Positions 1 through 64,000 of a stretch of DNA of 64,000 nucleotides are shown one piece after another. The translations under genes were made by a program, and so were the position numbers. The notes beneath the pieces are model-generated. The model had not been told where the DNA came from. It made no database searches and saw only the letters and a list, made by a program, of their open reading frames with translations. Origin of the DNA: Clostridia bacterium. Lineage in GTDB: Bacteria > Bacillota > Clostridia > UMGS1883. Each line of letters opens with the position of its first letter. Positions within the stretch are counted from its first letter, which is position 1. The stretch lies in assembly GCA_045661145.1 (NCBI GenBank), contig JAZRFC010000087.1:4431-68430 (forward strand). Reading direction: 5' to 3'.

Positions 1-939
1 AGCGTGGATTTGTGCGGTGAAATAGTTATTGCCGAGGTTGGAATCCCCGTTCAGTATGATACTATTACAGAAAGCACCTGTGTTCCCATTACTAAAAAAC
101 TAATAAGAACAATGATGCCTGCAAGAAGTCGTTATTCCCACAAAGGAAATTTCGGTACAGCCGTAATAGTGGCAGGAAGCAGGACTATGTCAGGTGCAGC
201 GGCAATGGCGGCAATGGCAGCTATGCGAAGCGGTTGCGGTCTTGTAAAGGTTATCGCACCGTCACCAATATGCTCTGTGCTGAATATATTGATAAAGGAA
301 GCTATTGTAATTCCCGTGCCCGAGCAAAACGGAGTAATGCTTCCGGAGCTTTCACACGAAGCACTTTCAGCAATAAGGACTGCAGACAGCGTTCTGGTAG
401 GTTGCGGATTGGGAAAAGGCAGGCACGACCTCCTTATCACAAATATCCTCAATACGGCATCCTGTCCCGTGGTGATTGACGCTGACGGTATCAATGCCCT
501 TTCAGGGAAAATGGATATTATACAGAACAAGGATGTTCTTTTAACTCCCCATGTAAAGGAATTTTCCCGTATAAGCGGAATGGAAATTTCTGAAATAGAA
601 AAAAGAAGAATACATAATGCCGACAAATTTGCCCGTGCAAACGGAATTCATCTCCTGCTCAAAGGAGCGAGGACTGTGATTACATACGGCGGCAGTAACA
701 AATATGTCTGCCCTCTTGCCACGAGTGCCCTTTCAAAGGCAGGAAGCGGCGATGTGCTGGCAGGAATAATTGCAGCACTTTGTGCTCAGGGGCTTTCCCT
801 TACAGACAGTGCGGCGGCAGGCTGCTTCATACACGCATACGCAGGTATGCTGGGTGAAAAGGAGATAGGCGCATTTTCCGTAACGGCAGACGATTTGATA
901 AAGCTTATTTCACCTGCAATAAGAGAAATTCTTGCCTGA
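1..939 (+). CDS. nnr: ADP-dependent NAD(P)H-hydrate dehydratase domain (C-terminal half of bifunctional Nnr/YjeF); 5' end lies outside the window
   Basis: The reading frame is open from base 1. YjeF_C/carbohydrate-kinase-fold motifs are present: GSRTMSGAAAMAAMAAMRSGCGLV, LLLKGARTVI, KAGSGDVLAGIIAAL. Confidence 0.8.
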   Translation, partial: SVDLCGEIVIAEVGIPVQYDTITESTCVPITKKLIRTMMPARSRYSHKGNFGTAVIVAGSRTMSGAAAMAAMAAMRSGCGLVKVIAPSPICSVLNILIKEAIVIPVPEQNGVMLPELSHEALSAIRTADSVLVGCGLGKGRHDLLITNILNTASCPVVIDADGINALSGKMDIIQNKDVLLTPHVKEFSRISGMEISEIEKRRIHNADKFARANGIHLLLKGARTVITYGGSNKYVCPLATSALSKAGSGDVLAGIIAALCAQGLSLTDSAAAGCFIHAYAGMLGEKEIGAFSVTADDLIKLISPAIREILA

Positions 940-1033
940 ATTGTATCAGAAAGGAAAAAACTGTGCATAATGAAGGTGTAGATAGCACAGCCGATAGGCA
1001 CCCCGTTGCCTACATAAATGGAATAACTTACAT

Positions 1034-1062
1034 TTGACCTGCCGTAAATATTATAGTATAAT
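1034..1062 (+). promoter_or_regulatory. sigma-A type promoter upstream of mazE-like gene
   Basis: TTGACC (1034-1039), a 17-nt spacer, then TATAAT (1057-1062), about 30 nt upstream of the 1095 start. Confidence 0.5.
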
Positions 1063-1094
1063 GGTTGTAGCATTTATTATAGGGGGCATGTCAG

Positions 1095-1376
1095 ATGGAA
1101 AGTATGACTCAGCGCAAGGTATCTGTCACATTGCCTGATTTTTTGGTTGAGGAGACGGACCGACTCGCCTCGTCACTTAATCGGTCACGAAGTGAAATTG
1201 TTGCACTTGCAGTGAAAAGGTATATTGACGAAACTAAGAAAATTGAATTAAAGGAACAAATGAAAAAGGGATATCTGGAAATGGGCAGGATAAATCTTTC
1301 TCTTGCCGAAGATTCTCTGTTATCCGATGAAAGTGCATGTGAAATCTACGAGGAATTTTTATCGGAGAGTGAATAG
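1095..1376 (+). CDS. mazE: Ribbon-helix-helix (CopG/MazE-like) antitoxin
   Basis: 93 aa. The N-terminal [18 protein letters not shown]...[14 protein letters not shown] is an RHH pattern. The gene sits directly upstream (2-nt gap) of a MazF/PemK toxin gene. Confidence 0.7.
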
Positions 1377-1378
1377 TT

Positions 1379-1729
1379 TTGATAGTAAAACGCGGTGACA
1401 TTTTTTATGCTGATTTAAGTCCTGTTGTAGGTTCTGAACAAGGTGGCATCCGTCCTGTTTTGGTAGTACAAAACGATGTGGGGAATAAGTACAGTCCCAC
1501 CGTTATAGCGGCGGCGATTACAAGCAAAATCAACAAAGCGAAGCTTCCCACACACATTGAACTTGATGCACAACAATACGGGCTTTCCCGTGACAGCGTG
1601 ATTCTTCTGGAACAGGTAAGGACCATTGATAAACAGCGTCTTCGTGAAAAAATCGGCAAACTAGATGAACTGCAAATGATAAAAGTAAATGATGCCATAT
1701 CAGTAAGCTTCGGGCTTATAGGCAATTGA
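1379..1729 (+). CDS. mazF: Type II toxin MazF/EndoA (PemK family mRNA interferase)
   Basis: 116 aa, near-canonical EndoA/MazF sequence: [46 protein letters not shown]...[16 protein letters not shown] start. Confidence 0.9.
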
Positions 1730-1742
1730 AAGGATGTTACAA

Positions 1743-2141
1743 ATGAAAAAGAGAGTGATTTTGTTTTTTGCCGTTACTTGTTTGCTTTTTGCGGCAGTAG
1801 TTTATGCGGCACAGCCGGGAACGCAGGAAGACCCACTCGTTACAAAGAGCTATGTTGAGAGTGTTTTGTATCCCGAAATCAAGTTCAAGGTAGTTGAGGT
1901 GCCTGCAGGAAAGAGTGTAATCTGCTCTGCCGGTACAGAAATGATTCTCAGAATGGGTACCTGCAGTATCATCGGCACGCAAAAAGGTGGTGTCAGCGAT
2001 GTTACAATGGGTTATGACCTTGCAAACGGAACTGCCGTACAAGGAAATCATCTTCTTATCGTACCCCTTGATGACGGAAGAGGTGTTAAAACCTCAACCG
2101 ATTGCCTGATAATGATAAAAGGCAGCTATACAATACAGTAA
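1743..2141 (+). CDS. Secreted hypothetical protein (signal peptide)
   Basis: N-terminal MKKRVILFFAVTCLLFAAVVYA signal-like segment. AAAGGA sits about 9 nt upstream of ATG 1743. No recognisable domain. Confidence 0.5.
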   Translation: MKKRVILFFAVTCLLFAAVVYAAQPGTQEDPLVTKSYVESVLYPEIKFKVVEVPAGKSVICSAGTEMILRMGTCSIIGTQKGGVSDVTMGYDLANGTAVQGNHLLIVPLDDGRGVKTSTDCLIMIKGSYTIQ

Positions 2142-2148
2142 AATGATA

Positions 2149-2184
2149 ATGACCGTGGAACGCTTCCACGGTCATTGATTTTTG
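2149..2184 (+). terminator. Rho-independent terminator
   Basis: ATGACCGTGGAA-cgc-TTCCACGGTCAT 12-bp stem followed by TGATTTTT. Confidence 0.7.
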
Positions 2185-2321
2185 ATAAAAAAATGGACAA
2201 ACAGCTAAAATGTAACAAAATCAGAGAAAATAACAACCCCAACATATTGGGTTTTGAGAAAAATTCAAACACAAAAAATTAAAAAAATGTTACAAAGTTA
2301 TAACAAAAATGGCAAAAAAGC

Positions 2322-2350
2322 TTGACAAACACCTTTTTGTTGTTTATAAT
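2322..2350 (+). promoter_or_regulatory. Consensus sigma-A promoter (lies inside the 2309 ORF-track call)
   Basis: TTGACA (2322-2327), a 17-nt spacer, then TATAAT (2345-2350). This implies the real start of the downstream gene is ATG 2405. Confidence 0.55.
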
Positions 2351-2404
2351 GAGCAAGGCAAACGGAAAGGGGTTATTTCCCCCGCCGAAAAGGATGTGAT
2401 TTTA

Positions 2405-3214
2405 ATGTTTGCAACAAAAAAGGTTAAGGCAAGAATAGCTTTTATCAGTGCGATGGTTTTAATATTTACAAGTAATTTTTCCGCATTGGCAGCACCCTTT
2501 ACTTACAACAGTATTGATGCTGTAAGAGCGAAGGCTCTCGGAGAATATCTTTCCTCCGATTCTATAATTGTAGCAAATGCAAAAGTTCTTTCTCCTGAAA
2601 TGAATGATAAAAATTCCAATCTGAACAGAAAAGTTGCCTACAAGGACGAAACAGTAACAGAGGAATTTAATTTCAGCATTGTTAAAAGACTCAACCCCAT
2701 GCTCGAAGCGGGTACAATTAATACCGTGCAGGAGGGTACAAACGGTGAGAAGAATGTTACCTACAAGGTAAAGTATGAAAAAGGCGTTGAGGTTTCCCGT
2801 GAAGCTATTTCCGAGGAAATCGTTAAACAGCCCGTTGATAAGATTGTGGAATACGGAAACAAGAATGCATCCAAGGATGCTCCCGTAAACAAAGGTATGC
2901 TTGACTATAAGTATGTAATTACTTGTGAAGCTACGGCATATGACCTCTCTGCTGAGGAAAACGGCGGATATGCAGGTCAGACTGCAACAGGCGTTCCTCT
3001 TGATAAGGGTGTTATTGCAGTAGACCCCAGAGTTATTCCTCTCGGTTCAAGAGTGTATATTGAAGCACTTGACGGAAGCTGGAGCTACGGTTACGCAGTT
3101 GCGGCAGATACAGGCGGAGCAATCAAGGGTAAGAGAGTTGATCTTTGTTACAGAACAAGATACGAATGTACCCAGTTCGGTAGAAGACCTTGCCGTGTAT
3201 ACGTATTAAACTAA
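2405..3214 (+). CDS. G5 + 3D domain cell-wall protein (YabE-like, RlpA-type double-psi beta-barrel)
   Basis: G5-like segment TINTVQEGTNGEKNVTYKVKYEKGVEVSREAISEEIVKQPVDKIVEYG. C-terminal 3D domain ATAYDLS...GQTATGVPLDKGVIAVDPRVIPLGSRVYIE...YAVAADTGGAIKGKRVDL. N-terminal signal/anchor after Met at 2405. Confidence 0.75.
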   Translation: MFATKKVKARIAFISAMVLIFTSNFSALAAPFTYNSIDAVRAKALGEYLSSDSIIVANAKVLSPEMNDKNSNLNRKVAYKDETVTEEFNFSIVKRLNPMLEAGTINTVQEGTNGEKNVTYKVKYEKGVEVSREAISEEIVKQPVDKIVEYGNKNASKDAPVNKGMLDYKYVITCEATAYDLSAEENGGYAGQTATGVPLDKGVIAVDPRVIPLGSRVYIEALDGSWSYGYAVAADTGGAIKGKRVDLCYRTRYECTQFGRRPCRVYVLN

Positions 3215-3488
3215 AGCCAAAAGCGAATAATCCAAACCACGATTTTAAAAGGCGGATTTTCGCTTTCGCTGTGTTAAAATACTCGGAAATACACAAAGTA
3301 TTTCCTCCGTTTTTGCCTTGCGTAACCAAAAATCCGCACTTTTAAAATTCTGCGACCTGAAACAGATGGAATTTTGTGTAGATTTTGGTGCGGAAGATGT
3401 AGCAAGGCTGGCGCCTTGCAAAGATGACAAGCCGAAATATACCGAAATAACGCTGTTTCAGGCGGGTTCGGATTATTTGTTTTTGGCT
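3215..3488. repeat. MITE-like element with 24-nt terminal inverted repeats and nested internal palindromes
   Basis: AGCCAAAAGCGAATAATCCAAACC (3215-3238) matches the reverse complement of GGTTCGGATTATTTGTTTTTGGCT (3465-3488). Internal inverted repeats ATTTTAAAAGGCGGATTTT / AAAATCCGCACTTTTAAAAT flank a central GGAAATAC-acaaa-GTATTTCC hairpin. Confidence 0.55.
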
Positions 3489-3570
3489 AAGCAAAGTGAT
3501 TGCGACGAGGTCGTTGCAGTCATTTTCGGAAAAATCCCTTCATACATTTAAGTGTGGAGGGATTTTTATT

Positions 3571-5112
3571 ATGGAAAGTGCATCAAAGTTATTGAAAAAC
3601 ACGCTGATTCTTGCCGCAAGTACAATTATTTTAAGATTTTTTACGCTATTTTTCCAATCATATCTGGCATCATCAATAGGTGCGGAGAAGTTGGGTATAT
3701 TCGGCATAATTTCATCGGTAGGAGTTGTCTTTGCCACAGTTTCCATATCAGGAATCCGCTTCAGTGTAACAAGGCTTGTAGCGGAGGAGGAAAGTCAGGG
3801 CAACCCCCATCCGCATTCGCTTATGCGTTGTGCTTTTCTCTACGCCTCATTTTTCGGAACGGTATCCGGACTCACAATGTTTTTCGGTGCCGACCTGCTA
3901 TCTCATTATTGGGTAATGGATTCCTCCGTATCAACTGCTCTCAGAATAATGGCAATCTCAATGCCTCTTATCGCATTTGGAAGTGTGGCAGAGGGCTTTT
4001 TTGCGGCAAAACAGAAAGTTTTCCGCCTTGTGATGGTGGAGCTTGGGGCTCAGGTTTTAAGAATCCTTTTTGTTATGCTTTCCTTTTCAAAAAATACACC
4101 CTTTAGTGTGACAGATATTCTTTCTATGGGCATGCTTATAGGAGAGGGAAGTCTTGCCGTAGGTATGCTTTTGTTGTATTTTGCAGAAACAATAAACAAA
4201 AAAGAAAATTCTCCCACAGACAAAAATCTCAGGAGACTGGGTAAAACTGCCCTGCCCCTTGCAGTCAGTGCCTATATGCGGACAGGACTATCCTCCCTTG
4301 GACAGATAATAATTCCCCACGGACTTAAAAAAAGCGGTATGAAAAGTTCTGCGGCATTTTCTACTTATGGTGTAATTACACAGATGGCTTTCCCCGTAGT
4401 GATGTTTCCCGCAGCACTTCTCGGTGCATTGGGAGAAATACTTGTGCCCCGACTTACCCAAGCTCAGGTGCAGGGCAAAAAGCTGGGTGTAAGTTACATA
4501 GTAAACCGTGCATTAAGGATAGGTGTTGTTTTCAGCTTTGGAGTAGCAGGTGTGATGTATTTTTATTCAGGGCTTTTAGGAAAAGAGGTATATAATAATG
4601 AAGAAGCAGGCTTTTATATAAAAATATTTGCCCTCATTGTTCCCGTTATATATATTGACTGTGTAACAGACGGCTGTCTTAAAGGCCTTGGTCAGCAGGT
4701 TTATTCAATGATATACAATGTGCTTGAGGGAATTATGAATGTAGTACTCCTTTTCATATTACTTCCACGTGTGGCAATAATAGGTTATATAGTAGTTATG
4801 TATATAAAGGAAATTTTCAACGCATACCTGAGCATAAAAAGACTTTCTAAGGTAACAAGCATTGATTTTAAATCTATGGGAATTTTCACAACTCTGATAT
4901 GCTCGGCAGGAGCAGGAATATTCTGCAATATAGCCTTTCCAATGGCAACGGTGTTTGTAAAAATCACCGTATACCTCAGCTTTTATGTTTCTCTTTTGTA
5001 TGTAGGAAGTGGGGTTTCCCGTGATGATATCAGGTGGATACTTCATCTTTGCAAGGAAAATAACGCAAAAAAACCCGTTCTCGGTGTTGACAAAACAGCC
5101 CTCGGGCGGTAA
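3571..5112 (+). CDS. spoVB: MOP-superfamily polysaccharide/lipid II flippase, SpoVB-like
   Basis: Polytopic membrane protein. The N-terminal KNTLILAASTIILRFFTLFFQSYLASSIGAEKLGIFG is typical of SpoVB/MurJ-like flippases. GTGGAGGG Shine-Dalgarno precedes ATG 3571. Confidence 0.65.
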   Translation: MESASKLLKNTLILAASTIILRFFTLFFQSYLASSIGAEKLGIFGIISSVGVVFATVSISGIRFSVTRLVAEEESQGNPHPHSLMRCAFLYASFFGTVSGLTMFFGADLLSHYWVMDSSVSTALRIMAISMPLIAFGSVAEGFFAAKQKVFRLVMVELGAQVLRILFVMLSFSKNTPFSVTDILSMGMLIGEGSLAVGMLLLYFAETINKKENSPTDKNLRRLGKTALPLAVSAYMRTGLSSLGQIIIPHGLKKSGMKSSAAFSTYGVITQMAFPVVMFPAALLGALGEILVPRLTQAQVQGKKLGVSYIVNRALRIGVVFSFGVAGVMYFYSGLLGKEVYNNEEAGFYIKIFALIVPVIYIDCVTDGCLKGLGQQVYSMIYNVLEGIMNVVLLFILLPRVAIIGYIVVMYIKEIFNAYLSIKRLSKVTSIDFKSMGIFTTLICSAGAGIFCNIAFPMATVFVKITVYLSFYVSLLYVGSGVSRDDIRWILHLCKENNAKKPVLGVDKTALGR

Positions 5113-5149
5113 AATAGAAAAATAGACTGCGCAGAAAAGAGGCGTTAAA

Positions 5150-6157
5150 ATGGAAGGTTTAATATTGCCAAAAGAATATACAGCCAAGCTTACTCTCCGT
5201 GAAACACAGAGAGCAATCAAAATTGTTAAGGATAATTTTCAGAAGAAGCTTGCCCGTGAACTTAATCTTGACAGAGTAACCGCCCCCGTTCTTGTAAGAA
5301 AGGACAGCGGTATAAATGACGACCTCAACGGCGTTGAACGCAAGGTTGAATTTGACACAAAGGAATGTGACGGTATTGTTGAAATCGTACAATCCCTTGC
5401 AAAGTGGAAGCGTATGGCTCTCTACCGCTACGGTTATCAGCCGGGCGAGGGTATCTACACCGATATGAATGCAGTACGTCGTGATGATAAGGTTGACAAT
5501 GTTCATTCTCTTTTTGTTGATCAGTGGGATTGGGAAAGAGTGATAAATAGGGAAGACCGTACTCTTGATTTCCTCAAGGATTGTGTAACAAGAATTGTAC
5601 GCGCGGCGGCAGATACACAGGACATCCTCTGTGAAGAATTCCCCATTCTCACAAAAACAATTGAGAGAGATGTTCATTTTATAACAACTCAGGAGCTGGA
5701 GGATATGTACCCCGGCTATAATGATAAAGAGCGTGAAGACGCTATTACAAGAAAGTACAAGACAGTATTCATTATGCAGATTGGTAAAGCTCTTAAGAGT
5801 GGCAAGCCCCACGACGGCAGAGCGCCCGACTACGACGATTGGTCGCTTAACGGTGACATTCTTGTATGGAACGATGTTCTTAACCGCAGTCTTGAAATTT
5901 CTTCAATGGGTATCCGTGTTGATAAGGAAACCCTTAAAGCACAGCTTACCGAGAGAAGTGCTCTTGACAGAATGCAGTTTGACTATCACAAAATGATTGA
6001 CAGTGAAACCTTGCCTCTTACAATCGGTGGCGGCATTGGACAGTCAAGACTTTGTATGCAGATGCTTGGTCGTGCACACATAGGCGAAGTTCAGGTTTCT
6101 GTATGGCCCGGCAAAATGCGTGAAATCTGCGGCGAAAACGGAATATTCTTACTTTGA
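5150..6157 (+). CDS. asnA: Aspartate--ammonia ligase (asparagine synthetase A)
   Basis: 335 aa. AsnA-type sequence: LTLRETQRAIKIVKDNFQ...VTAPVLV...DNVHSLFVDQWDWE...GGGIGQSRLCM. Confidence 0.85.
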   Translation: MEGLILPKEYTAKLTLRETQRAIKIVKDNFQKKLARELNLDRVTAPVLVRKDSGINDDLNGVERKVEFDTKECDGIVEIVQSLAKWKRMALYRYGYQPGEGIYTDMNAVRRDDKVDNVHSLFVDQWDWERVINREDRTLDFLKDCVTRIVRAAADTQDILCEEFPILTKTIERDVHFITTQELEDMYPGYNDKEREDAITRKYKTVFIMQIGKALKSGKPHDGRAPDYDDWSLNGDILVWNDVLNRSLEISSMGIRVDKETLKAQLTERSALDRMQFDYHKMIDSETLPLTIGGGIGQSRLCMQMLGRAHIGEVQVSVWPGKMREICGENGIFLL

Positions 6158-6164
6158 TAACGAA

Positions 6165-6200
6165 AAACAGAAATTCTCAAATAAGAATTTCTGTTTTTTT
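6165..6200 (+). terminator. Rho-independent terminator after asnA
   Basis: AAACAGAAATTC...GAATTTCTGTTT stem followed by TTTTT. Confidence 0.7.
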
Positions 6201-6447
6201 ATACATCATCTTGACAAAATCAACAAAAAAATAGAAAAAAATATCATTCCTTTGTGCAAAATGCCGAAAGAAAAAATAAATTATTGTATATTATACAGAT
6301 ATATAAATAACACATTTTATAGTAAAATTAATATACGGAGGTACTCTTCGTATATTATACAAAAACGGAGCAGATTCTCAATCTTAAAGATGGGAAGAAG
6401 CGGAAACAACCCCCGCTTCATGTCTTCGTGGAAAGGCGGTTTAGGCA

Positions 6448-8487
6448 ATGAATGTATTTAGTGGAGAAAACATCAGAAACGTAGTAGTATTAGGACACGG
6501 CGGAGCAGGAAAGACATCGCTTGTTGAAGCGATATTACATAAAGCCGGTGCATCTGACAGATTCGGAAAAATTGCAGACGGTACAACTGTAAGTGACTAT
6601 GATCCTGAAGAAACCAAGAGAAAGATTTCTGTTAACCTTTCTATGGCTCCTTGTGTATGGCATACTCCCAAAATACCGGATTCAAAGCTTAACCTTATTG
6701 ACACTCCCGGATATTTTGATTTTGCGGGAGAGGCTATGGGCGGTATTCGTGCAGCGGAGAGTGCGCTTATCGTTATAAATGCGAAAAGCGGTGTTAAGGT
6801 TGGTACTGAAAAGGCTTGGAAATATGCAACAGACCGCGGTATGGCAAGAATGATGTTCATCAATTGTATGGATGATGAAAATGCAGACTTTGACAAGGTT
6901 GTTTCAGAGATTCACGACAAGTTCGGCGCAAGTGCCGCAGTTTTCAGAATTCCGATTAAGGAAGGCAAGGAAATGAAGGGCTATGTCAACGTAGTAAGCG
7001 GTAAGGCATACTCAGTTGTAAGCGACGTTGAAACAGAAATTCCGATTCCCGACAATATGAAGGAATCCTACGATAAATATCACGATGCGCTTGTTGAGGC
7101 GGTTGCTCTTACAAGTGATGAGCTTCTTGAAAGATATTTTGCAGGCGACGTTATCACAGACGAAGAGATGAGAGCCGTTCTTAAGGGCAGCGTAAAACAG
7201 GGTCAGGTAGTTCCTGTTTACGGTGGTTTCTGTATTGACAAGACTTTCGCAGTTCGTTCTCTTATGGACGCAATGCTTAAGTATCTTCCCTCTCCCGTAG
7301 AGGCAGAAACAACCCCCGCTTGCAATGCAACGGCACCGCTTAGTGCTGTTGTGTTCAAGACACTGGCAGATTCCTACGGAAAGATTTCTCTTATCCGTGT
7401 AATGAGCGGTACATTAAAGGCTGACTCTACTGTACATAATGTCAGCAAAGACGCAAGTGAGAGAATAGGTAAACTCTATGTTATCCGTGGTAAGAAGCAG
7501 ATAGAAGTTCCCGAGCTTAAAGCCGGTGACATCGGTGCGGCAACAAAGCTGGCTATTACATTGACAGGCGATACCCTTGGAAAGCAGGGCGGAGAAGCAC
7601 TTGAGGGTATAGAATTCCCTGCTCCCGTTATTAAGATGGCAGTAATTCCTCAGGCAAAGGGCGATGAGGAAAAGATAGGCGCAGGTCTTCATAAACTTCG
7701 TGAGGAAGACCCTACCTTCTCTGTTATAAATAATAAAGAAACCAAGGAAATGCTCATTGCAGGTACAGGCGAGCTTCACCTTGATGTTATTACAAGCAAG
7801 CTCAAGACAAAATTCGGCGTGGCAGTAACTCTCCAGGCTCCCAAGATTGCATACCGTGAAACTATTCGCAAGAGTGTTAAGGTTCAGGGTAGACACAAGA
7901 AGCAGTCCGGCGGACACGGTCAGTTTGGTGATGTGTGGATTGAATTCAGCCATCACGACGGTAACGAGCTTATTTTCGAAGAAAAGATTGTGGGCGGTGC
8001 AGTTCCCAAAAACTACTTCCCCGCAGTTGAAAAGGGTCTTCAGGAATCCATCCTTAAGGGTGTTCTTGCAGGTTATCCTGTTGTAGGACTTAAAGCTGTC
8101 TTGGTTGACGGGTCTTATCATCCTGTTGACTCCTCCGAAATGGCGTTCAAGGTTGCTGCCGGTATCGCATACAAAGACGGCCTTACTCAGGCAAGCCCCG
8201 TTCTCCTTGAACCTATCGGTCATCTTGAAGTTCATATGCCCGAGGACCTTATGGGTGATATCATCGGTGACATCAACAAGCGCCGCGGCAGAATCCTCGG
8301 TATGAATCCCATCGGTGATGGTATCGGCGAAGTTATCGCGGAAGTTCCCGAATCCGAAATGGTTAAGTATGCAACAGACCTTCGCAGTATGACCCGTGCA
8401 AGAGGCAGCTTTACATTCTCCTTTGAAAGATATGAGGAAGCTCCCGACATCATTGCACAAAAAGTAATAGAAAGTGCAAAAGCGTAA
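6448..8487 (+). CDS. Elongation factor G family GTPase (stand-alone paralogue, EF-G2-like)
   Basis: 679 aa. G1 motif GHGGAGKTS, DTPGYFDF (G3), and EF-G domains II-V (e.g. HKKQSGGHGQFGDV). Not flanked by rpsL/rpsG/tuf. Confidence 0.8.
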   Translation: MNVFSGENIRNVVVLGHGGAGKTSLVEAILHKAGASDRFGKIADGTTVSDYDPEETKRKISVNLSMAPCVWHTPKIPDSKLNLIDTPGYFDFAGEAMGGIRAAESALIVINAKSGVKVGTEKAWKYATDRGMARMMFINCMDDENADFDKVVSEIHDKFGASAAVFRIPIKEGKEMKGYVNVVSGKAYSVVSDVETEIPIPDNMKESYDKYHDALVEAVALTSDELLERYFAGDVITDEEMRAVLKGSVKQGQVVPVYGGFCIDKTFAVRSLMDAMLKYLPSPVEAETTPACNATAPLSAVVFKTLADSYGKISLIRVMSGTLKADSTVHNVSKDASERIGKLYVIRGKKQIEVPELKAGDIGAATKLAITLTGDTLGKQGGEALEGIEFPAPVIKMAVIPQAKGDEEKIGAGLHKLREEDPTFSVINNKETKEMLIAGTGELHLDVITSKLKTKFGVAVTLQAPKIAYRETIRKSVKVQGRHKKQSGGHGQFGDVWIEFSHHDGNELIFEEKIVGGAVPKNYFPAVEKGLQESILKGVLAGYPVVGLKAVLVDGSYHPVDSSEMAFKVAAGIAYKDGLTQASPVLLEPIGHLEVHMPEDLMGDIIGDINKRRGRILGMNPIGDGIGEVIAEVPESEMVKYATDLRSMTRARGSFTFSFERYEEAPDIIAQKVIESAKA

Positions 8488-8494
8488 ATAAGGG

Positions 8495-8524
8495 GCGGTG
8501 CTGAGCTTTCAGCACCGCTTTTTG
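8495..8524 (+). terminator. Rho-independent terminator
   Basis: GCGGTGCTGA-gctt-TCAGCACCGC followed by TTTTT. Confidence 0.8.
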
Positions 8525-8574
8525 CATAAAGAGGAAAAAAGTACATATAATTATTTCAAGAAGGAGTGAATTTT

Positions 8575-9102
8575 ATGAGAAAATTAATTGTATTTATTGC
8601 AGTATTGACACTGCTTCTTACAGCCTGCGGCTCGGGTGAGACAAAAATTTCAGCCGACAGGGCAAAAGAGATTGCATTAAATCATGCAGGTGTTTTGAAA
8701 GAGGATGTAACTTTCCTGAAAGCTGAAAGGGACAGTGAAAACGAAAAAGCAGTTTACGAAGTAGAGTTCTACTCCAAGTATAAAAAGGAGTACGACTACG
8801 AGATTGATGCAAATACAGGAGAGATTCTCTCATATGATTCTGATGCAGAAAGTGCCACCCCTGCACAAAACGATGGAGAACAATCCGCAGCAGCCGAAAT
8901 AACAGAGATAACCGAGGATAAGGCAAAGGAACTTGCTCTTGCAAAAGTTCCCGGTGCAATAGCGGAAAACATCCGTGAGTTTAAGAAAGAGTTTGACGAC
9001 GGCAGGGAAGAATACGACGGAAAAATTGTATATAACAATACGGAATACGAATTTGAAATTGATGCCAGAACAGGCGAAATTATAAAGTGGGAAACAGATT
9101 AA
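8575..9102 (+). CDS. Lipoprotein with two PepSY domains
   Basis: Lipobox LLLTAC. Two repeats of the PepSY-like pattern (AKEIALNHAGV...YEVEF...YDYEIDANTGEIL and AKELALAKVPG...YEFEIDARTGEII). AAGGAG sits 8 nt upstream of ATG 8575. Confidence 0.75.
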   Translation: MRKLIVFIAVLTLLLTACGSGETKISADRAKEIALNHAGVLKEDVTFLKAERDSENEKAVYEVEFYSKYKKEYDYEIDANTGEILSYDSDAESATPAQNDGEQSAAAEITEITEDKAKELALAKVPGAIAENIREFKKEFDDGREEYDGKIVYNNTEYEFEIDARTGEIIKWETD

Positions 9103-9103
9103 A

Positions 9104-9141
9104 AGAAGCGGCAAACAAAGTTGTGTTTGCCGCTTCTTTTG
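9104..9141 (+). terminator. Rho-independent terminator
   Basis: AGAAGCGGCAAACA...TGTTTGCCGCTTCT followed by TTTT. Confidence 0.8.
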
Positions 9142-9212
9142 TGTCAAAAAGTAAACTGCTGTCGAAACGATAAAAAAATACTGATTTTACGCTGAATTTC
9201 ACGCAAAAATGC

Positions 9213-9240
9213 TTGCAATTACGCTAAATAGTGGTATAAT
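9213..9240 (+). promoter_or_regulatory. sigma-A promoter with extended -10, upstream of pgk
   Basis: TTGCAA (9213-9218), a 16-nt spacer, then TGgTATAAT (-10 hexamer at 9235-9240). Confidence 0.5.
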
Positions 9241-9327
9241 AAATAAGATGATAGTGCTGAAAGTAGGCTCTGTCGTAAAATCTGTGTAGAAAAATTTTAT
9301 GATATATTTTTATGAGGTGATTAAACT

Positions 9328-10509
9328 ATGAACAAAAAGACTATCGAAGACATCCAGGTACAGGGTAAAAAGGTCCTCGTTCGTTGTGACTTTAACGTAC
9401 CCCTTGACAAAGACGGAAACATCACAGACGAGAACAGAATTGTAGGTGCTATGCCCACAATCAAGTACCTTGCAGATAACGGTGCAAAGGTTATCCTTTG
9501 CTCTCATATGGGTAAGCCAAAGGGTGAGCCCAAGCCCGAGTTTTCTCTTTCTCCCGTAGCAAAGAGACTTTCCGAAAAGCTCGGCAAGGAAGTAGTATTT
9601 GCAGCAGATGATAACGTGGTTGGCGAAAATGCAAAGAAAGCAGTTGCTGAAATGAAAGATGGCGACATCGTTCTTCTTGAAAACACACGTTACAGAGCAG
9701 AAGAAACAAAGAATATAGAAACATTCAGCAAGGAGCTTGCTTCTCTTGCAGAAATCTTTGTTAACGATGCATTCGGTACAGCTCACAGAGCACACTGCTC
9801 CACAGTAGGTGTTACAGAATATCTCCCCGCAGTTTGCGGTTACCTCATTCAGAAGGAAATTGAATTCCTCGGCAATGCAGTAAATAACCCCGTTCGTCCT
9901 CTTGTTGCAATCCTCGGCGGAAGCAAGGTTTCCAGCAAAATCAGCGTAATTGAAAACCTTCTTGACAAGGTTGACAAGCTCATCATCGGCGGCGGTATGG
10001 CTTACACATTTATGGCTGCAAAGGGTCAGGAAGTAGGCGACAGCCTTCTTGAAAAGGACTATATCGACTACGCTAAGGAAATGATGGCAAAAGCAGGCGA
10101 TAAGCTTCTTCTTCCCATTGACACAGTAGTTGCTAAAGATTTTGCTAATGATGCAGAAAGCAAAGTAGTAGCTGAGGGCGGTATCCAGGCAGGCTGGCAG
10201 GGACTTGACATCGGACCCAAGACAATCGAACTTTTCTCCGATGCAGTTAAGAGTGCAAAGACAGTTGTATGGAATGGACCTATGGGCGTATGTGAAATGG
10301 AAAACTTTGCAAAGGGTACAAACGCAATCGCTCAGGTTCTTGCCCAAATCGATGCTACAACAGTTATCGGTGGCGGTGATAGCGTTGCTGCAGTTAACCA
10401 GGCAGGTCTTGGCGACAAGATGAGCCACATCTCCACAGGCGGCGGTGCAAGCCTTGAATTTCTTGAAGGAAAAGAGTTGCCTGGTATAGTAGCTCTTGAA
10501 GACAGATAA
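9328..10509 (+). CDS. pgk: Phosphoglycerate kinase
   Basis: 393 aa. Canonical Pgk motifs (RCDFNVP, GGAKVSSKI-like [23 protein letters not shown]). Confidence 0.95.
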
Positions 10510-10538
10510 TTCCGAATAAACGAAAGGATATGAAAACA

Positions 10539-11285
10539 ATGAGAAAAATCCTCGCTGCAGGTAATTGGAAAATGAACAATACACCCTCTCAGGCAGAGGC
10601 TATGATTAATGAACTTAAGGGTAAAGTTGCAGGCTGTAAGAACGATGTTCTTATCTGCCCCACATATGTATGTCTCCCCGCGGCTGTTAAAGCTGCAGAG
10701 GGCAGCAATATCAAAATAGGTGCACAGAATCTTCACTTTGAAGACAAGGGCGCATTCACAGGTGAAATCAGCGCACAGATGCTTAAGGAAATCGGCGTTG
10801 AATATGTTATTATCGGTCACAGCGAAAGACGTGAATACTTTGCAGAAACAGACGATACTGTAAATGCAAAGATTATTCAGGCTCTTAAGTATGACCTCAT
10901 CCCCGTACTTTGTTGCGGTGAATCTCTCAAGCAGAGAGAAGATACAATCACATTTGACTTTATTCGCAGCCAGATTAAGATTGCATTCCGCGGAATTTCC
11001 AAGGAAGATGCAGTTAAAATTGTAGTTGCATACGAGCCTATCTGGGCTATCGGCACAGGTAAGGTTGCAACAAGCGAGCAGGCTAACGAAGTTTGTAAGG
11101 ATATCAGAGAATGTCTTGCAGGTATCTATGATGAAGAAACTGCAAATAATATCCGTATCCTCTACGGTGGCAGCGTGAACAAAGACTGTGCAGCTGAACT
11201 TTTCGCAATGAGCGATATCGACGGCGGTCTTGTTGGCGGTGCAAGCCTTAAGCCCGATGATTTCTCTATCATCTGCAACGCTTAA
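10539..11285 (+). CDS. tpiA: Triose-phosphate isomerase
   Basis: [32 protein letters not shown] motifs. ATG 10539 has better SD spacing than ATG 10530 from the ORF track. Confidence 0.95.
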
Positions 11286-11398
11286 TTTTGAACTTGAGGA
11301 GGGCTTTATGCCCTCCTGAAGGCTGTTGAACTTAGCCCTTGCTTTGCTCAACGGCCTTTTTGTCCGTTTTTACGGACTGAAAAATTTTAGTCGAAAGA

Positions 11399-11433
11399 GA
11401 ATAATCCGAGGTTCGGATTACTCGCTTTTGGCT
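11399..11433. repeat. Second copy of the 24-nt repeat family seen at 3215-3488
   Basis: GGTTCGGATTACTCGCTTTTGGCT (11410-11433) closely matches 3465-3488. It forms a local hairpin with the preceding TAATCCGA. Confidence 0.5.
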
Positions 11434-11453
11434 ATCAGAAAGGTATGAACATT

Positions 11454-12974
11454 ATGACAAAAAAGCTTACAATGCTTATGATACTTGACGGGTACGGCTA
11501 CAATCCTGCAACCGAGGGAAATGCCGTATACAGTGCAAAAACCCCCGTTATGGATAAACTCCTCGCCGAGTGTCCCAATACACTTATAAATGCCAGCGGT
11601 ATGGACGTAGGTCTTCCCGACGGACAGATGGGTAACAGCGAAGTTGGACATACCAACATCGGCGCAGGAAGAATAGTTTATCAGGAACTTACAAGAATTA
11701 CAAAATCCATTTCTGACGGTGATTTCTTTACAAAGGATGCTTTTGTAAAGGCTATTGAAAACTGTAAGAAGCACGACAGTGCGCTTCACCTTTACGGACT
11801 TTTGTCGGACGGCGGTGTGCACAGCCACATCACACATCTTTTTGCCGCAATTGAAATGGCTAAGAGAAGTGGCCTTGAAAAGGTATTCGTTCACGGCTTT
11901 ATGGATGGCCGTGACGTATCTCCCACAAGCGGTATCGAATTTGTAAAGGCTCTGCAGGAGAAACTCGATGAAATCGGTGTTGGTAAAATCGGTGTCCTTT
12001 CAGGCAGATACTACGCAATGGACCGTGACAACCGTTGGGAAAGAGTTGAAAAGGCATACGCCGCACTTGTTTACGGCGAGGGTGAAAAGAATCCCGATGC
12101 AGTGGATGCAATGCAGAAATCCTACGATAACGGCGTTACCGACGAATTTGTTGTTCCCACAGTTGTTACAGAGGGTGCAACTATCGGTGCAAACGACAGT
12201 GTTATCTGCTTCAACTTCCGCCCCGACCGTGCACGTGAAATCACCCGTACTTTCGTGGATGCTGATTTTGACGGCTTTGAAAGAAAGAACGGATTTTTCC
12301 CGTTGTACTACGTATGTATGACACAGTACGATCCAAAGATGCCTAATGTTGACGTTGCATTTAAGCCCGAATCACTTACCAATACATTTGGTGAATATAT
12401 TGCTGAAAAAGGTCTTACACAGCTTCGAATTGCTGAAACTGAGAAGTATGCCCACGTAACTTTCTTCTTCAACGGCGGTGTAGAAGCTCCCTACAACAAT
12501 GAAGACCGTGCGCTTATCGCATCTCCCAAGGTTGCAACATATGACCTTCAGCCCGAAATGAGTGCTCCCGAAGTAACAGAGGAAGTTCTTAAGAGAATTG
12601 AAAGCGATAAGTATGATTGCATCATCCTTAACTTTGCAAACTGTGATATGGTTGGGCATACAGGTGTGTTTGAATGTGCCGTAAAGGCAGTAGAAACTGT
12701 TGACGAGTGTGTAGGCAAGGTTGTAGATGCAGTTAAGGCAAAGGGCGGCATAGTATGTATTACTGCAGACCACGGTAATGCAGACCAGATGATAGACCCT
12801 GAAACAAAGGATGTATTTACAGCACACACAACAAACCCCGTTCCATTTATTGTTGTCGGAGATGATGTAGAACTTCGTGAAGGCGGCAGACTTGCCGACA
12901 TCGCTCCCACACTTCTTAAGATTATGGGACTCCCGAAGCCTTGCGAAATGACAGGCGAATCTCTTATTAAATAA
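11454..12974 (+). CDS. gpmI: 2,3-bisphosphoglycerate-independent phosphoglycerate mutase
   Basis: About 506 aa. iPGM motifs (LDGYG, NSEVGHTNIGAGR, GLLSDGGVHSH, ADHGNAD). Confidence 0.95.
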   Translation: MTKKLTMLMILDGYGYNPATEGNAVYSAKTPVMDKLLAECPNTLINASGMDVGLPDGQMGNSEVGHTNIGAGRIVYQELTRITKSISDGDFFTKDAFVKAIENCKKHDSALHLYGLLSDGGVHSHITHLFAAIEMAKRSGLEKVFVHGFMDGRDVSPTSGIEFVKALQEKLDEIGVGKIGVLSGRYYAMDRDNRWERVEKAYAALVYGEGEKNPDAVDAMQKSYDNGVTDEFVVPTVVTEGATIGANDSVICFNFRPDRAREITRTFVDADFDGFERKNGFFPLYYVCMTQYDPKMPNVDVAFKPESLTNTFGEYIAEKGLTQLRIAETEKYAHVTFFFNGGVEAPYNNEDRALIASPKVATYDLQPEMSAPEVTEEVLKRIESDKYDCIILNFANCDMVGHTGVFECAVKAVETVDECVGKVVDAVKAKGGIVCITADHGNADQMIDPETKDVFTAHTTNPVPFIVVGDDVELREGGRLADIAPTLLKIMGLPKPCEMTGESLIK

Positions 12975-12994
12975 TCCAAGCTAGGAGAATTTTT

Positions 12995-13795
12995 ATGAAT
13001 AATCACCCTATTGGAATTTTTGATAGTGGATTGGGTGGACTTACCACGGTAAGAGAAATTCAGAGGATTATGCCCGGTGAAGACATCATCTATTTTGGTG
13101 ACACCGGGCGTGTCCCCTATGGAACAAGAAGCCGTGAAACCATTATCCGCTATACAAAGGACGATATCGATTTTCTGCTCAGACACGATATAAAATTCAT
13201 TATTGCCGCTTGCGGTACTGCAAGCTCGGTTGCACTTCCTGAACTTCAGGATAAATATGACATTAAAATAATGGGTGTGCTTGAAAGTGCCTGCAGAAAA
13301 GCCGTAGAGGTGACTAAAAACGGTCTAATCGGAGTTATAGGAACAAGCGGTACGGTAAAAAGTGGAAAGTACGGGGAAATCATAAAGGAAATAAACCCTG
13401 CTCTGGAGGTTTTCTCCAACGCCTGCCCGATGTTTGTTCCACTTGTTGAAAACGGGTACTCCGAAAGCGAAGCGGCAATGATAATTGCCAAAGATTATCT
13501 CAAACCCCTGAAAGAGGCAAATGTGGATACACTTATCTTAGGATGCACACATTACCCCTTGCTTACGAATGTTATTTCGGCTATAATGGGAGAGGGGGTT
13601 ACTCTTTTAAGTCCCGGTGCACTTGCGGCAGAGGAGGCAAAGAGTTATCTTGAAAAAGGGGGGCTTCTCGGCAGTAAGGAGTGCGGAAACAGCGAGTTTT
13701 ACGTTTCCGACTCGGTAGAAAATTTTACTCAGCTTGGAAGCACTTTTTTAGGAAAACCCATTGACGGAAAGGTACACCTGGAGGTGTTCGAATAA
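12995..13795 (+). CDS. murI: Glutamate racemase
   Basis: IGIFDSGLGGLTT, ACGTAS and LGCTHYP catalytic-Cys motifs. Confidence 0.95.
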   Translation: MNNHPIGIFDSGLGGLTTVREIQRIMPGEDIIYFGDTGRVPYGTRSRETIIRYTKDDIDFLLRHDIKFIIAACGTASSVALPELQDKYDIKIMGVLESACRKAVEVTKNGLIGVIGTSGTVKSGKYGEIIKEINPALEVFSNACPMFVPLVENGYSESEAAMIIAKDYLKPLKEANVDTLILGCTHYPLLTNVISAIMGEGVTLLSPGALAAEEAKSYLEKGGLLGSKECGNSEFYVSDSVENFTQLGSTFLGKPIDGKVHLEVFE

Positions 13796-14214
13796 TGAAA
13801 AAAGACGTTTACATATCGATAAAGGGAAGTCAGGACTACGGCGATGATAAAAACGGTATGGAAATTACCACGGCAGGTACATTTTACGACAAAGACGGAA
13901 AATACTACCTGAGTTATGCAGAGGGGGATTTTTCGGGAATGGAAAAATGCAACACCACCCTTAAAATTTCACCCGACGGTATAGTTACCATGATGCGTCA
14001 CGGACAGACAAATACCCATATGATTTTTGAAAAAGGGAAGTGCCATATCGGTCATTACGAAACGCCCTACGGTGACTTTACAATCAGCGTGACAGCGAAT
14101 GACATTAATGTTTCCCTTGACGAAAATGGCGGAAATATCGATATTGATTATATAATGGATATAAACAACATTTCACGCTCCCGAAACGGAATTTCCCTTA
14201 CGGTGAGGGCTTAA
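13795..14214 (+). CDS. DUF1934 (YwiB-like beta-barrel) protein
   Basis: 139 aa. Its position immediately upstream of argS is typical for Firmicute ywiB. The sequence pattern resembles the family from memory (moderate). Confidence 0.55.
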   Translation: MKKDVYISIKGSQDYGDDKNGMEITTAGTFYDKDGKYYLSYAEGDFSGMEKCNTTLKISPDGIVTMMRHGQTNTHMIFEKGKCHIGHYETPYGDFTISVTANDINVSLDENGGNIDIDYIMDINNISRSRNGISLTVRA

Positions 14215-14260
14215 AGCACACAGTGCTTAAAGTACATAAAAGATGAAAGGAAGATTTTTC

Positions 14261-15940
14261 ATGGCAAATACGCTTTCTATGAAGAAATCACAGATATATA
14301 ATGCGGCAATGGAGGCAGCAAAGGCAGCATATCCCGAAATCGAGATTCCTGCCTTCACTATTGAAGTGCCCAAGGATAAGGGTAACGGTGACTATGCAAT
14401 TAATCTTGCTATGATGCTGGCAAGGGCGGCAAAATCAGCTCCCCGTGCAATTGCAGAAAACATTGTAAATAACCTTAAGGTTGATGAATTTGGTGCAACA
14501 AAAATTGAAATTGCAGGCCCCGGCTTCATTAACTTCTACCTTGATAAGAGCTATCTCTACAATGTTATGGCAGAAATTGAGGAAGAAAAGGAAACCTACG
14601 GTAATGTAAATGTTGCCGACGGCAAAAAGGTTGTTGTTGAATTTGTCAGCGCAAACCCCACAGGTCCTATGCATATGGGTAATGCAAGGGGCGGCGCGCT
14701 TGGTGATACCTTGAGCAACGTTTTGTCTCGTGCAGGCTGGGATGTAACCAAGGAATTTTACATCAACGATGCAGGTGCACAGATTGACAAATTTGGCAGA
14801 AGCCTTGATGCACGCTATATACAGCTCTTAAAGGGTGAGGATGCGGTAGAATTTCCCGAGGATGGCTATCAGGGTGACGATATCCGCGTTCACGCACAGA
14901 ACTATATTGATAAGTACGGCGATATTCTTCTTGACAAAGAGGAGCAGGAGAGAAAGGACAGCCTTGTAGCATACGCTCTTCCTCTCAATATTGCGGCACT
15001 GCAGGAAACCCTTACAAAGTACGGCATCAATTACGATGTATGGTTTTATGAGAGTACACTCCATAACGGCGGAAGTGTAACAGAAACTCTTGAAAAGCTT
15101 AAAAAGAGTAATATTACCTATGAAAAAGACGGTGCTCTTTGGATTAAATCTACTGAATTCGGAAGCGAAAAAGACGACGTTCTTGTTCGTGCAAACGGTA
15201 TTCCCACATACTTTGCGGCAGATATTGCCTACCACCGCAACAAGCTTGAGGAAAGAGGTTTTGACCTTGCAATCAACATCTGGGGTGCAGACCATCACGG
15301 ACATATTGCCCGTATGAAGGGTGCTATGGAAGCGGTAGGCATCAGTGGCGATAAGCTTGACGTACTTGTAATTCAGCTTGTGCGTCTTATGCGTAACGGC
15401 GAAGTAGCAAGAATGAGCAAGCGTACAGGCAAGATGATAACCCTTGCTGACCTCATTGATGAAATCGGTGTAGATGCGGCTAGATTCTTTTTCAATATGC
15501 GTGCGGCAGGAAGCCATATGGACTTCGACCTTGACCTGGCTGTAAGTCAGACAAATGAAAATCCCGTATTTTATGTGCAGTATGCCCACGCAAGAATTTG
15601 CTCGATTATAAGAATTCTTGAAGAAAGCGGAGTGAAAGTGCCCGACGTTTCTGAAATCAATACAGATCTTCTTAAAAAGGATGAAGAAATTGAGCTTTTG
15701 GAAACTCTTGCACGACTTCCCGAGGAAATCAAGGCATCGGCAGAGTCCTTTGACCCAAGTAATCTCACACATTATCTTATAGATGTGGCATCTCATTTCC
15801 ACTCATTCTATAACGCCTGCCGTGTTCGTGATGAGGAGGAAAACCTTATGCGTGCCCGTCTTAAGCTTATTGAATCTACAAGAATTGTAATCAAGAATGT
15901 GTTGGATATTTTAGGTGTAAGTGCTCCCGAAAAAATGTAA
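14261..15940 (+). CDS. argS: Arginine--tRNA ligase
   Basis: Class I aaRS motifs SANPTGPMHMGNARG (HIGH) and MSKRTG (KMSKS). C-terminal anticodon-binding domain. SD precedes ATG 14261. Confidence 0.95.
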   Translation: MANTLSMKKSQIYNAAMEAAKAAYPEIEIPAFTIEVPKDKGNGDYAINLAMMLARAAKSAPRAIAENIVNNLKVDEFGATKIEIAGPGFINFYLDKSYLYNVMAEIEEEKETYGNVNVADGKKVVVEFVSANPTGPMHMGNARGGALGDTLSNVLSRAGWDVTKEFYINDAGAQIDKFGRSLDARYIQLLKGEDAVEFPEDGYQGDDIRVHAQNYIDKYGDILLDKEEQERKDSLVAYALPLNIAALQETLTKYGINYDVWFYESTLHNGGSVTETLEKLKKSNITYEKDGALWIKSTEFGSEKDDVLVRANGIPTYFAADIAYHRNKLEERGFDLAINIWGADHHGHIARMKGAMEAVGISGDKLDVLVIQLVRLMRNGEVARMSKRTGKMITLADLIDEIGVDAARFFFNMRAAGSHMDFDLDLAVSQTNENPVFYVQYAHARICSIIRILEESGVKVPDVSEINTDLLKKDEEIELLETLARLPEEIKASAESFDPSNLTHYLIDVASHFHSFYNACRVRDEEENLMRARLKLIESTRIVIKNVLDILGVSAPEKM

Positions 15941-15967
15941 TAAGTTTTTACGAAAGGGAAAATTATT

Positions 15968-17413
15968 ATGAAAAAAAATAAATTTTCAGCTCTTTTACTT
16001 GCCTTTATAATGCTTTTTTCCCAAACTGTTTTTGCTGAAAAAACAGAAGACCAGCAGCAGGCGGAAGTAGTAGAGTATTCCAACTATATGCAAAAGAAGA
16101 TAGTTCAGGTGTATGCTCATGCCATTGCTGACAATTACTATTACGGTATTGAGGATGAAGAACTTCTTTATTCTGTCATATGCAGTATGATAGACGAGGG
16201 AAAGTTTGACATCAATAAAGCCTTACTGGCAATGCTCGACACCCTCAAGGATGATTATGCAGAGTTTTATACCCCTGAAGAATACAAGACCATGACGGAA
16301 AATGTTTCAGGAGAATTTTCAGGAATAGGCGTTACAATCAGCGATACTGAAAAAGGTGTGCTTGTTATTTCTGTAATAGAAAACAGCCCTGCATATAAAG
16401 CAGGTGTTCTTGCTAATGACTATATAATTGGCGTAAACGGACAATCCGTTATAGGCAAATCTTCTTCTCAGGTTCGTGAAATGGTTGTAGGAACAACGGG
16501 AACAGAAGTTAAAGTAAGGGTGCTTCGCGGAAAAGAAGAACTTGAAATCACTTGTGTTCGCGATACTATTGAGGTTTCTCAGATTGAAACAGAAATAATT
16601 GATGAAAAAACAGGCTATATAAAGCTTGTTCAGTTTACATCCAATGCTCCCAAGGAAATGGAGAGTATTGTAAAAGATTTTCGTGCCAAGGGCATTAAAA
16701 ATGTCATTTTAGACCTTAGAAATAATCCCGGTGGAGACCTTCAGGCAGCTATTGATATTGCAAATATATTTGTAAGTGCAGGAAAAATTGCAGAAATCCG
16801 TTATAAGGATAAAGCTAAAAATACATTTTTATATAGCAAAAACTATAATGCTCCAAGATTTAATATGACTGTGCTTGTAAATGAGCACAGTGCTTCTGCC
16901 AGCGAATTTCTTTCTATGGTTATTCAATCGAGAGGTGCAGGAAAAATCGTAGGAACAAACACATTTGGCAAAGGAAGTATGCAGGTTATTACCCGTGCGA
17001 TTAACGGTGCAGGCTTTAAATATACCATTGGCGAATTCTATTCCTACAAAGGACAGCGAATCAATACAATAGGTATAACTCCTGATATTTACGTTGAAAA
17101 CATCATAAAGAGTGTTGATGAAGAAGCTTTTACAGATATTGATTTTGATAGAATTTCTGAGGGCGTTGCAGGCGGTGATATGACTCTGGCTCTCGAACAA
17201 AGACTTGTGGCACTCGGGTATATGTCAAAAGCTGATGAAGTTTTTGATGAAACCACCAAGGATGCTGTTTCCCGTTTTCAGGCAGTTGTAGGCTATGAAA
17301 TAAACGGAATCCCGGGAGTGTATGAGTATATGTTCCTTAATGACTATGATTATACAAAGTTGGATCAGGAGATAGACCTTCAAAAGGAAGCAGCTTTAAA
17401 GCAGTTTAAATAA
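15968..17413 (+). CDS. S41 family C-terminal processing peptidase with PDZ and C-terminal peptidoglycan-binding domain
   Basis: Signal peptide. PDZ segment (GIGVTISDTEKGVLVISVIENSPAYKAGV). S41 motifs NPGGDL and SASASE. C-terminal LEQRLVALGY...DAVSRFQ is PG_binding_1-like. Confidence 0.85.
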   Translation: MKKNKFSALLLAFIMLFSQTVFAEKTEDQQQAEVVEYSNYMQKKIVQVYAHAIADNYYYGIEDEELLYSVICSMIDEGKFDINKALLAMLDTLKDDYAEFYTPEEYKTMTENVSGEFSGIGVTISDTEKGVLVISVIENSPAYKAGVLANDYIIGVNGQSVIGKSSSQVREMVVGTTGTEVKVRVLRGKEELEITCVRDTIEVSQIETEIIDEKTGYIKLVQFTSNAPKEMESIVKDFRAKGIKNVILDLRNNPGGDLQAAIDIANIFVSAGKIAEIRYKDKAKNTFLYSKNYNAPRFNMTVLVNEHSASASEFLSMVIQSRGAGKIVGTNTFGKGSMQVITRAINGAGFKYTIGEFYSYKGQRINTIGITPDIYVENIIKSVDEEAFTDIDFDRISEGVAGGDMTLALEQRLVALGYMSKADEVFDETTKDAVSRFQAVVGYEINGIPGVYEYMFLNDYDYTKLDQEIDLQKEAALKQFK

Positions 17414-17416
17414 TCT

Positions 17417-18019
17417 ATGGAATATTGTGAAGAACTTTTAAAATATATTGCAGACAATCAAAATCGAAATGCACTCCTGTTTCTTGAAAGTCTGAAAAAA
17501 GATTCTTTCCCGAGAAACTATTTGGAAGCCAGAGAGAAAATTCTTATCACAGAAGCGGCAAAATGCCTGAATAAAAGAATACCGCAATTATATGTGGATG
17601 AAAAGCTTTTGGCAAAAGAATTGTTTGAGGATGAAGTCCCGATAGAAAGTATAGTGGAAAGACTATGTTCCCTTGTAAGGGATTGCGCAAAAGCCGACAG
17701 GGACATAGCTTTAAAAAAAGCTACTTCCTATATTGATGAAAATCTTTTTAACTGTCAGCTTACCGTGGGTGCTGTTGCAGAGTATGCAGGTCTTTCTCAA
17801 AGTGAATTTGTAAAGATATTCCGGAAAATTTCAGGTGTAACGCCGGGGGACTATATCGGCGAAAAGAGAAGCCTTAAAAGTACAGAATACCTGAAAGAAA
17901 ATAAGTCCGTGGAAAAGGCGGCGTTTCTTGTAGGATTTTCAGCGGTAGAAACATATATCCGTACTTTTAAAAAGCATATGGGAATGACTCCCGGCACCTG
18001 GAAGAAAAAGAATTTATGA
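17417..18019 (+). CDS. AraC-family transcriptional regulator
   Basis: C-terminal double HTH: LTVGAVAEYAGLSQSEFVKIFRKISGVTPGDY...AAFLVGFSAVETYIRTFKKHMGMTPGTW. Confidence 0.75.
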   Translation: MEYCEELLKYIADNQNRNALLFLESLKKDSFPRNYLEAREKILITEAAKCLNKRIPQLYVDEKLLAKELFEDEVPIESIVERLCSLVRDCAKADRDIALKKATSYIDENLFNCQLTVGAVAEYAGLSQSEFVKIFRKISGVTPGDYIGEKRSLKSTEYLKENKSVEKAAFLVGFSAVETYIRTFKKHMGMTPGTWKKKNL

Positions 18020-18026
18020 AAAAGAG

Positions 18027-18650
18027 GTGAAAAGAGTGAAATTTGAACTTTTAAAATCCAATAAAATCAAGGTTACAATGAATGCGGAGGATTGCAGGGT
18101 TCTTGGAATTTCCTTTGATGCAATGGCGAAAAATTCTCCCGAATCCAGAGAGGCATTTTTCAAGCTTCTCCGTCGTGCGGAAGCAGAGGTGGGTTTCACT
18201 TGCGACAATGCCCGTCTTGTTGTAGAAGCGGCTATTCAGGCGGAAAAAAGCGAGATGACACTCTTTGTTACCAAGGTTGATAATGAAGAGGAAAAGGCGC
18301 TCTTTGACAAGCTTTCAAAGATTAATCTTGACCTGTTGCAGAAAGATTTGAAAGAGCTTAGAGACAAGAAAGAAGAAAAAGAGGAAAAACCCACTGCAAG
18401 CACCATGATTGAATTTCTGGATTTTGAAGATGTAATAAAAATGTGCCATACAATGCGTGAATGCTTCTGGGGAAATCTTTACTCTTATAGGGATAAATAT
18501 TATATGACCATGCTTCCTGCTTACATACCAAAGGCTTCGGAGTTCGGTACAGTATGCCCCGAAAACTACCGAAGCATAGTGGAGGAACACGGAAAAGTTA
18601 TAGTAAAGAATAGTGCATTTTTATTCATACGAAACAGGTTTAGTGAATAA
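18027..18650 (+). CDS. mecA: Adaptor protein MecA-like
   Basis: About 205 aa. The N-terminal K(F/I)E...KIKVTM..EDC...GISFD pattern, an acidic linker and a C-terminal domain resemble MecA. Assignment is from memory. Confidence 0.55.
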   Translation: MKRVKFELLKSNKIKVTMNAEDCRVLGISFDAMAKNSPESREAFFKLLRRAEAEVGFTCDNARLVVEAAIQAEKSEMTLFVTKVDNEEEKALFDKLSKINLDLLQKDLKELRDKKEEKEEKPTASTMIEFLDFEDVIKMCHTMRECFWGNLYSYRDKYYMTMLPAYIPKASEFGTVCPENYRSIVEEHGKVIVKNSAFLFIRNRFSE

Positions 18651-18651
18651 C

Positions 18652-18684
18652 AAAAGAGCTTGCGAATACGCAAGCTCTTTTTGT
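18652..18684. terminator. Bidirectional terminator between convergent mecA-like and serA
   Basis: AAAGAGCTTGCG-aata-CGCAAGCTCTTT, flanked by an A-run and a T-run. Confidence 0.8.
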
Positions 18685-18698
18685 GTGTGAATTTATAA

Positions 18699-19868
18699 TT
18701 ATTTAATAACTCTTACTTTAATTATACCCTCAATTGCTTTCAATTCGTTTGCAATTGCTTCGTCTGCATCAGCTACGTCAAGGATTGTGCAAGCATAATC
18801 GCCGCGGCTCTTATTAACCATATTCTCAATGTTAATACCCTTGCCGGCAAATGCGGAGGTAATGCTTGAAATCATATTGGGAACATTCTTGTGAAGAACT
18901 GTGATTCTTGTAGCACCTGCTGTTCTGGGAAGCTCACAGTTAGGATAGTTAACGGAATTTACAATGTTACCGTTTTCCATATATTCTATAAGCTCTTTTG
19001 CAGCCATAACAGCACAGTTGTCTTCACTCTCTGCACTGGAAGCACCAAGGTGGGGAATAGCAACTACGCCATTGAGGCCGATAACCTCGTCAGAGGGGAA
19101 GTCTACTACATAAGAAGAGATGAGACCAACCTCAAGTGCACTCCTCAGGGCATCTGTATCAACAAGTTCGCCACGGGAGAAGTTCAGGAGCTTCGCGCCT
19201 TTCTTAACGGATGACTTGAAGAGTTCAGCATTGAACATACCGCGTGTAGCATCCATAAGGGGAAGATGAAGTGTAATATAGTCAGCTTCAGCGAGAGCAT
19301 CCTTAAGCTCATTCTTAATGATTGTGTGTCTGTCGAGGCTGAGAGCAGCCTTAACGGAAATATAGGGGTCATAACCGATTACTTCCATACCAAGGTGATG
19401 TGCTGCATTTGCAACAAGTACACCGATAGCACCAAGACCGATTACAGCAAGCTTTTTGCCCTTGATTTCGCAGCCTGCGAAATTGCCCTTTCCCTTTTCA
19501 ACCATTTTGCCTACTTCGGCGCCGTTGCCCTTAAGTGTCTTTGCCCATTCGATACCGCCAACGATATCACGGGAAGCAAGAAACAAACCTGCAATAGTAA
19601 GCTCCTTAACAGCATTAGCATTAGCACCGGGAGTATTGAATACTACAATACCCTTTTCAGCACACTTATCTGTAGGGATGTTGTTTACACCTGCACCTGC
19701 ACGCGCAACTGCCTGAAGAGAGTCCGGAAGCTCCATATCGTGCATATTGAAGCTGCGGAGAATTATACAATCGGGATTTTCACAGTTATCTGTGATTGCA
19801 TATTTTACTTTGTCAAAATTGTCAAGACCGCACCTTGCAATCTTGTTAAGAGTTAAGAGATTATACAT
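18699..19868 (-). CDS. serA: D-3-phosphoglycerate dehydrogenase with C-terminal ACT domain
   Basis: 2-hydroxyacid dehydrogenase NAD motif (VIGLGAIG), catalytic region and ACT-like C-terminus. Start is placed at MYNLL (19868) because ATG 19901 would overlap the end of serC, and 19868 has AAAGGA upstream. Confidence 0.85.
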   Translation of the reverse strand: MYNLLTLNKIARCGLDNFDKVKYAITDNCENPDCIILRSFNMHDMELPDSLQAVARAGAGVNNIPTDKCAEKGIVVFNTPGANANAVKELTIAGLFLASRDIVGGIEWAKTLKGNGAEVGKMVEKGKGNFAGCEIKGKKLAVIGLGAIGVLVANAAHHLGMEVIGYDPYISVKAALSLDRHTIIKNELKDALAEADYITLHLPLMDATRGMFNAELFKSSVKKGAKLLNFSRGELVDTDALRSALEVGLISSYVVDFPSDEVIGLNGVVAIPHLGASSAESEDNCAVMAAKELIEYMENGNIVNSVNYPNCELPRTAGATRITVLHKNVPNMISSITSAFAGKGINIENMVNKSRGDYACTILDVADADEAIANELKAIEGIIKVRVIK

Positions 19869-19881
19869 AGTATCAGTTCCT

Positions 19882-20961
19882 TTACTTGTTTTCGTTTTCA
19901 AACTTAGCCATAAAGTCTACAAGTGCCTGAACACCCTCGATAGGCATAGCGTTGTAGATGCTTGCTCTCATACCGCCAACAGATCTGTGACCCTTGAGGT
20001 TAACAAAACCTGCTGCTTCTGCTTCCTTACAGAACTTCTTATCAAGGTCAGCGTCGCCTGTAACGAAGCATACATTCATCATCGAACGGCACTCTTTATC
20101 TGCTGTTGCTTTGAAAAGAGTTGAGTTATCAAGGAAATCGTAAAGGATATTTGCTTTCTTTTCATTTCTTTCCTTCATTGCCTCAAGACCGCCGTTCTGG
20201 AGCGCCCATTTATAAACAAGACCTGCAATATAAATTGCATAGCAGGGAGGGGTGTTGTACATTGAGTCGTTATCAGCCATTGTCTTATAATCAAGCATTG
20301 TGGGAATATCCTCACGCGCATTTCCCATTAAATCCTCACGGATAATAACAACTGTAAGACCTGCAGGAGCCATATTCTTCTGTGCACCTGCATAAATAAC
20401 GCCAAACTTTGTAACATCTACGGGTTCACTTGTAATACAAGATGACATATCTGCAACAAGTACCTTGTCGCCTACATTGGGAACTGTGGGGAACTTTGTT
20501 CCGAAAATTGTGTTGTTGTAGCATACGTGAACGTAATCAGCATCCTCACGCACCATATCTGGTGTAATTTCGGGAATATAGCTGAATGTCTTATCTTCTG
20601 AAGTTGCAATACACTTCGCATCGCCGTATTTCTTAGCTTCCTTAAAAGCTTTACCTGAGAACTGACCTGAAACAACGTAGTCAGCCTTACCTGTTTTCAT
20701 AAGGTTAAGAGGAACTGCCGCAAACTGTGTTGAAGCACCGCCCTGAAGGAAAAGCACCTTATAGTTATCAGGTATATTCATAAGTTTTCTGAAGTTAGCT
20801 TCAGTCTCTTTGATTATTGCATCGTAAACAGGGGAACGATGACTCATTTCCATAACGCTCATACCGCTGTCCTGAAATTCAATAAGCTCCTTTTGTGCTG
20901 TTTCAAGCACCTCAAGAGGAAGCATGCTGGGACCTGCGGAAAAGTTATAAACTCTTGCCAT
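19882..20961 (-). CDS. serC: Phosphoserine aminotransferase
   Basis: 359 aa. YNFSAGPSMLP N-terminus and SerC-type PLP fold (GAQKN, GGMRASIYNAMP). Confidence 0.95.
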   Translation of the reverse strand: MARVYNFSAGPSMLPLEVLETAQKELIEFQDSGMSVMEMSHRSPVYDAIIKETEANFRKLMNIPDNYKVLFLQGGASTQFAAVPLNLMKTGKADYVVSGQFSGKAFKEAKKYGDAKCIATSEDKTFSYIPEITPDMVREDADYVHVCYNNTIFGTKFPTVPNVGDKVLVADMSSCITSEPVDVTKFGVIYAGAQKNMAPAGLTVVIIREDLMGNAREDIPTMLDYKTMADNDSMYNTPPCYAIYIAGLVYKWALQNGGLEAMKERNEKKANILYDFLDNSTLFKATADKECRSMMNVCFVTGDADLDKKFCKEAEAAGFVNLKGHRSVGGMRASIYNAMPIEGVQALVDFMAKFENENK

Positions 20962-21086
20962 AATAATAGCCTCCTAAAAAATAAATGATTAATATATATT
21001 ATACTATTATATTTTTTAGGTGTCAATTTGTTTCAGTACTTTTTTAGCGATTTTTCTCCAAAAAGTTCAAAAAAGTTTTTCTAAAA

Positions 21087-21461
21087 TCAACCATTAGTGG
21101 AAGTTTTTGGAGACTTCACTCCCGTTACTATTTCTTTGATTCCGAATACAAGGATAAATCCGCCAAAAAGTCTGGAAAGGAGTTCCGAGGACATATTAGA
21201 GGAAACATATGCTCCAAGTATTGCAAAAGGAATTCCCGATAAAATAACGGGGAAAGCCGTTTTGAAATCTATCTTTTTGTTCTTTATATGGATGACAAGA
21301 GCGCAGAGGGAAGAGGGTATAAAACAGAAGAGATTCAGACTTTGGGCACTCTGTTGATTTACGTCTAAAAACATTCTTGCAGCAGGAATAAGAATCATTC
21401 CTCCGCCAACCCCCATTCCGCCTAAAATCCCTGACAGAAAGCCGATAATAACCGCCAGCAT
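21087..21461 (-). CDS. Half-size TSUP (TauE/SafE) family membrane protein, second of a pair
   Basis: 124 aa, about 4 TM segments, Gly-rich GILGGMGVGGGMILIP motif typical of TauE/SafE. Confidence 0.7.
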   Translation of the reverse strand: MLAVIIGFLSGILGGMGVGGGMILIPAARMFLDVNQQSAQSLNLFCFIPSSLCALVIHIKNKKIDFKTAFPVILSGIPFAILGAYVSSNMSSELLSRLFGGFILVFGIKEIVTGVKSPKTSTNG

Positions 21462-21465
21462 ATAA

Positions 21466-21819
21466 TCACCCTCCTATCAGTAATTTTACAGATGCAAGTA
21501 CCATAACAGCACCAAAGCCTATACGGATAAATCTTCCCGAAAGACGGGAAAGAAGCTTCGCACCTAAAAGTGCCCCCAGGGTAGCACCGCCTGCCGCTTT
21601 TACAATGTTTCCCATATCTGCAAACCCTGCCATAGTATAGACAAACACTCCTGCAATTGTCAGGGGAAGAATAATCATAATGGAGGTGGCGTGTGCTTTT
21701 TTTTCATCAAGGGAAAAGAATTTTTGTAGAATCAGCACGGCAATAATTCCGCCGCCCGAAGCAAAAAATCCGTTTATAAATCCGATGGGGATTCCCCATA
21801 GAAGTCCTTTTTTCTTCAT
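21466..21819 (-). CDS. Half-size TSUP (TauE/SafE) family membrane protein, first of a pair
   Basis: 117 aa, about 4 TM segments, GFFASGGGIIAVLIL motif. Its start codon overlaps the spo0A stop (TGATG). Confidence 0.7.
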   Translation of the reverse strand: MKKKGLLWGIPIGFINGFFASGGGIIAVLILQKFFSLDEKKAHATSIMIILPLTIAGVFVYTMAGFADMGNIVKAAGGATLGALLGAKLLSRLSGRFIRIGFGAVMVLASVKLLIGG

Positions 21820-22622
21820 CAGGATACCAGCATCTCAAGACGGAGTTTATCTGCAATCATTGCGATAAATTCAGAGTTTGTGGGCTTTCCCTTGTTGTTG
21901 CTTACCGTGTAGCCGAAGAGTTTATAAAGCTCTTCCTCATTACCTCTTATGCAGGCAACCTCAATAGCATGACGGATAGCTCTTTCAACACGGCTTGGTG
22001 AGGTGTTGTGCCTTGTGGCAACCTTGGGGTAGAGCTGTTTTGTAACGGCATTTATAAGCTCTGTGTCCTTTATACTCATAATAATTGCATCACGAAGATA
22101 CTGATAGCCCTTGATGTTTGCAGGAACACCTACGGAATGAATTGTCTTGGTTACGGAAATTTCAAGTGCGCGGTCGCTTGGACGGTCGCCTGATGCACCC
22201 TTTTCCGCATATGCAATTTCCTGTATGGAGCTTCCAGCAAGCTTTGGCATACACAGAAGCTTTATCCTCTCATAAACAGTTTCGTTGTCACAGGGCTTTA
22301 TCATAAAATAATCAGCACCCAACTGCATACAGATATTGGTTACGTGCTCTCTTTTTGCACCACTCATAACAATTACCACGGGACGGTAAGTACGGGAAAG
22401 AGCATTTATTTCTTTTAAGAGACCAATGCCGTCAAGCTGAGGCAGAACAATGTCCATAAGTATTGCATCGGGAGAATACTTCTTTATTTTCTCCAATGCA
22501 TCAAGTCCGTCAGATGCGGCGGCAATAAGCTCAATATCGCTTTTCCCGTCAAAAAATGATTTCATTTGCATAGTAAGTTCGCGGTTGTTGTCTGCAATAA
22601 GCAGTTTTATCTTGGTTTTCAT
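21819..22622 (-). CDS. spo0A: Sporulation master regulator Spo0A
   Basis: Receiver domain (LLIADNNRE...[14 protein letters not shown]) plus the diagnostic Spo0A C-terminal domain ([19 protein letters not shown]...[14 protein letters not shown]...[15 protein letters not shown]). Confidence 0.97.
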
Positions 22623-22658
22623 ACTGTTTCCTCCAATTTGTTTTTTATTGTAGTTTGA

Positions 22659-22687
22659 ATATTACCATATTTTGGAAATTAATGCAA
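22659..22687 (-). promoter_or_regulatory. Putative sigma-A type promoter of spo0A
   Basis: On the minus strand: TTGCAT (22687-22682), a 17-nt spacer, then TGgTAATAT (-10 hexamer at 22664-22659). Embedded in a 16-bp perfect inverted repeat (22663-22678 / 22695-22710). Confidence 0.4.
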
Positions 22688-22742
22688 GAACTTTTTTCCA
22701 AAATATGGTAAAAACATAAAAACCGACGAAAAACAGCAGCAT

Positions 22743-22781
22743 AAAAAAACAGATATACCGATATTTCGGCATATCTGTTTT
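22743..22781 (-). terminator. Rho-independent terminator after spoIVB
   Basis: ACAGATATaCCGA-tatt-TCGGcATATCTGT stem. On the minus strand it is followed by TTTTTTT. Confidence 0.75.
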
Positions 22782-22886
22782 AGCTTATTGTAACTTCGGT
22801 TTTCTGCATTTCCTATCCATTCGCCAAGGGTTACTTCTTTTGGAGAAGTGCGAATTAGTTTTATAACAAAATTACAGTTCGTACTA

Positions 22887-24083
22887 TTACTGTTCCGCTA
22901 ACATATTCTCAATAAATATGCCGTAACCCCGTGTGGGGTCATTTACTAAAACATGGGTTACAGCACCTATTATTTTACCGTTCTGGATGATAGGTGAGCC
23001 GCTCATTCCCTGAATAATTCCCCCTGTTTTGCTGAGAAGCTCCGGGTCAGTTATCTCAATTGACAGACCTTTTGATGTTGCACCGTAGGGCATGGAGCGA
23101 AGAATTTCTATTTTATATTCTTTTGTTTCTCCGTCTATGGTAGAGAGGATAGTTGCATCTCCCGTTTTAACCTGACTCATTACGCCGACGGGATAGGTTT
23201 TTCCTTCAATATTATAATGGGGAAATATTTCTCCGAATATACCCGCCTCGCAGTTTTTTTCAATCGTACCCGAAATTTCATCCGTGCCGGAAAAGCTTCC
23301 GCAAATTTGTCCAGGGACTCCCTGTTTACCCTTTTTTACGGAAATGACGTAGCTTTTTTCAATACTTCCCGTTGCAACATCAAAGAGTATTCCCGTGTCA
23401 CTGTCGCTGATTCCGTGCCCCAATGCACCGTAGGTAAAATTTTCTGAATTTACGTACGTCATTGTGCCGACACCTGCACTGCTGTCACGAACCCACAGCC
23501 CAAGCTTAAGCTTGCCGTCGCTGTCATCGCAGACGGGTTGTAGGGTAACTTTTTTGATTTCCTTTTGCCTTTTTACTGTAAGTATAACAGTCTGTGTCAG
23601 AAGAGGTGGGACATCCTCACTTGTTTTGGGTATTTTGCCGTTTATTTCGAGGATTATATCTCCGGGCAGAAGCCCTGCTTTTTGTGCAGGGGATATTTCT
23701 TCTCCGTTGCAGATTACAGGTGCGAGATTTGTAACAATCAGCCCTTTGTTGAAAATTTTCAGTCCCACCAATTCCCCCGAAACGGTTAATGTCTGTGGTT
23801 TGGTGACATTGACTTTAACCTTTCTGAACGGGATGTTGATTGCACTCAGCGTTGAGTCGTATGTTCCGCATTTGAGGGGAGTAAGAGTGCTTTCATTTGA
23901 AATGGTACACACACCCTCCGGCATACCACTTACACTTACGCCCAATCCGAGATAACCGTTGTGAACTTCGCTTTCGTACATGGTTATTTCTTTAGGAAAC
24001 GCAGATAATATATCTAAATATATAATCAATGCCGATACGGTTAAGGCAATAAGACAACATAAACCTTTTTTAAAAATTTTCAT
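22887..24083 (-). CDS. spoIVB: SpoIVB peptidase (S55)
   Basis: N-terminal anchor, PDZ (AGLLPGDIILEINGK), and S55 catalytic regions GTMTYVN...YGALGHGISD and GMSGSPI. Confidence 0.9.
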   Translation of the reverse strand: MKIFKKGLCCLIALTVSALIIYLDILSAFPKEITMYESEVHNGYLGLGVSVSGMPEGVCTISNESTLTPLKCGTYDSTLSAINIPFRKVKVNVTKPQTLTVSGELVGLKIFNKGLIVTNLAPVICNGEEISPAQKAGLLPGDIILEINGKIPKTSEDVPPLLTQTVILTVKRQKEIKKVTLQPVCDDSDGKLKLGLWVRDSSAGVGTMTYVNSENFTYGALGHGISDSDTGILFDVATGSIEKSYVISVKKGKQGVPGQICGSFSGTDEISGTIEKNCEAGIFGEIFPHYNIEGKTYPVGVMSQVKTGDATILSTIDGETKEYKIEILRSMPYGATSKGLSIEITDPELLSKTGGIIQGMSGSPIIQNGKIIGAVTHVLVNDPTRGYGIFIENMLAEQ

Positions 24084-24131
24084 AATTTTGCCCTCCTATG
24101 CTTATGTTGTCATAATTTTCGGTTTGTTATG

Positions 24132-24941
24132 TTAGGAAATAAATTCTTTTAAATTTTTAAATGTGTAGCCCTCTTTTCTTGCATAATCAATAACATCACC
24201 CAACGCATCGGCATTACCCTTTGAAACGGCATGAAGCAAAAGCACACATCCCGGATGGATGTCGGAGGTGATTTTGGAGAATGCCTGCTCCTCCGTCACA
24301 TTGTCATTCCAATCCACATATGCCTGGGACCAGAAAACGTTTGTATAACCCAAATCCTTTGTAATTGCTAATGTTTTTTCACTGTATTCTCCTTTGGGCG
24401 GTCTAAGGAAAACGGACTTTTCTCCGCAAATTCCGTATATCAGTCTGTCAAGTTCAAAAAGCTCATTTTTTAAAACTTCAATATCTTTGATGCTCGGCAG
24501 GGACGGATGGTTTACCGTATGGTTTCCTATAATGTGTCCTTCCTTTGCCATCCTTTTTATCAGGTCAGGGTTTTCTTTTACGTAGGGACCCGTCACAAAA
24601 AATGCTGCCTTTACACCTTTTTCACGAAGTGTGTCCAGAATTATCGAGGTGTATCCGTTTTCATACCCCTCATCAAAAGTGAGGTAAATGTTCTTTTTAT
24701 CCGTATCCTCTTTGTAAATGCAGTGATATTCTTCCATCTGCTTTTTCTGGGCTTCGGTAAATTCGGGACCGCTTTCTGTTCTTCTGAAGCCCCAACCTAT
24801 ACATTTTTCCGAAAGGGAGGAGTAGTCCTCGTTTCTGCTTACGGAAGTTTCCTGCGCTTTATGTACTGTACATCCGCTTAAAAATAGAGTTAGGATTGCA
24901 ACGGTTGCAAGTATCTTTTTCAGTTTAATCAATCCTTTCAA
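24132..24941 (-). CDS. pdaA: Polysaccharide deacetylase, PdaA-like (delta-lactam-biosynthetic de-N-acetylase)
   Basis: Lipobox LSGC. YLTFDEGYENGYT...AAFFVTGPYVKENPDLIKRMAKEGHIIGNHTVNHPSL closely follows the PdaA pattern. Confidence 0.8.
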   Translation of the reverse strand: MKGLIKLKKILATVAILTLFLSGCTVHKAQETSVSRNEDYSSLSEKCIGWGFRRTESGPEFTEAQKKQMEEYHCIYKEDTDKKNIYLTFDEGYENGYTSIILDTLREKGVKAAFFVTGPYVKENPDLIKRMAKEGHIIGNHTVNHPSLPSIKDIEVLKNELFELDRLIYGICGEKSVFLRPPKGEYSEKTLAITKDLGYTNVFWSQAYVDWNDNVTEEQAFSKITSDIHPGCVLLLHAVSKGNADALGDVIDYARKEGYTFKNLKEFIS

Positions 24942-24944
24942 ATA

Positions 24945-24978
24945 AAAATAGCACTGTCAGAAGTGACAGTGCTATTTT
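24945..24978 (-). terminator. Rho-independent terminator after secF
   Basis: AAAATAGCACTGTCA-gaag-TGACAGTGCTATTTT perfect 15-bp stem. Confidence 0.8.
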
Positions 24979-24998
24979 ATTCCTGTTATATTAAAATA

Positions 24999-25883
24999 TT
25001 ACCTGGATTTTTTTGCGCCGTTCTTCCATGCTGCCCAAACAGGAGAAGCAATGAAGAGTGAAGAATATGTTCCTGCCACAATACCTACGATAATGGGAAG
25101 GGCAAATTCCTTTATGGAGTCAACGCCCATTACATAAAGAACACAGATTGTGAGAAGTGTTGTAATAGAGGAGTTGATTGCTCTGAAATAAGAATTTGTG
25201 ATTGCTTCGTCTGCAATATCATTGGCAGTAGTAGATTTCTTAGCAAAACGGCTGTTTTCACGAACACGGTCAAATACAATGATTGTAGCATTGATGGAGT
25301 AACCGAGGATTGTGAGAATTGCTGCAATAAAGCTTGTATTAACTGTAAAACGGAACAGAGAATAGAAACCAAGCATTATGATAACGTCATGAGCAAGAGC
25401 AATTACAGCACAGGTGCCTGACCTGAAGTCAAAACGCCATGTGATGTAAAGAAGCATAAGAACAACCGCAAGAACAATAGCCTTAAGAGAGTCGGCGATA
25501 AGTCTCTTACTTACATTACCGTCAACCTTTTCAACCTCAGAAACGTGCTTCTGCTCAAGCTTATATTCAGCCTTGATTGCATCAACAACGGCCTTGCTCT
25601 GTTCATTTGTAAGCTCGGTTGTTTTTATGGAAACACCGCTGTCGCCCATCTTCTGAACAACGATATCTTTAGCATCGGAGTTTGTCTTAACAAGCTCTGT
25701 AATACGGGCTTCAACTTCTTTGTCGTACTTTGTTCCGTTAAGCTCAAAGCTGAGTGTGGAACCGCCGGTAAAGTCAATACCTAAGTTAAGTCCCTGAACT
25801 AAAAGGGAAACAATGCTGACAACTATAAGAATAGCGGAAAAAATGAAGAAAATTTTACTTTTTGATGTAGGTGATTTAATCAT
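24999..25883 (-). CDS. secF: Protein translocase subunit SecF
   Basis: 294 aa. SecF pattern (GIDFTGG, FDRVREN) and 6 TM segments. 4-nt overlap with secD. Confidence 0.92.
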   Translation of the reverse strand: MIKSPTSKSKIFFIFSAILIVVSIVSLLVQGLNLGIDFTGGSTLSFELNGTKYDKEVEARITELVKTNSDAKDIVVQKMGDSGVSIKTTELTNEQSKAVVDAIKAEYKLEQKHVSEVEKVDGNVSKRLIADSLKAIVLAVVLMLLYITWRFDFRSGTCAVIALAHDVIIMLGFYSLFRFTVNTSFIAAILTILGYSINATIIVFDRVRENSRFAKKSTTANDIADEAITNSYFRAINSSITTLLTICVLYVMGVDSIKEFALPIIVGIVAGTYSSLFIASPVWAAWKNGAKKSR

Positions 25884-27193
25884 TTTTCAGCCCCCCTTTT
25901 TGATAAACCGTAGAATACAGGATTCTTAACGCCGAAACCAACAATCTGCTTAAGCAAGAACTTTGTAAGTGTTACAGCAGTAAGCATACTGATAACGATA
26001 CCGATGAAAAGTGTAACAGCAAAGCTCTTAACCGTACCTGTACCGAAGAAGTAAAGAACTACTGATGCAATAACGGTAGTGATGTTGGAGTCAATGATTG
26101 CTGTAAGTGCACGCTTGAAGCCGCCGTTTACTGCTGCACCAACGCTCTTTCCTGCGCGAAGCTCGTCCTTAATTCTTTCGAAAATAACAACGTTTGCGTC
26201 AACCGCCATACCGATTGACAGGATTACGCCTGCGATACCGGGAAGTGTAAGGATTACAAATCTCCACTCGGGAACGTAGAAACCTGCCATGATAAGTGTT
26301 ATAATTGAAACGTATGCTATAAGAGATACGCTTGCAACAAGACCGGGAAGTCTGTATACGATAATCATAAACAGCATTACGAGAATGATACCGATAAGTG
26401 CTGCCTTAAGAGAAGTATCAAGAGCCTTGTCACCGAGAGTAGGTCCGATGCTTCTTACCTCAGCATCCTTAAGGGAGAAGGGAAGCTGACCGGAAGTAAT
26501 AAGCTCTGCAACGTACTGTGCCTGCTCCTGAGTATAATCACCTGTCATAACACAAGTGTCACTGTCAATAACTTCCTGAACTGAGGGAGACATCTGAACT
26601 GTACCGTCGAGTGCAATAGCGATGATGTTCTTTCCTTCGCCAGCATTTACTGCATTTGCAGTAGCTTCGGCAAATTTCTTTCGTCCTTCAGAAGTGAATG
26701 TAAGCTGTACATAGTGCACGCTGTTACCATATTCTTCAATAGGTCCGTAGAATGCAGTAGCTTTTTTGACGTTGCCGCGGGCATCCATAATAGAATTTCC
26801 GTCTGCATCAAGGAATTCAAGCTTTGCAGTAGCGCCTATCATTTTAACAGCTGTCTGGGGGTCATCTACGCCGGGAATTTCAACTCGGATACTCGTCTTG
26901 CCCTGACGGGAAAGAGTAGCCTCGGAAAAATTCTGGTCGTCAAGACGTTTGCGGATAATTGTTTCTGCCGCACCCATATCTTCATCAGTTACCGTAGAAA
27001 GGTCTTCTACATCAGGCTCAAATACTATAACCGAGCCTCCTACAAGGTCGAGTCCCTGTCTGATACCTCTTTCTTTGTCGAAGGTACTTGGAACTCTGAA
27101 ACCACCGATTGTTACGTCAAATGCCGCTACATATGCACAAGCAACAATGATAACAACAACCAGCAAGAACGCAATTACATTTTTTGCTTTCAT
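25880..27193 (-). CDS. secD: Protein translocase subunit SecD
   Basis: 437 aa. LGLDLVGG-like (QGLDLVGGS), periplasmic domain, and C-terminal RND-like TM bundle (VDANVVIFERIKDE). Confidence 0.92.
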   Translation of the reverse strand: MKAKNVIAFLLVVVIIVACAYVAAFDVTIGGFRVPSTFDKERGIRQGLDLVGGSVIVFEPDVEDLSTVTDEDMGAAETIIRKRLDDQNFSEATLSRQGKTSIRVEIPGVDDPQTAVKMIGATAKLEFLDADGNSIMDARGNVKKATAFYGPIEEYGNSVHYVQLTFTSEGRKKFAEATANAVNAGEGKNIIAIALDGTVQMSPSVQEVIDSDTCVMTGDYTQEQAQYVAELITSGQLPFSLKDAEVRSIGPTLGDKALDTSLKAALIGIILVMLFMIIVYRLPGLVASVSLIAYVSIITLIMAGFYVPEWRFVILTLPGIAGVILSIGMAVDANVVIFERIKDELRAGKSVGAAVNGGFKRALTAIIDSNITTVIASVVLYFFGTGTVKSFAVTLFIGIVISMLTAVTLTKFLLKQIVGFGVKNPVFYGLSKRGAEK

Positions 27194-27281
27194 TATTGTT
27201 CCTCCTTTGTCATTATTTATATATCACAATAACATTACTATTATATCCGCAAAAGCAAAAATAGTCAATAGAAAAACACAA

Positions 27282-27659
27282 TTATTTACTGTTTATTCCT
27301 AATATACCGCCTGCTCCTCCGCATAAAACCCCTATTGGAAGGTTGCGGAAAAAAAGGTTAGGAAAATTACCTGATTTAAAGACTAAAATTCCAATTAAAG
27401 CTGCAGTTAAAAGGCATATCAGAGAGGCTACTATACCCGTTATCAGCCCTTGTCCGGAGGAAGCTCTTGCGCTCAAAAAAGCACAGATAAGTACGGTTAA
27501 AAATATACTGTAACGGCAGAAAGCATTAAGTAACCACTTGGCAGGCGGAAAAAATGAGAAAATCAGGCTGACTACTCCCAAAAATACAAAAGTTACCAGA
27601 AACGAAATCAAAACAAAAAGTATGTAACTTTTTAAAGAATGAAGAGAAAATATATTCAT
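27282..27659 (-). CDS. Small integral membrane protein (about 4 TM), function unknown
   Basis: Hydrophobic throughout. GGAGGTG SD precedes ATG 27659. Lies between yajC and secD. Confidence 0.5.
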   Translation of the reverse strand: MNIFSLHSLKSYILFVLISFLVTFVFLGVVSLIFSFFPPAKWLLNAFCRYSIFLTVLICAFLSARASSGQGLITGIVASLICLLTAALIGILVFKSGNFPNLFFRNLPIGVLCGGAGGILGINSK

Positions 27660-27701
27660 AATAAAACACCTCCGAACTATACTATTCAGAGGTGTTCTCA
27701 A

Positions 27702-28034
27702 TTATTCGTGAATTGTGAGTACTGTGCTTATAGCCGCTTTCTGGAATTTGATAACGGACTTTTCATTGCCGATACCTGTTTCAATAAGAACTTCGTCATC
27801 CTTGATTCTGGTGATTTTTCCGACAATACCGCCGATTGTAACTATTTTGTCACCAACCTGAAGTCCGGCAAGCATTTCACTCATTTTCTTCTGCTGTTTC
27901 TTCTGAGGTCTGATAATGAGGAAATAGAAAATCAAAATCATTGGAAGGAATGTTATAATAAGACTAATTAAAGAACCTCCAACTCCTCCTGCTGTGTTTG
28001 CTGCTGCTGTTCCCTCTGCAAAAGCTGTAATCAT
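27702..28034 (-). CDS. yajC: Preprotein translocase subunit YajC
   Basis: Single TM followed by IRPQKKQQKK...LQVGDKIVTIGGIVGKI, the canonical YajC motif. Confidence 0.9.
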   Translation of the reverse strand: MITAFAEGTAAANTAGGVGGSLISLIITFLPMILIFYFLIIRPQKKQQKKMSEMLAGLQVGDKIVTIGGIVGKITRIKDDEVLIETGIGNEKSVIKFQKAAISTVLTIHE

Positions 28035-28066
28035 AAAGCATCTACCTTTCTAAATTTTATTTAAAA

Positions 28067-28669
28067 TTAAATATTATATTCTTTTATAATAGCAAGGGTG
28101 ATATTGCGTGCATTTTTTTTCTCAGTAGAACGCTTGGAAGCATCCTTCTCATCGTCTACAACGGTAATGTAGAGGTCAGATGTGTTAAAAAATCCCATAT
28201 CCTTGATATAATCATTATCAGCAAGGGATACTGCATAAATTTTTCCTGAATCATCTTTCAAGGTTACATATTTTCCCGAATCAATGTCAGAAATAAAGCT
28301 TCTGATGTCGACCAATATGGACTTATCCTGAAATTCGGACAATGTAGCAGCGGTTGTTATAATAATATCACTGTCAATGGCGTTTCCCAGCAATTCCATA
28401 ACTTCATCAAGATTGTTCTGGGTATCGTATGTGTAATTCGCAAGCTTAATTAGTCTTTCTTTGTCACCGTCGGCATCCTGAAGCAAGGCTTCAAGATAGC
28501 TTTTTCTATCGTTGAAATTCTGTACATTGATATATTCGGGGCTTATACAGTTAATTACAAGGTCAGGCACACTTTTACGGCAGGAGGTTATGGTAAACGT
28601 CAGCACGCATACGGCAAAGAGCATGAAAAAGAAAATATGCCATTTATAATAATTGAAAAAAGCTCTCAT
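28067..28669 (-). CDS. Membrane-anchored/lipoprotein-like hypothetical protein
   Basis: N-terminal hydrophobic segment ending TITSC. No recognisable domain. Confidence 0.4.
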   Translation of the reverse strand: MRAFFNYYKWHIFFFMLFAVCVLTFTITSCRKSVPDLVINCISPEYINVQNFNDRKSYLEALLQDADGDKERLIKLANYTYDTQNNLDEVMELLGNAIDSDIIITTAATLSEFQDKSILVDIRSFISDIDSGKYVTLKDDSGKIYAVSLADNDYIKDMGFFNTSDLYITVVDDEKDASKRSTEKKNARNITLAIIKEYNI

Positions 28670-28804
28670 AAAAAAATGTCACCCTCCGCTGAAATAGTGA
28701 ATAGAAAAATCGAACACAACATATTATATATCAAAAGTTTTCCTTTTACAAGCACTTTATCTAAAATTTTCAATGTGTTCACATTTGGGGAGGCATAAGA
28801 TAAA

Positions 28805-30172
28805 ATGAAGCTTTGTGAAAAATACAATCTTTCTACGGCAATTGCAATGGTAATTGGCTCCGTTATTGGCAGCGGTGTGTTTTTTAAGGCAGAGACAGTT
28901 GCCCGCATAACTCACGGCAACGGAAGAATGGGACTTCTGGCGTGGAGTATGGGCGGACTTAGTATGATGGTGTGTCTTTTAAGCTTTTCAATAATTGTGT
29001 CAGAAACAAAAAGATGTGACGGATTGCGGGGGATTGGAGAGATAACAGTAGGCGAGGGATACTCATATTATCTGGGGTGGTTTATGGCAACTGTCTATTA
29101 TCCTGCTCTTGCGAGTGTTCTTTCATGGCTTAGTGCAAGGTACAGTCTGCTGGCAATAGGGATGGGGGACAGCAGCGGAGGATTGTGTATGCTTCTGGCA
29201 GGACTTTTCCTTGTAATAAGCTTTGCACAAAATTCACTTTCCCCGAAACTGTCGGGGAGTGTACAGAAGATAACAACCGTTATTAAACTTATTCCCCTTG
29301 TTTTGATGATAATATTTGGTATCAGGAGAGGGGTAACATCAGACACCCTGTATAATAATCTGTTTCCTATGCATCAGACAAACACGGTGGGAAACACCTT
29401 TCTCCCCTCAGTGAGTGCAGTTATGTTTGCCTATGAGGGGTGGATAGCCGCCCTCAGTATCGGAAAAGAACTTAAAAACAGCAGAAAAAATCTCCCTTTG
29501 GCACTTGTGCTTGGCGGTGTATCGGTGCTTTTGGTTTATGTCCTTTATTATATGGGGATTATGGGTGCTGTTTCATCGGATATTCTCCTTAATTACGGAA
29601 GCGACGGAATAAAAATTGCATTTTCAAATGTTTTGGGAAATGCATCGGGGCTTCTGCTTGGTTTTGTTGCAATTTCGTGTATAGGTGCATTAAACGGAAT
29701 GATGTTCAGTTTAGGCCGGGCGGTGTATTTTGTCAGCAAAGACGGTCAGGGCCCGTCGCCCAAACTTTTTTCCGAACTAAACCCTGTAAGCGGAATGCCC
29801 GTAGCATCATTTTCCTTGGGGCTTGTGTTTTCGGTCCTGTGGCTGTTTTTCCTTTTTGGAACACAAATATCTGAGGAGGCCCTTTTCGGGAAATTCGGGT
29901 TTGATATATCGGAGATTCCTGTAGTAACTGTCTACGGAATGTATATTCCCGTATTTTTTTCCTTTTTAAAAAAATGGGGGAGAAAAATATCACCGTTGAA
30001 GAAATTTGTGGTCGGTATGGGGATAATCGCTTGCATTTTTACTGCAATCTGTGCAATATACGCACATTTTACTGATATGACAGATTATATTCTTGTGTTT
30101 GTTGCCATAATGCTTGCAGGAAGCCTGTTCAGAAAAGGGGATGTAAAAAAAGTCCAGAACGCAAAAAGATGA
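28805..30172 (+). CDS. APC-superfamily amino acid permease
   Basis: About 12 TM segments. N-terminal LSTAIAMVIGSVIGSGVFFK is the APC signature region. Confidence 0.8.
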   Translation: MKLCEKYNLSTAIAMVIGSVIGSGVFFKAETVARITHGNGRMGLLAWSMGGLSMMVCLLSFSIIVSETKRCDGLRGIGEITVGEGYSYYLGWFMATVYYPALASVLSWLSARYSLLAIGMGDSSGGLCMLLAGLFLVISFAQNSLSPKLSGSVQKITTVIKLIPLVLMIIFGIRRGVTSDTLYNNLFPMHQTNTVGNTFLPSVSAVMFAYEGWIAALSIGKELKNSRKNLPLALVLGGVSVLLVYVLYYMGIMGAVSSDILLNYGSDGIKIAFSNVLGNASGLLLGFVAISCIGALNGMMFSLGRAVYFVSKDGQGPSPKLFSELNPVSGMPVASFSLGLVFSVLWLFFLFGTQISEEALFGKFGFDISEIPVVTVYGMYIPVFFSFLKKWGRKISPLKKFVVGMGIIACIFTAICAIYAHFTDMTDYILVFVAIMLAGSLFRKGDVKKVQNAKR

Positions 30173-30259
30173 TAATAATACGGAATATAGAAAGTTTATA
30201 ATTGCAATTTGTGTTAAATTGGTTGAAAAATCTCAATTTATTCGATTTTTCTGCTTTTT

Positions 30260-31396
30260 TTAATACAACCAAGCGGAATTAGTATCCGTATTTATCGCAT
30301 CTGTTCCGTATAAGAATAATAGCTCGTCAATGTCATTTTCTTTAACAAATTCACTTACAGGGAAGCGGTAGTATCTTAAATCTATCATATAAATATTTTC
30401 GTACTCGCAGGACAGAAAGTTTGCAGTACAATGAGCGTAGGAATCCTTTATAATGAGAAGATTTTTTCCGCTTTTCGACTTGTTTCTGATTTTCGTAAGT
30501 GCATGGTTTCCGTCGGCAAAGACGGGGTATTTATCGTCATTTTCAAGATGCTCCCTGAAAAAGAAGCTATCGTGAGTTTTTTCGTATTCTTTTCCGTTTG
30601 ATATGCTTACCTCCAAATCAAACCCCGAATGCCAAAGCTCTATATCCTCTCCTTTTGTCAGGAAATATCCGCTTGAAGCACGGGTCGTTCCGCAGAAATT
30701 TTTGTGTGTTTCTATGTTGAATTTTCCTTTGCCAAGGGGGTTGAGTCCTGCCTCTTTCATAAACTCAGAATACAGTATATAACAGCCATATGATGTCAGG
30801 TGATGGTCTGTTTTGTAATAGACTGTATTTCCGCTTTCAAAAGCACTTTTAAGTGAATCCCTTACATCTGTGAGTTGCGTGTTGGAGAGAATTTCCTCTG
30901 CTTTTGAAAAAATATAATCATCGCAGTAGAGGGCATTTTTATCGGGAACAATTTCTGACATGACATACCCGGGAGACGGAACAATAATCATTCTGGAGGG
31001 AAGCTTTACTTCTTTTGAAAAATCCTCAAAACGGGACAGATTATTAATTATATTTTTTTCATTAAGGGGTTTTGGGGCATTGATAAGATAACCCTCACGG
31101 CACATATAAACATCTTCAAGAATGTTTCCACCCTCAAGTAGCTTCATATAAGAATTTGCCCCTACAAAAAAGCTTCTTCCGAAGATTCTGTCTTCCAGAT
31201 ATTTTTCCGAGCCTTTAAGATATGTTGTATCCAGAAGCGTGTTGACGGAAAACATCGGCATTTTGGCAGTATTGCGCTTCTCGTTTTCAAGGTAGTTTGT
31301 TTGCGGTGCGGTTATAAGGGTTACGATTGAAACCACGCCTATAAACAACACAAAAACAAGAATTATTATTAAGCTTTTAATATTTTCTTTTTTCAT
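30260..31396 (-). CDS. DHHW-family (AlgX/DltD-like) extracytoplasmic acyl-transfer partner protein
   Basis: N-terminal anchor. YYKTDHHLTSYG motif (DHH[WL] family). Located immediately downstream of an MBOAT gene. Confidence 0.7.
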   Translation of the reverse strand: MKKENIKSLIIILVFVLFIGVVSIVTLITAPQTNYLENEKRNTAKMPMFSVNTLLDTTYLKGSEKYLEDRIFGRSFFVGANSYMKLLEGGNILEDVYMCREGYLINAPKPLNEKNIINNLSRFEDFSKEVKLPSRMIIVPSPGYVMSEIVPDKNALYCDDYIFSKAEEILSNTQLTDVRDSLKSAFESGNTVYYKTDHHLTSYGCYILYSEFMKEAGLNPLGKGKFNIETHKNFCGTTRASSGYFLTKGEDIELWHSGFDLEVSISNGKEYEKTHDSFFFREHLENDDKYPVFADGNHALTKIRNKSKSGKNLLIIKDSYAHCTANFLSCEYENIYMIDLRYYRFPVSEFVKENDIDELLFLYGTDAINTDTNSAWLY

Positions 31397-31405
31397 AGTA
31401 ACACC

Positions 31406-32794
31406 TTAAAATCTGAAATAGAGGAAAGGATTGTAGCTTTCACTTACAAGGGATGCTGTGCAAAGCACAAGAGCAAGAACAACAAGGCACAGCTTTACGG
31501 GAAACTCTGCACTCTTACCTTTGAGCTTTTCATAAAGCTTTGCAAAAAGCGGGGTAGAGGCAACGGCACCTAAGGCAAGAAGCGGAATCCACGCAATATT
31601 TTGCGGATGACTTCCCAAAAGACCGTTTGCTTTCCCAAACATTGCACAAAGGTATCCACGGGCATTGGCAAAACTTTCCGATGCAAAGAATATCCATCCG
31701 ACAATCACAACAAGTATGGTATAAATCCGTGATATGAATACGGGAAGCTTGTCAAAAAGTTTATTTAGGACAAGCTTTTCGGCAAGCAGAATCACTCCGT
31801 AGTATATTCCCCAGCAAATAAAGTTAAGTCCTGCTCCGTGCCAGAGTCCCGTCAGCGACCATACTATCATAATATTGAGTACAAAACGGAGCTTTCTAAC
31901 TCTGTTTCCCCCAAGGGGTATGTAAACATAGTCACGGAACCATGTGCTAAGGGATATGTGCCATCTTCTCCAGAAGTCGGTAACGGTTTTTGCAATGTAA
32001 GGATAATTGAAGTTTATACAGAATTCAAATCCCATCATTCTTCCAAGACCGCGAGCCATATCGGAGTATCCTGCAAAGTCAAAATATATCTGGAATGTAT
32101 ACGCCAGAGCCCCAAGCCACGCACCAAGGATACCAAACTCATTTGGTGTCGCACTTACCGATGTCCACAAAACACCGAAACGGTTGGCAAGAAGAACTTT
32201 TTTTGACAGACCGATGAGAAACAGACAAATACCGCTTTCAAAGTTTTTCAGGGATTCTTTTCTGTCACCAAGCTGGTCGCTTACATCACTGTATCTGACA
32301 ATGGGACCTGCGATGAGCTGAGGGAAAAGTGAAATATATGCGGCAAAATCTATGATGTTTCGTTCGGGTTTGCAGGTGTTACGGTACACATCAATAACAT
32401 AGCTCATTGCCTGAAATGTATAAAATGAAATTCCGATAGGGAGAATAACCTCATGAACGGGTATCTGGTGAAGATAGGGGAGCTTCCTCAGTAAATCCAG
32501 CACCATACCTGTGTACTTGAAATATCCGAGTGCCGCTAAATTAAGTACAACAAAGACAGCAAGCAAAAGCTTTCTTTGCCTGCTGTCTTTACTTTTTTCT
32601 ATAACGAGAGCCCCCGTGTAATTCAGAACAATTGATGCAATCATCAAAAGTACGTAAACAGGTTCTCCATATGCATAAAATACAAGGTTAACCGCTAAAA
32701 GGAACAGATTTCTCACCTTTTTGGGCAATACGTGATACAAAATCAGTACTGCAGGCAGAAATATAAACAAAAACGGTATGCTTGAAAAAACCAT
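31406..32794 (-). CDS. MBOAT family O-acyltransferase (AlgI/DltB-like)
   Basis: 462 aa, polytopic. Conserved FWRRWHISLSTWFRDYVYIPLGG catalytic-His region. Confidence 0.9.
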   Translation of the reverse strand: MVFSSIPFLFIFLPAVLILYHVLPKKVRNLFLLAVNLVFYAYGEPVYVLLMIASIVLNYTGALVIEKSKDSRQRKLLLAVFVVLNLAALGYFKYTGMVLDLLRKLPYLHQIPVHEVILPIGISFYTFQAMSYVIDVYRNTCKPERNIIDFAAYISLFPQLIAGPIVRYSDVSDQLGDRKESLKNFESGICLFLIGLSKKVLLANRFGVLWTSVSATPNEFGILGAWLGALAYTFQIYFDFAGYSDMARGLGRMMGFEFCINFNYPYIAKTVTDFWRRWHISLSTWFRDYVYIPLGGNRVRKLRFVLNIMIVWSLTGLWHGAGLNFICWGIYYGVILLAEKLVLNKLFDKLPVFISRIYTILVVIVGWIFFASESFANARGYLCAMFGKANGLLGSHPQNIAWIPLLALGAVASTPLFAKLYEKLKGKSAEFPVKLCLVVLALVLCTASLVSESYNPFLYFRF

Positions 32795-32823
32795 GGAAAA
32801 ACATTCCTTTCAAAAGGAAGCTT

Positions 32824-33441
32824 TTATTTTACATAACTGTCAAATATTGACTTCATTTTTGCGTGCTGGGGAGCAAGGAACATTGAAACGAATGTCCCCT
32901 TTTTGCCTACCGTGCATTGCTGGGCGAGGGCGTAATTTTCGGGGTCGTAGGATTTGGACTGTTCTTTAACCTCAGAAAGTCTGATACCGAGAAGAACCTG
33001 AATCATTTCAGCGGCTTCCTCGGAAACAGCTTCAATCATAACGATTTCGTCAGGGAAAGCCCCTTCAATGGTAACAAAGGAAGCCGCCTGCTTAACAAGA
33101 GAAGTATCTATTCCGTAAAGACTTTCAAGTCTTGCAGTCGGAACATCAAGAGGGTCAACAACACCTGCACCTGACACAATTGCATTTTTAACTGTGGCTA
33201 AATCTACAGAAGGAGCCTTAACTTCTTCCTTAGAAACCGGCTCTTCGGAGAGTGCTTCCTCGGAGGTTTCCTCTGCTTCCTCTGGGGTATCGGGTGTATT
33301 TTCAGCCTCAGCAGGCTGTGTTTCTTCTGTTACTTGTTTTGCATTTTCTTCTTCAGTCACGGGAACTCCCTTTACTCCGCAACCGCTGAAGCATACTGTA
33401 AAGAGAATTACTGCAACCAGGAATATACTGAGCTTTTTCAT
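32824..33441 (-). CDS. Lipoprotein, DUF4358-like
   Basis: Lipobox FSGC, acidic Glu/Pro-rich linker, and a C-terminal domain resembling DUF4358 from memory. Confidence 0.5.
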   Translation of the reverse strand: MKKLSIFLVAVILFTVCFSGCGVKGVPVTEEENAKQVTEETQPAEAENTPDTPEEAEETSEEALSEEPVSKEEVKAPSVDLATVKNAIVSGAGVVDPLDVPTARLESLYGIDTSLVKQAASFVTIEGAFPDEIVMIEAVSEEAAEMIQVLLGIRLSEVKEQSKSYDPENYALAQQCTVGKKGTFVSMFLAPQHAKMKSIFDSYVK

Positions 33442-33460
33442 AGTTTTTCTTCCTCCAAAA

Positions 33461-34828
33461 TTATCTTAATTCTTCAGGAACATGTGTCCTTAAATAATCA
33501 ATCCATACCATATCACCGGTTTTGGTGAAGTGGATACCCATACCGCCGAAATCACTGCAGTATTCTTTTATCAGGTAGCCGTCAGGTCCGGTAACAACCT
33601 CGGAAATATTGATAAAATACCATTTGTTGTCTTTACAAACCTGTTCAAGACGGGCATTGTACTGAGCTATTTTGGTATTGTTAAGCTTTGAACCTTTTAT
33701 ATTACTGCTGGTGGCAATGGGAGTAACTGACTGCATAAAAATCTTTACATGGGGAGATTTTTCAAGAATTCTGTTGGCGAGAGTTACAATGTTTCCTATT
33801 TCCTCCTCAACGCCAAAGCTGATTCCATTCATTCCCAGCATTATGTAAACTTTATCGACACCGCTTGCCAAAACAGCATCCTCAATTGTCATCTTTACGC
33901 CCTTATATGAGGGGTGGATGGCGTTTGTTGTGTTGAGAGGCTGCAGGGCGTTACGGGCACTCATACTGCCGGCGCAAAGGAAAGTTGCGTTTCCCAGCTC
34001 TCCCGTAGCGGCACAGTAATTTTTAAGTGAAAGGGTTACGGAGTCGCCTACAAGAGCGCAATTGTCAAAATAGCTTATATCAACGGCAGGACCTTGCACA
34101 ACACGGGGAACAAAAAATGAAATATATGAGTCATACAAGCTGTCATAAAAATTGGGTGCAGTATTTATTGCGGAGCCGATGCCCTTTGAATCTGCCGCTT
34201 TTTTAAACTTGTAAATAATTGATGCAACTTCATTTTTCTTAATGGGTCGGTAGGGGTAAAAATATCCGTTTTCGTAACCGTTTATCATATCAGCCATTTT
34301 GCAGACAGCTACTGCTGAACGGGCATAAGCATTTACATCAAGCGAATCCTTGAATTGGTCAGGCTCATTAACCTTTTTCAGCCCTATGTCAAATTTATGA
34401 GCATAACGTATGACAAAGGTTGCAACCTGCTCTCTCGTAATATTTTTATCTGCGCCGAAAAGGTCAGGGTAAATACCTGCCGCAATACCGTTTTCGTATG
34501 CCCAGCAGATTGCATTGTAATACTTATCCTCAGGGGATATATCTGCAAAGGGACACTCTTTTTGAGGAGTGTAGCTATTGTCCTCGAAAAGGTACATCAT
34601 ATAGAGATAATTGATAACTCCTGCACGGGTTTCATATTTCTCGGGGAAAAACTCCTCTGCATCCTCAATAATATCTGCTTTGTTAAGGGCGGAAACTGCT
34701 TCGTGAAACCACATTTCCTCGGAAACATCGGAAAAGGGGTTTTCCCACGGTGCTTCCGTTTGCGCACATATGGGGAGCAGACAGAGCATCAATACTATAC
34801 ACAAGGGGAGTATCAAACGCTTTCTCAT
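33461..34828 (-). CDS. SLH-repeat protein with C-terminal SGNH/GDSL hydrolase domain
   Basis: Signal peptide after Met 34828. Three SLH-like repeats (e.g. ITREQVATFVIRYA). SGNH block I motif LVGDSVT. Confidence 0.65.
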   Translation of the reverse strand: MRKRLILPLCIVLMLCLLPICAQTEAPWENPFSDVSEEMWFHEAVSALNKADIIEDAEEFFPEKYETRAGVINYLYMMYLFEDNSYTPQKECPFADISPEDKYYNAICWAYENGIAAGIYPDLFGADKNITREQVATFVIRYAHKFDIGLKKVNEPDQFKDSLDVNAYARSAVAVCKMADMINGYENGYFYPYRPIKKNEVASIIYKFKKAADSKGIGSAINTAPNFYDSLYDSYISFFVPRVVQGPAVDISYFDNCALVGDSVTLSLKNYCAATGELGNATFLCAGSMSARNALQPLNTTNAIHPSYKGVKMTIEDAVLASGVDKVYIMLGMNGISFGVEEEIGNIVTLANRILEKSPHVKIFMQSVTPIATSSNIKGSKLNNTKIAQYNARLEQVCKDNKWYFINISEVVTGPDGYLIKEYCSDFGGMGIHFTKTGDMVWIDYLRTHVPEELR

Positions 34829-34956
34829 CCTAAAGACCACTCTTTCTGGGTGAATATTATAGAAATAATAATAACACAAATTACAGAAAAAAACAATATT
34901 TTTTGTCAAAATAAGGATAAAAAAGTTAATATATTGAAAATAAAAAGAAATCTGTA

Positions 34957-34989
34957 TAAAAAATCCCGGAAAGATATTTCTTTCCGAGA
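34957..34989 (-). terminator. Rho-independent terminator after cls
   Basis: TCTCGGAAAGA...TCTTTCCGGGA stem on the minus strand, followed by TTTTTT. Confidence 0.7.
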
Positions 34990-34996
34990 TTGAAAT

Positions 34997-36535
34997 TTAC
35001 ATAAGAGGGGCAAAAAGCCTTAGTAATGCATTGAGAATTTTCTTGAAAATATTAGGACTTGTACAGCTTTGGGGAGTTATCACTGTACATTTTTCAAGGG
35101 TGCCTTCAAAATCTTTTTTCACGGAAGCAACAACGGGACAATCCAGAAACCAAGCCGCACATTCGAAGTGGAGATACAAGCTTCTGAAGTCAAGATTGAT
35201 ACTTCCCACCACCGAAACCTCATCATCGCTTAAGAAGGTTTTTCCGTGGATAAAACCTGGATCATATTCATAAAGCTTTACTCCTGCATCCAGAAGCTCT
35301 TTGTAATAACTGTAACCCACAGCTCTGACATACCAATGGTCCGCCACTCGCGGGCAGATTATTTTTATGTCAATTCCGCTGTATGCGGCGTTTGTAAGTG
35401 CCACCACCATCTCGTGGTCGAGGACAAGATAGGGAGTGGTGATATAGACATATTTTTTCGCTTTGTTTATTATGTCCAGATACACCGTTTCGCCTGTCTG
35501 AAATTTGTCGTGAGGCATATCACAGTAGGGCATAACGTAACCGCAATATGATTCATTTTCCGTATCAGCCGTAAATTCAGGTTCAAAAAGGGTTATATCC
35601 TCACTTCGGTATGAAACATGATTCCAGAGAGTAAGGAACATCCGTGAAAAACAAAATGCCGCTTCCCCCTTAATCATAACCGACATATCTTTCCATTGTC
35701 CTTGAGGATAATTTATGTTTATATATTCATCGGAAAGATTTGCTCCGCCCGTATAAGCAACTATTCCGTCAATAACCATAATTTTTCTGTGGTCACGGTT
35801 GTTCTGGAGAGCAGAAAGAAACGGCGTGAAGGGGGAGAATACCCTGCACTTTATACCGTAGCTTTCAAGAAATTTGGGGTATTTTTTCGGAAGAGTGACC
35901 ATGCTTCCCATTCCGTCATACATAACCCTGACATCTACGCCCTCCGCGGCTTTCTTCTTCAATATTTCTAAAATGGAATCCCACATTTGTCCTTCGCCGA
36001 TAATGAAAAATTCAATAAATATATACTTTGTTGCTTTCTGAAGCTCAGACAGCATACTGCTGAACATATCCTCCCCCTGAGGAAAATACTCTGCAGAGGA
36101 TACCTTATATGCATTCATTCCCGACACATTGTTGATATATTTTACAATGGATGAGCGATGGGGAAATTTTTTGGATATTTCCTTGGAAACTTCTTCTTTT
36201 TGGGGATATTTTCCGTTAATCTCTTTTTCCAGAGCCGAAAGGCTCTGAAAGTAGTTTTTGGTATGCATCTGTCCCGTGATAAAAAGGTAAAACAGGCCGC
36301 CAAACAGAGGCACCATAAGAATCGGGACAACCCACGCCAGCTTATACGAGGGGTTGGAGTGTCTGTTTATAATAATAACTACGGTAATGATACTTATTAT
36401 CTGTAACGCTATATCAAAATAAATAAAATATTCGCTGATACGCATAAGAGAAGCAACTATTGCCAAAAACTGCAGTATGAGAAAAATACTTACAATCGTT
36501 GCCTGACTGAACAGCCCTTTTAGAAATTTACGCAT
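34997..36535 (-). CDS. cls: Cardiolipin synthase
   Basis: Two N-terminal TM segments and two HKD motifs (HRKIMVIDG and HGKTFLSDD). Confidence 0.9.
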   Translation of the reverse strand: MRKFLKGLFSQATIVSIFLILQFLAIVASLMRISEYFIYFDIALQIISIITVVIIINRHSNPSYKLAWVVPILMVPLFGGLFYLFITGQMHTKNYFQSLSALEKEINGKYPQKEEVSKEISKKFPHRSSIVKYINNVSGMNAYKVSSAEYFPQGEDMFSSMLSELQKATKYIFIEFFIIGEGQMWDSILEILKKKAAEGVDVRVMYDGMGSMVTLPKKYPKFLESYGIKCRVFSPFTPFLSALQNNRDHRKIMVIDGIVAYTGGANLSDEYININYPQGQWKDMSVMIKGEAAFCFSRMFLTLWNHVSYRSEDITLFEPEFTADTENESYCGYVMPYCDMPHDKFQTGETVYLDIINKAKKYVYITTPYLVLDHEMVVALTNAAYSGIDIKIICPRVADHWYVRAVGYSYYKELLDAGVKLYEYDPGFIHGKTFLSDDEVSVVGSINLDFRSLYLHFECAAWFLDCPVVASVKKDFEGTLEKCTVITPQSCTSPNIFKKILNALLRLFAPLM

Positions 36536-36553
36536 AACGAATCACTCCATTAG

Positions 36554-37960
36554 TCAATAGGAAATTTCGACAGTTCTGGTATCGGGATTCCACGTTACAT
36601 CAGCATTTACAGCCTCCGAAACAAATCTGACGGGAACTACGTTGGAACCGTTTATATTAATAGGCACTGCCTCATATTCGGAAATAATTCCGTTTAAGGT
36701 GATTTCTCCCTTTGGAGTTATTATTACAGTATCGGTGTCCTTTATACACGTAACATTGCCCGTTTCCTTTTCCCAGGAAACAGTATAGTCCATCATTTCC
36801 ATAAGTGCACGGAGGGGAACATAGGTTCTTCCGTCCTTTATGATAGGTGCAGCATTGTCAAAACGCACATTTTCTGCATTATAATTTACATAAACGGGTG
36901 TGCTGAAAGGAATACCCATATACAGTGCAAAGCTTTTTGCATAAGTTCCCTGGGAAGCCTGCAACGTCATTTTACCGCAGCCTGAAAATGCATATTCATC
37001 AATCCATTCGACGCTTGCGGGGATACATATAAGTCTAAGCTCACTGCAGCTTGCAAAAGCCATGGAATCTATATAAATAACACTGTCTGACACATATACA
37101 CTGCGGAGGGCTTCATTTGCCATAAAAGCTCCGCTTCCGATAGCGGTAATTCCGTCGGGGATATCAACGTGAGTATCTCCTCCCTTGTAAGAAACCAAAA
37201 TGCCGTTTACCGTAACAAAATCAGTATCCTGTCCGTAAAGCCACGCTGTATCGTCAAAAGCACCTGCACCGATGTGTGAAACGGTAGTAGGTATAGTTAT
37301 TTTCTCAAGGTTTTTACAATGTACGAAAGCATTATCGCCGATTTTTTCTGCTGAGTAGGGAAGAATAACCTCCTTTACAGCTTCATTATATGCAAATGCA
37401 TTTGAAGCAATGGTTATTACTCCCGAGGGGATATTTACAACCTCTGCCACACCGTTGTATCGAAGAAGTGTGGAGGTCCCCAGCATTACAAATTCAGAAG
37501 AGGAATCAATAACCCAATTGGTGTTGTCAAAGGCACTTGCTTCTACATAGCCGGGAAGTCCATTCATATTGACATAGGAGAGGTTTGTACAGTTAGCAAA
37601 AGCTTTGTTTCCTATATATGAAACGGTAGAGCTTATCTCAATCCTTGAAAGATTGGGACAGGCTGCAAATGCTTCTGCAGATACCGTTGTGATTCCGTCG
37701 GGAATTATCACGCTTGTCAGCGTGGGGGAGCCTGCAAAAGCACGGTAGCCGATTGAAACAACGTTGTACCCTCCCAAAGATGTGGGTATGGTAATATCCT
37801 TAGGCTCTCCTGCAAAACCTGTAATTGTTCCTGAAGCCTTGTCAAGGAAATACAGCACGTTGCCAACCTTGTAAACAGGAATTCTGGGTGCCGCAAGGGT
37901 ATGAAAGTGTGCGGTTAATATTATAAGCAAAAGTGAAATTACAATTTTTAGTTTTTTCAT
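36554..37960 (-). CDS. Secreted BspA-type leucine-rich-repeat protein with C-terminal copper-amine-oxidase-N-like (stalk) domain
   Basis: Signal peptide. Repeated IP..V..IG..AF..C..L units. The C-terminal RTYVPLRALMEMMDYTVSW...VPVRFVSEAVNADVTW is typical of Cu_amine_oxidN1. Confidence 0.7.
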   Translation of the reverse strand: MKKLKIVISLLLIILTAHFHTLAAPRIPVYKVGNVLYFLDKASGTITGFAGEPKDITIPTSLGGYNVVSIGYRAFAGSPTLTSVIIPDGITTVSAEAFAACPNLSRIEISSTVSYIGNKAFANCTNLSYVNMNGLPGYVEASAFDNTNWVIDSSSEFVMLGTSTLLRYNGVAEVVNIPSGVITIASNAFAYNEAVKEVILPYSAEKIGDNAFVHCKNLEKITIPTTVSHIGAGAFDDTAWLYGQDTDFVTVNGILVSYKGGDTHVDIPDGITAIGSGAFMANEALRSVYVSDSVIYIDSMAFASCSELRLICIPASVEWIDEYAFSGCGKMTLQASQGTYAKSFALYMGIPFSTPVYVNYNAENVRFDNAAPIIKDGRTYVPLRALMEMMDYTVSWEKETGNVTCIKDTDTVIITPKGEITLNGIISEYEAVPININGSNVVPVRFVSEAVNADVTWNPDTRTVEISY

Positions 37961-38053
37961 TTATATCACCTCGAATTCATAATTATACAGGAAAAACGCT
38001 CTTTTGTCAAATTGGAAGAGATTTGCATAATGTATAAAGAAGGATGTGATATA

Positions 38054-38794
38054 ATGCCAAGAATATATTTAAGTCCCTCAACACAGGAGGGAAATATGTA
38101 TGTAATCGGCGGAAGTGAGGAGTATTATATGAATCTCATTGCCGATGCAATGATTCCGTATCTTAGGTCAAGCGGAATACAGTATACAAGAAATAGTCCG
38201 GGTTCGTCTGCTGCCGGTTCAATTGCTGAGTCAAACCGTGGAAATTATGATTTGCATCTGGCAATCCATTCAAACGCAGCACCCGAGGGTCAGTACGGGA
38301 CATACAGAGGAGTGGATGTGTACTATTCTCCCATAAGCACACGGGGAAGACGGGCAGCAGATATTTTTGCAAGAAACCTGAAAAGTATTTACCCGCTTCC
38401 GTCGAGGGTGCGTGCTATAAGCACAACAACTATCGGAGAGGTTACTCAGACCCGTGCTCCTGCGGTTTTTCTTGAATTGGGGTATCACGACAATGTGCAG
38501 GATGCAACATGGGTAAGCAACAACATAGACAGAATTGCTGCAAACTTAGTTCTTTCCCTGACTGAATATTTCGGGATTCCTTTTGTAGAGCCGATGACTC
38601 CTATGAGGGGTGTTGTAAATCTTACAAGCGGCACCCTCAATCTTCGTTCCCGTCCCAACCGAAGTGCAAGAATAATTGCATCAATTCCAAACGGCTCACC
38701 TCTTACTGTTGTAGGGCAGTGGCAGGATTGGTATGTAGTCAATTATCAGGGCCTCGTGGGGTATGTGGCATCGCAATATGTAAATATAGTATAA
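38054..38794 (+). CDS. N-acetylmuramoyl-L-alanine amidase (Amidase_3-like) with C-terminal SH3b domain
   Basis: LHLAIHSNA...VFLELGYHDN amidase pattern. C-terminal LNLRSRPNRSARIIASIPNGSPLTVVGQWQDWYVVNYQGLVGYV is SH3b. Confidence 0.75.
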   Translation: MPRIYLSPSTQEGNMYVIGGSEEYYMNLIADAMIPYLRSSGIQYTRNSPGSSAAGSIAESNRGNYDLHLAIHSNAAPEGQYGTYRGVDVYYSPISTRGRRAADIFARNLKSIYPLPSRVRAISTTTIGEVTQTRAPAVFLELGYHDNVQDATWVSNNIDRIAANLVLSLTEYFGIPFVEPMTPMRGVVNLTSGTLNLRSRPNRSARIIASIPNGSPLTVVGQWQDWYVVNYQGLVGYVASQYVNIV

Positions 38795-38850
38795 ACATAC
38801 TTGAAAACGGATAAAAAATGGTGTATAATTATTTCTTAGGAGATGATTAT

Positions 38851-39513
38851 ATGACAGGATTTGTGCTTACTGTATTTATTGTTCTTATTGGTTTTTTCTT
38901 AATCATGAGAATTGTAAACCGTATCCCAAAAACAGGAAGATATAACAGTGCAGCAGGTGAAAAAATTGAGGCTGTATTGACAAATGAAAACCGCACAGCG
39001 GAAAAGACTACAACAATGAAGCTTGCAGATAAAGACGGAAGAAAATACCGTGTGAAGCTGAAAGCCGACGAGGCAAGACTATGGATAAAAGGTGACACTG
39101 TGGAAATTCTTCTTTCTGAGAATAAGAGGATTTACCGCGTGTTATTCAATGATTATTTCAGAAATAATGAGGAGCGTATCCGTCAGCATGCACTAGAGAA
39201 GCTGGAGAAGAATGTAAAGCGGGGAATTATTTCAAATCGTCTGGTTGGCACCCAAAAAGAAAGCCTCCAAGCTTTTGTAAGCTCAGAGGCAGATTCACGT
39301 GTTATATTTATATTTTCAACATTTATGCGTATGATAGACTCTTACAGTATTTTTTCCATTTTTGCTACTGTACTGTTTTTAGTGTGGCGTTCAGTCGTTA
39401 GGCCTGCTTTTTCGCAAATGGCATTTCCTCTGGTAGTGGTGCTTATAACATATTTTATGATATACAGTGCAGTAATGACCTGTAAGGAATTGCTTAAGAA
39501 ATACACTAAATAA
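38851..39513 (+). CDS. Membrane protein, function unknown
   Basis: One N-terminal and two or three C-terminal hydrophobic segments. GGAG precedes ATG 38851. Confidence 0.4.
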   Translation: MTGFVLTVFIVLIGFFLIMRIVNRIPKTGRYNSAAGEKIEAVLTNENRTAEKTTTMKLADKDGRKYRVKLKADEARLWIKGDTVEILLSENKRIYRVLFNDYFRNNEERIRQHALEKLEKNVKRGIISNRLVGTQKESLQAFVSSEADSRVIFIFSTFMRMIDSYSIFSIFATVLFLVWRSVVRPAFSQMAFPLVVVLITYFMIYSAVMTCKELLKKYTK

Positions 39514-40636
39514 TTTCAACCTTGCGGTCAAATTCCATACCGCCCTTTATACCCCGTGCCAGATTGTATATATCTGTGCAACGGCATTCAAAGGAGAAAA
39601 TTTCATCACTTTTCAAAACGGCACCCCTTGAAGCCACAGGCAGAGAGGCGGTGCTTTTCATTTTTTTTAGAATCTCTCCGCCTTTTTCATTAAAAGCAAT
39701 GGGTCTTATATAGGTGGGAGAGGGGATTTCCTCAAAAGAATTTCCCGTAATCATATTGCACAGAATCCGACGCAATCTGCTTTGAGTATAGCTTTTGCAG
39801 GATGCGGCAGAAATTATGTCCTCAAAAGTGTTATATACCGATGCGTCTTTGAGCCTTGCGGCAATTTCTTCGTTGCAATCGCAAATGACGGAAAGCTCTT
39901 CCTTTGAAATTGTTTTAAGCCGGGCGGCAACCATAGTGTCAAAGGCACTCATAAAAAGAGGCTTATCCTCATAATCGTAAAGCATATGCTCTTTCACATT
40001 CTGACCTTCTTTGAGAAAGTGTCTGATTCCCGAAGCGGAGGGAATGGCAGTATCCTTTTCAATGTCGTTGTAACCGCTTCCCATCCGTTTTATGGTGTGA
40101 GGTACAATATTTATTCCCGATTTTTTTATCTCCCTTATATATTCTATTGCGAGAGTGTTGTTAGGAGAGGAGAGAAGATTGCCCTCGGGAATAATTTCTT
40201 CAAGAGCCTGCTGCCGTGCTGCAGGATAGGGAAGCCCCTCTTTCAGCTTTTCTGAAAGAACCGATTTAAACAGGGGAGTTTCCTCATTTAATATATCCGC
40301 ACACAGAGAAAGCTTTTCAATATCACCGCACTCACTGCCGAAATGAAGCTCATCAACAATGTTGCAGGCAGCGACAGTCCTTATTCCACCCCTTGCAAAT
40401 CCCTCTGCAGAAGAAAGCGCATACACCGACGGAAGCTCCAGCACAAGGTCAACTCCGTTTTTTATTGCAGCCTTTGCACGCTCGGTTTTTTCGAAAACGG
40501 CACACTCGCCCCGCTGAACGAAATTGCCACTCATAACGGCTATAACGGCATCGGACCTAGTCTTCATACTGTCCACAAGGAGCCTGTGCCCGCGATGAAA
40601 AGGATTAAATTCTGCTATTAAAGCACTTATTTTCAT
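39506..40636 (-). CDS. tmcAL: tRNA(Met) cytidine acetate ligase (TmcAL/YlbM, UPF0348 nucleotidyltransferase)
   Basis: N-terminal IAEFNPFHRGHRLL HxGH nucleotidyltransferase motif, about 376 aa. Confidence 0.8.
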   Translation of the reverse strand: MKISALIAEFNPFHRGHRLLVDSMKTRSDAVIAVMSGNFVQRGECAVFEKTERAKAAIKNGVDLVLELPSVYALSSAEGFARGGIRTVAACNIVDELHFGSECGDIEKLSLCADILNEETPLFKSVLSEKLKEGLPYPAARQQALEEIIPEGNLLSSPNNTLAIEYIREIKKSGINIVPHTIKRMGSGYNDIEKDTAIPSASGIRHFLKEGQNVKEHMLYDYEDKPLFMSAFDTMVAARLKTISKEELSVICDCNEEIAARLKDASVYNTFEDIISAASCKSYTQSRLRRILCNMITGNSFEEIPSPTYIRPIAFNEKGGEILKKMKSTASLPVASRGAVLKSDEIFSFECRCTDIYNLARGIKGGMEFDRKVEII

Positions 40637-40731
40637 AAATTTACCTTCTTTTAATAAAAAAAATGTTGAAAATTGGATATTTCTATTATATACTATATCA
40701 ATGGAAAAATAAAGTTTTTGGAGGAATAAAA

Positions 40732-41733
40732 ATGAGTAAATTTTTAGATTCTATTAAAGAAAGGGCAAGAAGCGATAAAAAAACCATCGTTCTTCCCGAA
40801 TCAATGGACAGACGTACATGGGAAGCGGCTGAAACTGTACTGAAAGAAGATATTGCAAATATCGTTATTATTGGTACTCCTGAAGAAGTAGCTGAAAATT
40901 CAAAAGGACTTGATGTTTCCAAGGCTACAATCATTGACCCCTTCAAATATGAAAAAACAGAAGAATACCTTAACCTTTTTGTTGAACTCAGAAAGAGCAA
41001 GGGCGTTACATATGAGCAGGCAAAGGAAATCGTTCTCGGCGATTATATGTACTATGCTTGCCTTATGGTAAAAGCAGGTGACGCAGACGGCGTTGTTTCC
41101 GGTGCTTGCCACTCTACTGCAAACACCCTCCGTCCTTCTCTCCAAATTATAAAGACTAAGCCGGGTGTAAAGCTTGTATCAGCTTTCTTCCTTATGGTTG
41201 TTCCGGATTGTGAGTACGGTGCAAACGGTACTTTTGTATTTGCAGACAGCGGTCTTGTACAGAACCCCAACGCTGAAGAGCTTGCAGCTATTGCAGCTTC
41301 CTCTGCAGAAAGCTTCGAACTTCTCGTCCAGGAGCCTGCATATGTAGCAATGCTTTCTCACTCTACAAAGGGCAGTGCAGCTCACGCAGATGTAGATAAG
41401 GTTACTGAAGCAACAAAGATTTGTAAGGAAACATTCCCCAATGTTAACGTAGATGGTGAGCTTCAGCTTGACGCAGCTATCGTTCCGTCAGTTGGTGAAT
41501 CCAAGGCTCCGGGCTCTCCCGTTGCAGGCAGAGCAAACGTTCTCGTTTACCCTGTCCTTGATGCAGGTAATATCGGTTACAAGCTTGTACAGCGTCTTGC
41601 AAAGGCAGAAGCTTACGGCCCCGTTACACAGGGTATCGCAATGCCTATCAACGACCTTTCCAGAGGTTGCAGTGCAGATGATATCGTAGGTGTTGTTGCT
41701 ATCACAGCAGTTCAGGCACAGGCTAATAAATAA
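40732..41733 (+). CDS. pta: Phosphate acetyltransferase
   Basis: Start at MSKFLDS (ATG 40732). PTA_PTB pattern (IVLPE, DAMVSGA-like [24 protein letters not shown]). Confidence 0.92.
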
Positions 41734-41765
41734 GTTATATTATTTCTGAAAGGAAGTCTTTAAAA

Positions 41766-42959
41766 ATGAAAATTCTTGTTATTAACGCAGGAAGCTCCTC
41801 CCTTAAGTATCAGCTTATTGATATGGATACAAAGGAAGTTCTGGCAAAGGGCCTTTGTGAGAGAATTACTCTTGAGGGAAGCAAGCTTAACCACACACCC
41901 AAGGGTGGTGACAAGGTTGTAATCGAAAGCCCCATGCCCACTCATGCAGAAGCAATCAAGCTTGTTATCGATGCTCTCGTTGATAAAAATCACGGCGTAA
42001 TTGAATCCATGAGCGAAATCGGTGCAGTTGGTCACAGAGTTGTTCACGGTGGTGAAAGCTTCAGCGGCAGCGTAGTTATCACAGATGAAGTCAAGAAAGC
42101 AATCGAAGAATGTATTGAGCTTGCTCCTCTTCACAACCCTGCAAACCTTATCGGTATTGAGGCTTGTGAAAAGGTTATGCCCGGTGTTAAGCAGGTTGGT
42201 GTATTTGATACAGCTTTCCATCAGACAATGCCCGAGGAAGCATACCTCTACGGTATCCCTTACGAATATTATGAAAAATACAAAATCAGAAGATACGGCT
42301 TCCACGGTACAAGCCATAACTATGTATCAGGCAAGGCTGCAGAGCTTCTCGGCAAGGATATAAAGGATATAAACATTGTAACCTGTCACCTTGGTAACGG
42401 TTCCTCCGTTGCAGCTGTTAAGGGGGGTAAGGTAATCGATACAACAATGGGTCTTACTCCTCTTGCAGGTATCCTTATGGGTACAAGAAGCGGTGACATC
42501 GACCCTGCTATCGTTACGTTCCTTATGGAAAAAGAAGGTCTTGGAATTGATGAAATCAATGCTGTTCTCAATAAGAAGAGCGGTGTTCTCGGTGTAAGCG
42601 GTGTGTCCAGCGACTTCCGTGACCTTAGTGCAGCAGCAAACGAAGGTAACAAGCGTGCCGCAGCAGCTCTTAAAATGTTCTGCTATGGTATCAAGAAATA
42701 TATCGGTAGCTACGCAGCAGCTATGGGCGGTGTTGATGCAATCGTATTTACTGCAGGTGTTGGTGAAAACGATTGTGACACACGTGCAGGCATCGTTGAA
42801 GGCCTTGAGTTCCTTGGAGTTAAGGTTGATGCTGAAAAGAACAAACTCCGCGGTCAGGCGATTGACGTTTCTGCCGAGGGTGCAACAGTAAGAACTCTTG
42901 TTATCCCCACTGATGAAGAAATGATGATTGCTATTGAAACTGAAAGATTGGCAAAATAA
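41766..42959 (+). CDS. ackA: Acetate kinase
   Basis: [31 protein letters not shown] motifs. Confidence 0.97.
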
Positions 42960-42962
42960 TTG

Positions 42963-42991
42963 TTGACAAGCAGAAAAAATGATAGTATAAT
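42963..42991 (+). promoter_or_regulatory. Consensus sigma-A promoter for yceD-rpmF
   Basis: TTGACA (42963-42968), a 17-nt spacer, then TATAAT (42986-42991). Confidence 0.6.
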
Positions 42992-43035
42992 AGATAAGCG
43001 CCTGTAAAAGAGGCACTGAAGGATAGGTGTTTATT

Positions 43036-43536
43036 ATGAAGATAAATATTGCATCTGTACTTAGAAATGACGGTGCTTCAAAAACGTTTTCGGGTAATGT
43101 GGAACTCGGCACGTTTGATTATATGGGCAGCACGCTTCAGTTTGCCGAGCCTGTCTTGATAGAAGGTAAGGTTTACAGCATTGGCGGTGCACTTGAAATT
43201 TCAGCAGAAATCACAGGAGAGTATAAAACGGAATGTTCCCGTTGCGGTAAGCCCATTGTGGAAAAACTTTCCGGAGAGCTTTTTGAAAGTCTTGACAGTG
43301 ATTTTTCCGATATTGATGAGGAATGCGTAAGTATTTCGGGAAATGTTATTGATATTTCCGGCAGCGTTGAAGCGTGTATATTTGAAAGTATCCCTCTGCA
43401 ACCATTGTGCAGGGAGGATTGCAAGGGACTCTGCCCTGTGTGCGGCATAGACCTTAACAAAAATGAATGCAATTGCGAGACAAAGGTCTATGACCCGAGA
43501 TTCGCCATCTTTAGAAAATTAAGTAAAGAGGTGTAG
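43036..43536 (+). CDS. yceD: YceD/DUF177 family ribosome-maturation protein
   Basis: CSRCGKP...CREDCKGLCPVCGIDLN Cys pattern. Conserved position upstream of rpmF. Confidence 0.85.
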   Translation: MKINIASVLRNDGASKTFSGNVELGTFDYMGSTLQFAEPVLIEGKVYSIGGALEISAEITGEYKTECSRCGKPIVEKLSGELFESLDSDFSDIDEECVSISGNVIDISGSVEACIFESIPLQPLCREDCKGLCPVCGIDLNKNECNCETKVYDPRFAIFRKLSKEV

Positions 43537-43539
43537 AAA

Positions 43540-43722
43540 ATGGCAGTTCCAAAGAGAAAAACTTCCAAGGCAAGACGAGATAAGAGAAGAGCTAATTGGA
43601 AACTTGAGGTACCCGGTATGGTAAAGTGCTCTAACTGCGGTGAGCTTATCAAGGCTCATATTGTTTGTAAGCATTGCGGTTACTATAAGGGCGTTCAGGT
43701 TGTTAACAAGGCAGCTAACTAA
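43540..43722 (+). CDS. rpmF: 50S ribosomal protein L32
   Basis: [19 protein letters not shown]-terminus and a CxxC...CxxC zinc-ribbon form. Confidence 0.97.
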
Positions 43723-43772
43723 TCACAAATGACAATTTACCGTCCCGTAACAGGGGCGGTAAATTCATTTAT

Positions 43773-43847
43773 GCCCTCGTAGTAAAGCGGATATTACAAG
43801 CCCCTCCTAAGGGCTAGTCATCGGTTCGATTCCGGTCGGGGGTGCCA
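43773..43847 (+). tRNA. tRNA-Arg (anticodon CCT), CCA encoded
   Basis: Hand-folded cloverleaf. Acceptor GCCCTCG/CGGGGGT (G1-U72 and U5-G68 wobbles), D stem GTAA/TTAC, anticodon stem AGCCC/GGGCT with loop CTCCTAA, T arm ATCGG-TTCGATT-CCGGT, discriminator G plus CCA. Confidence 0.85.
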
Positions 43848-43899
43848 AAAGAGACAAACGCTTTTTATAACATAGTTATAATTATGTTTGTCTCTTTTT
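43848..43899 (+). terminator. Terminator-like hairpin after the tRNA
   Basis: AAAGAGACAAAC...GTTTGTCTCTTT 12-bp stem with a structured 26-nt loop, followed by TT. Confidence 0.55.
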
Positions 43900-44096
43900 C
43901 TATGCAAATTTAACATAAAAGGAGAATATGAATTAGCAGAATTGCTTAGGAAAATTTAGGTAGATGAACAAAATTTAATGAATAAAACATTACTATGATG
44001 ATGTTTTAAAATTGGATATTACAAATTTTGAGCACATTTTGAGTGAAATCAAGATGTGCTTTTTTTATTTTAAAAGTACAAAGGAGGAAACTTACA

Positions 44097-44489
44097 ATGA
44101 CAAATAGCGAAATTAGAACTACAAAAAACATCAAACTTAAGGAGGAAGATAAAATGATGAAATTGGATTTGTATGAATCAAGATTGTTTGGTAGAATTTG
44201 TTACGGGTTTGGTAGAGATGAAGACGGCTATGTTTACATCAAAGATGATGAAGCTAATGTGGTTAGAATGATTTATGACATGGCTATTAATGGTCACAGT
44301 TTGCAGAATATTCAGGCAGAATTGTATAACCGTGGCGTTAAATCACCATCAGGTAAAGATAAGTGGACAAGGGACGTTATTGATAAAACTATAAATAACA
44401 AAAAGTATTTAGCTTATATTATTTCATTCGAAAATTTCGTTGAAGCATCTATCGAAAAAGAATCTCGTTGCAGATACATCAGAAGTTAG
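44097..44489 (+). CDS. Stand-alone 'Recombinase' domain protein (serine-recombinase fragment lacking the catalytic resolvase domain)
   Basis: YGFGRDEDGYVYIKDDEANVVRMIYDMAINGHSLQNIQAELYNRGVKSPSGKDKWTRDVIDKTINNKKY matches the central domain of large serine recombinases. No S-catalytic N-domain. AAAGGAGG precedes ATG 44097. Confidence 0.6.
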   Translation: MTNSEIRTTKNIKLKEEDKMMKLDLYESRLFGRICYGFGRDEDGYVYIKDDEANVVRMIYDMAINGHSLQNIQAELYNRGVKSPSGKDKWTRDVIDKTINNKKYLAYIISFENFVEASIEKESRCRYIRS

Positions 44490-44552
44490 CCTGGGGACAG
44501 AATTGCTGATTTGTTATATAATTCTATTATTAAAGTGAAAGGAGAATTGGAT

Positions 44553-45128
44553 ATGGACAAATCAGCAATTCAAAATCAGCTAAGGTATATCATTGCAAAA
44601 GAGCAGTATATGAAGCCGCTACTGGAAAATGAAATTATAACTGAAGAGGTGTATAACGAAGTATTAGTAAATCTGTATGATGAATTTGAGGTCTGGAGGT
44701 ATAGCAGAATTCAAAATCCAAGTGTTGAATTTAGAAAGACGAAAAGAGAGACAAGAAACGATTTATTGGAGCAAAATCCAGGATATATTTCTTTAACAGA
44801 ATTAGCAAGAAGTAAACCACAAAAATCAACAGGTTACACTATTCAAATGTGGTTAAGAGATAGTGGAACCGTTGATTTTCTTTCTTTGTGGGAGAATAAG
44901 TACAATGAAAAATTTCTTCCTATTTCGGTAGAATTAAACACTTTAACACCGAAATTGTGGATAAAAGAAACAAATTCTATCGGAATTGTATCAAGGCAGG
45001 GAAAGAATGGAGGGACATATGCACATAAAGAAATAGCAATGCATTTTATGTGTTGGCTATCTGCAGAAATGATGCTAAATGTTATAGAGAAATACTTGGA
45101 GGTAATGAATGATGAGAAAGATAACTGA
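44553..45128 (+). CDS. KilA-N domain-containing protein
   Basis: C-terminal half ISLTELAR...IQMWLRDSGTVDFLSLWE...TPKLWIKETNSIGIVSRQGKNGGTYAHKEIAMHFMCWLSAEM follows the KilA-N pattern. Confidence 0.65.
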   Translation: MDKSAIQNQLRYIIAKEQYMKPLLENEIITEEVYNEVLVNLYDEFEVWRYSRIQNPSVEFRKTKRETRNDLLEQNPGYISLTELARSKPQKSTGYTIQMWLRDSGTVDFLSLWENKYNEKFLPISVELNTLTPKLWIKETNSIGIVSRQGKNGGTYAHKEIAMHFMCWLSAEMMLNVIEKYLEVMNDEKDN

Positions 45129-46650
45129 AATTCCAGCTACAATTTTCAAACAGTCAACAGACATAAATAAACAATATAGAGTAGCGGCATACTGTAGGGT
45201 CAGTACAGATAAAGAAGAACAAGAGAATAGTCTGGAAAATCAAATTACATATTACAAAAACAAAATTGAGAATACACCTAATTGGACTTTAGTTGATATT
45301 TTTGCTGATTTTGGCATAAGCGGAATGAATGATAAAAACAGAATTGAATTTCAAAGAATGATTGAGATGTGTAATAAAGGAAAAATAGATTTGATTATCA
45401 CAAAGTCAATTTCACGATTTGCAAGAAATACGGTTGATTGTCTAACACATGTGAGAAAACTAAAAGCGAACAATATTGGAGTCATTTTTGAAAAGGAAAG
45501 TATAAATACACTTGATGCAGTTAGTGAAACATTTCTAACATGGTTTAGTGCTTTTGCTCAAGCTGAAAGTGAGTCACTTAGCCAAAATGTAACCAGAGGT
45601 AAAAGGATGGGGTATAAGGAAGGAAAGTTTACTTTTCCTCCATTCTTATATGGATATGATAGAGGTGATGGAATAACTCCTGTTATAATTCCAGAACAGG
45701 CAGCAATCGTTCGCAAAATCTTTCATATGTACTTGGAGGGAAATTCCATAGGCGGAATTAGGAAATGGCTTAACGATAACAACATAGAAACAACAAAGGG
45801 TATAGGTGAATGGAACAAATCTACTGTGTCTGGAATATTAAAAAATGAAAAATATAAAGGTGATGTACTCCTGCAGAAAAGTTATACGGTAGATTATCTC
45901 ACAAAAACAATAGCAAGAAACAAAGGTGAGGTAACACAATATTATATTGAAAATAACCATGAAGGAATTGTGTCACGGAAAATATTCGATATGGTGCAGG
46001 ATGAAATGCAAAGAAGGGCAAGTTTATACAGTAGTAAAACTCCAAGCAAATATAGTTCTAAATATGCTCTCACAGGCAAGGTGATCTGCGGAGAATGTGG
46101 TGCTAAGTACAGAAGAGTTACATGGTCACGAAATGGCAAAAAGAAAATTGTATGGAGATGTACAGAAAGGCTCACTAATGGCACTAAGAACTGTAAGAAT
46201 TCACCAACCATACTTGAAGAAGACTTGCATAATGAAATACTTAACAATTTAAAAGAGATATTGCCTATGTCAGACGATATAACTCAAAAAGTTAAAAATG
46301 AGATTGAGATTGTTTTAATGAAAAAAGATGATAATAATCCACAAGTTATCCAACGTAAAATTAAAAACTTTGAAAAAGAGGCTGAGGTTTTGAGGAATAT
46401 TTTAAAAGAAACAGAGGATAAAGAGTTTTATATCGAAAAAATTAAAAAAATAGAAAATGAATTATTGAAACTAAACAAAGTAAATAGTTTTGCTTCAGTA
46501 AAAGAATCTTATGATTTATTAAATCAAATTAAAAAGATTGTTGACAATAAGGAATTGAATATGGACACATATTTCGACATAGTGATAAGTAAAATAGTTC
46601 AATATATACTAGTATATAGAACAGGGAAAATAAATGTTATTTATGATTAA
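45109..46650 (+). CDS. Large serine recombinase (resolvase N-domain + recombinase domain + zinc ribbon + coiled coil)
   Basis: YRVAAYCRVSTDKEEQENSLENQ (catalytic Ser), ITKSISRFARN, recombinase domain (PPFLYGYD...EQAAIVRKIF), CGECGAKYRR...WRC zinc ribbon. 513 aa. Confidence 0.9.
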   Translation: MMRKITEIPATIFKQSTDINKQYRVAAYCRVSTDKEEQENSLENQITYYKNKIENTPNWTLVDIFADFGISGMNDKNRIEFQRMIEMCNKGKIDLIITKSISRFARNTVDCLTHVRKLKANNIGVIFEKESINTLDAVSETFLTWFSAFAQAESESLSQNVTRGKRMGYKEGKFTFPPFLYGYDRGDGITPVIIPEQAAIVRKIFHMYLEGNSIGGIRKWLNDNNIETTKGIGEWNKSTVSGILKNEKYKGDVLLQKSYTVDYLTKTIARNKGEVTQYYIENNHEGIVSRKIFDMVQDEMQRRASLYSSKTPSKYSSKYALTGKVICGECGAKYRRVTWSRNGKKKIVWRCTERLTNGTKNCKNSPTILEEDLHNEILNNLKEILPMSDDITQKVKNEIEIVLMKKDDNNPQVIQRKIKNFEKEAEVLRNILKETEDKEFYIEKIKKIENELLKLNKVNSFASVKESYDLLNQIKKIVDNKELNMDTYFDIVISKIVQYILVYRTGKINVIYD

Positions 46651-46718
46651 ATTGATACTTATTGTATGTTTACTTATTGTGTTCAAGGTGATATACTATA
46701 ATATGAGGTGATATATCT

Positions 46719-46925
46719 GTGGATATTATTAAAGTGTTTTCACTAAATGTGAGGAAATACCGAATTCAAAAAGGATGGTCTCAGGAAGAATTGGCTGAGA
46801 AATCTGATTTACATAGAACATATATTAGTGCGGTAGAATGCGAGAGACGAAGTATTGCTTTAGAAAATATACAGAAGCTAGCGGATGCACTTGAAATAGA
46901 TACATATAAATTGTTTATGGAATAA
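46719..46925 (+). CDS. XRE-family helix-turn-helix transcriptional regulator (68 aa)
   Basis: NVRKYRIQKGWSQEELAEKSDLHRTYISAVECERRSIALENIQKLADAL is the canonical HTH_3 motif. GTG start preceded by GAGGTGA. Confidence 0.85.
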   Translation: MDIIKVFSLNVRKYRIQKGWSQEELAEKSDLHRTYISAVECERRSIALENIQKLADALEIDTYKLFME

Positions 46926-46958
46926 GATATAATTTATTTTTTTGAAAGGAGGATCGAT

Positions 46959-47807
46959 ATGAAAAACAATACTGTGTTTAATAGATTGTTTACGCAATAT
47001 TCTATCAATGATTTGCTTCAGGGTAATGATAATCAAGTATATAAGGCTGTTATTAAAAGAGTATTACAGGATCCTCATTCTAAAAATAATGGTGAAATTA
47101 TAAGTGAGATATATTCTTACATGGGAAAGAATTATCGAAATGAGTATTTTTATCAAAATACCCTTATTAATAAATTGTTATTAGGAAAACATAGTGTAAA
47201 TACAACTACTGCATTAACGCAGATACCTATAAATAAATCAAAAGCAGACTTTATTCTAATAAATGGAAAAGCGGTAGTGTATGAGATAAAAACAGAATTA
47301 GATAGTTTTGTTAGATTGGAAACACAGATAGATGATTACTATAAAGCTTTTAGTGATGTTTGTGTTGTTACCTGTGAAGAAAATTATGATAAATTAAATT
47401 CGATTCTTCAAGGAACTAATGTTGGTATTTGCATATTAACTAAAAGAAACACCCTTAATTTTATAAAAAATCCTATTTCGGATTATAGTAAGATTAGTCA
47501 TGAAATGCTGTTTAAAATCTTACATAAATGTGAATTTGAGAATATAGTAAATGAATATTTTGGCGCATTGCCGACTACGACTCCTGTTTTTTATTATGAT
47601 GAATGTTACAAAAGCTTTGTAAGAATACCTATAATGGAAGCGTATAGTGCTACTTTAAAGCAGTTAAAAAAGAGGAATAAGATATTGAAGGAAGAATTTA
47701 AAAAAGTACCATATGAATTAAAGTCGTTAATGTATTTTTATAGTGAATATGATAATAAATATAAAACATTGCAGAAGTTTTTAAATGAAAATTATGGGAG
47801 GGTCTAA
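46959..47807 (+). CDS. PD-(D/E)xK nuclease-fold-like protein, resembles the 'sce7726 family'
   Basis: 282 aa. Candidate D-x(11)-E-x-K core in SKADFILINGKAVVYEIKTELD (D97, E109, K111). Preceded by GAAAGGAGG. Family name recalled from NCBI naming, not verified. Confidence 0.5.
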   Translation: MKNNTVFNRLFTQYSINDLLQGNDNQVYKAVIKRVLQDPHSKNNGEIISEIYSYMGKNYRNEYFYQNTLINKLLLGKHSVNTTTALTQIPINKSKADFILINGKAVVYEIKTELDSFVRLETQIDDYYKAFSDVCVVTCEENYDKLNSILQGTNVGICILTKRNTLNFIKNPISDYSKISHEMLFKILHKCEFENIVNEYFGALPTTTPVFYYDECYKSFVRIPIMEAYSATLKQLKKRNKILKEEFKKVPYELKSLMYFYSEYDNKYKTLQKFLNENYGRV

Positions 47808-47810
47808 ATT

Positions 47811-48752
47811 ATGTATTTTCCTTATTTGAGAGGCAGACAATATGAGTTGCTTGCATTAAGAGAATTGGTTGAAAAAGATGCAATAAGTAAAAAGATCATA
47901 CCAATTATAGAACCGGTTAAGCTTTCATCCACCCTTTTAAAAACGATGGATGCTTTTATTAAAAACAATAGACAAATGATCGTAATATGCAATCCTGCGG
48001 TAGGGAACTTTGTCACAGATATGAAAACGGATGATAAGAATCAAGAGCAATTTCTTTCGTTGTTGAAAAGTGAAGAAATAATTAAAGGGCATATCATGAA
48101 GAAAATGTCTGCACAATTTATTGATATTTGGAAAAATAAAATGGGAGTGAACAAAGAGGAATGGGTAGTACTTAATAACAAGCGAGAGTTTGTGGATGAA
48201 TATTCTAATATTTTTGCAGAACATCCTCCAAAATTTGTTTTAATACCCGACGAAAGCAACTTTAGAAGAAAAACCAGAGAAGGGAATAATAGAGTTTTAT
48301 TAGCAGATAGATTTAATAAACTAGACAGAAATTCAGATTATTCAAAAAATGAAGATGAGTTTTACTCTGATGATCATTTATATTACGACATTGATGGTTA
48401 TAGAGGTTTTTCGGATTATTCCATAATTGGAAATGATTATTTAGAATCTGGTTTTGCGCCATATGCAGTAGCAATCCATATCATTTATTTAAAACAGGAT
48501 GATAGTTTGTGGGTGCATCATTTTGTTTCAGATTCAAATGACGATATTCAAAACCCTGCAAAAAAATTTTATGAGGCGGTTAGTAAACTTGCAATTTGGT
48601 GCGAAACTAATAATATCGATCTTACAATAGGATTAAAAACATTTATTGAACACTATAATAATCAAACATATCCAGGATTAGGAAGTGTTAAAAAATTGTC
48701 GTTAATGCACCACATAGAATTATTAAGCAAGCTTCTTGATGGGGTGAAGTGA
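47811..48752 (+). CDS. Beta-protein-like / 'sce7725 family'-like protein
   Basis: 313 aa. The N-terminus MYFPYLRGRQYELLALREL matches my recollection of the Beta_protein (P4 beta) and sce7725 families. 3-nt gap from the upstream gene. Confidence 0.5.
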   Translation: MYFPYLRGRQYELLALRELVEKDAISKKIIPIIEPVKLSSTLLKTMDAFIKNNRQMIVICNPAVGNFVTDMKTDDKNQEQFLSLLKSEEIIKGHIMKKMSAQFIDIWKNKMGVNKEEWVVLNNKREFVDEYSNIFAEHPPKFVLIPDESNFRRKTREGNNRVLLADRFNKLDRNSDYSKNEDEFYSDDHLYYDIDGYRGFSDYSIIGNDYLESGFAPYAVAIHIIYLKQDDSLWVHHFVSDSNDDIQNPAKKFYEAVSKLAIWCETNNIDLTIGLKTFIEHYNNQTYPGLGSVKKLSLMHHIELLSKLLDGVK

Positions 48753-49825
48753 TGAATTGTTGTGAAAAGTGTTTTAAGGATATTGAAATCAAAGCCATCA
48801 TAAAGACGCAAGGAAAAAAAGGAAATTGTGATTTTTGTGGGAGCAAAAATACATATATTTCAAATGTTTCAGAGAGTTTGGAAATAAAAGAAAACTTTGA
48901 ACGGTTAATAGATGTATATTCGTCAGAAAGTAGTAGACCAGAGGCATTTCCAAAAGAAAAAATGGATTTGTTAAAAAATATTCTGGCATATAAATGGAAT
49001 ATTTTTAATTTACAACCAGATGCTATATATAGATTTTTGACAACGCTTCTTCCAGAAAGATATATGGAACAACCTGAAATTTTTGACAATCCAGTAGGTA
49101 TATTCGAAGAGATTAATGATGATTATTTGGGAGAGTATTCAATTTTAGGAAAACATCAATGGGAAGATTTCGTTACAGAAATAAAAGAAAAAAATAGATT
49201 CCATACCAATATAATAAATAAGGATGTTTTATCAAAAGTTTTACAAGCCTCATTTAAGGTATATAAAAAGGGAACAATATTTTATAGAGCAAGAACTTGT
49301 CAGGATGAAAGAGGGTATACTAAAAATGAGATGTGGGCGCCACCACCACAAATGGCCTCTAGTGGAAGAGCGAACCCTGAAGGAATTAGTTGTTTGTATT
49401 TGGCTGATTCTATTGACACAACCTTGCACGAAATCAGAGCTGGTATATACGATTATGTAACTGTTGGTAGGTTTGTTTTACAAAGAGATATAGAAGTTGT
49501 TAATTTAGCAGATATAGATAAGATAAGTCCATTCAAGGATTTAGATATTAGCTTGATTGCTGCGAACATTCCTCATTTAATTAAGATCGGACAAAACATA
49601 GCTAAGCCATTAAGAAGATATGATAGTGCTTTAGATTATTTGCCTACGCAGTATATATGTGATTATATTAAGAGTGAAGGGTTTTCAGGTATAGAGTATA
49701 AAAGTACGATGCTAAATGCTGGAACTAATTATGCGATATTTAATGAGAATCTATTTAAGTGCACCAAGACGGAGGTTTACGAGGTGCAATCATTAAACTA
49801 TGGCTATCAATCGGTTCTAAAGTAA
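48752..49825 (+). CDS. RES-domain protein (putative NAD+-targeting toxin) with N-terminal CxxC...CxxC zinc ribbon (HEPN/RES-NTD1-like)
   Basis: N-terminus CCEKCF...GNCDFCG. RES core FYRAR...SGRANPEGISCLYLADSIDTTLHEI (Arg, Glu) and YLPTQYICDYIKSEGFSGIEYKSTM...NYAIFN (Ser). ATGA start/stop overlap with the upstream gene. Confidence 0.8.
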   Translation: MNCCEKCFKDIEIKAIIKTQGKKGNCDFCGSKNTYISNVSESLEIKENFERLIDVYSSESSRPEAFPKEKMDLLKNILAYKWNIFNLQPDAIYRFLTTLLPERYMEQPEIFDNPVGIFEEINDDYLGEYSILGKHQWEDFVTEIKEKNRFHTNIINKDVLSKVLQASFKVYKKGTIFYRARTCQDERGYTKNEMWAPPPQMASSGRANPEGISCLYLADSIDTTLHEIRAGIYDYVTVGRFVLQRDIEVVNLADIDKISPFKDLDISLIAANIPHLIKIGQNIAKPLRRYDSALDYLPTQYICDYIKSEGFSGIEYKSTMLNAGTNYAIFNENLFKCTKTEVYEVQSLNYGYQSVLK

Positions 49826-49877
49826 GCATATAATCTTTACAAATGGAATAACCCAATACATAAGTTAATATTTACAG

Positions 49878-49914
49878 AATCCGACATGCCTCTCAATGAT
49901 GACCATGTCGGGTT
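49878..49914 (+). terminator. Hairpin terminator candidate after the RES gene
   Basis: AATCCGACATG...CATGTCGGGTT stem with a 15-nt loop, followed by ATTT. Confidence 0.45.
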
Positions 49915-49937
49915 ATTTACTAACTAATTATAGAAAT

Positions 49938-50201
49938 ATCACCGATTTTGTCACCGATAATGTCACCAATAGAAAAAACTGTCACCGTTAGGGTGACAGA
50001 TAAGGATAGCTTCTTAAAAAATAGATTAAAGATTGGTGAACCCCAATTTGGACCCCAAAATGAACCCTAAAATTGTATGTGTTGTTGATAAAATTTAAAA
50101 GGTTTACAAGTGAACTGAGGCTTGTTGCATCGTTGGAGATTTTATAGTAAACTTTCATGTAAAGGAATACAACAACAAAATGTCCTATTAAATGTCCCAA
50201 T
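49938..50201. repeat. Three clusters of 12-nt-period tandem repeats in a non-coding gap
   Basis: Set A 49938-49973 (ATCACCGATTTT/GTCACCGATAAT/GTCACCAATAGA). Hairpin CTGTCACC-gttag-GGTGACAG at 49979-49999. Set B 50038-50073 (GAACCCCAATTT/GGACCCCAAAAT/GAACCCTAAAAT). Set C 50178-50201 (AAATGTCCTATT/AAATGTCCCAAT). Confidence 0.7.
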
Positions 50202-50421
50202 AAAATTTGGATAATTACTGAGAGATGGACTCTTGTTTGTGGATGTTACTCATAAGGAGATTGATCGTGTCATGCAAGTTGCTTTTTTAATGAAATTTGA
50301 CTACGACAAGTGAAATAGCTTCGCTGTGTAATACATTTCGTGTACGAAATATTGCTTTTCAATATGAAAAGGCGAAATTTATTCACATTTTTTGAAAGAA
50401 AAATATTTTATAATCCGCAGG

Positions 50422-50455
50422 ATTATTTCATATCAAACAAGTTGATATTTCATTA
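50422..50455 (+). repeat. 34-nt direct repeat, copy 1 (upstream of the Pycsar-like module)
   Basis: ATTATTTCATATCAAACAAGTTGATATTTCATTA is 31/34 identical to 53582-53615. Contains the palindrome ATATCAA..TTGATAT. Confidence 0.8.
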
Positions 50456-50570
50456 AATGTTTGAAATATAGTTTACCTTTCCTACATAAACAGAATAATT
50501 TGAATATTAAGAAGCTTTTTCGCAATTTTATTATTTTTCACAATTGACTTTTTTTGAGTTTTATATTAAA

Positions 50571-50867
50571 ATGAGAATAGAGGTGAAGGATGTGGATAAA
50601 TTAAATACTGTAAAGAAAATAATATCATATGTAAAACCCAAAATAGATTTATATCGAAGTTTTCCAGAGAAAGAGGAAGATATCATTCAATCTCTAACAA
50701 TAATTTTTGATATTAACTCAGAATGTTGGCCTAGAATAATTAAAGACGGAGTTTTTGTAGAATCTTTTAAAAAAGATATGGGGAAAGCTAGAATGACAGC
50801 TTTAGAAAAGTTACTGTATAAATTAGATGAGCAACATTATAAAAGAATCATGTTTATAAATGATTAA
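50571..50867 (+). CDS. Hypothetical protein (about 92-99 aa), first gene of the Pycsar-like module
   Basis: ORF downstream of TTGACT(50544)-17 nt-TAAAAT(50567). Start is ambiguous (ATG 50571, or GTG 50592 with GAGGTGA SD). No recognisable domain. Confidence 0.4.
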   Translation: MRIEVKDVDKLNTVKKIISYVKPKIDLYRSFPEKEEDIIQSLTIIFDINSECWPRIIKDGVFVESFKKDMGKARMTALEKLLYKLDEQHYKRIMFIND

Positions 50868-50963
50868 AAAAAGACACATACATGTTGTTTTAAGCATATA
50901 ATTATAAAGAGAGCACAGAACTAGGTTTAAGCATAGCACCGAGGTTCGTGAAAGGTTGAGATT

Positions 50964-51464
50964 ATGTTAAATACAATGATAATATATATAAATAAACTTG
51001 CTACAGAAGCCAGAAGAGGATGTGAGCAAGAAAATGAGTTTTTAAAAGGTATGCGCAATCTTCAAGAAAATGAAATGCAGCAAGTTGTTGAATCGTTTGG
51101 CGGCAAATTGGAACAAATATCTGATGATTCAATGGAGAGTAATGCACTAATAAGCGGAACACAAGATAATTTTGTTATTAAATATAAAAATTATCATACT
51201 ATAGACATTCTACATGAGTTAGGGCACGCCTTTTTACATTTAGAAAAAAAGAAAAAAGAAAAACCCTTAGATGGAGATTATGGTTTAGATGAGACTTCTG
51301 CATCAGTTTTTGCAAGGGCTTTTTTGATGCCAGAGTATTTATTTTACAATGATGTTATTGAAAATTCTATAAATAGAATATGTGATATTCAGCACATTGC
51401 AGATATGTATAGTACTACATGTTCAGATGTAATAACTCGTGGTCGAGAATTAAATTTGTGGTAG
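50964..51464 (+). CDS. ImmA/IrrE-family (M78, DUF955) zinc metallopeptidase
   Basis: HEXXH motif in ILHELGHAFLH, followed by SASVFARAFLMPEYLF (the family's E..AN.FA..LLMP-like block). Confidence 0.75.
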   Translation: MLNTMIIYINKLATEARRGCEQENEFLKGMRNLQENEMQQVVESFGGKLEQISDDSMESNALISGTQDNFVIKYKNYHTIDILHELGHAFLHLEKKKKEKPLDGDYGLDETSASVFARAFLMPEYLFYNDVIENSINRICDIQHIADMYSTTCSDVITRGRELNLW

Positions 51465-51478
51465 GTTAGGGGATACAA

Positions 51479-52981
51479 ATGATTAAAATTACGGATATAC
51501 GAGAGAAGGCAAAATCTTATTCTGCTAAATACTATAGGAATTTATATGAGTATTCTGAAGAAAAATTATATATTTTTTTATCTATTGATATATGTGGATC
51601 TACTATTCTAAAAGCAAACAAGGAAAATAGATGGTTTGAAATAAATCGTATTTTATATAACTATGATTTTAATAGAATGAACTTCTGGAAATTAAATGGA
51701 GATGAAGTCCTTTATTACGAAGAATTTAATAACATAAGTCATTTAATAGAAATTATCAAAGAGGCATATAAACATATTAAAAATATGGAGTCTGCAATAA
51801 ATAGTAAAGAAAATAATTTTACAAATGAAATTGTGGGACTTAAGGGTACACTTTGGATAGCAAGAACTGATAAAAGCGATTCAAAAGATTTTGATAGTAT
51901 TCGATTAAAAAATGAAATAATTACGGAATACATAGGTTTAAGTGTTGATGAAGGATTTAGACTCACTCAAAAAGCATCCAAAAGTAAATTAGTAATTGAT
52001 CCTAAAATAGTACATTTATTAAATCAGTCATATTTAGTTTCAGAAAACCCTGATTTGAATTCCTCATTAAAAAAAATGGCATGTAAAGTGAGTAGCAAGG
52101 ATTATATAGATATTTTTACAAACATACGCTTTGTTGGATATACAAAACTGAAGGGGATATGGAAGGATAGAGGATATCCTGTTTTTTGGTATTTTGAAAA
52201 TAAAGATACAGATTATGAATATGATGAACATCTAGATCAAATGTATGTTGGAGACAAAATTAAAAGATGTTATTCTTTTTCGGATGAAAAAGTAAATATT
52301 CATATGGATTTGAATAAAATTTTTGAAAATGTCTCTTTGTCTAATGAAATCAAAAAAATCCTTGCAATTGCAAGTAAAAGTAAGCCACATAAATCAATTG
52401 ACAGTTTTGCTAGGTTATATTATTCTTGTGTTTGTGTAAATACTCATACAAATCATGTGTTGATTGCTAAACGAAGCGAAAAAAGACATCATTTAAAAAA
52501 TGTTTGGGAGTTTGGGATTTCTAAACATACATCGACACCAATTTCTATAGCAGAGGTCATAAAAAACGATTATAAAAATGAATTTGGTATAGATATTGAA
52601 GTTGTTACTGATGGAGAAAAGGAAAATAATATAATACCAATGCATTTTTGTACGATTTATCGCAAAGGGACAAAGCATAATAATATATTATGTTTTGCTA
52701 AAATAGTTGGTGGAGAGTATAAAGATGAAGACTTGATAAAGATTATAAGAAAAAATACTGATAAAAAAAGATATATTGATTTTAAGTTTATTGGTAAAAA
52801 TGATACTCAAAAGTTTGAGACAATTTCCATAGAAGATATTGAAAAAGATTCCATTATGGCAACAAATAACAAATCGAAAGCCTTTGGTGAAAACAGGGCA
52901 GTTATGTATTTTGCACAATCTGTCTCTGCTGCAATAAATTATTTCCAAGATGCTAGGAAGGAGAAAAAATGGTATGAATGA
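51479..52981 (+). CDS. Class III nucleotidyl cyclase (PycC-like) fused to a C-terminal degenerate Nudix-like (AGS-C-like) domain
   Basis: Cyclase blocks FLSIDICGST (metal Asp37), KLNGDEVLYY (Asp75), LKGTLWIA, GLSVDEGFRLTQKA, GYTKLKGIWKDRGYPVFWY. C-terminal aa 312-415: VLIAKRSEKRHHLKNVWEFG...NDYKNEFGI (Nudix-fold-like, catalytic Glu residues mostly absent). Confidence 0.75.
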   Translation: MIKITDIREKAKSYSAKYYRNLYEYSEEKLYIFLSIDICGSTILKANKENRWFEINRILYNYDFNRMNFWKLNGDEVLYYEEFNNISHLIEIIKEAYKHIKNMESAINSKENNFTNEIVGLKGTLWIARTDKSDSKDFDSIRLKNEIITEYIGLSVDEGFRLTQKASKSKLVIDPKIVHLLNQSYLVSENPDLNSSLKKMACKVSSKDYIDIFTNIRFVGYTKLKGIWKDRGYPVFWYFENKDTDYEYDEHLDQMYVGDKIKRCYSFSDEKVNIHMDLNKIFENVSLSNEIKKILAIASKSKPHKSIDSFARLYYSCVCVNTHTNHVLIAKRSEKRHHLKNVWEFGISKHTSTPISIAEVIKNDYKNEFGIDIEVVTDGEKENNIIPMHFCTIYRKGTKHNNILCFAKIVGGEYKDEDLIKIIRKNTDKKRYIDFKFIGKNDTQKFETISIEDIEKDSIMATNNKSKAFGENRAVMYFAQSVSAAINYFQDARKEKKWYE

Positions 52982-53501
52982 AAAACAAACGTTGAGAGAT
53001 ACACTTAATGTTATCAATGAATGGACAAGTAACTGTGATGTTAAGGTTTCTATAATATTGGCGATTTTTGGCGTGGTTTTTTCTGCATTTTTTTCATCAG
53101 ATTATGTAAAAATTTTTATTAAAATAATTAAAAAATGTTTTGATGATGTATCGTTATTTGAATGGATATACATAATTGCATTATTGGCTATTTTACTTGC
53201 AATCATAATAGGTTTTTGGAAACTAATAAGAGTATTGTTGCCAACAATAAATACGGATAAAGAATCTCTAATGTTTTTTGGTGGAATTTCAAAATATAAA
53301 ACACCAGATGAGTATTATAATAAGGTTAAAAATTATTCTGATGACAAGGTTTGTGAAGATTTGATATATCAAATTTATGCGGCCGCAAAGATTTGCACAC
53401 AAAAATTTAAGAATCAAAAAATTGGGCTTTACTGTCTTACCTTTGGAAGCTTTATTTTTGTGATTTGGTGTGTTATAGGATGTTTTGTGTTTTATATGTA
53501 A
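52974..53501 (+). CDS. Small 3-TM membrane effector, PycTM (DUF5706)-like
   Basis: 175 aa. TM segments VSIILAIFGVVFSAFF, IYIIALLAILLAIIIGFW and LYCLTFGSFIFVIWCVIGCFVF. Soluble block SLMFFGGISKYKTPDEYY...IYQIYAAAKICTQKFK resembles the Pycsar effector family. 8-nt overlap with the cyclase gene. Confidence 0.65.
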   Translation: MNEKQTLRDTLNVINEWTSNCDVKVSIILAIFGVVFSAFFSSDYVKIFIKIIKKCFDDVSLFEWIYIIALLAILLAIIIGFWKLIRVLLPTINTDKESLMFFGGISKYKTPDEYYNKVKNYSDDKVCEDLIYQIYAAAKICTQKFKNQKIGLYCLTFGSFIFVIWCVIGCFVFYM

Positions 53502-53581
53502 ATAGGATAAATTGTTAGGTACCTATTTCGTACAAGAGAGCCAGAAAACATTGGTTTTATATTTCGCAATTTACGAAGTAA

Positions 53582-53615
53582 ATTATTTTATATCAACGAA
53601 GTTGATATTTCATTA
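53582..53615 (+). repeat. 34-nt direct repeat, copy 2 (downstream of the Pycsar-like module)
   Basis: ATTATTTTATATCAACGAAGTTGATATTTCATTA with perfect 8-bp palindrome arms ATATCAAC/GTTGATAT. Confidence 0.8.
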
Positions 53616-53616
53616 T

Positions 53617-53644
53617 GAAAATGCCAGACAGTGTTTGGCATTTT
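53617..53644 (+). terminator. Terminator-like hairpin
   Basis: AAAATGCCAGA-cagtg-TTTGGCATTTT. Confidence 0.5.
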
Positions 53645-53676
53645 ATGTTGCATCTATTATGAACGTGAAAGCCACC

Positions 53677-53706
53677 AAAAAAGCAAGTCGTAAGGCTTGC
53701 TTTTTT
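53677..53706 (+). terminator. Rho-independent terminator near the right edge of the island
   Basis: AAGCAAG-tcgtaagg-CTTGCTT followed by TTTT. Confidence 0.55.
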
Positions 53707-53824
53707 GTGTTCATACCATATAACTGCAAATAAAAAATATTATATCACCAATGAAATTACTTTTTTGTTATGTAAAAATTGCAATACTGAAAAAGGTGTG
53801 ATATAATAAAATTGGTGATGGATT

Positions 53825-55513
53825 ATGAAAAAATTATTATTCGGAGGAACAGTTATAAATGTTTTTACCGATGAAACGGAAAAGGCAAATGTCCTTATAG
53901 AGGACGGCAAAATTATCGGTGTAGGACAGTATGCTCCTGATGAAGCCGATTTGCTGGAGGATGTTACGGACAAGTACATCTGCCCCGGCTTTATTGATGG
54001 ACATATTCATATCGAAAGCACAATGCTTACACCTGCGGAGCTTGCAAAACTCTGTCTGCCTCACGGCACAACGGCAATTGTGGCAGACCCCCACGAAATT
54101 GCAAATGTCTGCGGAATAAAGGGCATAGAGTATATGCTTGAGGTAAGCCGGAAAATTCCTATGAATGTGTATTTTATGCTTCCGTCCTGCGTGCCTGCTA
54201 CACCATTTGACGAATCGGGCGCAGAATTGTATGCAGAGGATATAAAACCGCTGTATAAGAATCCCCGTGTTGCAGGACTTGCAGAAATGATGAACTATCC
54301 CGGTGTCGTTTTCGGGGATAAATCCGTGTGGGCAAAAATAAATGATGCCGTGAAGCAGGGAAAAACAGTAGACGGTCACGCTCCTTTCTTGTCGGGAAAG
54401 GACCTTGATAAGTATGTGTCTGCAGGTATCAGCAGCGACCACGAATGTTCAGATATAGCAGAAGCTCTTGAAAAAATCAGAAAAGGGCAGAAAGTTATGA
54501 TACGGCAGGGCACGGCAGCAAGAAATCTTGTGGATTTACTGCCTCTTTTTGAGGAGCCTTACAACCGAAGATGCCTACTTGTAACGGATGACCGACATCC
54601 TGCAGATTTAATGAATGAGGGGCATATTGACAATATCATACGCCTTGCGGTAAAGCACGGAAAATCTCCAATTACTGCAATCAGAATGGCTAGCTTGCAG
54701 GCGGCAGAGCATTTTGGTATCCCTTATGTAGGTGCAGTTGCACCCGGGTACAGAGCAGATTTGTTGGTTCTTAACGACCTTGACACAGTAGATGTGGAGG
54801 ATGTTTACTCCAATGGTGAAAAAGTTGTTTCTCACAAGGAAACAGTAAAATTTTCCTGCCCTGAGATAAGTGAAGAGCTTCAGGAAATTGTACTGAATTC
54901 ATTCCACGTGAAAGAACTTACCTCCTCTGATTTTCACATTGAGGAAAAAGGGGAAAAATGCCGTGTCATAGAAATTATCCCAGGTCAGCTTATTACAAAA
55001 GAAAAGATAATGGAAATTAATTGGAACGAAAATAACGGCATTGATACCCAAAGAGATATATTGAAACTTGCCGTAATTGAAAGACATAAAAATACGGGGC
55101 ATATCGGACTCGGATTTATAAACGGAATCGGCATGAAAAGCGGTGCCATGGCATCGTCCGTGTCCCACGACTCCCACAATATTATTGTTATTGGCACTAA
55201 TGATAATGATATGGTGATTGCGGCAAATTACATTCGCAAGTTTGGCGGCAATGTGGTAGTGGAAAATGGAAATATAATTGCAGAAATGGCACTTCCTATT
55301 GCAGGTCTTATGACTGACCTTTCGGGGGAGGAAATAGCACGGGCAAATGAAAATGTACGGAAAGCCGTGTATAATTTCGGCGTACCGCAGGAAATAGAAC
55401 CATTTATGAATATGGCGTTTGTAAGCCTTTCTGTAATTCCGTCATTAAAAATGACAACTCAAGGGCTTGTGGATGTTGACAAGCAGGAGAGAATATCACT
55501 TTACTTTGACTGA
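53825..55513 (+). CDS. ade: Adenine deaminase
   Basis: 562 aa. PGFIDGHIHIESTML, HGTTAIVADPHEIANV and SHDSHNIIVIG motifs. Confidence 0.92.
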   Translation: MKKLLFGGTVINVFTDETEKANVLIEDGKIIGVGQYAPDEADLLEDVTDKYICPGFIDGHIHIESTMLTPAELAKLCLPHGTTAIVADPHEIANVCGIKGIEYMLEVSRKIPMNVYFMLPSCVPATPFDESGAELYAEDIKPLYKNPRVAGLAEMMNYPGVVFGDKSVWAKINDAVKQGKTVDGHAPFLSGKDLDKYVSAGISSDHECSDIAEALEKIRKGQKVMIRQGTAARNLVDLLPLFEEPYNRRCLLVTDDRHPADLMNEGHIDNIIRLAVKHGKSPITAIRMASLQAAEHFGIPYVGAVAPGYRADLLVLNDLDTVDVEDVYSNGEKVVSHKETVKFSCPEISEELQEIVLNSFHVKELTSSDFHIEEKGEKCRVIEIIPGQLITKEKIMEINWNENNGIDTQRDILKLAVIERHKNTGHIGLGFINGIGMKSGAMASSVSHDSHNIIVIGTNDNDMVIAANYIRKFGGNVVVENGNIIAEMALPIAGLMTDLSGEEIARANENVRKAVYNFGVPQEIEPFMNMAFVSLSVIPSLKMTTQGLVDVDKQERISLYFD

Positions 55514-55540
55514 TAAAAAAGGAGATTACAAAATGAAAAA

Positions 55541-55572
55541 AGCGTAACCTTTGCATTAAAGGTTACGCTTTC
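55541..55572 (+). terminator. Rho-independent terminator after ade
   Basis: AGCGTAACCTT-tgcatta-AAGGTTACGCT followed by TTCT. Confidence 0.7.
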
Positions 55573-55649
55573 TGACTTAGTTGGTATGTAAATCCGTATT
55601 TTGTTCTTAAAAAATAAACATATATTATAAAGGAAATTGTAGATAATCA

Positions 55650-55678
55650 TTGATTTTTGAAATTATCTATGGTACAAT
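55650..55678 (+). promoter_or_regulatory. sigma-A promoter with extended -10 for the hydrogenase cluster
   Basis: TTGATT (55650-55655), a 17-nt spacer, then TGgTACAAT (-10 hexamer at 55673-55678). Confidence 0.45.
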
Positions 55679-55749
55679 GAAAATTACAATCAGGGGTATT
55701 TTGGATATTTGTAAAATTATCCTCTGTATATGAAAGGATTGATTATAAA

Positions 55750-55989
55750 ATGAAAGTAACAATTTGTATCGGTAGTTCATGTCATATCAAGGGTTCACGT
55801 CAGGTTGTTGAGAAGCTTCAGGAGCTTATAAATGAAAACAATCTCGGTGATAAAGTAGAGCTTGGCGGTACTTTTTGTCTTGGAAAATGTCAGCAGGGCG
55901 TATGCGTAACTGTTGATGAAGAATTCCATTCAGTTACCCCTGAAAATGTTAATGAGTTTTTCAAGAATGAGATAGCAGCAAAGGTGTGA
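55750..55989 (+). CDS. Thioredoxin-like [2Fe-2S] ferredoxin (NuoE/HydC-like), copy 1
   Basis: 79 aa. C-x4-C (CIGSSC) and C-x3-C (CLGKC) ligand pattern. Confidence 0.7.
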   Translation: MKVTICIGSSCHIKGSRQVVEKLQELINENNLGDKVELGGTFCLGKCQQGVCVTVDEEFHSVTPENVNEFFKNEIAAKV

Positions 55990-55993
55990 GGTT

Positions 55994-56254
55994 ATGCTAA
56001 TTCAGATATGCGTAGGCAGTTCATGTCATATAAAAGGTTCTCCTGAAATAGTAGAGTTACTTACCAAAGCGGTTGAGGAAAATAATCTGCAGGATGAAGT
56101 TACTCTTGCCGGAAGCTTTTGTATTGGTGAATGTAATCGTCTTGGAGTCACCATTCAGGTGGACCATGTAGTGCATACGGGAATTAATCGTGATAATTTC
56201 AGAGAATTTTTTCAGGAGAAAGTATTGTCAGTGATTAAAAATGAAAGGGAGTGA
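55994..56254 (+). CDS. Thioredoxin-like [2Fe-2S] ferredoxin (NuoE/HydC-like), copy 2
   Basis: 86 aa paralogue of the preceding gene (CVGSSC ... CIGEC). Confidence 0.7.
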   Translation: MLIQICVGSSCHIKGSPEIVELLTKAVEENNLQDEVTLAGSFCIGECNRLGVTIQVDHVVHTGINRDNFREFFQEKVLSVIKNERE

Positions 56255-56259
56255 CGAGT

Positions 56260-57939
56260 ATGCCAAATTGTTTAACTTTAAAAAAATCAAACTGCAAAAA
56301 CTGTTACAAATGTATTCGTCATTGTCCTGTTAAATCAATCCGATTTTCGGGAAATCAGGCACATATTATTGGAAATGAGTGTATTCTGTGCGGACAGTGC
56401 TTTGTTGTATGTCCTCAGAATGCAAAGCAGATTGTTGATGAAACCGAAAAAGCAAAGGTTTTATTGCAAGGCGGTGAGCCGGTTATTGTAAGCATGGCCC
56501 CGTCTTTTGTTGCGAATTACGACGGTGTTGGAATAGGTGCTATGAGAGAGGCTCTCAAAAAACTTGGCTTTTACGATGTCGAAGAAACAGCAATCGGTGC
56601 AACAATCGTTAAAAAAGAGTATGAGAGAATGCTTCGTGAAGAAGAAAGGGATATAGTAATTTCTTCGTGCTGTCATTCCATTAACCTTCTTATACAGAAA
56701 TATTTCCCTGCAGCACTTGAATATCTTGCAGATGTTGTTTCTCCAATGCAGGCACATTGTCAGGACATAAAGAAAAGATATCCTAACGCAAAGACGGTGT
56801 TTGTCGGCCCTTGTGTAGCAAAAAAGGATGAGGCTGAACATTACGAGGGTATTGTTGATGCAGTATTGACTTTTGAAGAACTGTCAAATTGGCTCAAGGA
56901 AGAAAATATCGAACTTAAACAGGAAATGGATTCCGATGAAGAGAGCCGTGCAAGATTCTTCCCTACAACAGGTGGAATTTTGAAAACAATGGTGCAGGAT
57001 GCCCCGGGATATAACTATATTGCCCTTGACGGAGTGCAGAATTGTATCGATGCCCTCGAGGATATAAAAAACGGAAAAATACACAAGTGCTTTATTGAAA
57101 TGTCCGCATGTGTAGGAAGCTGTATCGGTGGCCCTGTTATGCAAAAATATCACAGAACAGCCCCTGTTAAAGATTATATAACGATTGCTAATTACGCAGG
57201 AAAAGATGATTTTAAGGTTTCAGAGCCAAAGTCTGTTGAACTTAAAAAACAGTTTGAATATATCGAGCATAAGCTCCCCATGCCCAGCGAAACAGAAATC
57301 TTTGCTGTTTTAAGAGAAATGGGTAAATTCAAGCCATCTGATGAACTCAATTGCGGTTCTTGCGGATACAATACCTGCCGTGAAAAGGCTATTGCTATTT
57401 GTCAGGGCAAGGCGGAAATTTCTATGTGCTTACCTTTCTTAAAGGATAAGGCAGAAAGTTTTTCTGATACTATTGTAAAAAATACTCCTAACGCTCTTAT
57501 TGCACTTAATGAGAAATTAGAAGTACAACAGATAAATGAATCCGCCCGCAGAATGATGAATATTCGTTCAAGCTCGGACGTTCTCGGAGAAAGTGTAATA
57601 AGGATTCTTGACCCTACGCTTTTTGCAGAGGTTTTGAGAACAGGTAAGGATATTCGCGGAGAAAGAGTATATCTTGCAGAATATAGACGATATGTTGAGC
57701 AGTCCGTAGTGTACGATAAAGAATCACGTCTTTTAGTCGGAATTATGCGTGATGTTACCGATGAGGAAACAGAGCGCGAAAAGAAAGAAAAAATCAGCCG
57801 ACAGACTATAGAGGTTGCAGATAAGGTTGTAGACAAGCAGATGAGAATTGTTCAGGAAATTGCATCACTTCTTGGTGAAACTGCCGCAGAAACCAAAATT
57901 GCACTTGCTAAGCTAAAGGAGTCGATACAGAATGAATGA
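56260..57939 (+). CDS. hydS: Sensory-type [FeFe]-hydrogenase (HydS-like, group C) with N-terminal 4Fe-4S domain and C-terminal PAS domain
   Basis: Two CxxCxxCxxxCP motifs. H-cluster-like motifs with deviations (SSCCHS; GPCVAKKDE; EMSACVGSCIGGP). An additional CGSCGYNTC cluster. C-terminal PAS-like segment. Confidence 0.75.
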   Translation: MPNCLTLKKSNCKNCYKCIRHCPVKSIRFSGNQAHIIGNECILCGQCFVVCPQNAKQIVDETEKAKVLLQGGEPVIVSMAPSFVANYDGVGIGAMREALKKLGFYDVEETAIGATIVKKEYERMLREEERDIVISSCCHSINLLIQKYFPAALEYLADVVSPMQAHCQDIKKRYPNAKTVFVGPCVAKKDEAEHYEGIVDAVLTFEELSNWLKEENIELKQEMDSDEESRARFFPTTGGILKTMVQDAPGYNYIALDGVQNCIDALEDIKNGKIHKCFIEMSACVGSCIGGPVMQKYHRTAPVKDYITIANYAGKDDFKVSEPKSVELKKQFEYIEHKLPMPSETEIFAVLREMGKFKPSDELNCGSCGYNTCREKAIAICQGKAEISMCLPFLKDKAESFSDTIVKNTPNALIALNEKLEVQQINESARRMMNIRSSSDVLGESVIRILDPTLFAEVLRTGKDIRGERVYLAEYRRYVEQSVVYDKESRLLVGIMRDVTDEETEREKKEKISRQTIEVADKVVDKQMRIVQEIASLLGETAAETKIALAKLKESIQNE

Positions 57940-59104
57940 TTTATGTGCAGATATCGGCTGGAAAAGTATTAACCATTATGGCGAGCAACTTTGCGGTGAC
58001 CATGTGGATATTGTCGAACAAAGCGAGAATTCAACAGTAATCGTTCTTGCTGATGGACTCGGAAGCGGTGTAAAGGCGAGCATACTGTCTACGCTTACCT
58101 CCAAGATTATTTCCACTATGATGGCGGAGGGGCTGCCTATTGAGGAATGTGTGGAAACTATTGCCGCAACACTTCCCGTGTGCTCTGTAAGAGGAGTTGC
58201 GTATTCCACATTTACAATTATGCAGATTATCGATAATGAAACTGTTGAGATTATTCAGTATGATAATCCCCAGGTAATTGTTTTGAGGGATAACAAAAAT
58301 TACGATTATCCAAAGACCGAAATGAACATCGGCGGAAAAAAGATATTTAAAAGTGAAATTCATATACAGGAAAATGATATTTTTATCGCTATGAGTGACG
58401 GTTGCCCTCATGCCGGAATCGGTATGGCATACAATTTCGGCTGGAAAAGGGAAGATATTATTGATTTCATGGAAACTATGTCAGTGTCCGGTCTGACGGC
58501 GAAAAACCTGTCTACGCTCTTAGTTGATGAATGTGATAAGCTTTACGGACAGAAGCCCGGTGACGATGCAACTGCTTGTATCGTAAAAATAAGGAAAAGA
58601 GAGCCGATGAATATTCTCTTCGGTCCTCCCTCAAACCGTGATGACTGTGACAGAATGATGTCCCTTTTCTTCTCAAAAGAAGGCAAGCATATCATCTGCG
58701 GAGGAACCACTTCCTCCATAGCGGCAAAATATCTGAAAAAGCCCCTCAGGGCAAGCCTTAATTTTGAAAAATCGGATATACCGCCTATTGCACAGCTTGA
58801 GGGTGTTGACCTTGTTACAGAGGGTGTTATAACAGTAAACAGAGTTTTGGAATATGCAAAGGATTACTTGGGCGAAAACGAAATGTATGAGCATTGGAAC
58901 TTTAAGCGTGACGGTGCATCGCTCATTTGTCAGCTTCTTTTTGAAGAGGCGACGGACATTAATTTCTACGTAGGTCGGGCGATAAATCCTGCACATCAGA
59001 ACCCTGATTTGCCCATAAATTTCAGCATTAAAATGAATCTTGTAGAAGAGCTTTCGAAATGTCTTAAGAAAATGGGTAAAAGAATCAAAGTAAGTTATTT
59101 TTAA
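57932..59104 (+). CDS. SpoIIE/PP2C-family serine phosphatase
   Basis: GDHVDIVEQSENSTVIVLADGLGSGVKASILS and DDATACIVKI PP2C-type metal-binding blocks. 8-nt overlap with hydS-like gene. Confidence 0.75.
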   Translation: MNDLCADIGWKSINHYGEQLCGDHVDIVEQSENSTVIVLADGLGSGVKASILSTLTSKIISTMMAEGLPIEECVETIAATLPVCSVRGVAYSTFTIMQIIDNETVEIIQYDNPQVIVLRDNKNYDYPKTEMNIGGKKIFKSEIHIQENDIFIAMSDGCPHAGIGMAYNFGWKREDIIDFMETMSVSGLTAKNLSTLLVDECDKLYGQKPGDDATACIVKIRKREPMNILFGPPSNRDDCDRMMSLFFSKEGKHIICGGTTSSIAAKYLKKPLRASLNFEKSDIPPIAQLEGVDLVTEGVITVNRVLEYAKDYLGENEMYEHWNFKRDGASLICQLLFEEATDINFYVGRAINPAHQNPDLPINFSIKMNLVEELSKCLKKMGKRIKVSYF

Positions 59105-59116
59105 GGAGAGTGAAAT

Positions 59117-60538
59117 ATGAGAAAGTTTGATACAAAAGTACAGCATTTAAAGTACAAAGTGCTCAGAGAGGTTGCGCGCTTTGCGTGGAACGATACTCTT
59201 CTTGAAAATGTATTGAAGATACCTGAAATGATTGTTCCGGGGAAAACCTCTACCATGCGTTGTTGTGTGTACAAGGAAAGAGCAATTTTAGAGGAAAGAA
59301 TTAAAATTGTTATGGGCGGAGACAAGGAAAATCCCAACGTGATTGAAGTTATCGACATTGCATGTGATGAATGCCCGTCTGCAGGATATGTTGTAACAGA
59401 ATCCTGCCGTGGCTGTCTTGCCCACAGATGTGAAGATGTCTGCAAAAAAGGTGCTATTACTTTTGACTCCAACCACGTGGCGCATATTGATAAATCAAAA
59501 TGTGTTGAGTGCGGTCAGTGTGCAAAAGTTTGTCCTTTCTCTGCAATTGTAAATCGTAAAAGACCTTGTCAGAATGCTTGTAAAATAAAGGCTATTTCCA
59601 TTAACGAGGACAATGCAGCAGCAATTGACAACAGTAAATGTACCGGCTGCGGTGCTTGTGTATATCAGTGTCCGTTTGGTGCGAATATGGATAAGTCGTA
59701 TATTTTGGATGCCATTGAGCTTATAAAAAACAGTAACGGAAATAAAAATTACAAAGTCTATGTAATGGTTGCACCATCTATTTCAAGTCAATTTACCTAT
59801 GCAAAACTCGGTCAGGTTATTAAGGGCTTAAAAGAACTCGGCTTTTACACAGTAATTGAAGCGGCTCTGGGTGCAGATATGGTGGCTCAGGCTGAATCGA
59901 AAGAGCTTAGTGAAAAAGGCTTCTTAACAAGCTCCTGCTGTCCTGCATTTGTGTCATATGTGAAAACAGCATTTCCTGATTTGGTACAGTATATTTCACA
60001 TAATCTGTCACCCATGGCTACGCTTGCAAAATATATAAAGGATACCGACCCGGGGTCAAAGGTTGTGTTTATTGGTCCCTGTACTGCAAAAAAAGCAGAG
60101 GCACAGCTTGAGGAAGTAAAGCCTTATGTAGATGCCGTTCTTACCTTTGAGGAACTTCAGGCACTTTACGACAGTAAGGATCTTGATATTACAACTCTTG
60201 ATGAGGATGTTTTGGATAACGCATCTTATTTCGGAAGAATCTTTGCCCGTTCAGGCGGACTTTCCGATGCGGTTAAGCAAGGCTTACAGGAACAGAATAT
60301 TGATTTTGACCTTAAGGCAATTGCTTGTGACGGCATTGAAGAATGCAGAATGGCACTCCTTAAAAAGAGCAAAAATGTTCTGGATGCAAACTTTATTGAG
60401 GGTATGGCTTGTGTCGGCGGTTGTATCGGCGGTGCAGGTTGCTTAACCCACGGTGAAAAGAATAAGGCTGAAGTTGATAAGTATGGTCGGGAGGCCTATG
60501 AGAAGACTATCAGCGATGCGGTATCTGTTTTAAAATAA
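59117..60538 (+). CDS. [FeFe]-hydrogenase catalytic subunit (group B-like, ferredoxin-dependent HydA2-type)
   Basis: Multiple 4Fe-4S motifs. Canonical H-cluster motifs TSSCCPAF, GPCTAKKAE, EGMACVGGCIGG. Confidence 0.85.
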   Translation: MRKFDTKVQHLKYKVLREVARFAWNDTLLENVLKIPEMIVPGKTSTMRCCVYKERAILEERIKIVMGGDKENPNVIEVIDIACDECPSAGYVVTESCRGCLAHRCEDVCKKGAITFDSNHVAHIDKSKCVECGQCAKVCPFSAIVNRKRPCQNACKIKAISINEDNAAAIDNSKCTGCGACVYQCPFGANMDKSYILDAIELIKNSNGNKNYKVYVMVAPSISSQFTYAKLGQVIKGLKELGFYTVIEAALGADMVAQAESKELSEKGFLTSSCCPAFVSYVKTAFPDLVQYISHNLSPMATLAKYIKDTDPGSKVVFIGPCTAKKAEAQLEEVKPYVDAVLTFEELQALYDSKDLDITTLDEDVLDNASYFGRIFARSGGLSDAVKQGLQEQNIDFDLKAIACDGIEECRMALLKKSKNVLDANFIEGMACVGGCIGGAGCLTHGEKNKAEVDKYGREAYEKTISDAVSVLK

Positions 60539-60640
60539 TTAACAAATACCAGGCAGAAGTGTAAAAAAGCACCTCTGCGCCCAATATCAGTATTAAATTA
60601 GCGATATAAATTATAAATATTCAAAAAGTGAGGATTAATT

Positions 60641-61582
60641 ATGAACAAAATTACGGTAATCGGTTCGGGTAATGTAGGTTCCACCATAGCATACACACTT
60701 ACTATTATGGGACTTTCATCAGAAATTGTTATGATTGATGTTAACGAGGAAAAATCTCTCGGTGAAGCACTCGACATCAGACAGGGTGTACCTTTCTGCA
60801 ATCCTGCAACTATCTATGCAGGAACATATGAAGATGCAAGAGGCTCTGAAATTGTTGTCATCACATCAGGTATGGCAAGAAAACCCGGTATGTCAAGACT
60901 CGACCTTGCACAGACCAATGTTGATATTATAAAGAGCATTGCAGATAAAATTGTTCCCGTTGCTCCCGATGCTACATATGTTATTGTAAGCAACCCCGTT
61001 GATATTTTAACATATGTATTTTTGAAGCACACAGGACTTCCTCAGGAGAGGGTTATAGGTTCAGGTACAATTCTTGACACAGCAAGACTTCGTTCAAGAA
61101 TTTCCGAATACTATTCAGTAAACCAGAAGAATGTGCATGCTTATGTACTTGGCGAACATGGTGACAGTTCTTTTGTTCCGTGGTCAATTGCAAATATTTC
61201 GAACGTGCCGATTGAAAGCTACAGAAATGCAGTTCTGACCGGCGTTGATTATCCTGAATTTAAGAAAGACGAAGTTGAAAATTATATGCGTAAATCAGGT
61301 GCAAGAGTTATTCAGCGAAAGGGTGCAACATTCTACGCAGTTTCAATGTCTGTATGCCATGTGTGTAAGTGCCTTTTAAGCGGAATTGATACAACTCTTA
61401 CCGTATCAACACTTTTATACGGTGAATACGGTATCGATGATGTGTGCTTAAGCCTTTTAAATGTTGTGGGAAATAAGGGTGCTCACAGTAAGATTATGCT
61501 TCCTCTTAACGATGAAGAAATTGCAGCACTCCACAACAGTGCAAATGTTCTTAAAGATTTGATAAAAGGTCTTAATATATAA
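60641..61582 (+). CDS. L-lactate/malate dehydrogenase family enzyme; sequence suggests an LDH-like malate dehydrogenase
   Basis: GSGNVGST Rossmann motif and GEHGDS. The specificity loop reads GMARKPGMSRLDL, with Arg where LDHs have Gln-102. This matches the MDH motif IARKPGMSR. Confidence 0.8.
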   Translation: MNKITVIGSGNVGSTIAYTLTIMGLSSEIVMIDVNEEKSLGEALDIRQGVPFCNPATIYAGTYEDARGSEIVVITSGMARKPGMSRLDLAQTNVDIIKSIADKIVPVAPDATYVIVSNPVDILTYVFLKHTGLPQERVIGSGTILDTARLRSRISEYYSVNQKNVHAYVLGEHGDSSFVPWSIANISNVPIESYRNAVLTGVDYPEFKKDEVENYMRKSGARVIQRKGATFYAVSMSVCHVCKCLLSGIDTTLTVSTLLYGEYGIDDVCLSLLNVVGNKGAHSKIMLPLNDEEIAALHNSANVLKDLIKGLNI

Positions 61583-61593
61583 AACGGAAAGGA

Positions 61594-62979
61594 ATGGAAA
61601 AAATGGAATTTCGTATTGAACACGATTCTATGGGCGAAGTAAAGGTTCCTGCTGACAAGCTTTGGGCTGCCCAGACACAAAGAAGTCATGAAAACTTTGA
61701 AATTGGTGTAGGCATTGAAACAATGCCTGCGGAGATTATACACGCATTTGGTGTGCTTAAGAAAGCAGCAGCTATCACCAACAATATTCTGCGTCCTGAA
61801 AAAATGACAAACGAGAAGCTTCAGGCAATTAAGGCTGCTTGTGATGAAATTATGGACGGAAAGCTTAATGACAATTTCCCCCTTGTTGTATGGCAGACAG
61901 GCTCTGGCACACAGTCAAATATGAATACCAACGAGGTAATCGCAAACAGGGGAAATCAGATTTTAGGTCAGAAATTGCTTCATCCTAACGATGATGCTAA
62001 TATGAGTCAGTCCTCAAACGATACATTCCCCACAGCTATGCATATTGCCGCTGTGCTCATTTTGGAGGATAAGCTTATTCCTGCTGTTTCCGAATTGGTG
62101 GAAACTTTCAAGAGACTTGAAAAAGAAAACGAGGGCATCGTAAAGAGCGGCAGAACACATCTTCAGGATGCAACTCCCATCACATTCAGTCAGGAAATCA
62201 GCGGATGGCGTTCAAGTCTTGAAAAAGACATTGAACTTATAAAGCGTTCAATAGAGCCTCTTTATGAGCTTGCTCTCGGCGGTACAGCCGTTGGTACAGG
62301 TCTTAATGCTCCCGCTTCCTTTGGCGAAACTGTTGCAAAAGAAGTAGGTAACATCACAGGAAAGCCCTTCGTTACTGCAGCAAACAAGTTCCACGCTCTT
62401 ACATCAAAGGATGAGTTTGTATTTGCACACGGTGCAATCAAGGCACTTGCCGCAGATATGATGAAGATTGCAAACGACGTTCGTTGGCTTGCATCAGGAC
62501 CCAGAGACGGTCTTGGCGAAATCTTTATTCCCGAGAATGAGCCCGGTTCTTCCATTATGCCAGGTAAGGTAAACCCCACACAGTGTGAAGCGGTAACAAT
62601 GGTTGCAGTTCAGGTAATGGGTAATGATGTTGCAGTTGGTATGGCGGCATCTCAGTGTAACTTCGAGCTTAATGTATTTATGCCCGTATGTGCTTATAAT
62701 TTCCTGCAGTCTGCAAGACTTATGGCTGAAGCAATCCGTTCTTTCAATAAAAATTGTGCAGTTGGTATCAAGGCTAATAAGGAAAAGATGCATCACAATC
62801 TTCACAATTCTCTGATGCTTGTTACTGCACTTAATCCCTATATCGGATACGAAAATGCGGCTAAAACTGCCAAAAAGGCATTTAAAGATAATATATCACT
62901 TAAGGAAGCTTGTGTTGAGCTTGGGTTCTTGACTGCTGAAAAGTTTGACGAAGTATTCCATCCGGAAGAAATGGTTTAA
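61594..62979 (+). CDS. fumC: Class II fumarate hydratase
   Basis: GSSIMPGKVNPTQCE signature. 461 aa (start may be ATG 61603). Confidence 0.95.
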   Translation: MEKMEFRIEHDSMGEVKVPADKLWAAQTQRSHENFEIGVGIETMPAEIIHAFGVLKKAAAITNNILRPEKMTNEKLQAIKAACDEIMDGKLNDNFPLVVWQTGSGTQSNMNTNEVIANRGNQILGQKLLHPNDDANMSQSSNDTFPTAMHIAAVLILEDKLIPAVSELVETFKRLEKENEGIVKSGRTHLQDATPITFSQEISGWRSSLEKDIELIKRSIEPLYELALGGTAVGTGLNAPASFGETVAKEVGNITGKPFVTAANKFHALTSKDEFVFAHGAIKALAADMMKIANDVRWLASGPRDGLGEIFIPENEPGSSIMPGKVNPTQCEAVTMVAVQVMGNDVAVGMAASQCNFELNVFMPVCAYNFLQSARLMAEAIRSFNKNCAVGIKANKEKMHHNLHNSLMLVTALNPYIGYENAAKTAKKAFKDNISLKEACVELGFLTAEKFDEVFHPEEMV

Positions 62980-62997
62980 TAATCTGGAGGTATAAAA

Positions 62998-63789
62998 ATG
63001 AAGGTTAGTTATTTTCCGGGATGTACCCTGAAAAACAAAGCCAAAGACCTTGATTTGTATGCGTACAAATCGGCTGAAGCTTTAGGGGTTACTCTCGAAG
63101 AAATTGAAAATTGGCAATGCTGCGGCGGTGTATTTACTACGGCGAAAAATGAGGTTGCAACAAAGCTTTCTTCTGTTCGCGCGCTGAAAGAGGCTTCTTC
63201 AAAAGAACAGCCTTTAGTTACAGTATGCTCAGCTTGCCACAATGTTATTAAACAAACAAATCACGCTATGCAGAATAATAAGGAATTTGCCGACAAGGCA
63301 AACCGCTATATGGCAGAGGATGGGGGATACTTCGGCGAAGCTGAGGTTTATCACTATCTTGAAATGCTTCGCGATTTAGTTGGCTTTGACACTTTAAAGG
63401 AAAAGGTTGTAACCCCTCTTAAAGGCAAGAAAATAGCGGCTTATTACGGCTGCCTGCTTTTAAGACCGAGCAGCGTTATGAAGATGGACGACCCCGAAAA
63501 TCCAAGCATTATGGAGGATTTCATAAAAGCTCTGGGGGCAGAACCGGTTATCTATGCAAAGCGTAACGAGTGCTGCGGTGGGTATGTAAGCGTTGAAAGT
63601 CCTGAGCTTGCAAAAAAAAGCAGTAATTCTGTTTCACAGAATGCCAAAGCTCTGGGGGCAGAAATGATTATTACAGCTTGTCCTCTTTGCAAATATAATC
63701 TTGTGAAAAACGGTGCCGATATTCCGGTTGTTTATTTCACCGAGCTTTTGGCAGAGGCACTTGGAGTAAAGGAGGATACAAATGAATAA
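62998..63789 (+). CDS. HdrB/SdhE/TfrB-like protein with two CCG domains
   Basis: Two Cys-rich CCG repeats: FPGC...WQCCGG...CSAC and YYGC...NECCGGY...CPLC. Confidence 0.75.
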   Translation: MKVSYFPGCTLKNKAKDLDLYAYKSAEALGVTLEEIENWQCCGGVFTTAKNEVATKLSSVRALKEASSKEQPLVTVCSACHNVIKQTNHAMQNNKEFADKANRYMAEDGGYFGEAEVYHYLEMLRDLVGFDTLKEKVVTPLKGKKIAAYYGCLLLRPSSVMKMDDPENPSIMEDFIKALGAEPVIYAKRNECCGGYVSVESPELAKKSSNSVSQNAKALGAEMIITACPLCKYNLVKNGADIPVVYFTELLAEALGVKEDTNE

Positions 63790-64000
63790 TAAGTATCTTC
63801 GCGAGGAGATAATCCGTGAAAGCGGAGTAAATCCAAAAAAATGTATGAAATGCGGTAAATGCTCTGCAACCTGCCCCGCTTATGATGAGATGGAGTATCA
63901 TCCCCATCAGTTTGTAAGTATGGTTGAATCAGGGGATATTGAACCGCTTCTCAAATCAGAAACACTCTATAAGTGTTTATCTTGTTTCGCATGTGTTGAC
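63782..64000 (+). CDS. HdrC-like 4Fe-4S dicluster protein (3' end outside the window)
   Basis: ATG 63782 overlaps the upstream stop. CMKCGKCSATCP and CLSCFAC motifs. The frame is open to the window end. Confidence 0.65.
   Translation, partial: MNNKYLREEIIRESGVNPKKCMKCGKCSATCPAYDEMEYHPHQFVSMVESGDIEPLLKSETLYKCLSCFACVD

What the first reader, a model, noticed from the sequence alone, without database searches (positions are those of the whole stretch)
43848..53720. About 9.9 kb AT-rich island beside tRNA-Arg(CCT) carrying a serine-recombinase module and two stacked defence-like modules
What the sequence shows:
- Base composition drops sharply right after the tRNA and its hairpin. Single 60-nt lines give about 28% G+C inside against about 50% in flanking housekeeping genes.
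- All 10 credible genes are on the + strand.
- The tRNA-proximal end encodes a 513-aa large serine recombinase.
- The flanks are core genes (yceD-rpmF-tRNA on the left, ade on the right).

Established knowledge: tRNA-adjacent, recombinase-bearing, compositionally deviant segments are typical integrative islands, and defence systems cluster in them.

Inference: this is a small integrative defence island. The right end is not precisely definable, because large serine recombinases need no long direct repeats and I found no copy of the tRNA 3' end near 53.5-53.8 kb.
Basis: partly seen in the sequence, partly recalled or inferred. Interest (0 to 1): 0.65.

Follow-up and report, generated by a model that had tools for sequence, protein, structure and literature searches.

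The report
Serine-recombinase defence island targeting tRNA ends
This is a real 9.8-kb mobile island carrying two anti-phage-type gene sets, and it belongs to a family of elements that insert exactly after the final CCA of many different tRNA genes, which is unusual for a serine recombinase.

Summary
The island is real and can now be delimited to the base: window 43848-53674 (9,827 bp, GC 0.297 against 0.414). It lies between the 3' CCA of tRNA-Arg(CCT) and that tRNA's own terminator. Related genomes have empty sites (rpmF-tRNA-ade) or other inserts at the same place.

It belongs to a family found in at least 28 Clostridia species genomes. All copies share a left end (a 52-nt hairpin). A 26-bp right-end motif ending in CCA was found wherever the stored sequence reached the element's end. 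Loci with enough sequence share a fixed module: a small Recombinase-domain protein, a KilA-N protein and a 513-aa large serine recombinase. In all 29 informative junctions the left end abuts a tRNA CCA, covering at least 15 anticodon species. Recombinase similarity does not follow the target tRNA. This suggests generic recognition of tRNA gene ends, but that is inferred, not shown.

The cargo has two parts:
- HTH + sce7726 (the phage P4 cII family) + sce7725 + a RES-domain toxin. This trio also occurs alone elsewhere.
- A slot cassette of an M78 peptidase, a divergent class III cyclase fused to a NUDIX-fold domain, and a PycTM effector. This is a three-gene Pycsar variant that PADLOC's cyclase models miss.

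Excision and defence activity were not tested.

The parts
43773..43847 (+). tRNA-Arg(CCT), intact. Its 3' CCA (43845-43847) is the left junction (attL core).
   Evidence: ARAGORN and Rfam tRNA at 54.7 bits. The sequence is invariant in relatives with and without the island.
43848..43905 (+). Left end of the element (P' arm). It is a near-perfect 52-nt palindrome, AAAGAGACAAACGC...GTTTGTCTCTTT, followed by a T-run. It probably also replaces the tRNA's terminator.
   Evidence: Identical in all sister loci, directly after the CCA of different tRNAs. RNA fold is -21.2 kcal/mol with z = -5.4.
44097..44489 (+). Small protein (about 112-130 aa) made only of the first part of the 'Recombinase' DNA-binding domain. 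Candidate accessory or directionality factor.
   Evidence: PF07508 2e-10 and phrog_95 integrase 2e-17. It is 26% identical to residues 176-249 of the recombinase. Conserved at a fixed offset in sister elements. The 44097 start is read from the sequence (a GGAGG ribosome-binding site before an ATG).
44553..45128 (+). KilA-N domain protein (191 aa from the ATG at 44553; the mechanical ORF starts at 44511).
   Evidence: PF04383 5e-14 and PADLOC PDC-S22 1.9e-33. Conserved in sister elements.
45109..46650 (+). Large serine recombinase, 513 aa. The expected serine motif (YCRVSTD) is present in the sequence.
   Evidence: PF00239, PF07508 and PF13408 all match. Relatives at 70-95% identity lie in elements that share the same left end.
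46719..46925 (+). 68-aa Xre-type HTH, the likely regulator of the following three genes.
   Evidence: HTH_3 3.6e-15, PADLOC 'control protein' 1.8e-17. 100% conserved in the closest sister elements.
46959..47807 (+). sce7726 family protein, which is the phage P4 cII family. It has a D...ExK motif typical of PD-(D/E)xK nucleases.
   Evidence: NF033832 1.9e-52, PADLOC 'cll' 1e-13. Relatives carry PF26915 Phage_P4_cII. BLASTP against P4 cII gives 2e-7. RefSeq names P4 cII 'sce7726 family protein'.
47811..48752 (+). sce7725 family protein, 313 aa, with a TIM-barrel-like model. Biochemical role unknown.
   Evidence: NF033831 7e-110. AF2 pLDDT 87.5. Only weak fold matches.
48749..49825 (+). RES-domain protein with an N-terminal Cys-rich region. 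Predicted NAD+-directed toxin and effector of module 1.
   Evidence: PF08808 2.2e-17; HEPN_RES_NTD1 at 0.006, below threshold. The trio also stands alone in L055/L056.
49826..50285 (.). Conserved non-coding end of the shared backbone, containing TGTCACCGAT-type direct repeats.
   Evidence: The backbone 43845 to about 50285 aligns at 90-94% identity in L019-L022; in L018 this non-coding stretch aligns at only 71%. Repeats D1. Promoter-like and terminator-like sites on the minus strand.
50286..53648 (+). Variable cargo slot, here holding the Pycsar-like cassette. It is bracketed by a 34-nt direct repeat (50422-50455 and 53582-53615).
   Evidence: Sister elements join the backbone directly to the right-end motif. 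Metagenome contigs join 50242 or 50112 to 53649.
50544..50867 (+). 107-aa ORF of doubtful status.
   Evidence: No Pfam or PADLOC match. Not conserved next to the cassette in other loci.
50964..51464 (+). M78 (ImmA/IrrE-type) metallopeptidase, 166 aa, with an intact HELGH motif. Third, conserved component of the cassette.
   Evidence: PF06114 4.5e-6. PADLOC capP 2.6e-9 and RmrA 3.8e-10. Always directly upstream of the cyclase in L011-L017.
51479..52981 (+). 500-aa divergent class III nucleotidyl cyclase (about residues 1-240) fused to a NUDIX-fold domain (about residues 310-500) whose Nudix box is degenerate.
   Evidence: No Pfam or PADLOC match. AF2 pLDDT 82.5. Foldseek hits: CyaB 7.5e-8, Rv1900c TMt 0.73, NUDT6 TMt 0.64. 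Invariant FxSxD...ST, GDE and DEGFR motifs. The family has 1,739 representatives at E<=1e-3.
52950..53501 (+). PycTM-type transmembrane effector, 183 aa. It overlaps the end of the cyclase gene by 32 nt.
   Evidence: PF18967 5.1e-11, above the Pfam cut-off. PADLOC PycTM 8e-32.
53649..53674 (+). Right-end motif (P arm) TGCATCTATTATGAACGTGAAAGCCA. Its CCA is the right junction (attR core).
   Evidence: Found at the end of sister elements L018, L019/20, L022, L025, L037, L044, L050 and L052, always followed by a different terminator hairpin.
53675..53709 (+). The tRNA's native terminator hairpin (CCAAAAAAGCAAGTCGTAAGGCTTGCTTTTTT), displaced 9.8 kb by the insertion. This is host DNA.
   Evidence: In L002, L003, L005 and L009 the same sequence directly follows the tRNA.

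Best explanation
Window 43848-53674 is an integrative element that a large serine recombinase placed between the 3' CCA of tRNA-Arg(CCT) and the tRNA's terminator.

What is shown:
- The exact junctions, and empty sites in relatives.
- A family of elements with the same left end in all copies, the same right-end motif wherever the stored sequence reached it, and the same three-gene recombination module.
- Every informative left end abuts a tRNA CCA, across at least 15 tRNA species.
- Only CCA is common to the two junctions.
- Recombinase similarity does not follow the target tRNA.

What is inferred about integration:
- The recombinase joins an attP (...GTGAAAGCCA|AAAGAGAC...) to the end of a tRNA gene, with the crossover inside CCA.
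- It recognises features common to all tRNA genes (the T-arm GGTTCGAnTCC plus NCCA) and the A-rich start of the terminator.
- The element's own left hairpin then terminates the tRNA transcript, so the tRNA gene stays intact.
- The small Recombinase-domain protein and the KilA-N protein are accessory factors for direction or target choice.

Cargo 1 (an HTH, the cII-like sce7726 nuclease-fold protein, sce7725 and a RES toxin) is inferred to be an abortive-infection system. It would resemble P4 gop-beta-cII, with a RES NAD+-directed toxin in place of Gop.

Cargo 2 is inferred to be a three-gene Pycsar variant. On infection the cyclase would make a cyclic mononucleotide. Its NUDIX-fold domain would act as a sensor, and the M78 peptidase as a regulator. 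The PycTM effector would bind the signal, damage the membrane and stop phage growth.
For: Island and junctions:
- Composition.
- Empty sites L005-L007 and other fillings at the same place.
- The tRNA's native terminator reappears at 53675.

Family:
- 90-94% identical backbone downstream of Cys, Asn and Met tRNAs.
- Conserved right-end motif followed by unrelated terminators.
- 28 species genomes carry the left end. Of 30 distinct upstream arms, 29 are tRNA 3' ends and 1 is a right end.
- The small-Rec, KilA-N and LSR genes sit at fixed offsets.
- Recombinase identity does not follow the target tRNA.
- The left-end hairpin folds at z = -5.4.

Cargo 1: family and domain matches, comparison with P4, and the stand-alone trio. 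P4 gop-beta-cII protects against lambda and P1 (PMC9122126).

Cargo 2:
- PycTM matches.
- Cyclase and NUDIX folds, with invariant metal-binding Asp motifs.
- M78-cyclase-PycTM is conserved at 29-41% identity in three unrelated contexts. A fourth keeps M78-cyclase without a called PycTM.
Against: - No excised circle and no recombination was observed. The attP junction pattern gave no hit in metagenome or viral contigs, and the runs that hold the element are kept only as contigs.
- The P and P' arms show no obvious dyad symmetry by eye.
- The element has no transfer genes, so how it moves between cells is unknown.
- Neither cargo module has been tested for defence.
- PADLOC and Pfam cyclase models do not match the 500-aa protein.
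- sce7725 could not be tied to P4 beta, and RES is unrelated to Gop.
- Solo left-end hairpins (L001, L026, L033, L049) are not what precise serine-recombinase excision would leave.
Confidence: 0.8

Rival explanations
1. Each recombinase variant is strictly specific for one tRNA. The spread over many tRNAs would then reflect rapid re-specialisation of variants, not one promiscuous enzyme.
For: The recombinases at different tRNAs differ by 5-30% of residues. Classical large serine recombinases are highly site-specific (own knowledge). No genome was seen with two copies at different tRNAs.
Against: The P and P' arms are nearly identical in all copies. Enzymes 93-95% identical sit at Arg-CCT, Cys and Met, while two at Arg-CCT are only 78% identical and two at Asn only 70%. 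The 29 target arms share only universal tRNA features.
Confidence: 0.15
2. The segment is a phage satellite, or a decayed prophage remnant, that depends on a helper phage, rather than a self-sufficient integrative island.
For: KilA-N proteins and large serine recombinases are common in temperate phages. The element has no conjugation genes. The cyclase matches two PHROG families and sce7725 one.
Against: There are no replication, packaging or capsid genes. The layout is compact and conserved at 1.4-9.8 kb with defined ends in more than 20 genomes. The recombination module has no close match in 50,697 phage records.
Confidence: 0.1
3. The two cargo modules are addiction (toxin-antitoxin) modules that stabilise the island, rather than anti-phage systems.
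For: RES is a known toxin domain with an Xre-type partner (own knowledge). HTH and M78 proteins match NCBIfam and PADLOC repressor/antitoxin models. P4 gop-beta behaves like a toxin-antitoxin pair (PMC9122126).
Against: The slot holds classical abortive-infection genes in sister elements: Abi_2, a RelA/SpoT toxSAS-type gene, and a protease with a deaminase. PycTM is so far known only as a defence effector (10.64898/2026.08.12.744502). The two roles are not exclusive.
Confidence: 0.15

Closest known systems
Pycsar, especially the Pycsar-2 subclade (bihelical domain + cyclase + AGS-C, always with the 3TM pJV1-spdB3/PycTM effector; bioRxiv 10.64898/2026.08.12.744502)
   Same: A class III cyclase fold with conserved metal-binding aspartates, next to and translationally coupled with a PycTM effector.
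   Different: No PADLOC PycC or Pfam Guanylate_cyc match. The C-terminal domain has a NUDIX fold, whereas AGS-C is described as Ig-like (10.1101/2023.05.21.541620). An M78 peptidase is a conserved third gene. The nucleotide produced is unknown.
Phage P4 gop-beta-cII anti-phage system (PMC9122126)
   Same: sce7726 is in the same family as P4 cII. It is a three-gene toxin-type locus carried by a mobile element integrated next to a tRNA (the tRNA location of P4 is own knowledge).
   Different: Gop has no counterpart, and a RES-domain protein takes the toxin position. sce7725 shares only an N-terminal motif with beta. All genes are co-directional, and an HTH gene precedes them.
RES-Xre toxin-antitoxin systems (MbcT, ParT and the Pseudomonas RES toxin; own knowledge)
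   Same: A RES domain above the Pfam cut-off, with an Xre-type HTH in the same operon.
   Different: Two further conserved genes lie between the HTH and RES. The RES protein has a Cys-rich N-terminal extension.
CapH/CapP regulators of CBASS (own knowledge; PADLOC models)
   Same: The M78 peptidase matches PADLOC capP at 2.6e-9.
   Different: It has no adjacent HTH partner. The neighbouring 107-aa ORF has no HTH match and is not conserved.
Low-specificity or 'multi-targeting' large serine recombinases (Tn4451 TnpX, PMC5704250; Durrant et al., PMC10083194)
   Same: The enzyme has the same architecture, and very short identity between att sites, here CCA.
   Different: The targets are not scattered. 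All 29 observed are the 3' end of a tRNA gene, always in one orientation, and the gene is not disrupted.
tRNA-targeting genomic islands with tyrosine integrases, such as P4-like satellites with defence hotspots (PMC9122126; Williams 2002 as cited in PMC12884075)
   Same: Next to a tRNA, the tRNA is kept intact, and variable defence cargo sits in a fixed slot.
   Different: The recombinase is of the serine type. There is no duplicated tRNA segment beyond CCA. Insertion lies after the gene rather than within it, and one element family uses many tRNA species.

Membership tests
Large serine recombinase | N-terminal resolvase catalytic domain with the serine nucleophile | tested here: met
   PF00239 1.1e-32 over residues 25-173. 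The YCRVSTD motif is read from the sequence.
Large serine recombinase | Recombinase domain followed by a zinc-ribbon domain | tested here: met
   PF07508 1.7e-24 and PF13408 2.9e-14.
Large serine recombinase | Catalyses attP x attB recombination with a 2-bp crossover | not testable with these tools
   Only the junction sequences are available. The identity they share is CCA.
Integrative genomic island | Present or absent among close relatives, with precise junctions | tested here: met
   Empty sites L005-L007. Homology stops at 43847 and resumes at the native terminator at 53675.
Integrative genomic island | Deviant base composition | tested here: met
   GC 0.297 against 0.414; GC3 0.239 against 0.369.
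Integrative genomic island | Excised circular form or a restored attB in a carrier population | tested here: inconclusive
   No attP junction in metagenome or viral contigs. The runs are kept as contigs only. One right-end/left-end fusion (L052) is a tandem array in a chromosome contig.
Pycsar | Cyclase belonging to the PycC sequence family | tested here: not met
   No PADLOC PycC or Pfam Guanylate_cyc match at E<=1, for this protein or for ten distant relatives.
Pycsar | Class III cyclase fold with catalytic aspartates | tested here: met
   Foldseek probability 1.0 to CyaB, CyaC and Rv1900c. D37 and D75 are invariant.
Pycsar | Adjacent cNMP-activated effector (PycTM or PycTIR) | tested here: met
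   PF18967 43.4 bits against a cut-off of 27.2. PADLOC PycTM 8e-32.
Pycsar | Synthesis of cCMP or cUMP on infection, and phage protection | not testable with these tools
   Needs expression, mass spectrometry and phage challenge.
gop-beta-cII | cII homologue | tested here: met
   PADLOC cll 1e-13. BLASTP against P4 cII 2e-7. RefSeq annotates both under the same NCBIfam family.
gop-beta-cII | beta homologue (PF14350) | tested here: inconclusive
   Only the N-terminal motif matches: BLASTP 0.001, Pfam 0.24, hhalign probability 1.3%. The fold search did not resolve it.
gop-beta-cII | Gop toxin | tested here: not met
   No similarity between the RES protein and Gop, and no PADLOC gop match.
RES toxin | RES domain | tested here: met
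   PF08808 64 bits against a cut-off of 23.2.
CapH/CapP regulatory pair | M78 peptidase paired with an adjacent HTH repressor | tested here: not met
   The peptidase is present, but no HTH lies next to it in the window or in L011-L017.

The most novel reading that the evidence does not exclude
The recombinase, possibly with the small Recombinase-domain and KilA-N proteins, treats the universal architecture of a tRNA gene end (T-arm, acceptor strand, encoded CCA and A-rich terminator start) as its attB. Any CCA-encoding tRNA gene would then be a landing site. Recombinase-less cassettes bounded by the same two ends, such as the 1.35-kb RelA/SpoT cassette in L025, would be moved in trans. Together these would form an integron-like exchange system for defence genes at tRNA ends, with tandem accretion as seen in L052.
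Probability: 0.45. Interest if true: 0.85.

Novelty: new variant of a known kind. Interest (0 to 1): 0.7.

Why it matters
Three points would matter if confirmed.

1. Target choice of the recombinase. tRNA 3' ends are the classic targets of tyrosine integrases. Serine-recombinase elements are described as inserting inside genes or with low specificity (PMC5704250). A serine recombinase that uses the end of many different tRNA genes without damaging them would be a new target-choice strategy. Large serine recombinases are one-protein integration tools, so it could also offer a landing site present in most bacteria.

2. A blind spot in defence annotation. The M78-cyclase/NUDIX-PycTM cassette extends the cyclic-mononucleotide defence systems to a sizeable family (347 representatives at E<=1e-30). 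Current defence-finding models do not recognise its cyclase. It has a new sensor-like domain and a peptidase partner.

3. Reinterpretation of existing annotations. The cII-like/sce7725/RES trio gives P4 cII a wider context. It also suggests that PADLOC candidate PDC-S22, the KilA-N protein, is a mobility-module gene flagged by association rather than a defence gene.

Tried and rejected
- Exact look-ups of the adenine deaminase and of the recombinase found nothing. The rpmF look-up worked instead.
- The word-indexed homologue search suggested that the 500-aa protein is very rare, with 13 clusters. The exhaustive profile search showed this was a sensitivity limit, so I dropped the 'rare family' idea.
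- I considered that the C-terminal domain is AGS-C. I rejected this because AGS-C is described as Ig-like, while the model matches NUDIX folds.
- I first read the 148-aa Recombinase ORF as a pseudogene remnant. I rejected this because it is conserved in the sister elements.
- I first took DUF1016 (L019) and the FokI-like gene (L022) as cargo. They lie outside the elements, beyond the right-end motif.
- The right-end offsets printed were wrong because of a script error. One search replaces them.
- The link between sce7725 and P4 beta stays unresolved after BLASTP, Pfam, hhalign and two fold searches.
- Rfam found only sub-threshold Gut-1 matches.
- Laying metagenome contigs on the island gave no evidence of excision.
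- attP junction searches found nothing. The first pattern was too strict.
- The literature searches found no description of sce7725/sce7726 function and none of a tRNA-end serine recombinase. That is no proof that none exists.

Full report
**Observation**

tRNA-Arg(CCT) lies at 43773-43847 and is the only tRNA in the window. G+C drops from 0.42-0.47 to 0.24-0.35 directly after it and recovers near 53.8 kb. Over the exact island (43848-53674), G+C is 0.297 against 0.414 for the rest of the window. No other 9.8-kb window falls below 0.398. GC3 of the island genes is 0.239, against 0.369 in the flanking genes. All credible ORFs are on the + strand. The flanks are pta, ackA, yceD and rpmF on the left. 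On the right are adenine deaminase, two small 2Fe-2S proteins and a hydrogenase-like PAS protein. The flanks are nearer 41-47% G+C than 50%, and the right end needs moving.

**Empty sites and exact ends**

An exact look-up of the 60-aa RpmF gave ten related loci whose flanks are 86-93% identical to the window.
- In L005, L006 and L007, rpmF-tRNA is followed directly by ade.
- Other relatives have different inserts at the same place. These include a PMI/ROK gene, RbsD plus a beta-lactamase-fold gene, and an AraC/EamA/GFO set.
- L010 has a relaxase-bearing island with AbiE, ApeA-HEPN and a large ATPase.

Homology to the window stops at the last base of the tRNA (43847). The sequence that follows the tRNA in L002, L003, L005 and L009 is a terminator hairpin, CCAAAAAAGCAAGTCG...CTTGCTTTTTT. 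In the window it reappears at 53675. The island is therefore 43848-53674. It was inserted between the tRNA's CCA and the tRNA's own terminator, and only GCCA (43844-47 and 53671-74) is shared by the two junctions.

**A family of elements at many tRNAs**

Recombinases 88-96% identical to the window's lie in the same gene order: small Recombinase-domain protein, KilA-N, recombinase, HTH, sce7726, sce7725, RES. The chromosomal contexts differ, and the adjacent tRNA is Cys-GCA, Asn-GTT or Met-CAT.

- Left end. The DNA from the base after the CCA is the same in all. It is a 52-nt near-perfect palindrome, AAAGAGACAAAC...GTTTGTCTCTTT, followed by a T-run.
- Backbone. The backbone to about 50285 aligns at 90-94% identity.
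- Right end. A 26-bp motif, TGCATCTATTATG(A/T)ACGT(G/A)AAA(G/T)CCA, closes each element whose end lies in the stored sequence. In every locus it is followed by a different terminator hairpin.
- Survey. A scan of one genome per species with the left end found 28 genomes, all Clostridia.
- Targets. Among 30 distinct 40-nt upstream arms, 29 are tRNA 3' ends. They cover Arg-CCT, Arg-CCG, Cys, Asn, two Met genes, Thr, three Leu, two Lys, Gln and Tyr. Their consensus is only GGTTCgA.TCc.....g.....CCA, which is the universal T-arm plus CCA.
- Tandem array. The thirtieth arm is a right-end motif fused to a left end (L041/L052), which is a tandem array.
- Sizes. Elements run from 1,353 to 9,827 bp (this replaces the faulty offsets).
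- Fixed module. The three recombination-module genes sit at fixed offsets from the left end. What follows the recombinase varies.
- No target tracking. The window's enzyme at Arg-CCT is 95% identical to one at Cys and 93% to one at Met. It is only 78% identical to another at Arg-CCT.

I conclude that the family inserts at the ends of tRNA genes in general. That a single enzyme is promiscuous is a strong inference, not a demonstration.

**How insertion probably works (inferred)**

- The recombinase has all three domains, and its serine motif is present in the sequence.
- A crossover inside the non-palindromic CCA would explain both the fixed orientation and the 3-bp identity.
- The flanks beyond the right ends begin A-rich (GAAAAAAGAC, AAAAAGAC, AAGAAAC). 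This resembles the element's own AAAGAGAC, as expected if both are half-sites.
- The left hairpin folds at -21.2 kcal/mol (z = -5.4) and is followed by a U-run. It can replace the displaced terminator, so the tRNA gene is unharmed.
- The small protein is a stand-alone copy of the first part of the recombinase's DNA-binding domain. Together with KilA-N it is a candidate directionality or targeting factor.
- No excised form was found, and the element has no transfer genes.

**Cargo 1**

The genes are a 68-aa Xre-type HTH, sce7726 (NF033832, 1.9e-52), sce7725 (NF033831, 7e-110) and a RES-domain protein.
- sce7726 is the family of phage P4 cII: PADLOC 'cll' 1e-13, BLASTP 2e-7, and RefSeq's own name for P4 cII.
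- P4 gop-beta-cII protects against lambda and P1 and behaves like a toxin-antitoxin locus (PMC9122126). A phage gene triggers its toxicity (10.1101/2023.04.06.535777).
- sce7725 shares only an N-terminal motif with beta, and its homology is unresolved.
- RES is unrelated to Gop.
- The cII-like/sce7725/RES trio also stands alone, without the recombinase, in contigs of the [Clostridium] scindens type. It is therefore a unit in its own right.
- I found no paper on its function.

The likely working, by analogy with RES toxins (own knowledge), is NAD+-directed toxicity released on infection.

**Cargo 2**

The slot 50286-53648 holds a doubtful 107-aa ORF, an M78 peptidase with an intact HELGH motif, a 500-aa protein and a PycTM effector.
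- The 500-aa protein has no Pfam or PADLOC match. Its model (pLDDT 82.5) has a class III cyclase fold at the N-terminus and a NUDIX fold at the C-terminus.
- The two metal-binding aspartate motifs and a DEGFR motif are invariant. By my reading of the sequence, the Nudix box is degenerate. A weak match to the non-catalytic NUDIX-like domain of MutY fits a binding role.
- The family is not small: 1,739 representatives at E<=1e-3 and 347 at E<=1e-30. None of ten distant members matches a PycC model.
- M78-cyclase-PycTM is kept together at 29-41% identity in three unrelated contexts, one beside a retron. A fourth context (L016/L017) keeps M78-cyclase without a called PycTM.
- The known Pycsar-2 subclade has an AGS-C domain, described as Ig-like, and no peptidase.

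This is best described as a three-gene variant of Pycsar.

**Slot behaviour**

- Sister elements L019/L020 and L022 have nothing in the slot.
- L018 has Abi_2 there, plus an HD-domain gene inserted after RES.
- L052 carries a trypsin-like protease and a cytidine deaminase straight after the recombinase.
- L025 is a 1.35-kb cassette of the two ends around one RelA/SpoT gene.
- Metagenome contigs join 50242 or 50112 directly to 53649.

**Comparison and verdict**

The recombination module has no close match in annotated phages or plasmids. Reviews assign tRNA 3' ends to tyrosine integrases, and insertion within genes or with low specificity to serine recombinases. My searches found no description of a serine recombinase that uses tRNA ends.

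The added value is threefold: exact ends, membership in a family of elements that target tRNA ends, and a defence cassette that current models miss.

Noticed in passing
L010 8929-18928: The same tRNA-Arg(CCT) site in a relative holds a different island: HTH_36, a NikA/MobC-like protein, a relaxase, DUF6088 + AbiEii, an ApeA-HEPN protein, DUF4236 and a >1,200-aa multi-AAA ATPase. The tRNA-ade gap is a hotspot with at least seven states among relatives.
   Followed up: partly
L025 4500-5852: A 1,353-bp mini-element after tRNA-Thr(CGT). It has the same left hairpin and right-end motif around a single 366-aa RelA_SpoT-domain gene (toxSAS/CapRel-like) and no recombinase. It may be a cassette moved in trans.
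   Followed up: partly
L001 10309-10370; also L026, L033, L049: Solo left-end hairpins sit directly after a tRNA, with host genes following (PMI/ROK; rpoB region; RpiR/PHP/HAD; thiM/thiE). Precise excision would not leave these. They may be deletion scars kept as terminators, or landing pads.
   Followed up: partly
L052 1394-7137: A right-end motif is fused to a left end, which is an attP-type junction in a chromosome contig. It is followed by a 5.7-kb element whose cargo is a trypsin-like protease plus a dCMP/MafB19-type deaminase. This shows that tandem accretion occurs.
   Followed up: partly
window 49826-50285: A conserved non-coding stretch after the RES gene, with three TGTCACCGAT-type direct repeats (49937-50002). 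On the minus strand it has a strong promoter-like site (49954 to 49927, 11 of 12) and a terminator-like hairpin (49999-49979). It could be an antisense RNA or a protein-binding array.
   Followed up: no
window 50288-50355 (+) and 50400-50459 (-): Two sub-threshold matches to the Rfam Gut-1 RNA motif (35.6 and 33.6 bits; gathering score 50), exactly where the window departs from the sister backbone.
   Followed up: no
window 50422-50455 and 53582-53615: A 34-nt direct repeat (91% identical), itself a small palindrome, brackets the Pycsar-like cassette. It may mark how the cassette entered the slot.
   Followed up: no
window 44553-45128: The KilA-N protein matches PADLOC defence candidate PDC-S22 at 1.9e-33. 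It is part of the mobility module of an element that always carries defence genes, so the candidate may have been flagged by association only.
   Followed up: no
L019 7263-8737: Beyond the element's right end lies a DUF1016/YhcG nuclease-fold gene. It is followed by a second, degenerate right-end motif and another terminator hairpin, which suggests an older, decayed insertion.
   Followed up: no
L015 5804-10829: Next to a distant copy of the M78-cyclase-PycTM cassette lie a retron-type reverse transcriptase with a PRTase-CE gene, and a Guanylate_cyc gene paired with a radical SAM gene. The second pair is an unexplained possible system.
   Followed up: no
L037 (3,791-bp element after tRNA-Arg(CCG)): A deletion derivative that keeps the small Recombinase-domain gene, KilA-N and RES but lacks the recombinase, with both ends intact.
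   Followed up: no

Follow-up and report, generated by a model that had tools for sequence, protein, structure and literature searches.

The window analysed here, a whole stretch of 64,000 nucleotides from a Clostridia bacterium contig, carries a compact operon that ends in a gene for a RES-domain protein, and the question raised by this locus is what such a protein does in the company of the genes that precede it and whether the arrangement corresponds to any system already described. The initial annotation had read it as a candidate four-gene, NAD+-targeting defence system. The open reading frames were confirmed, at the coordinates first given, as four co-directional, closely packed genes on the + strand: an XRE-family HTH gene (46719..46925, 68 aa), a gene of the sce7726 / phage-P4 cII family with a PD-(D/E)xK-type motif (gene 2; 46959..47807, 282 aa), a gene of the sce7725 family with a predicted divergent, TIM-barrel-like fold (gene 3; 47811..48752, 313 aa), and the RES gene (gene 4; 48752..49825), whose product combines a Zn ribbon, a HEPN_RES_NTD1-like region and the RES domain. 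The spacers of 33 nt (HTH to sce7726) and 3 nt (sce7726 to sce7725) were also correct. Shine-Dalgarno sequences had been ascribed to all four genes, and motifs of that kind were found before the HTH, sce7726 and sce7725 genes (GAGGTG, AGGAGG and GGGAGGG, respectively). The ATGA start/stop overlap proposed at 48749-48752 has to be withdrawn, the bases being GTGA. The GTG at 48749 offers an alternative start that would give 358 aa, but since the homologues start with M-N-C-C, translation of the RES gene is likely to begin at the ATG at 48752, with a product of 357 aa and a 1-nt overlap with the TGA stop at 48750-48752 (TGATG).

Co-occurrence of the three larger genes in other genomes, a check that had been set beforehand, was borne out. 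The sce7726 gene lies directly upstream of sce7725 in 80/80 species-level loci, and a full-length RES gene lies directly downstream of sce7725 in 76 of the 80, with gaps of no more than 5 nt. The order is fixed, intergenic gaps within the trio are at most 12 nt (59 loci), and start/stop overlaps are frequent. The trio is spread over several phyla and over plasmids, ICEs and prophages, is present in 19 complete E. coli genomes, and persists at ca. 30% identity in Proteobacteria, plasmids, an ICE and E. coli. Moreover, the pairwise-identity matrices of the three proteins correlate with r = 0.92-0.96. Being conserved across phyla, this arrangement is far beyond chance, and the conserved core of the system is the trio sce7726-sce7725-RES.

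The effector candidate of the trio is the RES protein. The reading of gene 4 as a Zn-ribbon RES protein was upheld: Pfam RES (PF08808) matches residues 179-340 (64.0 bits, cut-off 23.2; E = 2.2e-17) as well as 30/30 homologues. These homologues share with it the CxxC-x18-CxxC ribbon and the GRANPEG, LHEI and EYKS motifs. Numbered from the GTG start, C8, C27 and C30 are invariant in these 30 sequences and C4 and C5 nearly so, and within the RES domain R180, R182, G206-R207-x-N209, E228-x-R230 and Y317-x-S319-T320 are invariant. The RES domain is preceded by an extension of ca. 175 residues, where hmmscan detected HEPN_RES_NTD1 (PF18870) below threshold (17.3 bits, cut-off 27.4; E = 0.0061) over profile positions 2-126 of 131; the same profile was found at E ≤ 0.01 in 16/30 homologues, nearly at full length, with 1.7e-5 as the best value. 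This architecture points to a predicted NAD+ phosphorylase effector of the aRES type. RES enzymes also include ADP-ribosyltransferases, such as ParT, so that the chemistry of the cassette RES may be either of the two; the fold supports both, as ParT on one side and MbcT and NatT on the other illustrate.

Antiphage RES-domain proteins (aRES) were named in January 2026 by Osterman et al. (bioRxiv 10.64898/2026.01.28.702374), who defined them by RES plus PF18870 in a protein of 300-600 aa, with an HHsearch probability >80% as the criterion for HEPN_RES_NTD1. According to these authors, aRES proteins protect E. coli and convert NAD+ to Nam and ADPR-1P, and those tested act alone, are described as non-operonic, and are not toxic in the absence of phage. 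The cassette effector resembles them in its succession of N-terminal Cys ribbon, HEPN_RES_NTD1-like region and RES, in its 357 or 358 aa, within the range of 300-600, and in its defence-island context, and by analogy its expected chemistry would also be the conversion of NAD+ to Nam and ADPR-1P. Three cassette-bearing strains appear in Table S2 of the same work, a match established at the level of the strain. The likeness has limits. Whereas aRES genes are stand-alone and non-operonic, the cassette RES closes a coupled, conserved three-gene operon, and its position directly behind sce7725 in 76/80 loci, at gaps of 5 nt or less, led us to reject its assignment as a stand-alone aRES gene. In addition, the identity of the effector to stand-alone relatives is as low as 23-26%, and the PF18870 signal falls below the Pfam cut-off in cassette-linked RES proteins (17-24 bits) and above it in stand-alone ones (28.7-40 bits).

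The gene that opens the trio leads to a different known system. Gene 2 matches the NCBIfam model sce7726_fam with E = 1.9e-52, a family whose annotated members include P4 cII; BLASTP against P4 cII gave 2e-7, the PADLOC cll model (of gop_beta_cll) gave E = 1e-13, and homologues of gene 2 carry Pfam PF26915 (Phage_P4_cII). Judged by sequence, gene 2 is thus a bona fide member of the sce7726 / phage-P4 cII family. The 282-aa product had been described as PD-(D/E)xK-like, and the motif is indeed there: E62, D97, E109-I-K111 and Q123 do not vary among 29 sequences, P4 cII included, and stand in the canonical PD-(D/E)xK order (E in helix 1; D; ExK; Q/K). The nuclease fold itself is putative, motif conservation being the evidence for it: Pfam PDDEXK_3 matched two of the 29 family members (E = 0.023), a sequence search of the PDB gave no match, and the single-sequence structure model (pLDDT 35.7) was unusable.

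Gene 3 belongs to the NCBIfam family sce7725_fam (E = 6.8e-110), and its family alignment contains enzyme-like invariant residues. An AlphaFold2 model of high confidence (pLDDT 96.3, pTM 0.93) shows alternating strands and helices, and its best Foldseek matches in the PDB were TIM barrels (designed barrels, O-GlcNAcase, TrpA), all of them weak, with probabilities up to 0.99 but TM ≤ 0.43 and E ≥ 2.6e-3; the modelled fold can be described as divergent and TIM-barrel-like. The initial annotation had called this protein Beta-like. Neither Pfam PF14350 (Beta_protein) nor the PADLOC models matched it, but profile comparison with hhalign gave 72% (E = 3.3e-5) with smaller and 88% (E = 3.1e-6) with larger alignments, confident over ca. 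107 N-terminal residues. The sce7725 and Beta families have in common an N-terminal Y-x-P-x-L-R-x-R-x-x-E motif, a similar length, a paired invariant His and the same partner family, cII/sce7726. Gene 3 is probably, then, a distant relative of P4 Beta.

Together these two proteins bring the locus close to gop-beta-cII of satellite phage P4 (gop_beta_cll in PADLOC; Rousset et al. 2022, PMC9122126), which protects against lambda and P1, is triggered by a phage gene, and contains a gop/beta pair described as toxin-antitoxin-like, Gop being toxic without Beta. Both systems consist of three genes carried on mobile elements, with a cII / sce7726 family protein, a Beta protein or its probable distant homologue, and a toxic third component, which in the cassette is so by prediction. 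They differ in that third component, since the cassette has a 357-aa RES enzyme where P4 has Gop, and neither BLASTP nor profile comparison found a Gop homologue in it. They also differ in order: gop followed by beta with a convergent cII is kept in P4 and five Beta-family loci, whereas the cassette runs cII-like, beta-like, effector, all on one strand, with a gene 3 that the Pfam and PADLOC models of Beta fail to match. Related sce7725/sce7726 pairs carry yet other partners, namely Gop-like small genes, GNAT, an HsdR_N-type nuclease and an M78 peptidase, which suggests that sce7725/sce7726 is a conserved core with swappable partners. In three loci (L107, L136 and L137) the pair occurs without any third gene, so that it may also have an activity of its own.

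The genomic surroundings make a role in defence plausible. The operon sits in a small low-GC island at a tRNA-Arg, together with a serine recombinase, a PDC-S22-like gene and a PycTM module, and in other genomes the neighbours of the cassette include MADS, PARIS, AbiL, AbiQ and Wadjet genes, recombinases and relaxases. PADLOC 2.0.0, which lacks models for genes 3 and 4, called no system at the locus. The earlier statement that the arrangement could be matched to no named defence system nevertheless needs qualification, given that the effector has aRES architecture, that three cassette-bearing strains are among those listed for aRES, and that gene 2 matches the PADLOC cll model. We found no paper describing a sce7726-sce7725-RES cassette: its parts are already known, and it is their combination that has not previously been studied.

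Beside the family memberships, conserved catalytic-type residues, gene linkage and mobile and defence context observed here, we infer a scheme in which the locus is an anti-phage cassette of the abortive-infection type, borne on a mobile island and with three translationally coupled genes as its core, a reading to which we assign a probability of roughly 55%. Infection would activate the RES effector, which would phosphorolyse NAD+ to nicotinamide and ADPR-1''-phosphate, and the loss of NAD+ by cleavage would arrest the infected cell. The products of sce7726 and sce7725 would form an effector-independent core, common to the cassette and P4 gop-beta-cII, that senses infection, gates the effector, or both. 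Most likely sce7725 would restrain or regulate the effector, by analogy with the suppression of Gop toxicity by Beta, and sce7726 would recognise a nucleic-acid or protein cue from the phage. It can also be the case that both partners are dispensable for RES function, because the tested aRES proteins act alone and are non-operonic.

It is possible, although we think it rather unlikely, that the cassette works chiefly as a toxin-antitoxin (addiction) module and keeps its mobile element stable, with RES as toxin, sce7725 as antitoxin, and defence as a secondary effect. RES is a classical toxin domain of type II systems, the gop/beta pair has been described in similar terms, and the cassette is found on plasmids, ICEs and integrative islands. 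However, a natural 2.85-kb deletion in one locus (L006) has removed the HTH gene, sce7726 and sce7725 and left the RES gene intact, and in Glutamicibacter an intact RES gene lies behind an IS6100 element with its partners lost. Since RES has survived under such conditions, sce7725 is hard to see as a simple antitoxin; it moreover has enzyme-like invariant residues, unlike a labile binder. The aRES relatives that stand alone show no toxicity in the absence of phage, and simple addiction has no need of a third conserved protein bearing a nuclease-type motif.

A single coupled cassette also accounts for the data better than two independent systems travelling together, one an autonomous aRES whose own N-terminal domain senses phage and the other a two-gene system of sce7726 and sce7725, a reading that we regard as improbable. 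It is true that aRES works as a single gene, that RES-only relatives exist alongside the pair-only loci, and that linked and stand-alone RES proteins overlap in bit score with no clean split. Independent passengers would be hard to reconcile, on the other hand, with the nearly universal adjacency, fixed order and short or overlapping junctions maintained across phyla down to ca. 30% identity, or with the parallel divergence of the three proteins; furthermore, the linked RES proteins are of uniform length (ca. 340-365 aa) and their weaker PF18870 signal is consistent with adaptation to partners. We give least credence to RES being a target-specific ADP-ribosyltransferase (as ParT is on Prs, or acting on nucleic acid prepared by sce7726) with the TIM-barrel enzyme processing an NAD-derived product, since, in spite of a fold that supports both chemistries, two enzyme-like partners with invariant polar residues, and a nucleic-acid-directed RES role first predicted by Anantharaman et al. 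2013, the aRES proteins, the closest characterised relatives by architecture, are NAD+ phosphorylases, and the partner pair also occurs with non-RES effectors, which makes a function dedicated to NAD chemistry unlikely for it.

The remaining gene of the operon stands outside this core. Its identification as an XRE-type HTH protein held (Pfam HTH_3, E = 3.6e-15), but its inclusion in a four-gene system did not: it is present in four of the 80 sce7725 loci (L007-L010), and is for that reason a lineage-specific, optional accessory, presumably a regulator, rather than part of the conserved system. As in Xre-RES, MbcTA and ParST, a RES domain with conserved Arg, Glu and Ser shares an operon with an XRE-family HTH. 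Here, however, the 68-aa HTH protein is nothing more than an HTH_3 domain and lacks the C-terminal domain of an antitoxin, two genes lie between its own and RES, it is missing from 76/80 loci, and the cassette RES carries its long N-terminal extension and detects no RES toxin of the PDB by sequence; an Xre-RES antitoxin role was accordingly rejected. A better parallel is provided by the controller (C) proteins of R-M systems, since the HTH protein matches the PADLOC Control_protein models (E = 1.8e-17 to 1.6e-11), is encoded at the head of the operon, and has a conserved repeat overlapping its own promoter. C proteins typically act at a palindromic C-box, whereas the candidate operator here is a tandem direct repeat, and there are no R-M genes at this locus.

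That repeat (46656..46680, + strand; 2 x TACTTATTGT, 15-bp spacing) overlaps the -35 part of a promoter-like region at 46669..46702 (+ strand), recognised by a consensus scan and by reading of the sequence. It comprises TTTACT (46669-46674), placed 17 nt upstream of TATACT (46692-46697), which is itself overlapped by the TATAAT at 46697-46702 on which the promoter had first been proposed. The TATAAT is present, but such hexamers are weak evidence by themselves, because promoter-like matches are not enriched in the local AT-rich DNA (35 versus 26.4 ± 6.1 in shuffles). Better evidence of a promoter comes from a 31-bp block that overlaps the -35 region and holds two direct copies of ACTTATTGT: it is 100% conserved in a relative (L010) in which the flanks have diverged and the operon DNA is just 73% identical. 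The HTH protein is a candidate to bind this tandem repeat, through which it would autoregulate the operon in this lineage and so might allow safe establishment after horizontal transfer. At the other end of the operon, the hairpin at 49878..49914 (+ strand) was not called by a strict terminator scan, its loop exceeding 8 nt, and its T-tail is weak; RNA folding bore out the stem-loop itself (-16 kcal/mol, z = -3.86, with 0/200 shuffles folding equally well), and it is a probable transcription terminator.

ORF calling confirmed the four genes of the operon where the initial annotation had placed them, all on the plus strand: an HTH gene at 46719-46925 (68 aa), an sce7726 gene at 46959-47807 (282 aa), an sce7725 gene at 47811-48752 (313 aa) and a gene encoding a RES-domain protein at 48749-49825 (358 aa counted from a GTG start). 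The Shine-Dalgarno-like motifs and the spacers of 33 nt and 3 nt are as given there, but the bases at 48749-48752, which had been read as an ATGA overlap, are GTGA. Since the N-terminus of RES homologues is M-N-C-C, the ATG at 48752, which shares one base with the TGA stop of the sce7725 gene, is the likely start of the RES gene. Folding confirmed the hairpin that follows the operon (-16 kcal/mol, z = -3.86). The TATAAT at 46697-46702 is also present, although promoter-like matches do not rise above shuffles in this AT-rich DNA (35 observed versus 26.4 +/- 6.1 in shuffled sequence), and the promoter scan was for this reason discarded as evidence.

A profile scan for sce7725 in one genome per species rendered at least 342 relatives, and the neighbourhoods of the best 80 of these support the proposed association of the three larger genes: sce7726 lies directly upstream in all 80, and a full-length RES gene directly downstream in 76, the remaining four loci corresponding to two losses, one fragment and one contig end. 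All intergenic gaps are of 12 nt or less in the 59 loci with placeable starts, and the three proteins diverge in parallel (r = 0.92-0.96 between their pairwise-identity matrices), which together indicate that the three genes form a unit. This cassette is found in Clostridia, Bacilli, Veillonellaceae, Halanaerobiales and Spirochaetes, at about 30% identity in Moraxella, Shinella, Rhizobium and Ralstonia plasmids and in a Salmonella ICE, in 19 complete E. coli genomes out of 5,426, among them that of the laboratory-studied strain MS 115-1 (trio WP_000986374, WP_000291755 and WP_000598935), and in roughly half of 37 viral contigs; its carriers span several phyla, and the elements bearing it include plasmids, ICEs and prophages. 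The claim that the arrangement was undescribed holds for the combination, which is absent from PADLOC 2.0.0 and from the literature searched (where sce7725/sce7726, Gop_beta_cII and PF14350 receive only incidental mentions in genome annotation), but the components are of known kinds, and the cassette is less novel than the initial annotation suggested.

The putative effector is the product of the fourth gene, which scores 64 bits on Pfam RES. The motifs of that domain and the ribbon, CxxC-x18-CxxC, both noticed in the initial annotation, are conserved across 30 homologues. The HEPN_RES_NTD1 domain that had also been considered is covered over nearly the whole profile, but with a sub-threshold score; it is detected at E <= 0.01 in 16 of the 30 homologues. 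Anantharaman et al. 2013 defined the N-terminal HEPN_RES_NTD1 and reported some RES fusions with an extra N-terminal Zn ribbon, which is exactly the architecture found here. In a January 2026 preprint, stand-alone antiphage RES-domain proteins (aRES), which measure 300-600 aa and combine RES with PF18870, were described to protect E. coli through conversion of NAD+ into nicotinamide and ADPR-1''-phosphate, and the gene table includes Desulfitobacterium chlororespirans DSM 11544, Paenibacillus sp. HW567 and Cohnella kolymensis VKM B-2846 (bioRxiv 10.64898/2026.01.28.702374). The cassette is present in each of these three genomes (loci L002, L062 and L049 of our survey of other genomes), a correspondence at the level of the strain. 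The entries concerned in Table S2 of the preprint bear the IMG gene ids 2583138051, 2516613587 and 2632494815. Stand-alone RES relatives occur on plasmids of E. coli (IncK2/Z), B. cereus and Priestia, and score above the PF18870 cut-off, which the linked RES proteins miss, while the Cys ribbon is common to both groups and bit scores do not split them cleanly. Part of the proteins counted as stand-alone aRES are probably partner-dependent.

As to function, we infer that the cassette is best read as an abortive-infection type system, the effector of which would be a predicted aRES-type NAD+ phosphorylase. The cII-like (sce7726) and Beta-like (sce7725) proteins would be in charge of infection sensing, effector gating, or both, and the HTH protein would exert C-protein-like transcriptional control through a conserved tandem promoter repeat. 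The cassette bridges aRES, a single-gene NAD+ phosphorylase, and the mechanistically opaque gop-beta-cII system of satellite phage P4. Dependence on partners would alter the reading of sensing, and of counter-defence by phages (aRad1, NARP1-AP), for those aRES members. The cassette is directly testable in E. coli, and offers a tractable route to the roles of the Beta and cII proteins, a question dating from 1990.

The second gene belongs to the sce7726 family (NCBIfam, 1.9e-52), matches the PADLOC 'cll' model of gop_beta_cll (1e-13) and aligns with P4 cII at E = 2e-7; P4 cII itself carries the sce7726 family label in RefSeq, and homologues of the gene fall in the newer Pfam family PF26915 Phage_P4_cII. 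The residues E62, D97, E109-I-K111, D115, R119 and Q123 are invariant in an alignment including P4 cII, and their order is, at the level of sequence, that of a canonical PD-(D/E)xK motif. A single-sequence structure model (pLDDT 35.7) was of too low confidence for use.

The product of the third gene belongs to the sce7725 family (NCBIfam, 6.8e-110). The Pfam family Beta_protein (PF14350), to which it had been likened, gave no match, nor did any other Pfam or PADLOC model, beta models included. BLASTP against P4 Beta recovered just the N-terminal motif Y-x-P-x-L-R-x-R-x-x-E, as did a shallow profile (2.4% probability); profile-profile comparison raised the probability to 72%, and larger alignments to 88% (E = 3.1e-6). 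Under relaxed settings the profile alignment is full-length and pairs the invariant His of each family. We regard homology between sce7725 and Beta as probable, not proven. An AlphaFold2 model built from 57 diverse sequences (pLDDT 96.3, pTM 0.93) shows alternating strands and helices, with only weak TIM-barrel similarity in the PDB (TM <= 0.43), and the invariant polar residues E34, D202, H223, S240 and K294 suggest an enzyme. Sequence searches of the PDB with sce7726, sce7725, the RES protein and the RES domain alone rendered nothing meaningful. P4 Beta was not among the Foldseek matches of the sce7725 model to viral structures, the best of which was an uncharacterised 379-aa protein of Gordonia phage Powerball (A0A5J6TRS2 in BFVD; E = 5.9e-9, TM 0.53). 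This protein, which tblastn with P4 Beta does not detect, may represent a third, actinophage-carried lineage of Beta/sce7725-like proteins.

In P4, gop-beta-cII is a validated defence system in which Gop is toxic without Beta (PMC9122126). Beta-family loci consistently retain the P4 layout, in which a small gene is followed by Beta and cII is convergent, whereas the cassette is laid out differently, and a comparison of Gop with the RES protein revealed no relationship. Related sce7725 genes, sometimes together with sce7726, are accompanied by a GNAT protein, an HsdR_N/PDDEXK protein, an M78 peptidase or no third gene, a variety expected of a conserved core whose partners can be exchanged; given the loci with the pair only, sce7725-sce7726 may have an activity of its own. 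It is possible, though doubtful (we would assign it a probability of roughly 0.3), that the cII-like protein, with its nuclease-type motif, and the Beta-like, TIM-barrel-like protein are the universal, effector-agnostic sensing/gating core of a large unrecognised defence superfamily, of which gop-beta-cII would be one branch and the RES cassette the most widespread. The Beta-like protein would then act catalytically, by producing, degrading or altering either a small molecule or the effector, and so license Gop, RES, GNAT or HsdR_N nucleases. If this were the case, the mechanism of gop-beta-cII would be explained, and some aRES proteins would be partner-gated, without phage sensing of their own.

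A variant cassette is found on E. faecium plasmid p114-2 (L087) and in OR848224, 'Listeria phage LM 4-14-1' (L092), with the order uncharacterised protein (229-295 aa), sce7725, GNAT acetyltransferase (170 aa). OR848224, an unverified record, equals the Enterococcus plasmid in gene content and ORF sizes and is probably not a phage. In five IMG/VR contigs (L111, L113, L123, L125 and L127) the order is HTH gene, M78 peptidase, HsdR_N/PDDEXK protein (363 aa), sce7725, sce7726, the last two being reversed relative to the cassette, which suggests that the family has a nuclease-type branch under ImmA/XRE control.

A simple role for sce7725, that of an antitoxin to RES, is argued against by two loci that retain an intact RES gene. 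In L006 (GCA_045597205.1), a close relative of the island that carries the operon, a clean 2.85-kb deletion equivalent to 45803-48654, with a TAT-microhomology junction, has taken out the HTH gene together with sce7726 and nearly the whole of sce7725, leaving a truncated serine recombinase fused to the sequence immediately upstream of RES, which is 97% identical; being MAG-derived, this sequence could reflect an assembly artefact. In Glutamicibacter, IS6100 takes the place of the partners upstream of RES. The HTH protein as an Xre-RES antitoxin was rejected, as it is too short, not conserved and encoded by a gene not adjacent to RES. It is a minimal XRE-family HTH (Pfam HTH_3, 3.6e-15) whose top matches in the defence libraries are R-M controller proteins (PADLOC Control_protein, 1.8e-17), and its promoter contains a conserved tandem repeat, 2 x ACTTATTGT, a putative operator. 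Among the best 80 of the at least 342 sce7725 loci the gene is confined to the four closest relatives, so that it lies outside the core of the cassette.

The operon is located in a low-GC island of ~10 kb (about 43850-53700; GC 27-33% versus about 40-45% in the flanks) that begins at the 3' end of a tRNA-Arg(CCT) gene (43773-43847). In relatives, the common element (91-96% identity) starts inside the 3' end of the tRNA (43823-43845) and ends at 49867, about 50284 or 53548, with unrelated host flanks, and these differing right ends and flanks indicate that the island is modular and moves between unrelated hosts. In 77 other genomes, adjoining genes include MADS, PARIS, AbiL, AbiQ, Wadjet, recombinases, relaxases and transposases. 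Between a truncated recombinase fragment (44043-44489) and a large serine recombinase (45109-46650) sits a gene for a 205-aa KilA-N domain protein (44511-45128), which matches a PADLOC candidate single-gene system (PDC-S22, E = 1.9e-33). A second module comprises an M78/ImmA-like peptidase that resembles CapP and RmrA (50964-51464), a 500-aa protein matching neither Pfam nor PADLOC models (51479-52981) and a PycTM effector (52950-53501; PADLOC E = 8e-32). It is bracketed by a 34-nt direct repeat (50422-50455 and 53582-53615), whose copies share 91% identity and contain a palindrome, ATATCAAC..GTTGATAT, and looks like a Pycsar-like module, its cyclase unrecognisable or replaced, that was inserted as a cassette.

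The hexamer GTCACC has 30 copies in the 64-kb window, four of which (three direct, one inverted) lie inside 48 bp directly 3' of the operon (49950-49997). On the minus strand, a hairpin resembling a terminator (49999-49979) is made up of the last two copies, and the cluster may serve as an array of protein-binding sites or as a site of recombination.

Follow-up and report, generated by a model that had tools for sequence, protein, structure and literature searches.

A cassette of cyclase-fold, protease and PycTM genes on clostridial mobile elements: a probable, so far undescribed relative of Pycsar anti-phage defence

The locus considered here raises the question of what kind of system is formed by four co-directional genes in a 64-kb stretch of DNA from a Clostridia bacterium (the entire stretch is referred to as the window). 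The original prediction read them as a Pycsar-type module of a class III cyclase and a small membrane effector, preceded by a two-gene regulatory front end. The ORF listing places all four genes on the + strand at the positions given in that prediction: a small ORF at 50571-50867 (98 aa, or 107 aa from a TTG at 50544), a protease gene at 50964-51464 (166 aa), the gene for a putative signal-generating enzyme at 51479-52981 (500 aa) and the gene for a membrane protein at 52974-53501 (175 aa, or 183 aa from 52950). With the ATG at 52974 taken as the start of the last gene, its overlap with the 500-aa gene is exactly the predicted 8 nt.

All four genes are enclosed by the same pair of 34-nt direct repeats, located on the + strand at 50422-50455 and 53582-53615 by a repeat comparison within the window. 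The two copies are identical at 31 of 34 bases and are the only ones in the 64 kb, and 100 shuffles produced no match. The left copy holds an imperfect 8+8 palindrome (ATATCAAA-CAA-GTTGATAT) and the right copy a perfect one (ATATCAAC-GAA-GTTGATAT). Downstream of the last gene, folding energies reveal two terminator-like hairpins on the + strand, each followed by a U-run, at 53618-53644 (-14 kcal/mol, z -3.9) and 53676-53707 (-18.5 kcal/mol, z -8.7); neither is listed by a consensus terminator scanner. The end of the first hairpin is also the end coordinate, 53644, originally assigned to the module. The module as a whole lies on a low-GC island beside a tRNA-Arg gene, together with a serine recombinase and a sce7726/sce7725/RES system.

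The last gene clearly encodes, as judged from its sequence, a PycTM effector of the pJV1-spdB3 3TM type. The predicted resemblance to the PycTM/DUF5706 family is borne out by matches to Pfam PycTM (PF18967, formerly DUF5706; 5.1e-11) and to the PADLOC PycTM models (8e-32), and by three hydrophobic segments at residues 20-45, 55-93 and 149-175.

For the 500-aa protein, searches of Pfam, PADLOC, NCBIfam and PDB sequences and profiles yielded no cyclase sequence match. Neither PADLOC PycC nor Pfam Guanylate_cyc (PF00211) matches the window protein at E <= 0.1, and the same models match none of 76 relatives. An hhalign comparison of the protein's family with the PF00211 family gives a probability of 0.4%, and the only alignment returned, which is not significant, places G153-x3-D157-x3-R161 over the cyclase G-x-G-I-N-L-A-N-R. 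The family comprises 344 representatives at 50% identity (E <= 1e-30), none of which is annotated, and grows to ~1,700 at E <= 1e-3, a larger set that may include Nudix-only proteins.

The N-terminal part of this protein was examined through its predicted fold. An AlphaFold2 model (pLDDT 82) was searched with Foldseek, and each of the 50 best PDB matches is a class III adenylyl or guanylyl cyclase (E 6.9e-8 to 4.5e-6). The best match is 3r5g (6.9e-8), and TM-scores normalised to the target range from 0.5 to 0.75. Viral guanylate-cyclase-domain proteins also match this domain by fold. Foldseek and motif positions together delimit the domain to residues ~25-240 (51551-52198, + strand), which in the predicted structure is a divergent class III cyclase fold. 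Because no sequence profile recognises the domain, the assignment rests on the predicted structure and the motif positions. The original prediction that all class III blocks are present thus stands in part: the quoted motifs are there, with IDICGST at residues 36-42 and NGDE at residues 73-76, but they go unrecognised by sequence profiles.

Residues of a catalytic type are conserved across the 76 relatives. D37, G74 and D75 are invariant, as is G153-x3-D157-x3-R161, and K225-G226 is near-invariant (72-74/76 relatives; K225 72/76). In the predicted model these residues sit at the end of beta-1, in the beta-2/beta-3 turn, on alpha-4 and in the beta-7/beta-8 turn, the elements on which class III cyclases carry their metal-binding Asp residues, an alpha-4 Asn/Arg pair and a beta-7/8 Lys. 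D37 and D75 are putative metal ligands, K71 and E150 are putative base-specifying positions, and D157 and R161 on helix alpha-4 are, with K225, putative catalytic residues. The Asn of the canonical alpha-4 is replaced in this family by the invariant Asp157. The base-specifying positions hold Lys or Arg at 71 and Asp or Glu at 150 across the family (Lys71 and Glu150 in the window protein), and under the classical rule Lys/Arg with Asp/Glu is the adenylate-cyclase combination. This residue pair may serve as a pointer to the product of the enzyme, as a weak lead only.

The same protein carries a second domain that was not noticed in the original prediction. A variable linker joins the cyclase domain to a C-terminal Nudix-fold domain of ~190 residues (residues ~310-500; 52406-52978, + strand), which is identified by the family profile, by Pfam matches in relatives and by fold matches. 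Searched against the PDB, the family profile matches MutT-type chains (3ees at 8.2e-7); Pfam NUDIX matches 16 of the 76 relatives, and viral Nudix hydrolases match the domain by fold. In 47/76 relatives PDC-S07, a PADLOC model of 135 positions, aligns with this domain alone; it gives no match to the window protein. The catalytic Nudix box GX5EX7REUXEEXGU is not conserved in the family. In the window protein its REx2EE positions (363, 364, 367 and 368) read N, D, N and E, and across both alignments they vary. The domain is probably ligand-binding or regulatory, rather than a hydrolase.

The product of the gene at 50964-51464 is, by its sequence features, a zinc metalloprotease of the ImmA/IrrE type. 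It matches Pfam Peptidase_M78 at 4.5e-6 (26.9 bits, above the curated cut-off of 22) and contains HELGH at residues 84-88 followed by an E..A..FA..LMP motif. HExxH and the downstream Glu/FA/MP motif are kept in 20 M78 orthologues, and the protease motifs are intact in all loci. Among PADLOC models, RmrA matches best (3.8e-10), followed by capP (2.6e-9), in each case through the peptidase part only: the capP alignment covers profile positions 71-147 of 242, and of the 357-400 positions of the RmrA profiles only the peptidase segment, roughly 129-292, aligns. The protein consists of the peptidase domain alone, with no GAF and no HTH domain, and no gene for an HTH substrate or partner was found in the window or conserved in the other loci.

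Comparison with related loci shows which of these genes belong together. In each of ~26 independent loci the cyclase gene is immediately preceded by an M78 gene, the single exception being a distant Sphingomonas relative. The two genes are separated by at most 26 nt or overlap, and in most loci the protease gene adjoins the cyclase gene and has no partner gene of its own. These loci span Bacillota, Fibrobacterota, Planctomycetota, Armatimonadota and Spirochaetota and include a Leptospira LE1-like plasmid and five C. difficile temperate phages (phiC2, phiCD27, CDKM9, phiCDHM19 and phiCD508). The complete cassette recurs in gut Clostridia and C. difficile phages. In 12 independent loci a PycTM gene adjoins, and often overlaps, the gene for the long-form cyclase. 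PycTM is found only with the Nudix-bearing long form, swaps between subfamilies and is absent next door in two long-form lineages (L005 and L009). The gene content is the same in locus L011, where the order is TM-M78-cyclase, and in the phiC2-type phages, where the TM gene is convergent. Short-form relatives (270-380 aa) are without the Nudix domain and keep the M78 partner, and neither PycTM nor another obvious effector was found near them; the ancestral pair therefore works without PycTM. Divergence from locus to locus correlates with that of the cyclase for M78 (Spearman 0.74) but not for PycTM (0.19), a pattern consistent with a sensor pair that stays fixed while its effector is exchanged. 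The protease is the cyclase's most constant partner and not an optional front end.

The small ORF behaves differently, and it is doubtful whether it belongs to the system. It is longer than expected by chance, since an equally long stop-free stretch arises in only 0.95% of intergenic-region shuffles (p ~0.01). A search of 5.8 billion clusters matched only the ORF itself, and the other loci examined have no homologue of it ahead of the module. As originally noted, the protein has no recognisable HTH; neither this nor any other Pfam family was matched, and a match to TIGR04540 is weak (18.9 bits where the cut-off is 50; E 0.0012). A single-sequence model of the product is all-helical (pLDDT 63). 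Three other loci have a small DUF1413 gene upstream of the protease gene. With one member an orphan absent from other loci and the other a constant partner of the cyclase, the proposed two-gene front end is not retained.

Since a cyclase-fold enzyme is translationally coupled to PycTM in a low-GC mobile island, Pycsar-like defence is the best reading of the module. We consider it somewhat probable that the three genes, which travel on mobile elements, form a Pycsar-like system of abortive infection that works through a cyclic nucleotide, with the cyclase under a dedicated protease. The 500-aa protein would be the signal generator, a very divergent class III cyclase. Its Nudix-fold domain would probably bind a ligand of the nucleotide type or gate the enzyme in some other way. 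A cyclic mononucleotide made by it would open or assemble PycTM, and the resulting membrane damage would abort the infection. The protease, translationally coupled to and co-inherited with the cyclase, would act as a dedicated post-translational regulator and not as a CapP-type transcriptional switch; it may cleave the cyclase to activate it after sensing infection, or may restrain the cyclase in the manner of an antitoxin. The earlier assignment to a Pycsar-type system accordingly holds for the cyclase fold and the PycTM effector, which were both found, but the enzyme is not recognisable as a PycC. The sequence outcome that the original prediction named as refuting it did not arise: the enzyme does not group with housekeeping cyclases, and the TM protein is a PycTM.

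It is possible, if distinctly less probable, that the protease and cyclase together constitute a novel kind of infection sensor, with cleavage by the protease directly controlling the synthesis of a second messenger, as an ancient module with lineage-specific outputs. The protease would then cut or remove an auto-inhibitory linker or Nudix region in response to a phage cue or to a nucleotide bound by the Nudix domain. PycTM would be the output in Clostridia and C. difficile phages, and other lineages would be wired to other outputs.

The universality of the M78-cyclase pair, set beside the confinement of PycTM to the long form, also suits a toxin-antitoxin-like arrangement, which we regard as unlikely. 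Here the cyclase-fold protein would itself be the growth-arresting effector, perhaps because it depletes an NTP pool or produces a toxic nucleotide. The M78 protein would be its antitoxin or neutraliser, and PycTM would be a later accessory in Clostridia that amplifies the output. Tight coupling and overlap of the genes, as in toxin-antitoxin pairs, the RmrA identity of the best PADLOC matches to the protease and the failure of PycTM to co-diverge with the cyclase are all consistent with this arrangement. On the other hand, PycTM stays adjacent in the 12 long-form loci even where the gene order has changed, an argument for its being the usual output in them. In addition, RmrA-type proteins carry an HTH that the window protease lacks, and we know of no class III cyclase that acts as a direct toxin.

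A role outside defence appears improbable. The module would in that case be a mobile-element regulator in which an ImmA-like anti-repressor and a cyclic nucleotide govern induction, the lysis-lysogeny decision or transfer; ImmA-type proteases control the induction of ICEs and prophages according to work cited in PMC13228613. The genomic setting can be read in this direction, as the module adjoins integrase and repressor genes in the phiC2-type phages and in locus L032, and is found on an ICE-like element (L001) as well as on the Leptospira plasmid. However, the protease gene is coupled to the cyclase gene and not to a repressor gene, and PycTM is so far known, in the Pycsar and Pucsar literature, solely as a suicide effector. 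The module also adjoins restriction-modification genes in Fibrobacter and a retron-like reverse transcriptase in locus L007, and locus L025 has defence-gene neighbours with no recombinase in the stretch examined. In the five C. difficile phages it occupies the moron region from endolysin to integrase, and the space between the lysis genes and the integrase is a classic site for prophage-borne defence genes. A canonical two-gene Pycsar system with a CapP/CapH-like switch, along the lines of the original prediction, in which DNA damage leads M78 to cleave the small upstream protein as a novel repressor and so derepress the operon, is very improbable: the four co-directional genes between the same repeats, the capP match and the DUF1413 genes in three other loci agree with it, but the small protein is an orphan without an HTH and missing elsewhere, the protease lacks the HTH and the GAF that CapP and IrrE use for ssDNA sensing (PMC13228613), and the protease gene is flanked by the TM and cyclase genes in L011 and has no partner gene in most loci.

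As a probable Pycsar-like defence cassette, the module offers two handles on how Pycsar-type cyclases may sense infection, namely a fused domain of a ligand-binding type and a dedicated protease. Because the family is undetected by Pfam, NCBIfam and PADLOC, current defence-system finders would report an orphan PycTM only, or nothing. The presence of the module in classic C. difficile phages makes a prophage-encoded exclusion function testable at once in a medically relevant host, and its occurrence in these temperate phages bears on phage-therapy design.

No description of a protease-cyclase-PycTM system was found in the literature searched, and the cassette looks like an undescribed relative of Pycsar. 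In Pycsar a PycC cyclase is paired with an effector, either PycTM or PycTIR (Tal et al., 2021; summaries in PMC13069673 and bioRxiv 10.64898/2026.08.12.744502). The likeness lies in a gene for a class III-fold cyclase that adjoins and overlaps a PycTM (DUF5706, pJV1-spdB3 3TM) gene, in the mobile defence island and, by analogy, in an expected logic whereby a cNMP made upon infection would lead to membrane damage and abortive infection. The window cyclase differs in being detected by neither PycC nor PF00211 models, which at the level of sequence sets it apart from every PycC clade described. Its fusion partner is a degenerate Nudix domain, whereas the Pycsar-2 subclade has an Ig-like AGS-C domain, and the two genes of Pycsar are joined here by a third, always coupled M78 protease gene. 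Pucsar, a cGMP-producing offshoot of Pycsar with PucTIR or PucTM effectors (bioRxiv 10.64898/2026.08.12.744502), demonstrates that PycTM-type 3TM effectors can be driven by cyclic nucleotides beyond cCMP/cUMP, so a purine product is possible for the window cyclase too. Pucsar cyclases, however, can be recognised as class III enzymes; they form the sister group of the Pycsar-1 subclade and belong to two-gene systems without a protease or a Nudix domain.

The M78 domain with its HExxH and Glu/FA/MP motifs, at the head of an immune operon, is shared with CapP/CapH, IrrE/DdrO and ImmA/ImmR. CapP has additional HTH and GAF domains, through which it binds ssDNA (PMC13228613). The window protease has neither domain and no HTH substrate gene, so the analogy to CapP/CapH drawn in the original prediction fails, and its constant neighbour, the cyclase itself, points to post-translational rather than transcriptional control. 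Rosmer is likewise a small operon of a defence or toxin-antitoxin-like kind that encodes an M78 peptidase domain, with RmrA as the antitoxin-like component, but RmrA includes an N-terminal HTH and its partner RmrT is unrelated to the window cyclase. For the C-terminal domain, the closest parallels are NrtR, a degenerate Nudix ligand sensor, and PDC-S07, which share with it a Nudix fold with partial or complete loss of REx2EE in a regulatory or defence context; PDC-S07 is a stand-alone Nudix defence candidate in PADLOC, whereas the Nudix domain of the window is fused to a cyclase.

The module comprises four co-directional genes on the + strand: a small ORF (50544 or 50571 to 50867; 107 or 98 aa), a protease gene (50964-51464; 166 aa), the gene for a 500-aa protein (51479-52981) and a gene for a small transmembrane (TM) protein (52950 or 52974 to 53501; 183 or 175 aa). 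The ORF listing agrees with the original prediction on the number, place and orientation of these genes, and the 8-nt overlap proposed for the last two holds from the ATG at 52974, a start that fits the PADLOC PycTM alignment, in which residue 9 of the longer form is the first to be aligned. As had been expected of the last protein, it belongs to the PycTM (DUF5706) family according to both Pfam (PF18967, 5.1e-11) and PADLOC (PycTM, 8e-32) and has three hydrophobic segments. The anticipated ImmA/IrrE protease upstream of the cyclase is likewise present as a 166-aa M78 metallopeptidase that scores above the Pfam cut-off and carries HELGH at residues 84-88 and a downstream E..A..FA..LMP motif, both kept in 20 orthologues. 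Its size is that of the peptidase domain alone; the PADLOC capP model aligns to it over positions 71-147 of 242, and the PADLOC RmrA models align over their peptidase part only. Folding identifies two strong hairpins followed by U-runs 3' of the TM gene, the first of which ends at 53644, exactly where the module had been predicted to end. A promoter/terminator scan missed both hairpins and found promoter-like sites to be no commoner than in shuffles (32 versus 27.8 +/- 4.6).

The 500-aa protein has no cyclase match in Pfam, PADLOC, NCBIfam or a phmmer search of the PDB, and NCBIfam returns only a weak Nudix-type match. A word-indexed search of 5.8 billion clusters recovers 13 relatives, none of them annotated. 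The profile built from these 13 sequences was then compared with 1.84 billion representatives, yielding 344 proteins at E <= 1e-30 and 1739 at E <= 1e-3, the latter figure possibly taking in Nudix-only proteins and fragments. The 13-sequence alignment also served to build an AlphaFold2 model (mean pLDDT 82). When this model was searched against the PDB with Foldseek, the top 50 matches were all class III adenylyl/guanylyl cyclases, the best being CyaB (3r5g, 6.9e-8), with target-normalised TM-scores of 0.5-0.75 and sequence identities of 8-15%. The model has its secondary-structure elements in the same order as the cyclase homology domain, and the invariant or nearly invariant residues of a 76-sequence alignment fall, in the model, at the catalytic positions of this fold. 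D37 lies at the end of beta-1 in the motif F-x-S-x-D-x-x-N-S-T-x-x-K, G74-D75 occupies the beta-2/beta-3 turn within W-K-x-x-G-D-E, and K225-G226 occupies the beta-7/beta-8 turn. On alpha-4, G153-x3-D157-x3-R161 has the spacing of the canonical G-x-x-[IV]-N-x-A-x-R, with Asp in place of Asn.

Profile comparisons give no corresponding signal. The 76-sequence profile retrieves only Nudix chains from the PDB and no cyclase, and hhalign of the N-terminal profile against a PF00211 family, built from the cyclase that neighbours the triad of protease, cyclase-Nudix protein and PycTM effector at locus L007, is non-significant (probability 0.4%, E 0.16). The motif overlay in that alignment, confined to alpha-4, is suggestive but was set aside as evidence of homology. 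Because the sequence and profile comparisons are negative or non-significant, the N-terminal domain is assigned as a class III cyclase at the level of modelled fold and motifs and not of sequence homology; the predicted class III cyclase therefore stands in its fold and motif placement but not as a protein recognizable by sequence. At the two classical base-specifying positions stand Lys/Arg71 and Asp/Glu150, by the textbook rule the adenylate-cyclase pair; this is taken only as a hint that a purine product is possible.

Residues ~310-500 adopt a Nudix fold. The 76-sequence profile matches MutT-type PDB chains (3ees, 8.2e-7), 16 of the 76 relatives have a Pfam NUDIX match, and many viral Nudix hydrolases match the full-length model by fold. 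The Nudix box is degenerate: at the R-E-x-x-E-E positions the window protein has N-D-x-x-N-E, and these residues differ among family members, which argues for a domain that would bind a ligand or regulate the enzyme instead of acting as a hydrolase. Two other labels were considered and rejected. The PADLOC model PDC-S07 (135 positions) matches 47 of the 76 relatives, and its alignment covers the Nudix domain alone, so it cannot name the whole protein. The AGS-C domain of Pycsar-2 cyclases, described as Ig-like, does not account for the C-terminal region, as no member matches PF18134 and the fold is Nudix.

The most informative line of evidence is the genomic context of relatives, which was compared across ~26 independent loci. 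These derive from metagenomes and MAGs of Clostridia, Eubacteriaceae, Lachnospiraceae, Acutalibacteraceae, Ruminococcaceae and Bacilli, and from Fibrobacter, Planctomycetaceae, Fimbriimonadaceae, five temperate C. difficile phages and a Leptospira interrogans plasmid. In all ~26 loci the cyclase gene is directly preceded by an M78 protease gene, with a gap of <=26 nt or an overlap, and the sole exception to the pairing is a distant relative on a Sphingomonas plasmid. Divergence of the protease follows that of the cyclase (Spearman 0.74 over 105 non-independent pairs), whereas divergence of PycTM does not (0.19). The effector is modular: PycTM proteins of more than one subfamily adjoin the gene in 12 independent loci of the long form, that is, the form with a Nudix domain, and the gene order varies from TM-protease-cyclase at L011 to a convergent TM gene in phiC2-type phages. 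PycTM is absent beside two related long-form lineages (L005 and L009) and beside all short-form proteins, which have no Nudix domain, measure 270-380 aa and occur in Fibrobacter, Planctomycetaceae, Fimbriimonadaceae and Leptospira. The constant unit is the protease plus the cyclase, and the Nudix domain and PycTM travel together in the Firmicute/phage branch. The occurrence of short-form pairs without an effector keeps alive an alternative in which protease and cyclase form a toxin-antitoxin-like pair.

Other neighbours were seen at individual loci. At L033, a DUF3800 gene (4185-5030) follows the long-form cyclase in place of PycTM at the contig end, and its product may replace PycTM as the effector or have nothing to do with the module. 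Beside the triad at L007, positions 5804-10829 hold a PRTase-CE gene, a small ORF and a retron-like reverse transcriptase; further out lie a 226-aa PF00211 cyclase and then a radical-SAM enzyme, a pair that has ~45 close relatives and that, to our knowledge, is not recognized as a named system.

Among 5.8 billion clusters the only match of the small upstream ORF is itself, none of the other loci examined has a counterpart, its single-sequence model (pLDDT 63) is too poor for a fold search, and TIGR04540 was discarded as a candidate family with a score far under the cut-off. These results speak against the original prediction that the small protein forms part of a regulatory front end. In three otherwise divergent loci, a DUF1413 gene (74-76 aa; Pfam 5.9e-16) lies directly upstream of the protease gene (L007, 2294-2518; L019, 4004-4231; L020, 353-583). 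This protein is unrelated to the small ORF of the window and may add an optional fourth member to the module in the lineages concerned.

In each of the C. difficile phages phiC2, phiCD27, CDKM9, phiCDHM19 and phiCD508, the triad is found in the interval that separates endolysin from integrase, as at 4369-7034 in both L027 (phiCDHM19) and L028 (phiC2). It consists there of a 173-aa 'metallo-protease', a 528-aa protein annotated as hypothetical or 'putative Nudix hydrolase' and a DUF5706 protein encoded by a convergent gene; each of the three is confirmed by the family HMMs. A resemblance to ORF1 and ORF2 of Leptospira phage LE1 is mentioned in the phiC2 record, in agreement with the Leptospira plasmid match. 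The gap between endolysin and integrase is the usual place of prophage-borne exclusion genes, so the position of the triad supports a role in defence. The same position would also suit a role of the triad in regulating the element itself.

A 34-nt direct repeat (50422-50455 and 53582-53615; 31/34 identical) flanks exactly all four ORFs, the small ORF included; it has only two copies in the window and no chance matches in 100 shuffles. Each copy holds an 8+8 palindrome, ATATCAAC-N3-GTTGATAT, and the repeat may have arisen as a scar of cassette recombination or insertion, or may serve as a protein-binding site common to both copies. At L001, an ICE-like element, a duplicated stretch of ~150 nt flanks the three-gene module, with a 46-nt core of 91% identity (4945-4990 and 8681-8726) and, around either copy, ~100 nt that are less alike. 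What is duplicated is the 3' end of the small ORF that lies upstream of the module; the downstream copy is a decayed partial reading frame. As a second such case, it suggests together with the window repeat that the module moves by cassette-like insertion.

The module sits in a low-GC stretch at ~43.85-53.8 kb (GC 0.28-0.33, versus 0.40-0.45 elsewhere), bounded on one side just past rpmF and tRNA-Arg(CCT) (43773-43847) and on the other by an adenine deaminase gene. Within the stretch, two small ORFs (44043-44489 and 44511-45128) precede the gene for a 513-aa large serine recombinase (45109-46650), and just upstream of the module lies an overlapping three-gene unit (46959-49825) that comprises a sce7726-family, a sce7725-family and a RES-domain gene. 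The low GC content, tRNA edge, recombinase and sce7726/sce7725/RES trio mark the setting as a mobile island, which holds in this trio at least one other defence-type system. The trio probably represents a defence or toxin system in its own right. Its sce7726-family gene is also matched by the PADLOC 'cll' model (1e-13) and its RES-domain gene weakly matches a HEPN/RES N-terminal domain. In the spacer past the RES gene (49930-50000), several close-set copies of GTCACC/GGTGAC occur, with a perfect hairpin, CTGTCACC-GTTA-GGGTGACAG, at 49979-49999 and then a T-run on the minus strand; the array may be iteron or operator-like, or a minus-strand terminator.

In the proposed mechanism, the 500-aa enzyme would make a cyclic mononucleotide and PycTM would be switched on by it, as happens in Pycsar and Pucsar, and the Nudix-like domain may sense a nucleotide-type ligand or gate the enzyme. 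The protease would act on the cyclase after translation, either activating it by cleavage or restraining it like an antitoxin. The analogy to CapP/CapH drawn in the original prediction, in which the protease serves as a transcriptional switch, has a low likelihood: an ssDNA-sensing HTH/GAF module is described for CapP and IrrE (PMC13228613), and the protease is probably no such switch because it has neither HTH nor GAF, no repressor gene accompanies it and it stays joined to the cyclase gene even where the gene order shifts.

Full-text searches of the literature open without subscription returned no description of the triad, and the most recent survey consulted reports a protease and Nudix domain such as those of the module for no Pycsar or Pucsar subclade. 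Pycsar itself is a two-gene system with a PycC-type cyclase. The module departs from it in architecture and in having no PycC detectable by sequence, and in these respects the predicted Pycsar-type assignment does not hold. It does hold for the PycTM effector, and in its proposed logic the module would work as Pycsar does.
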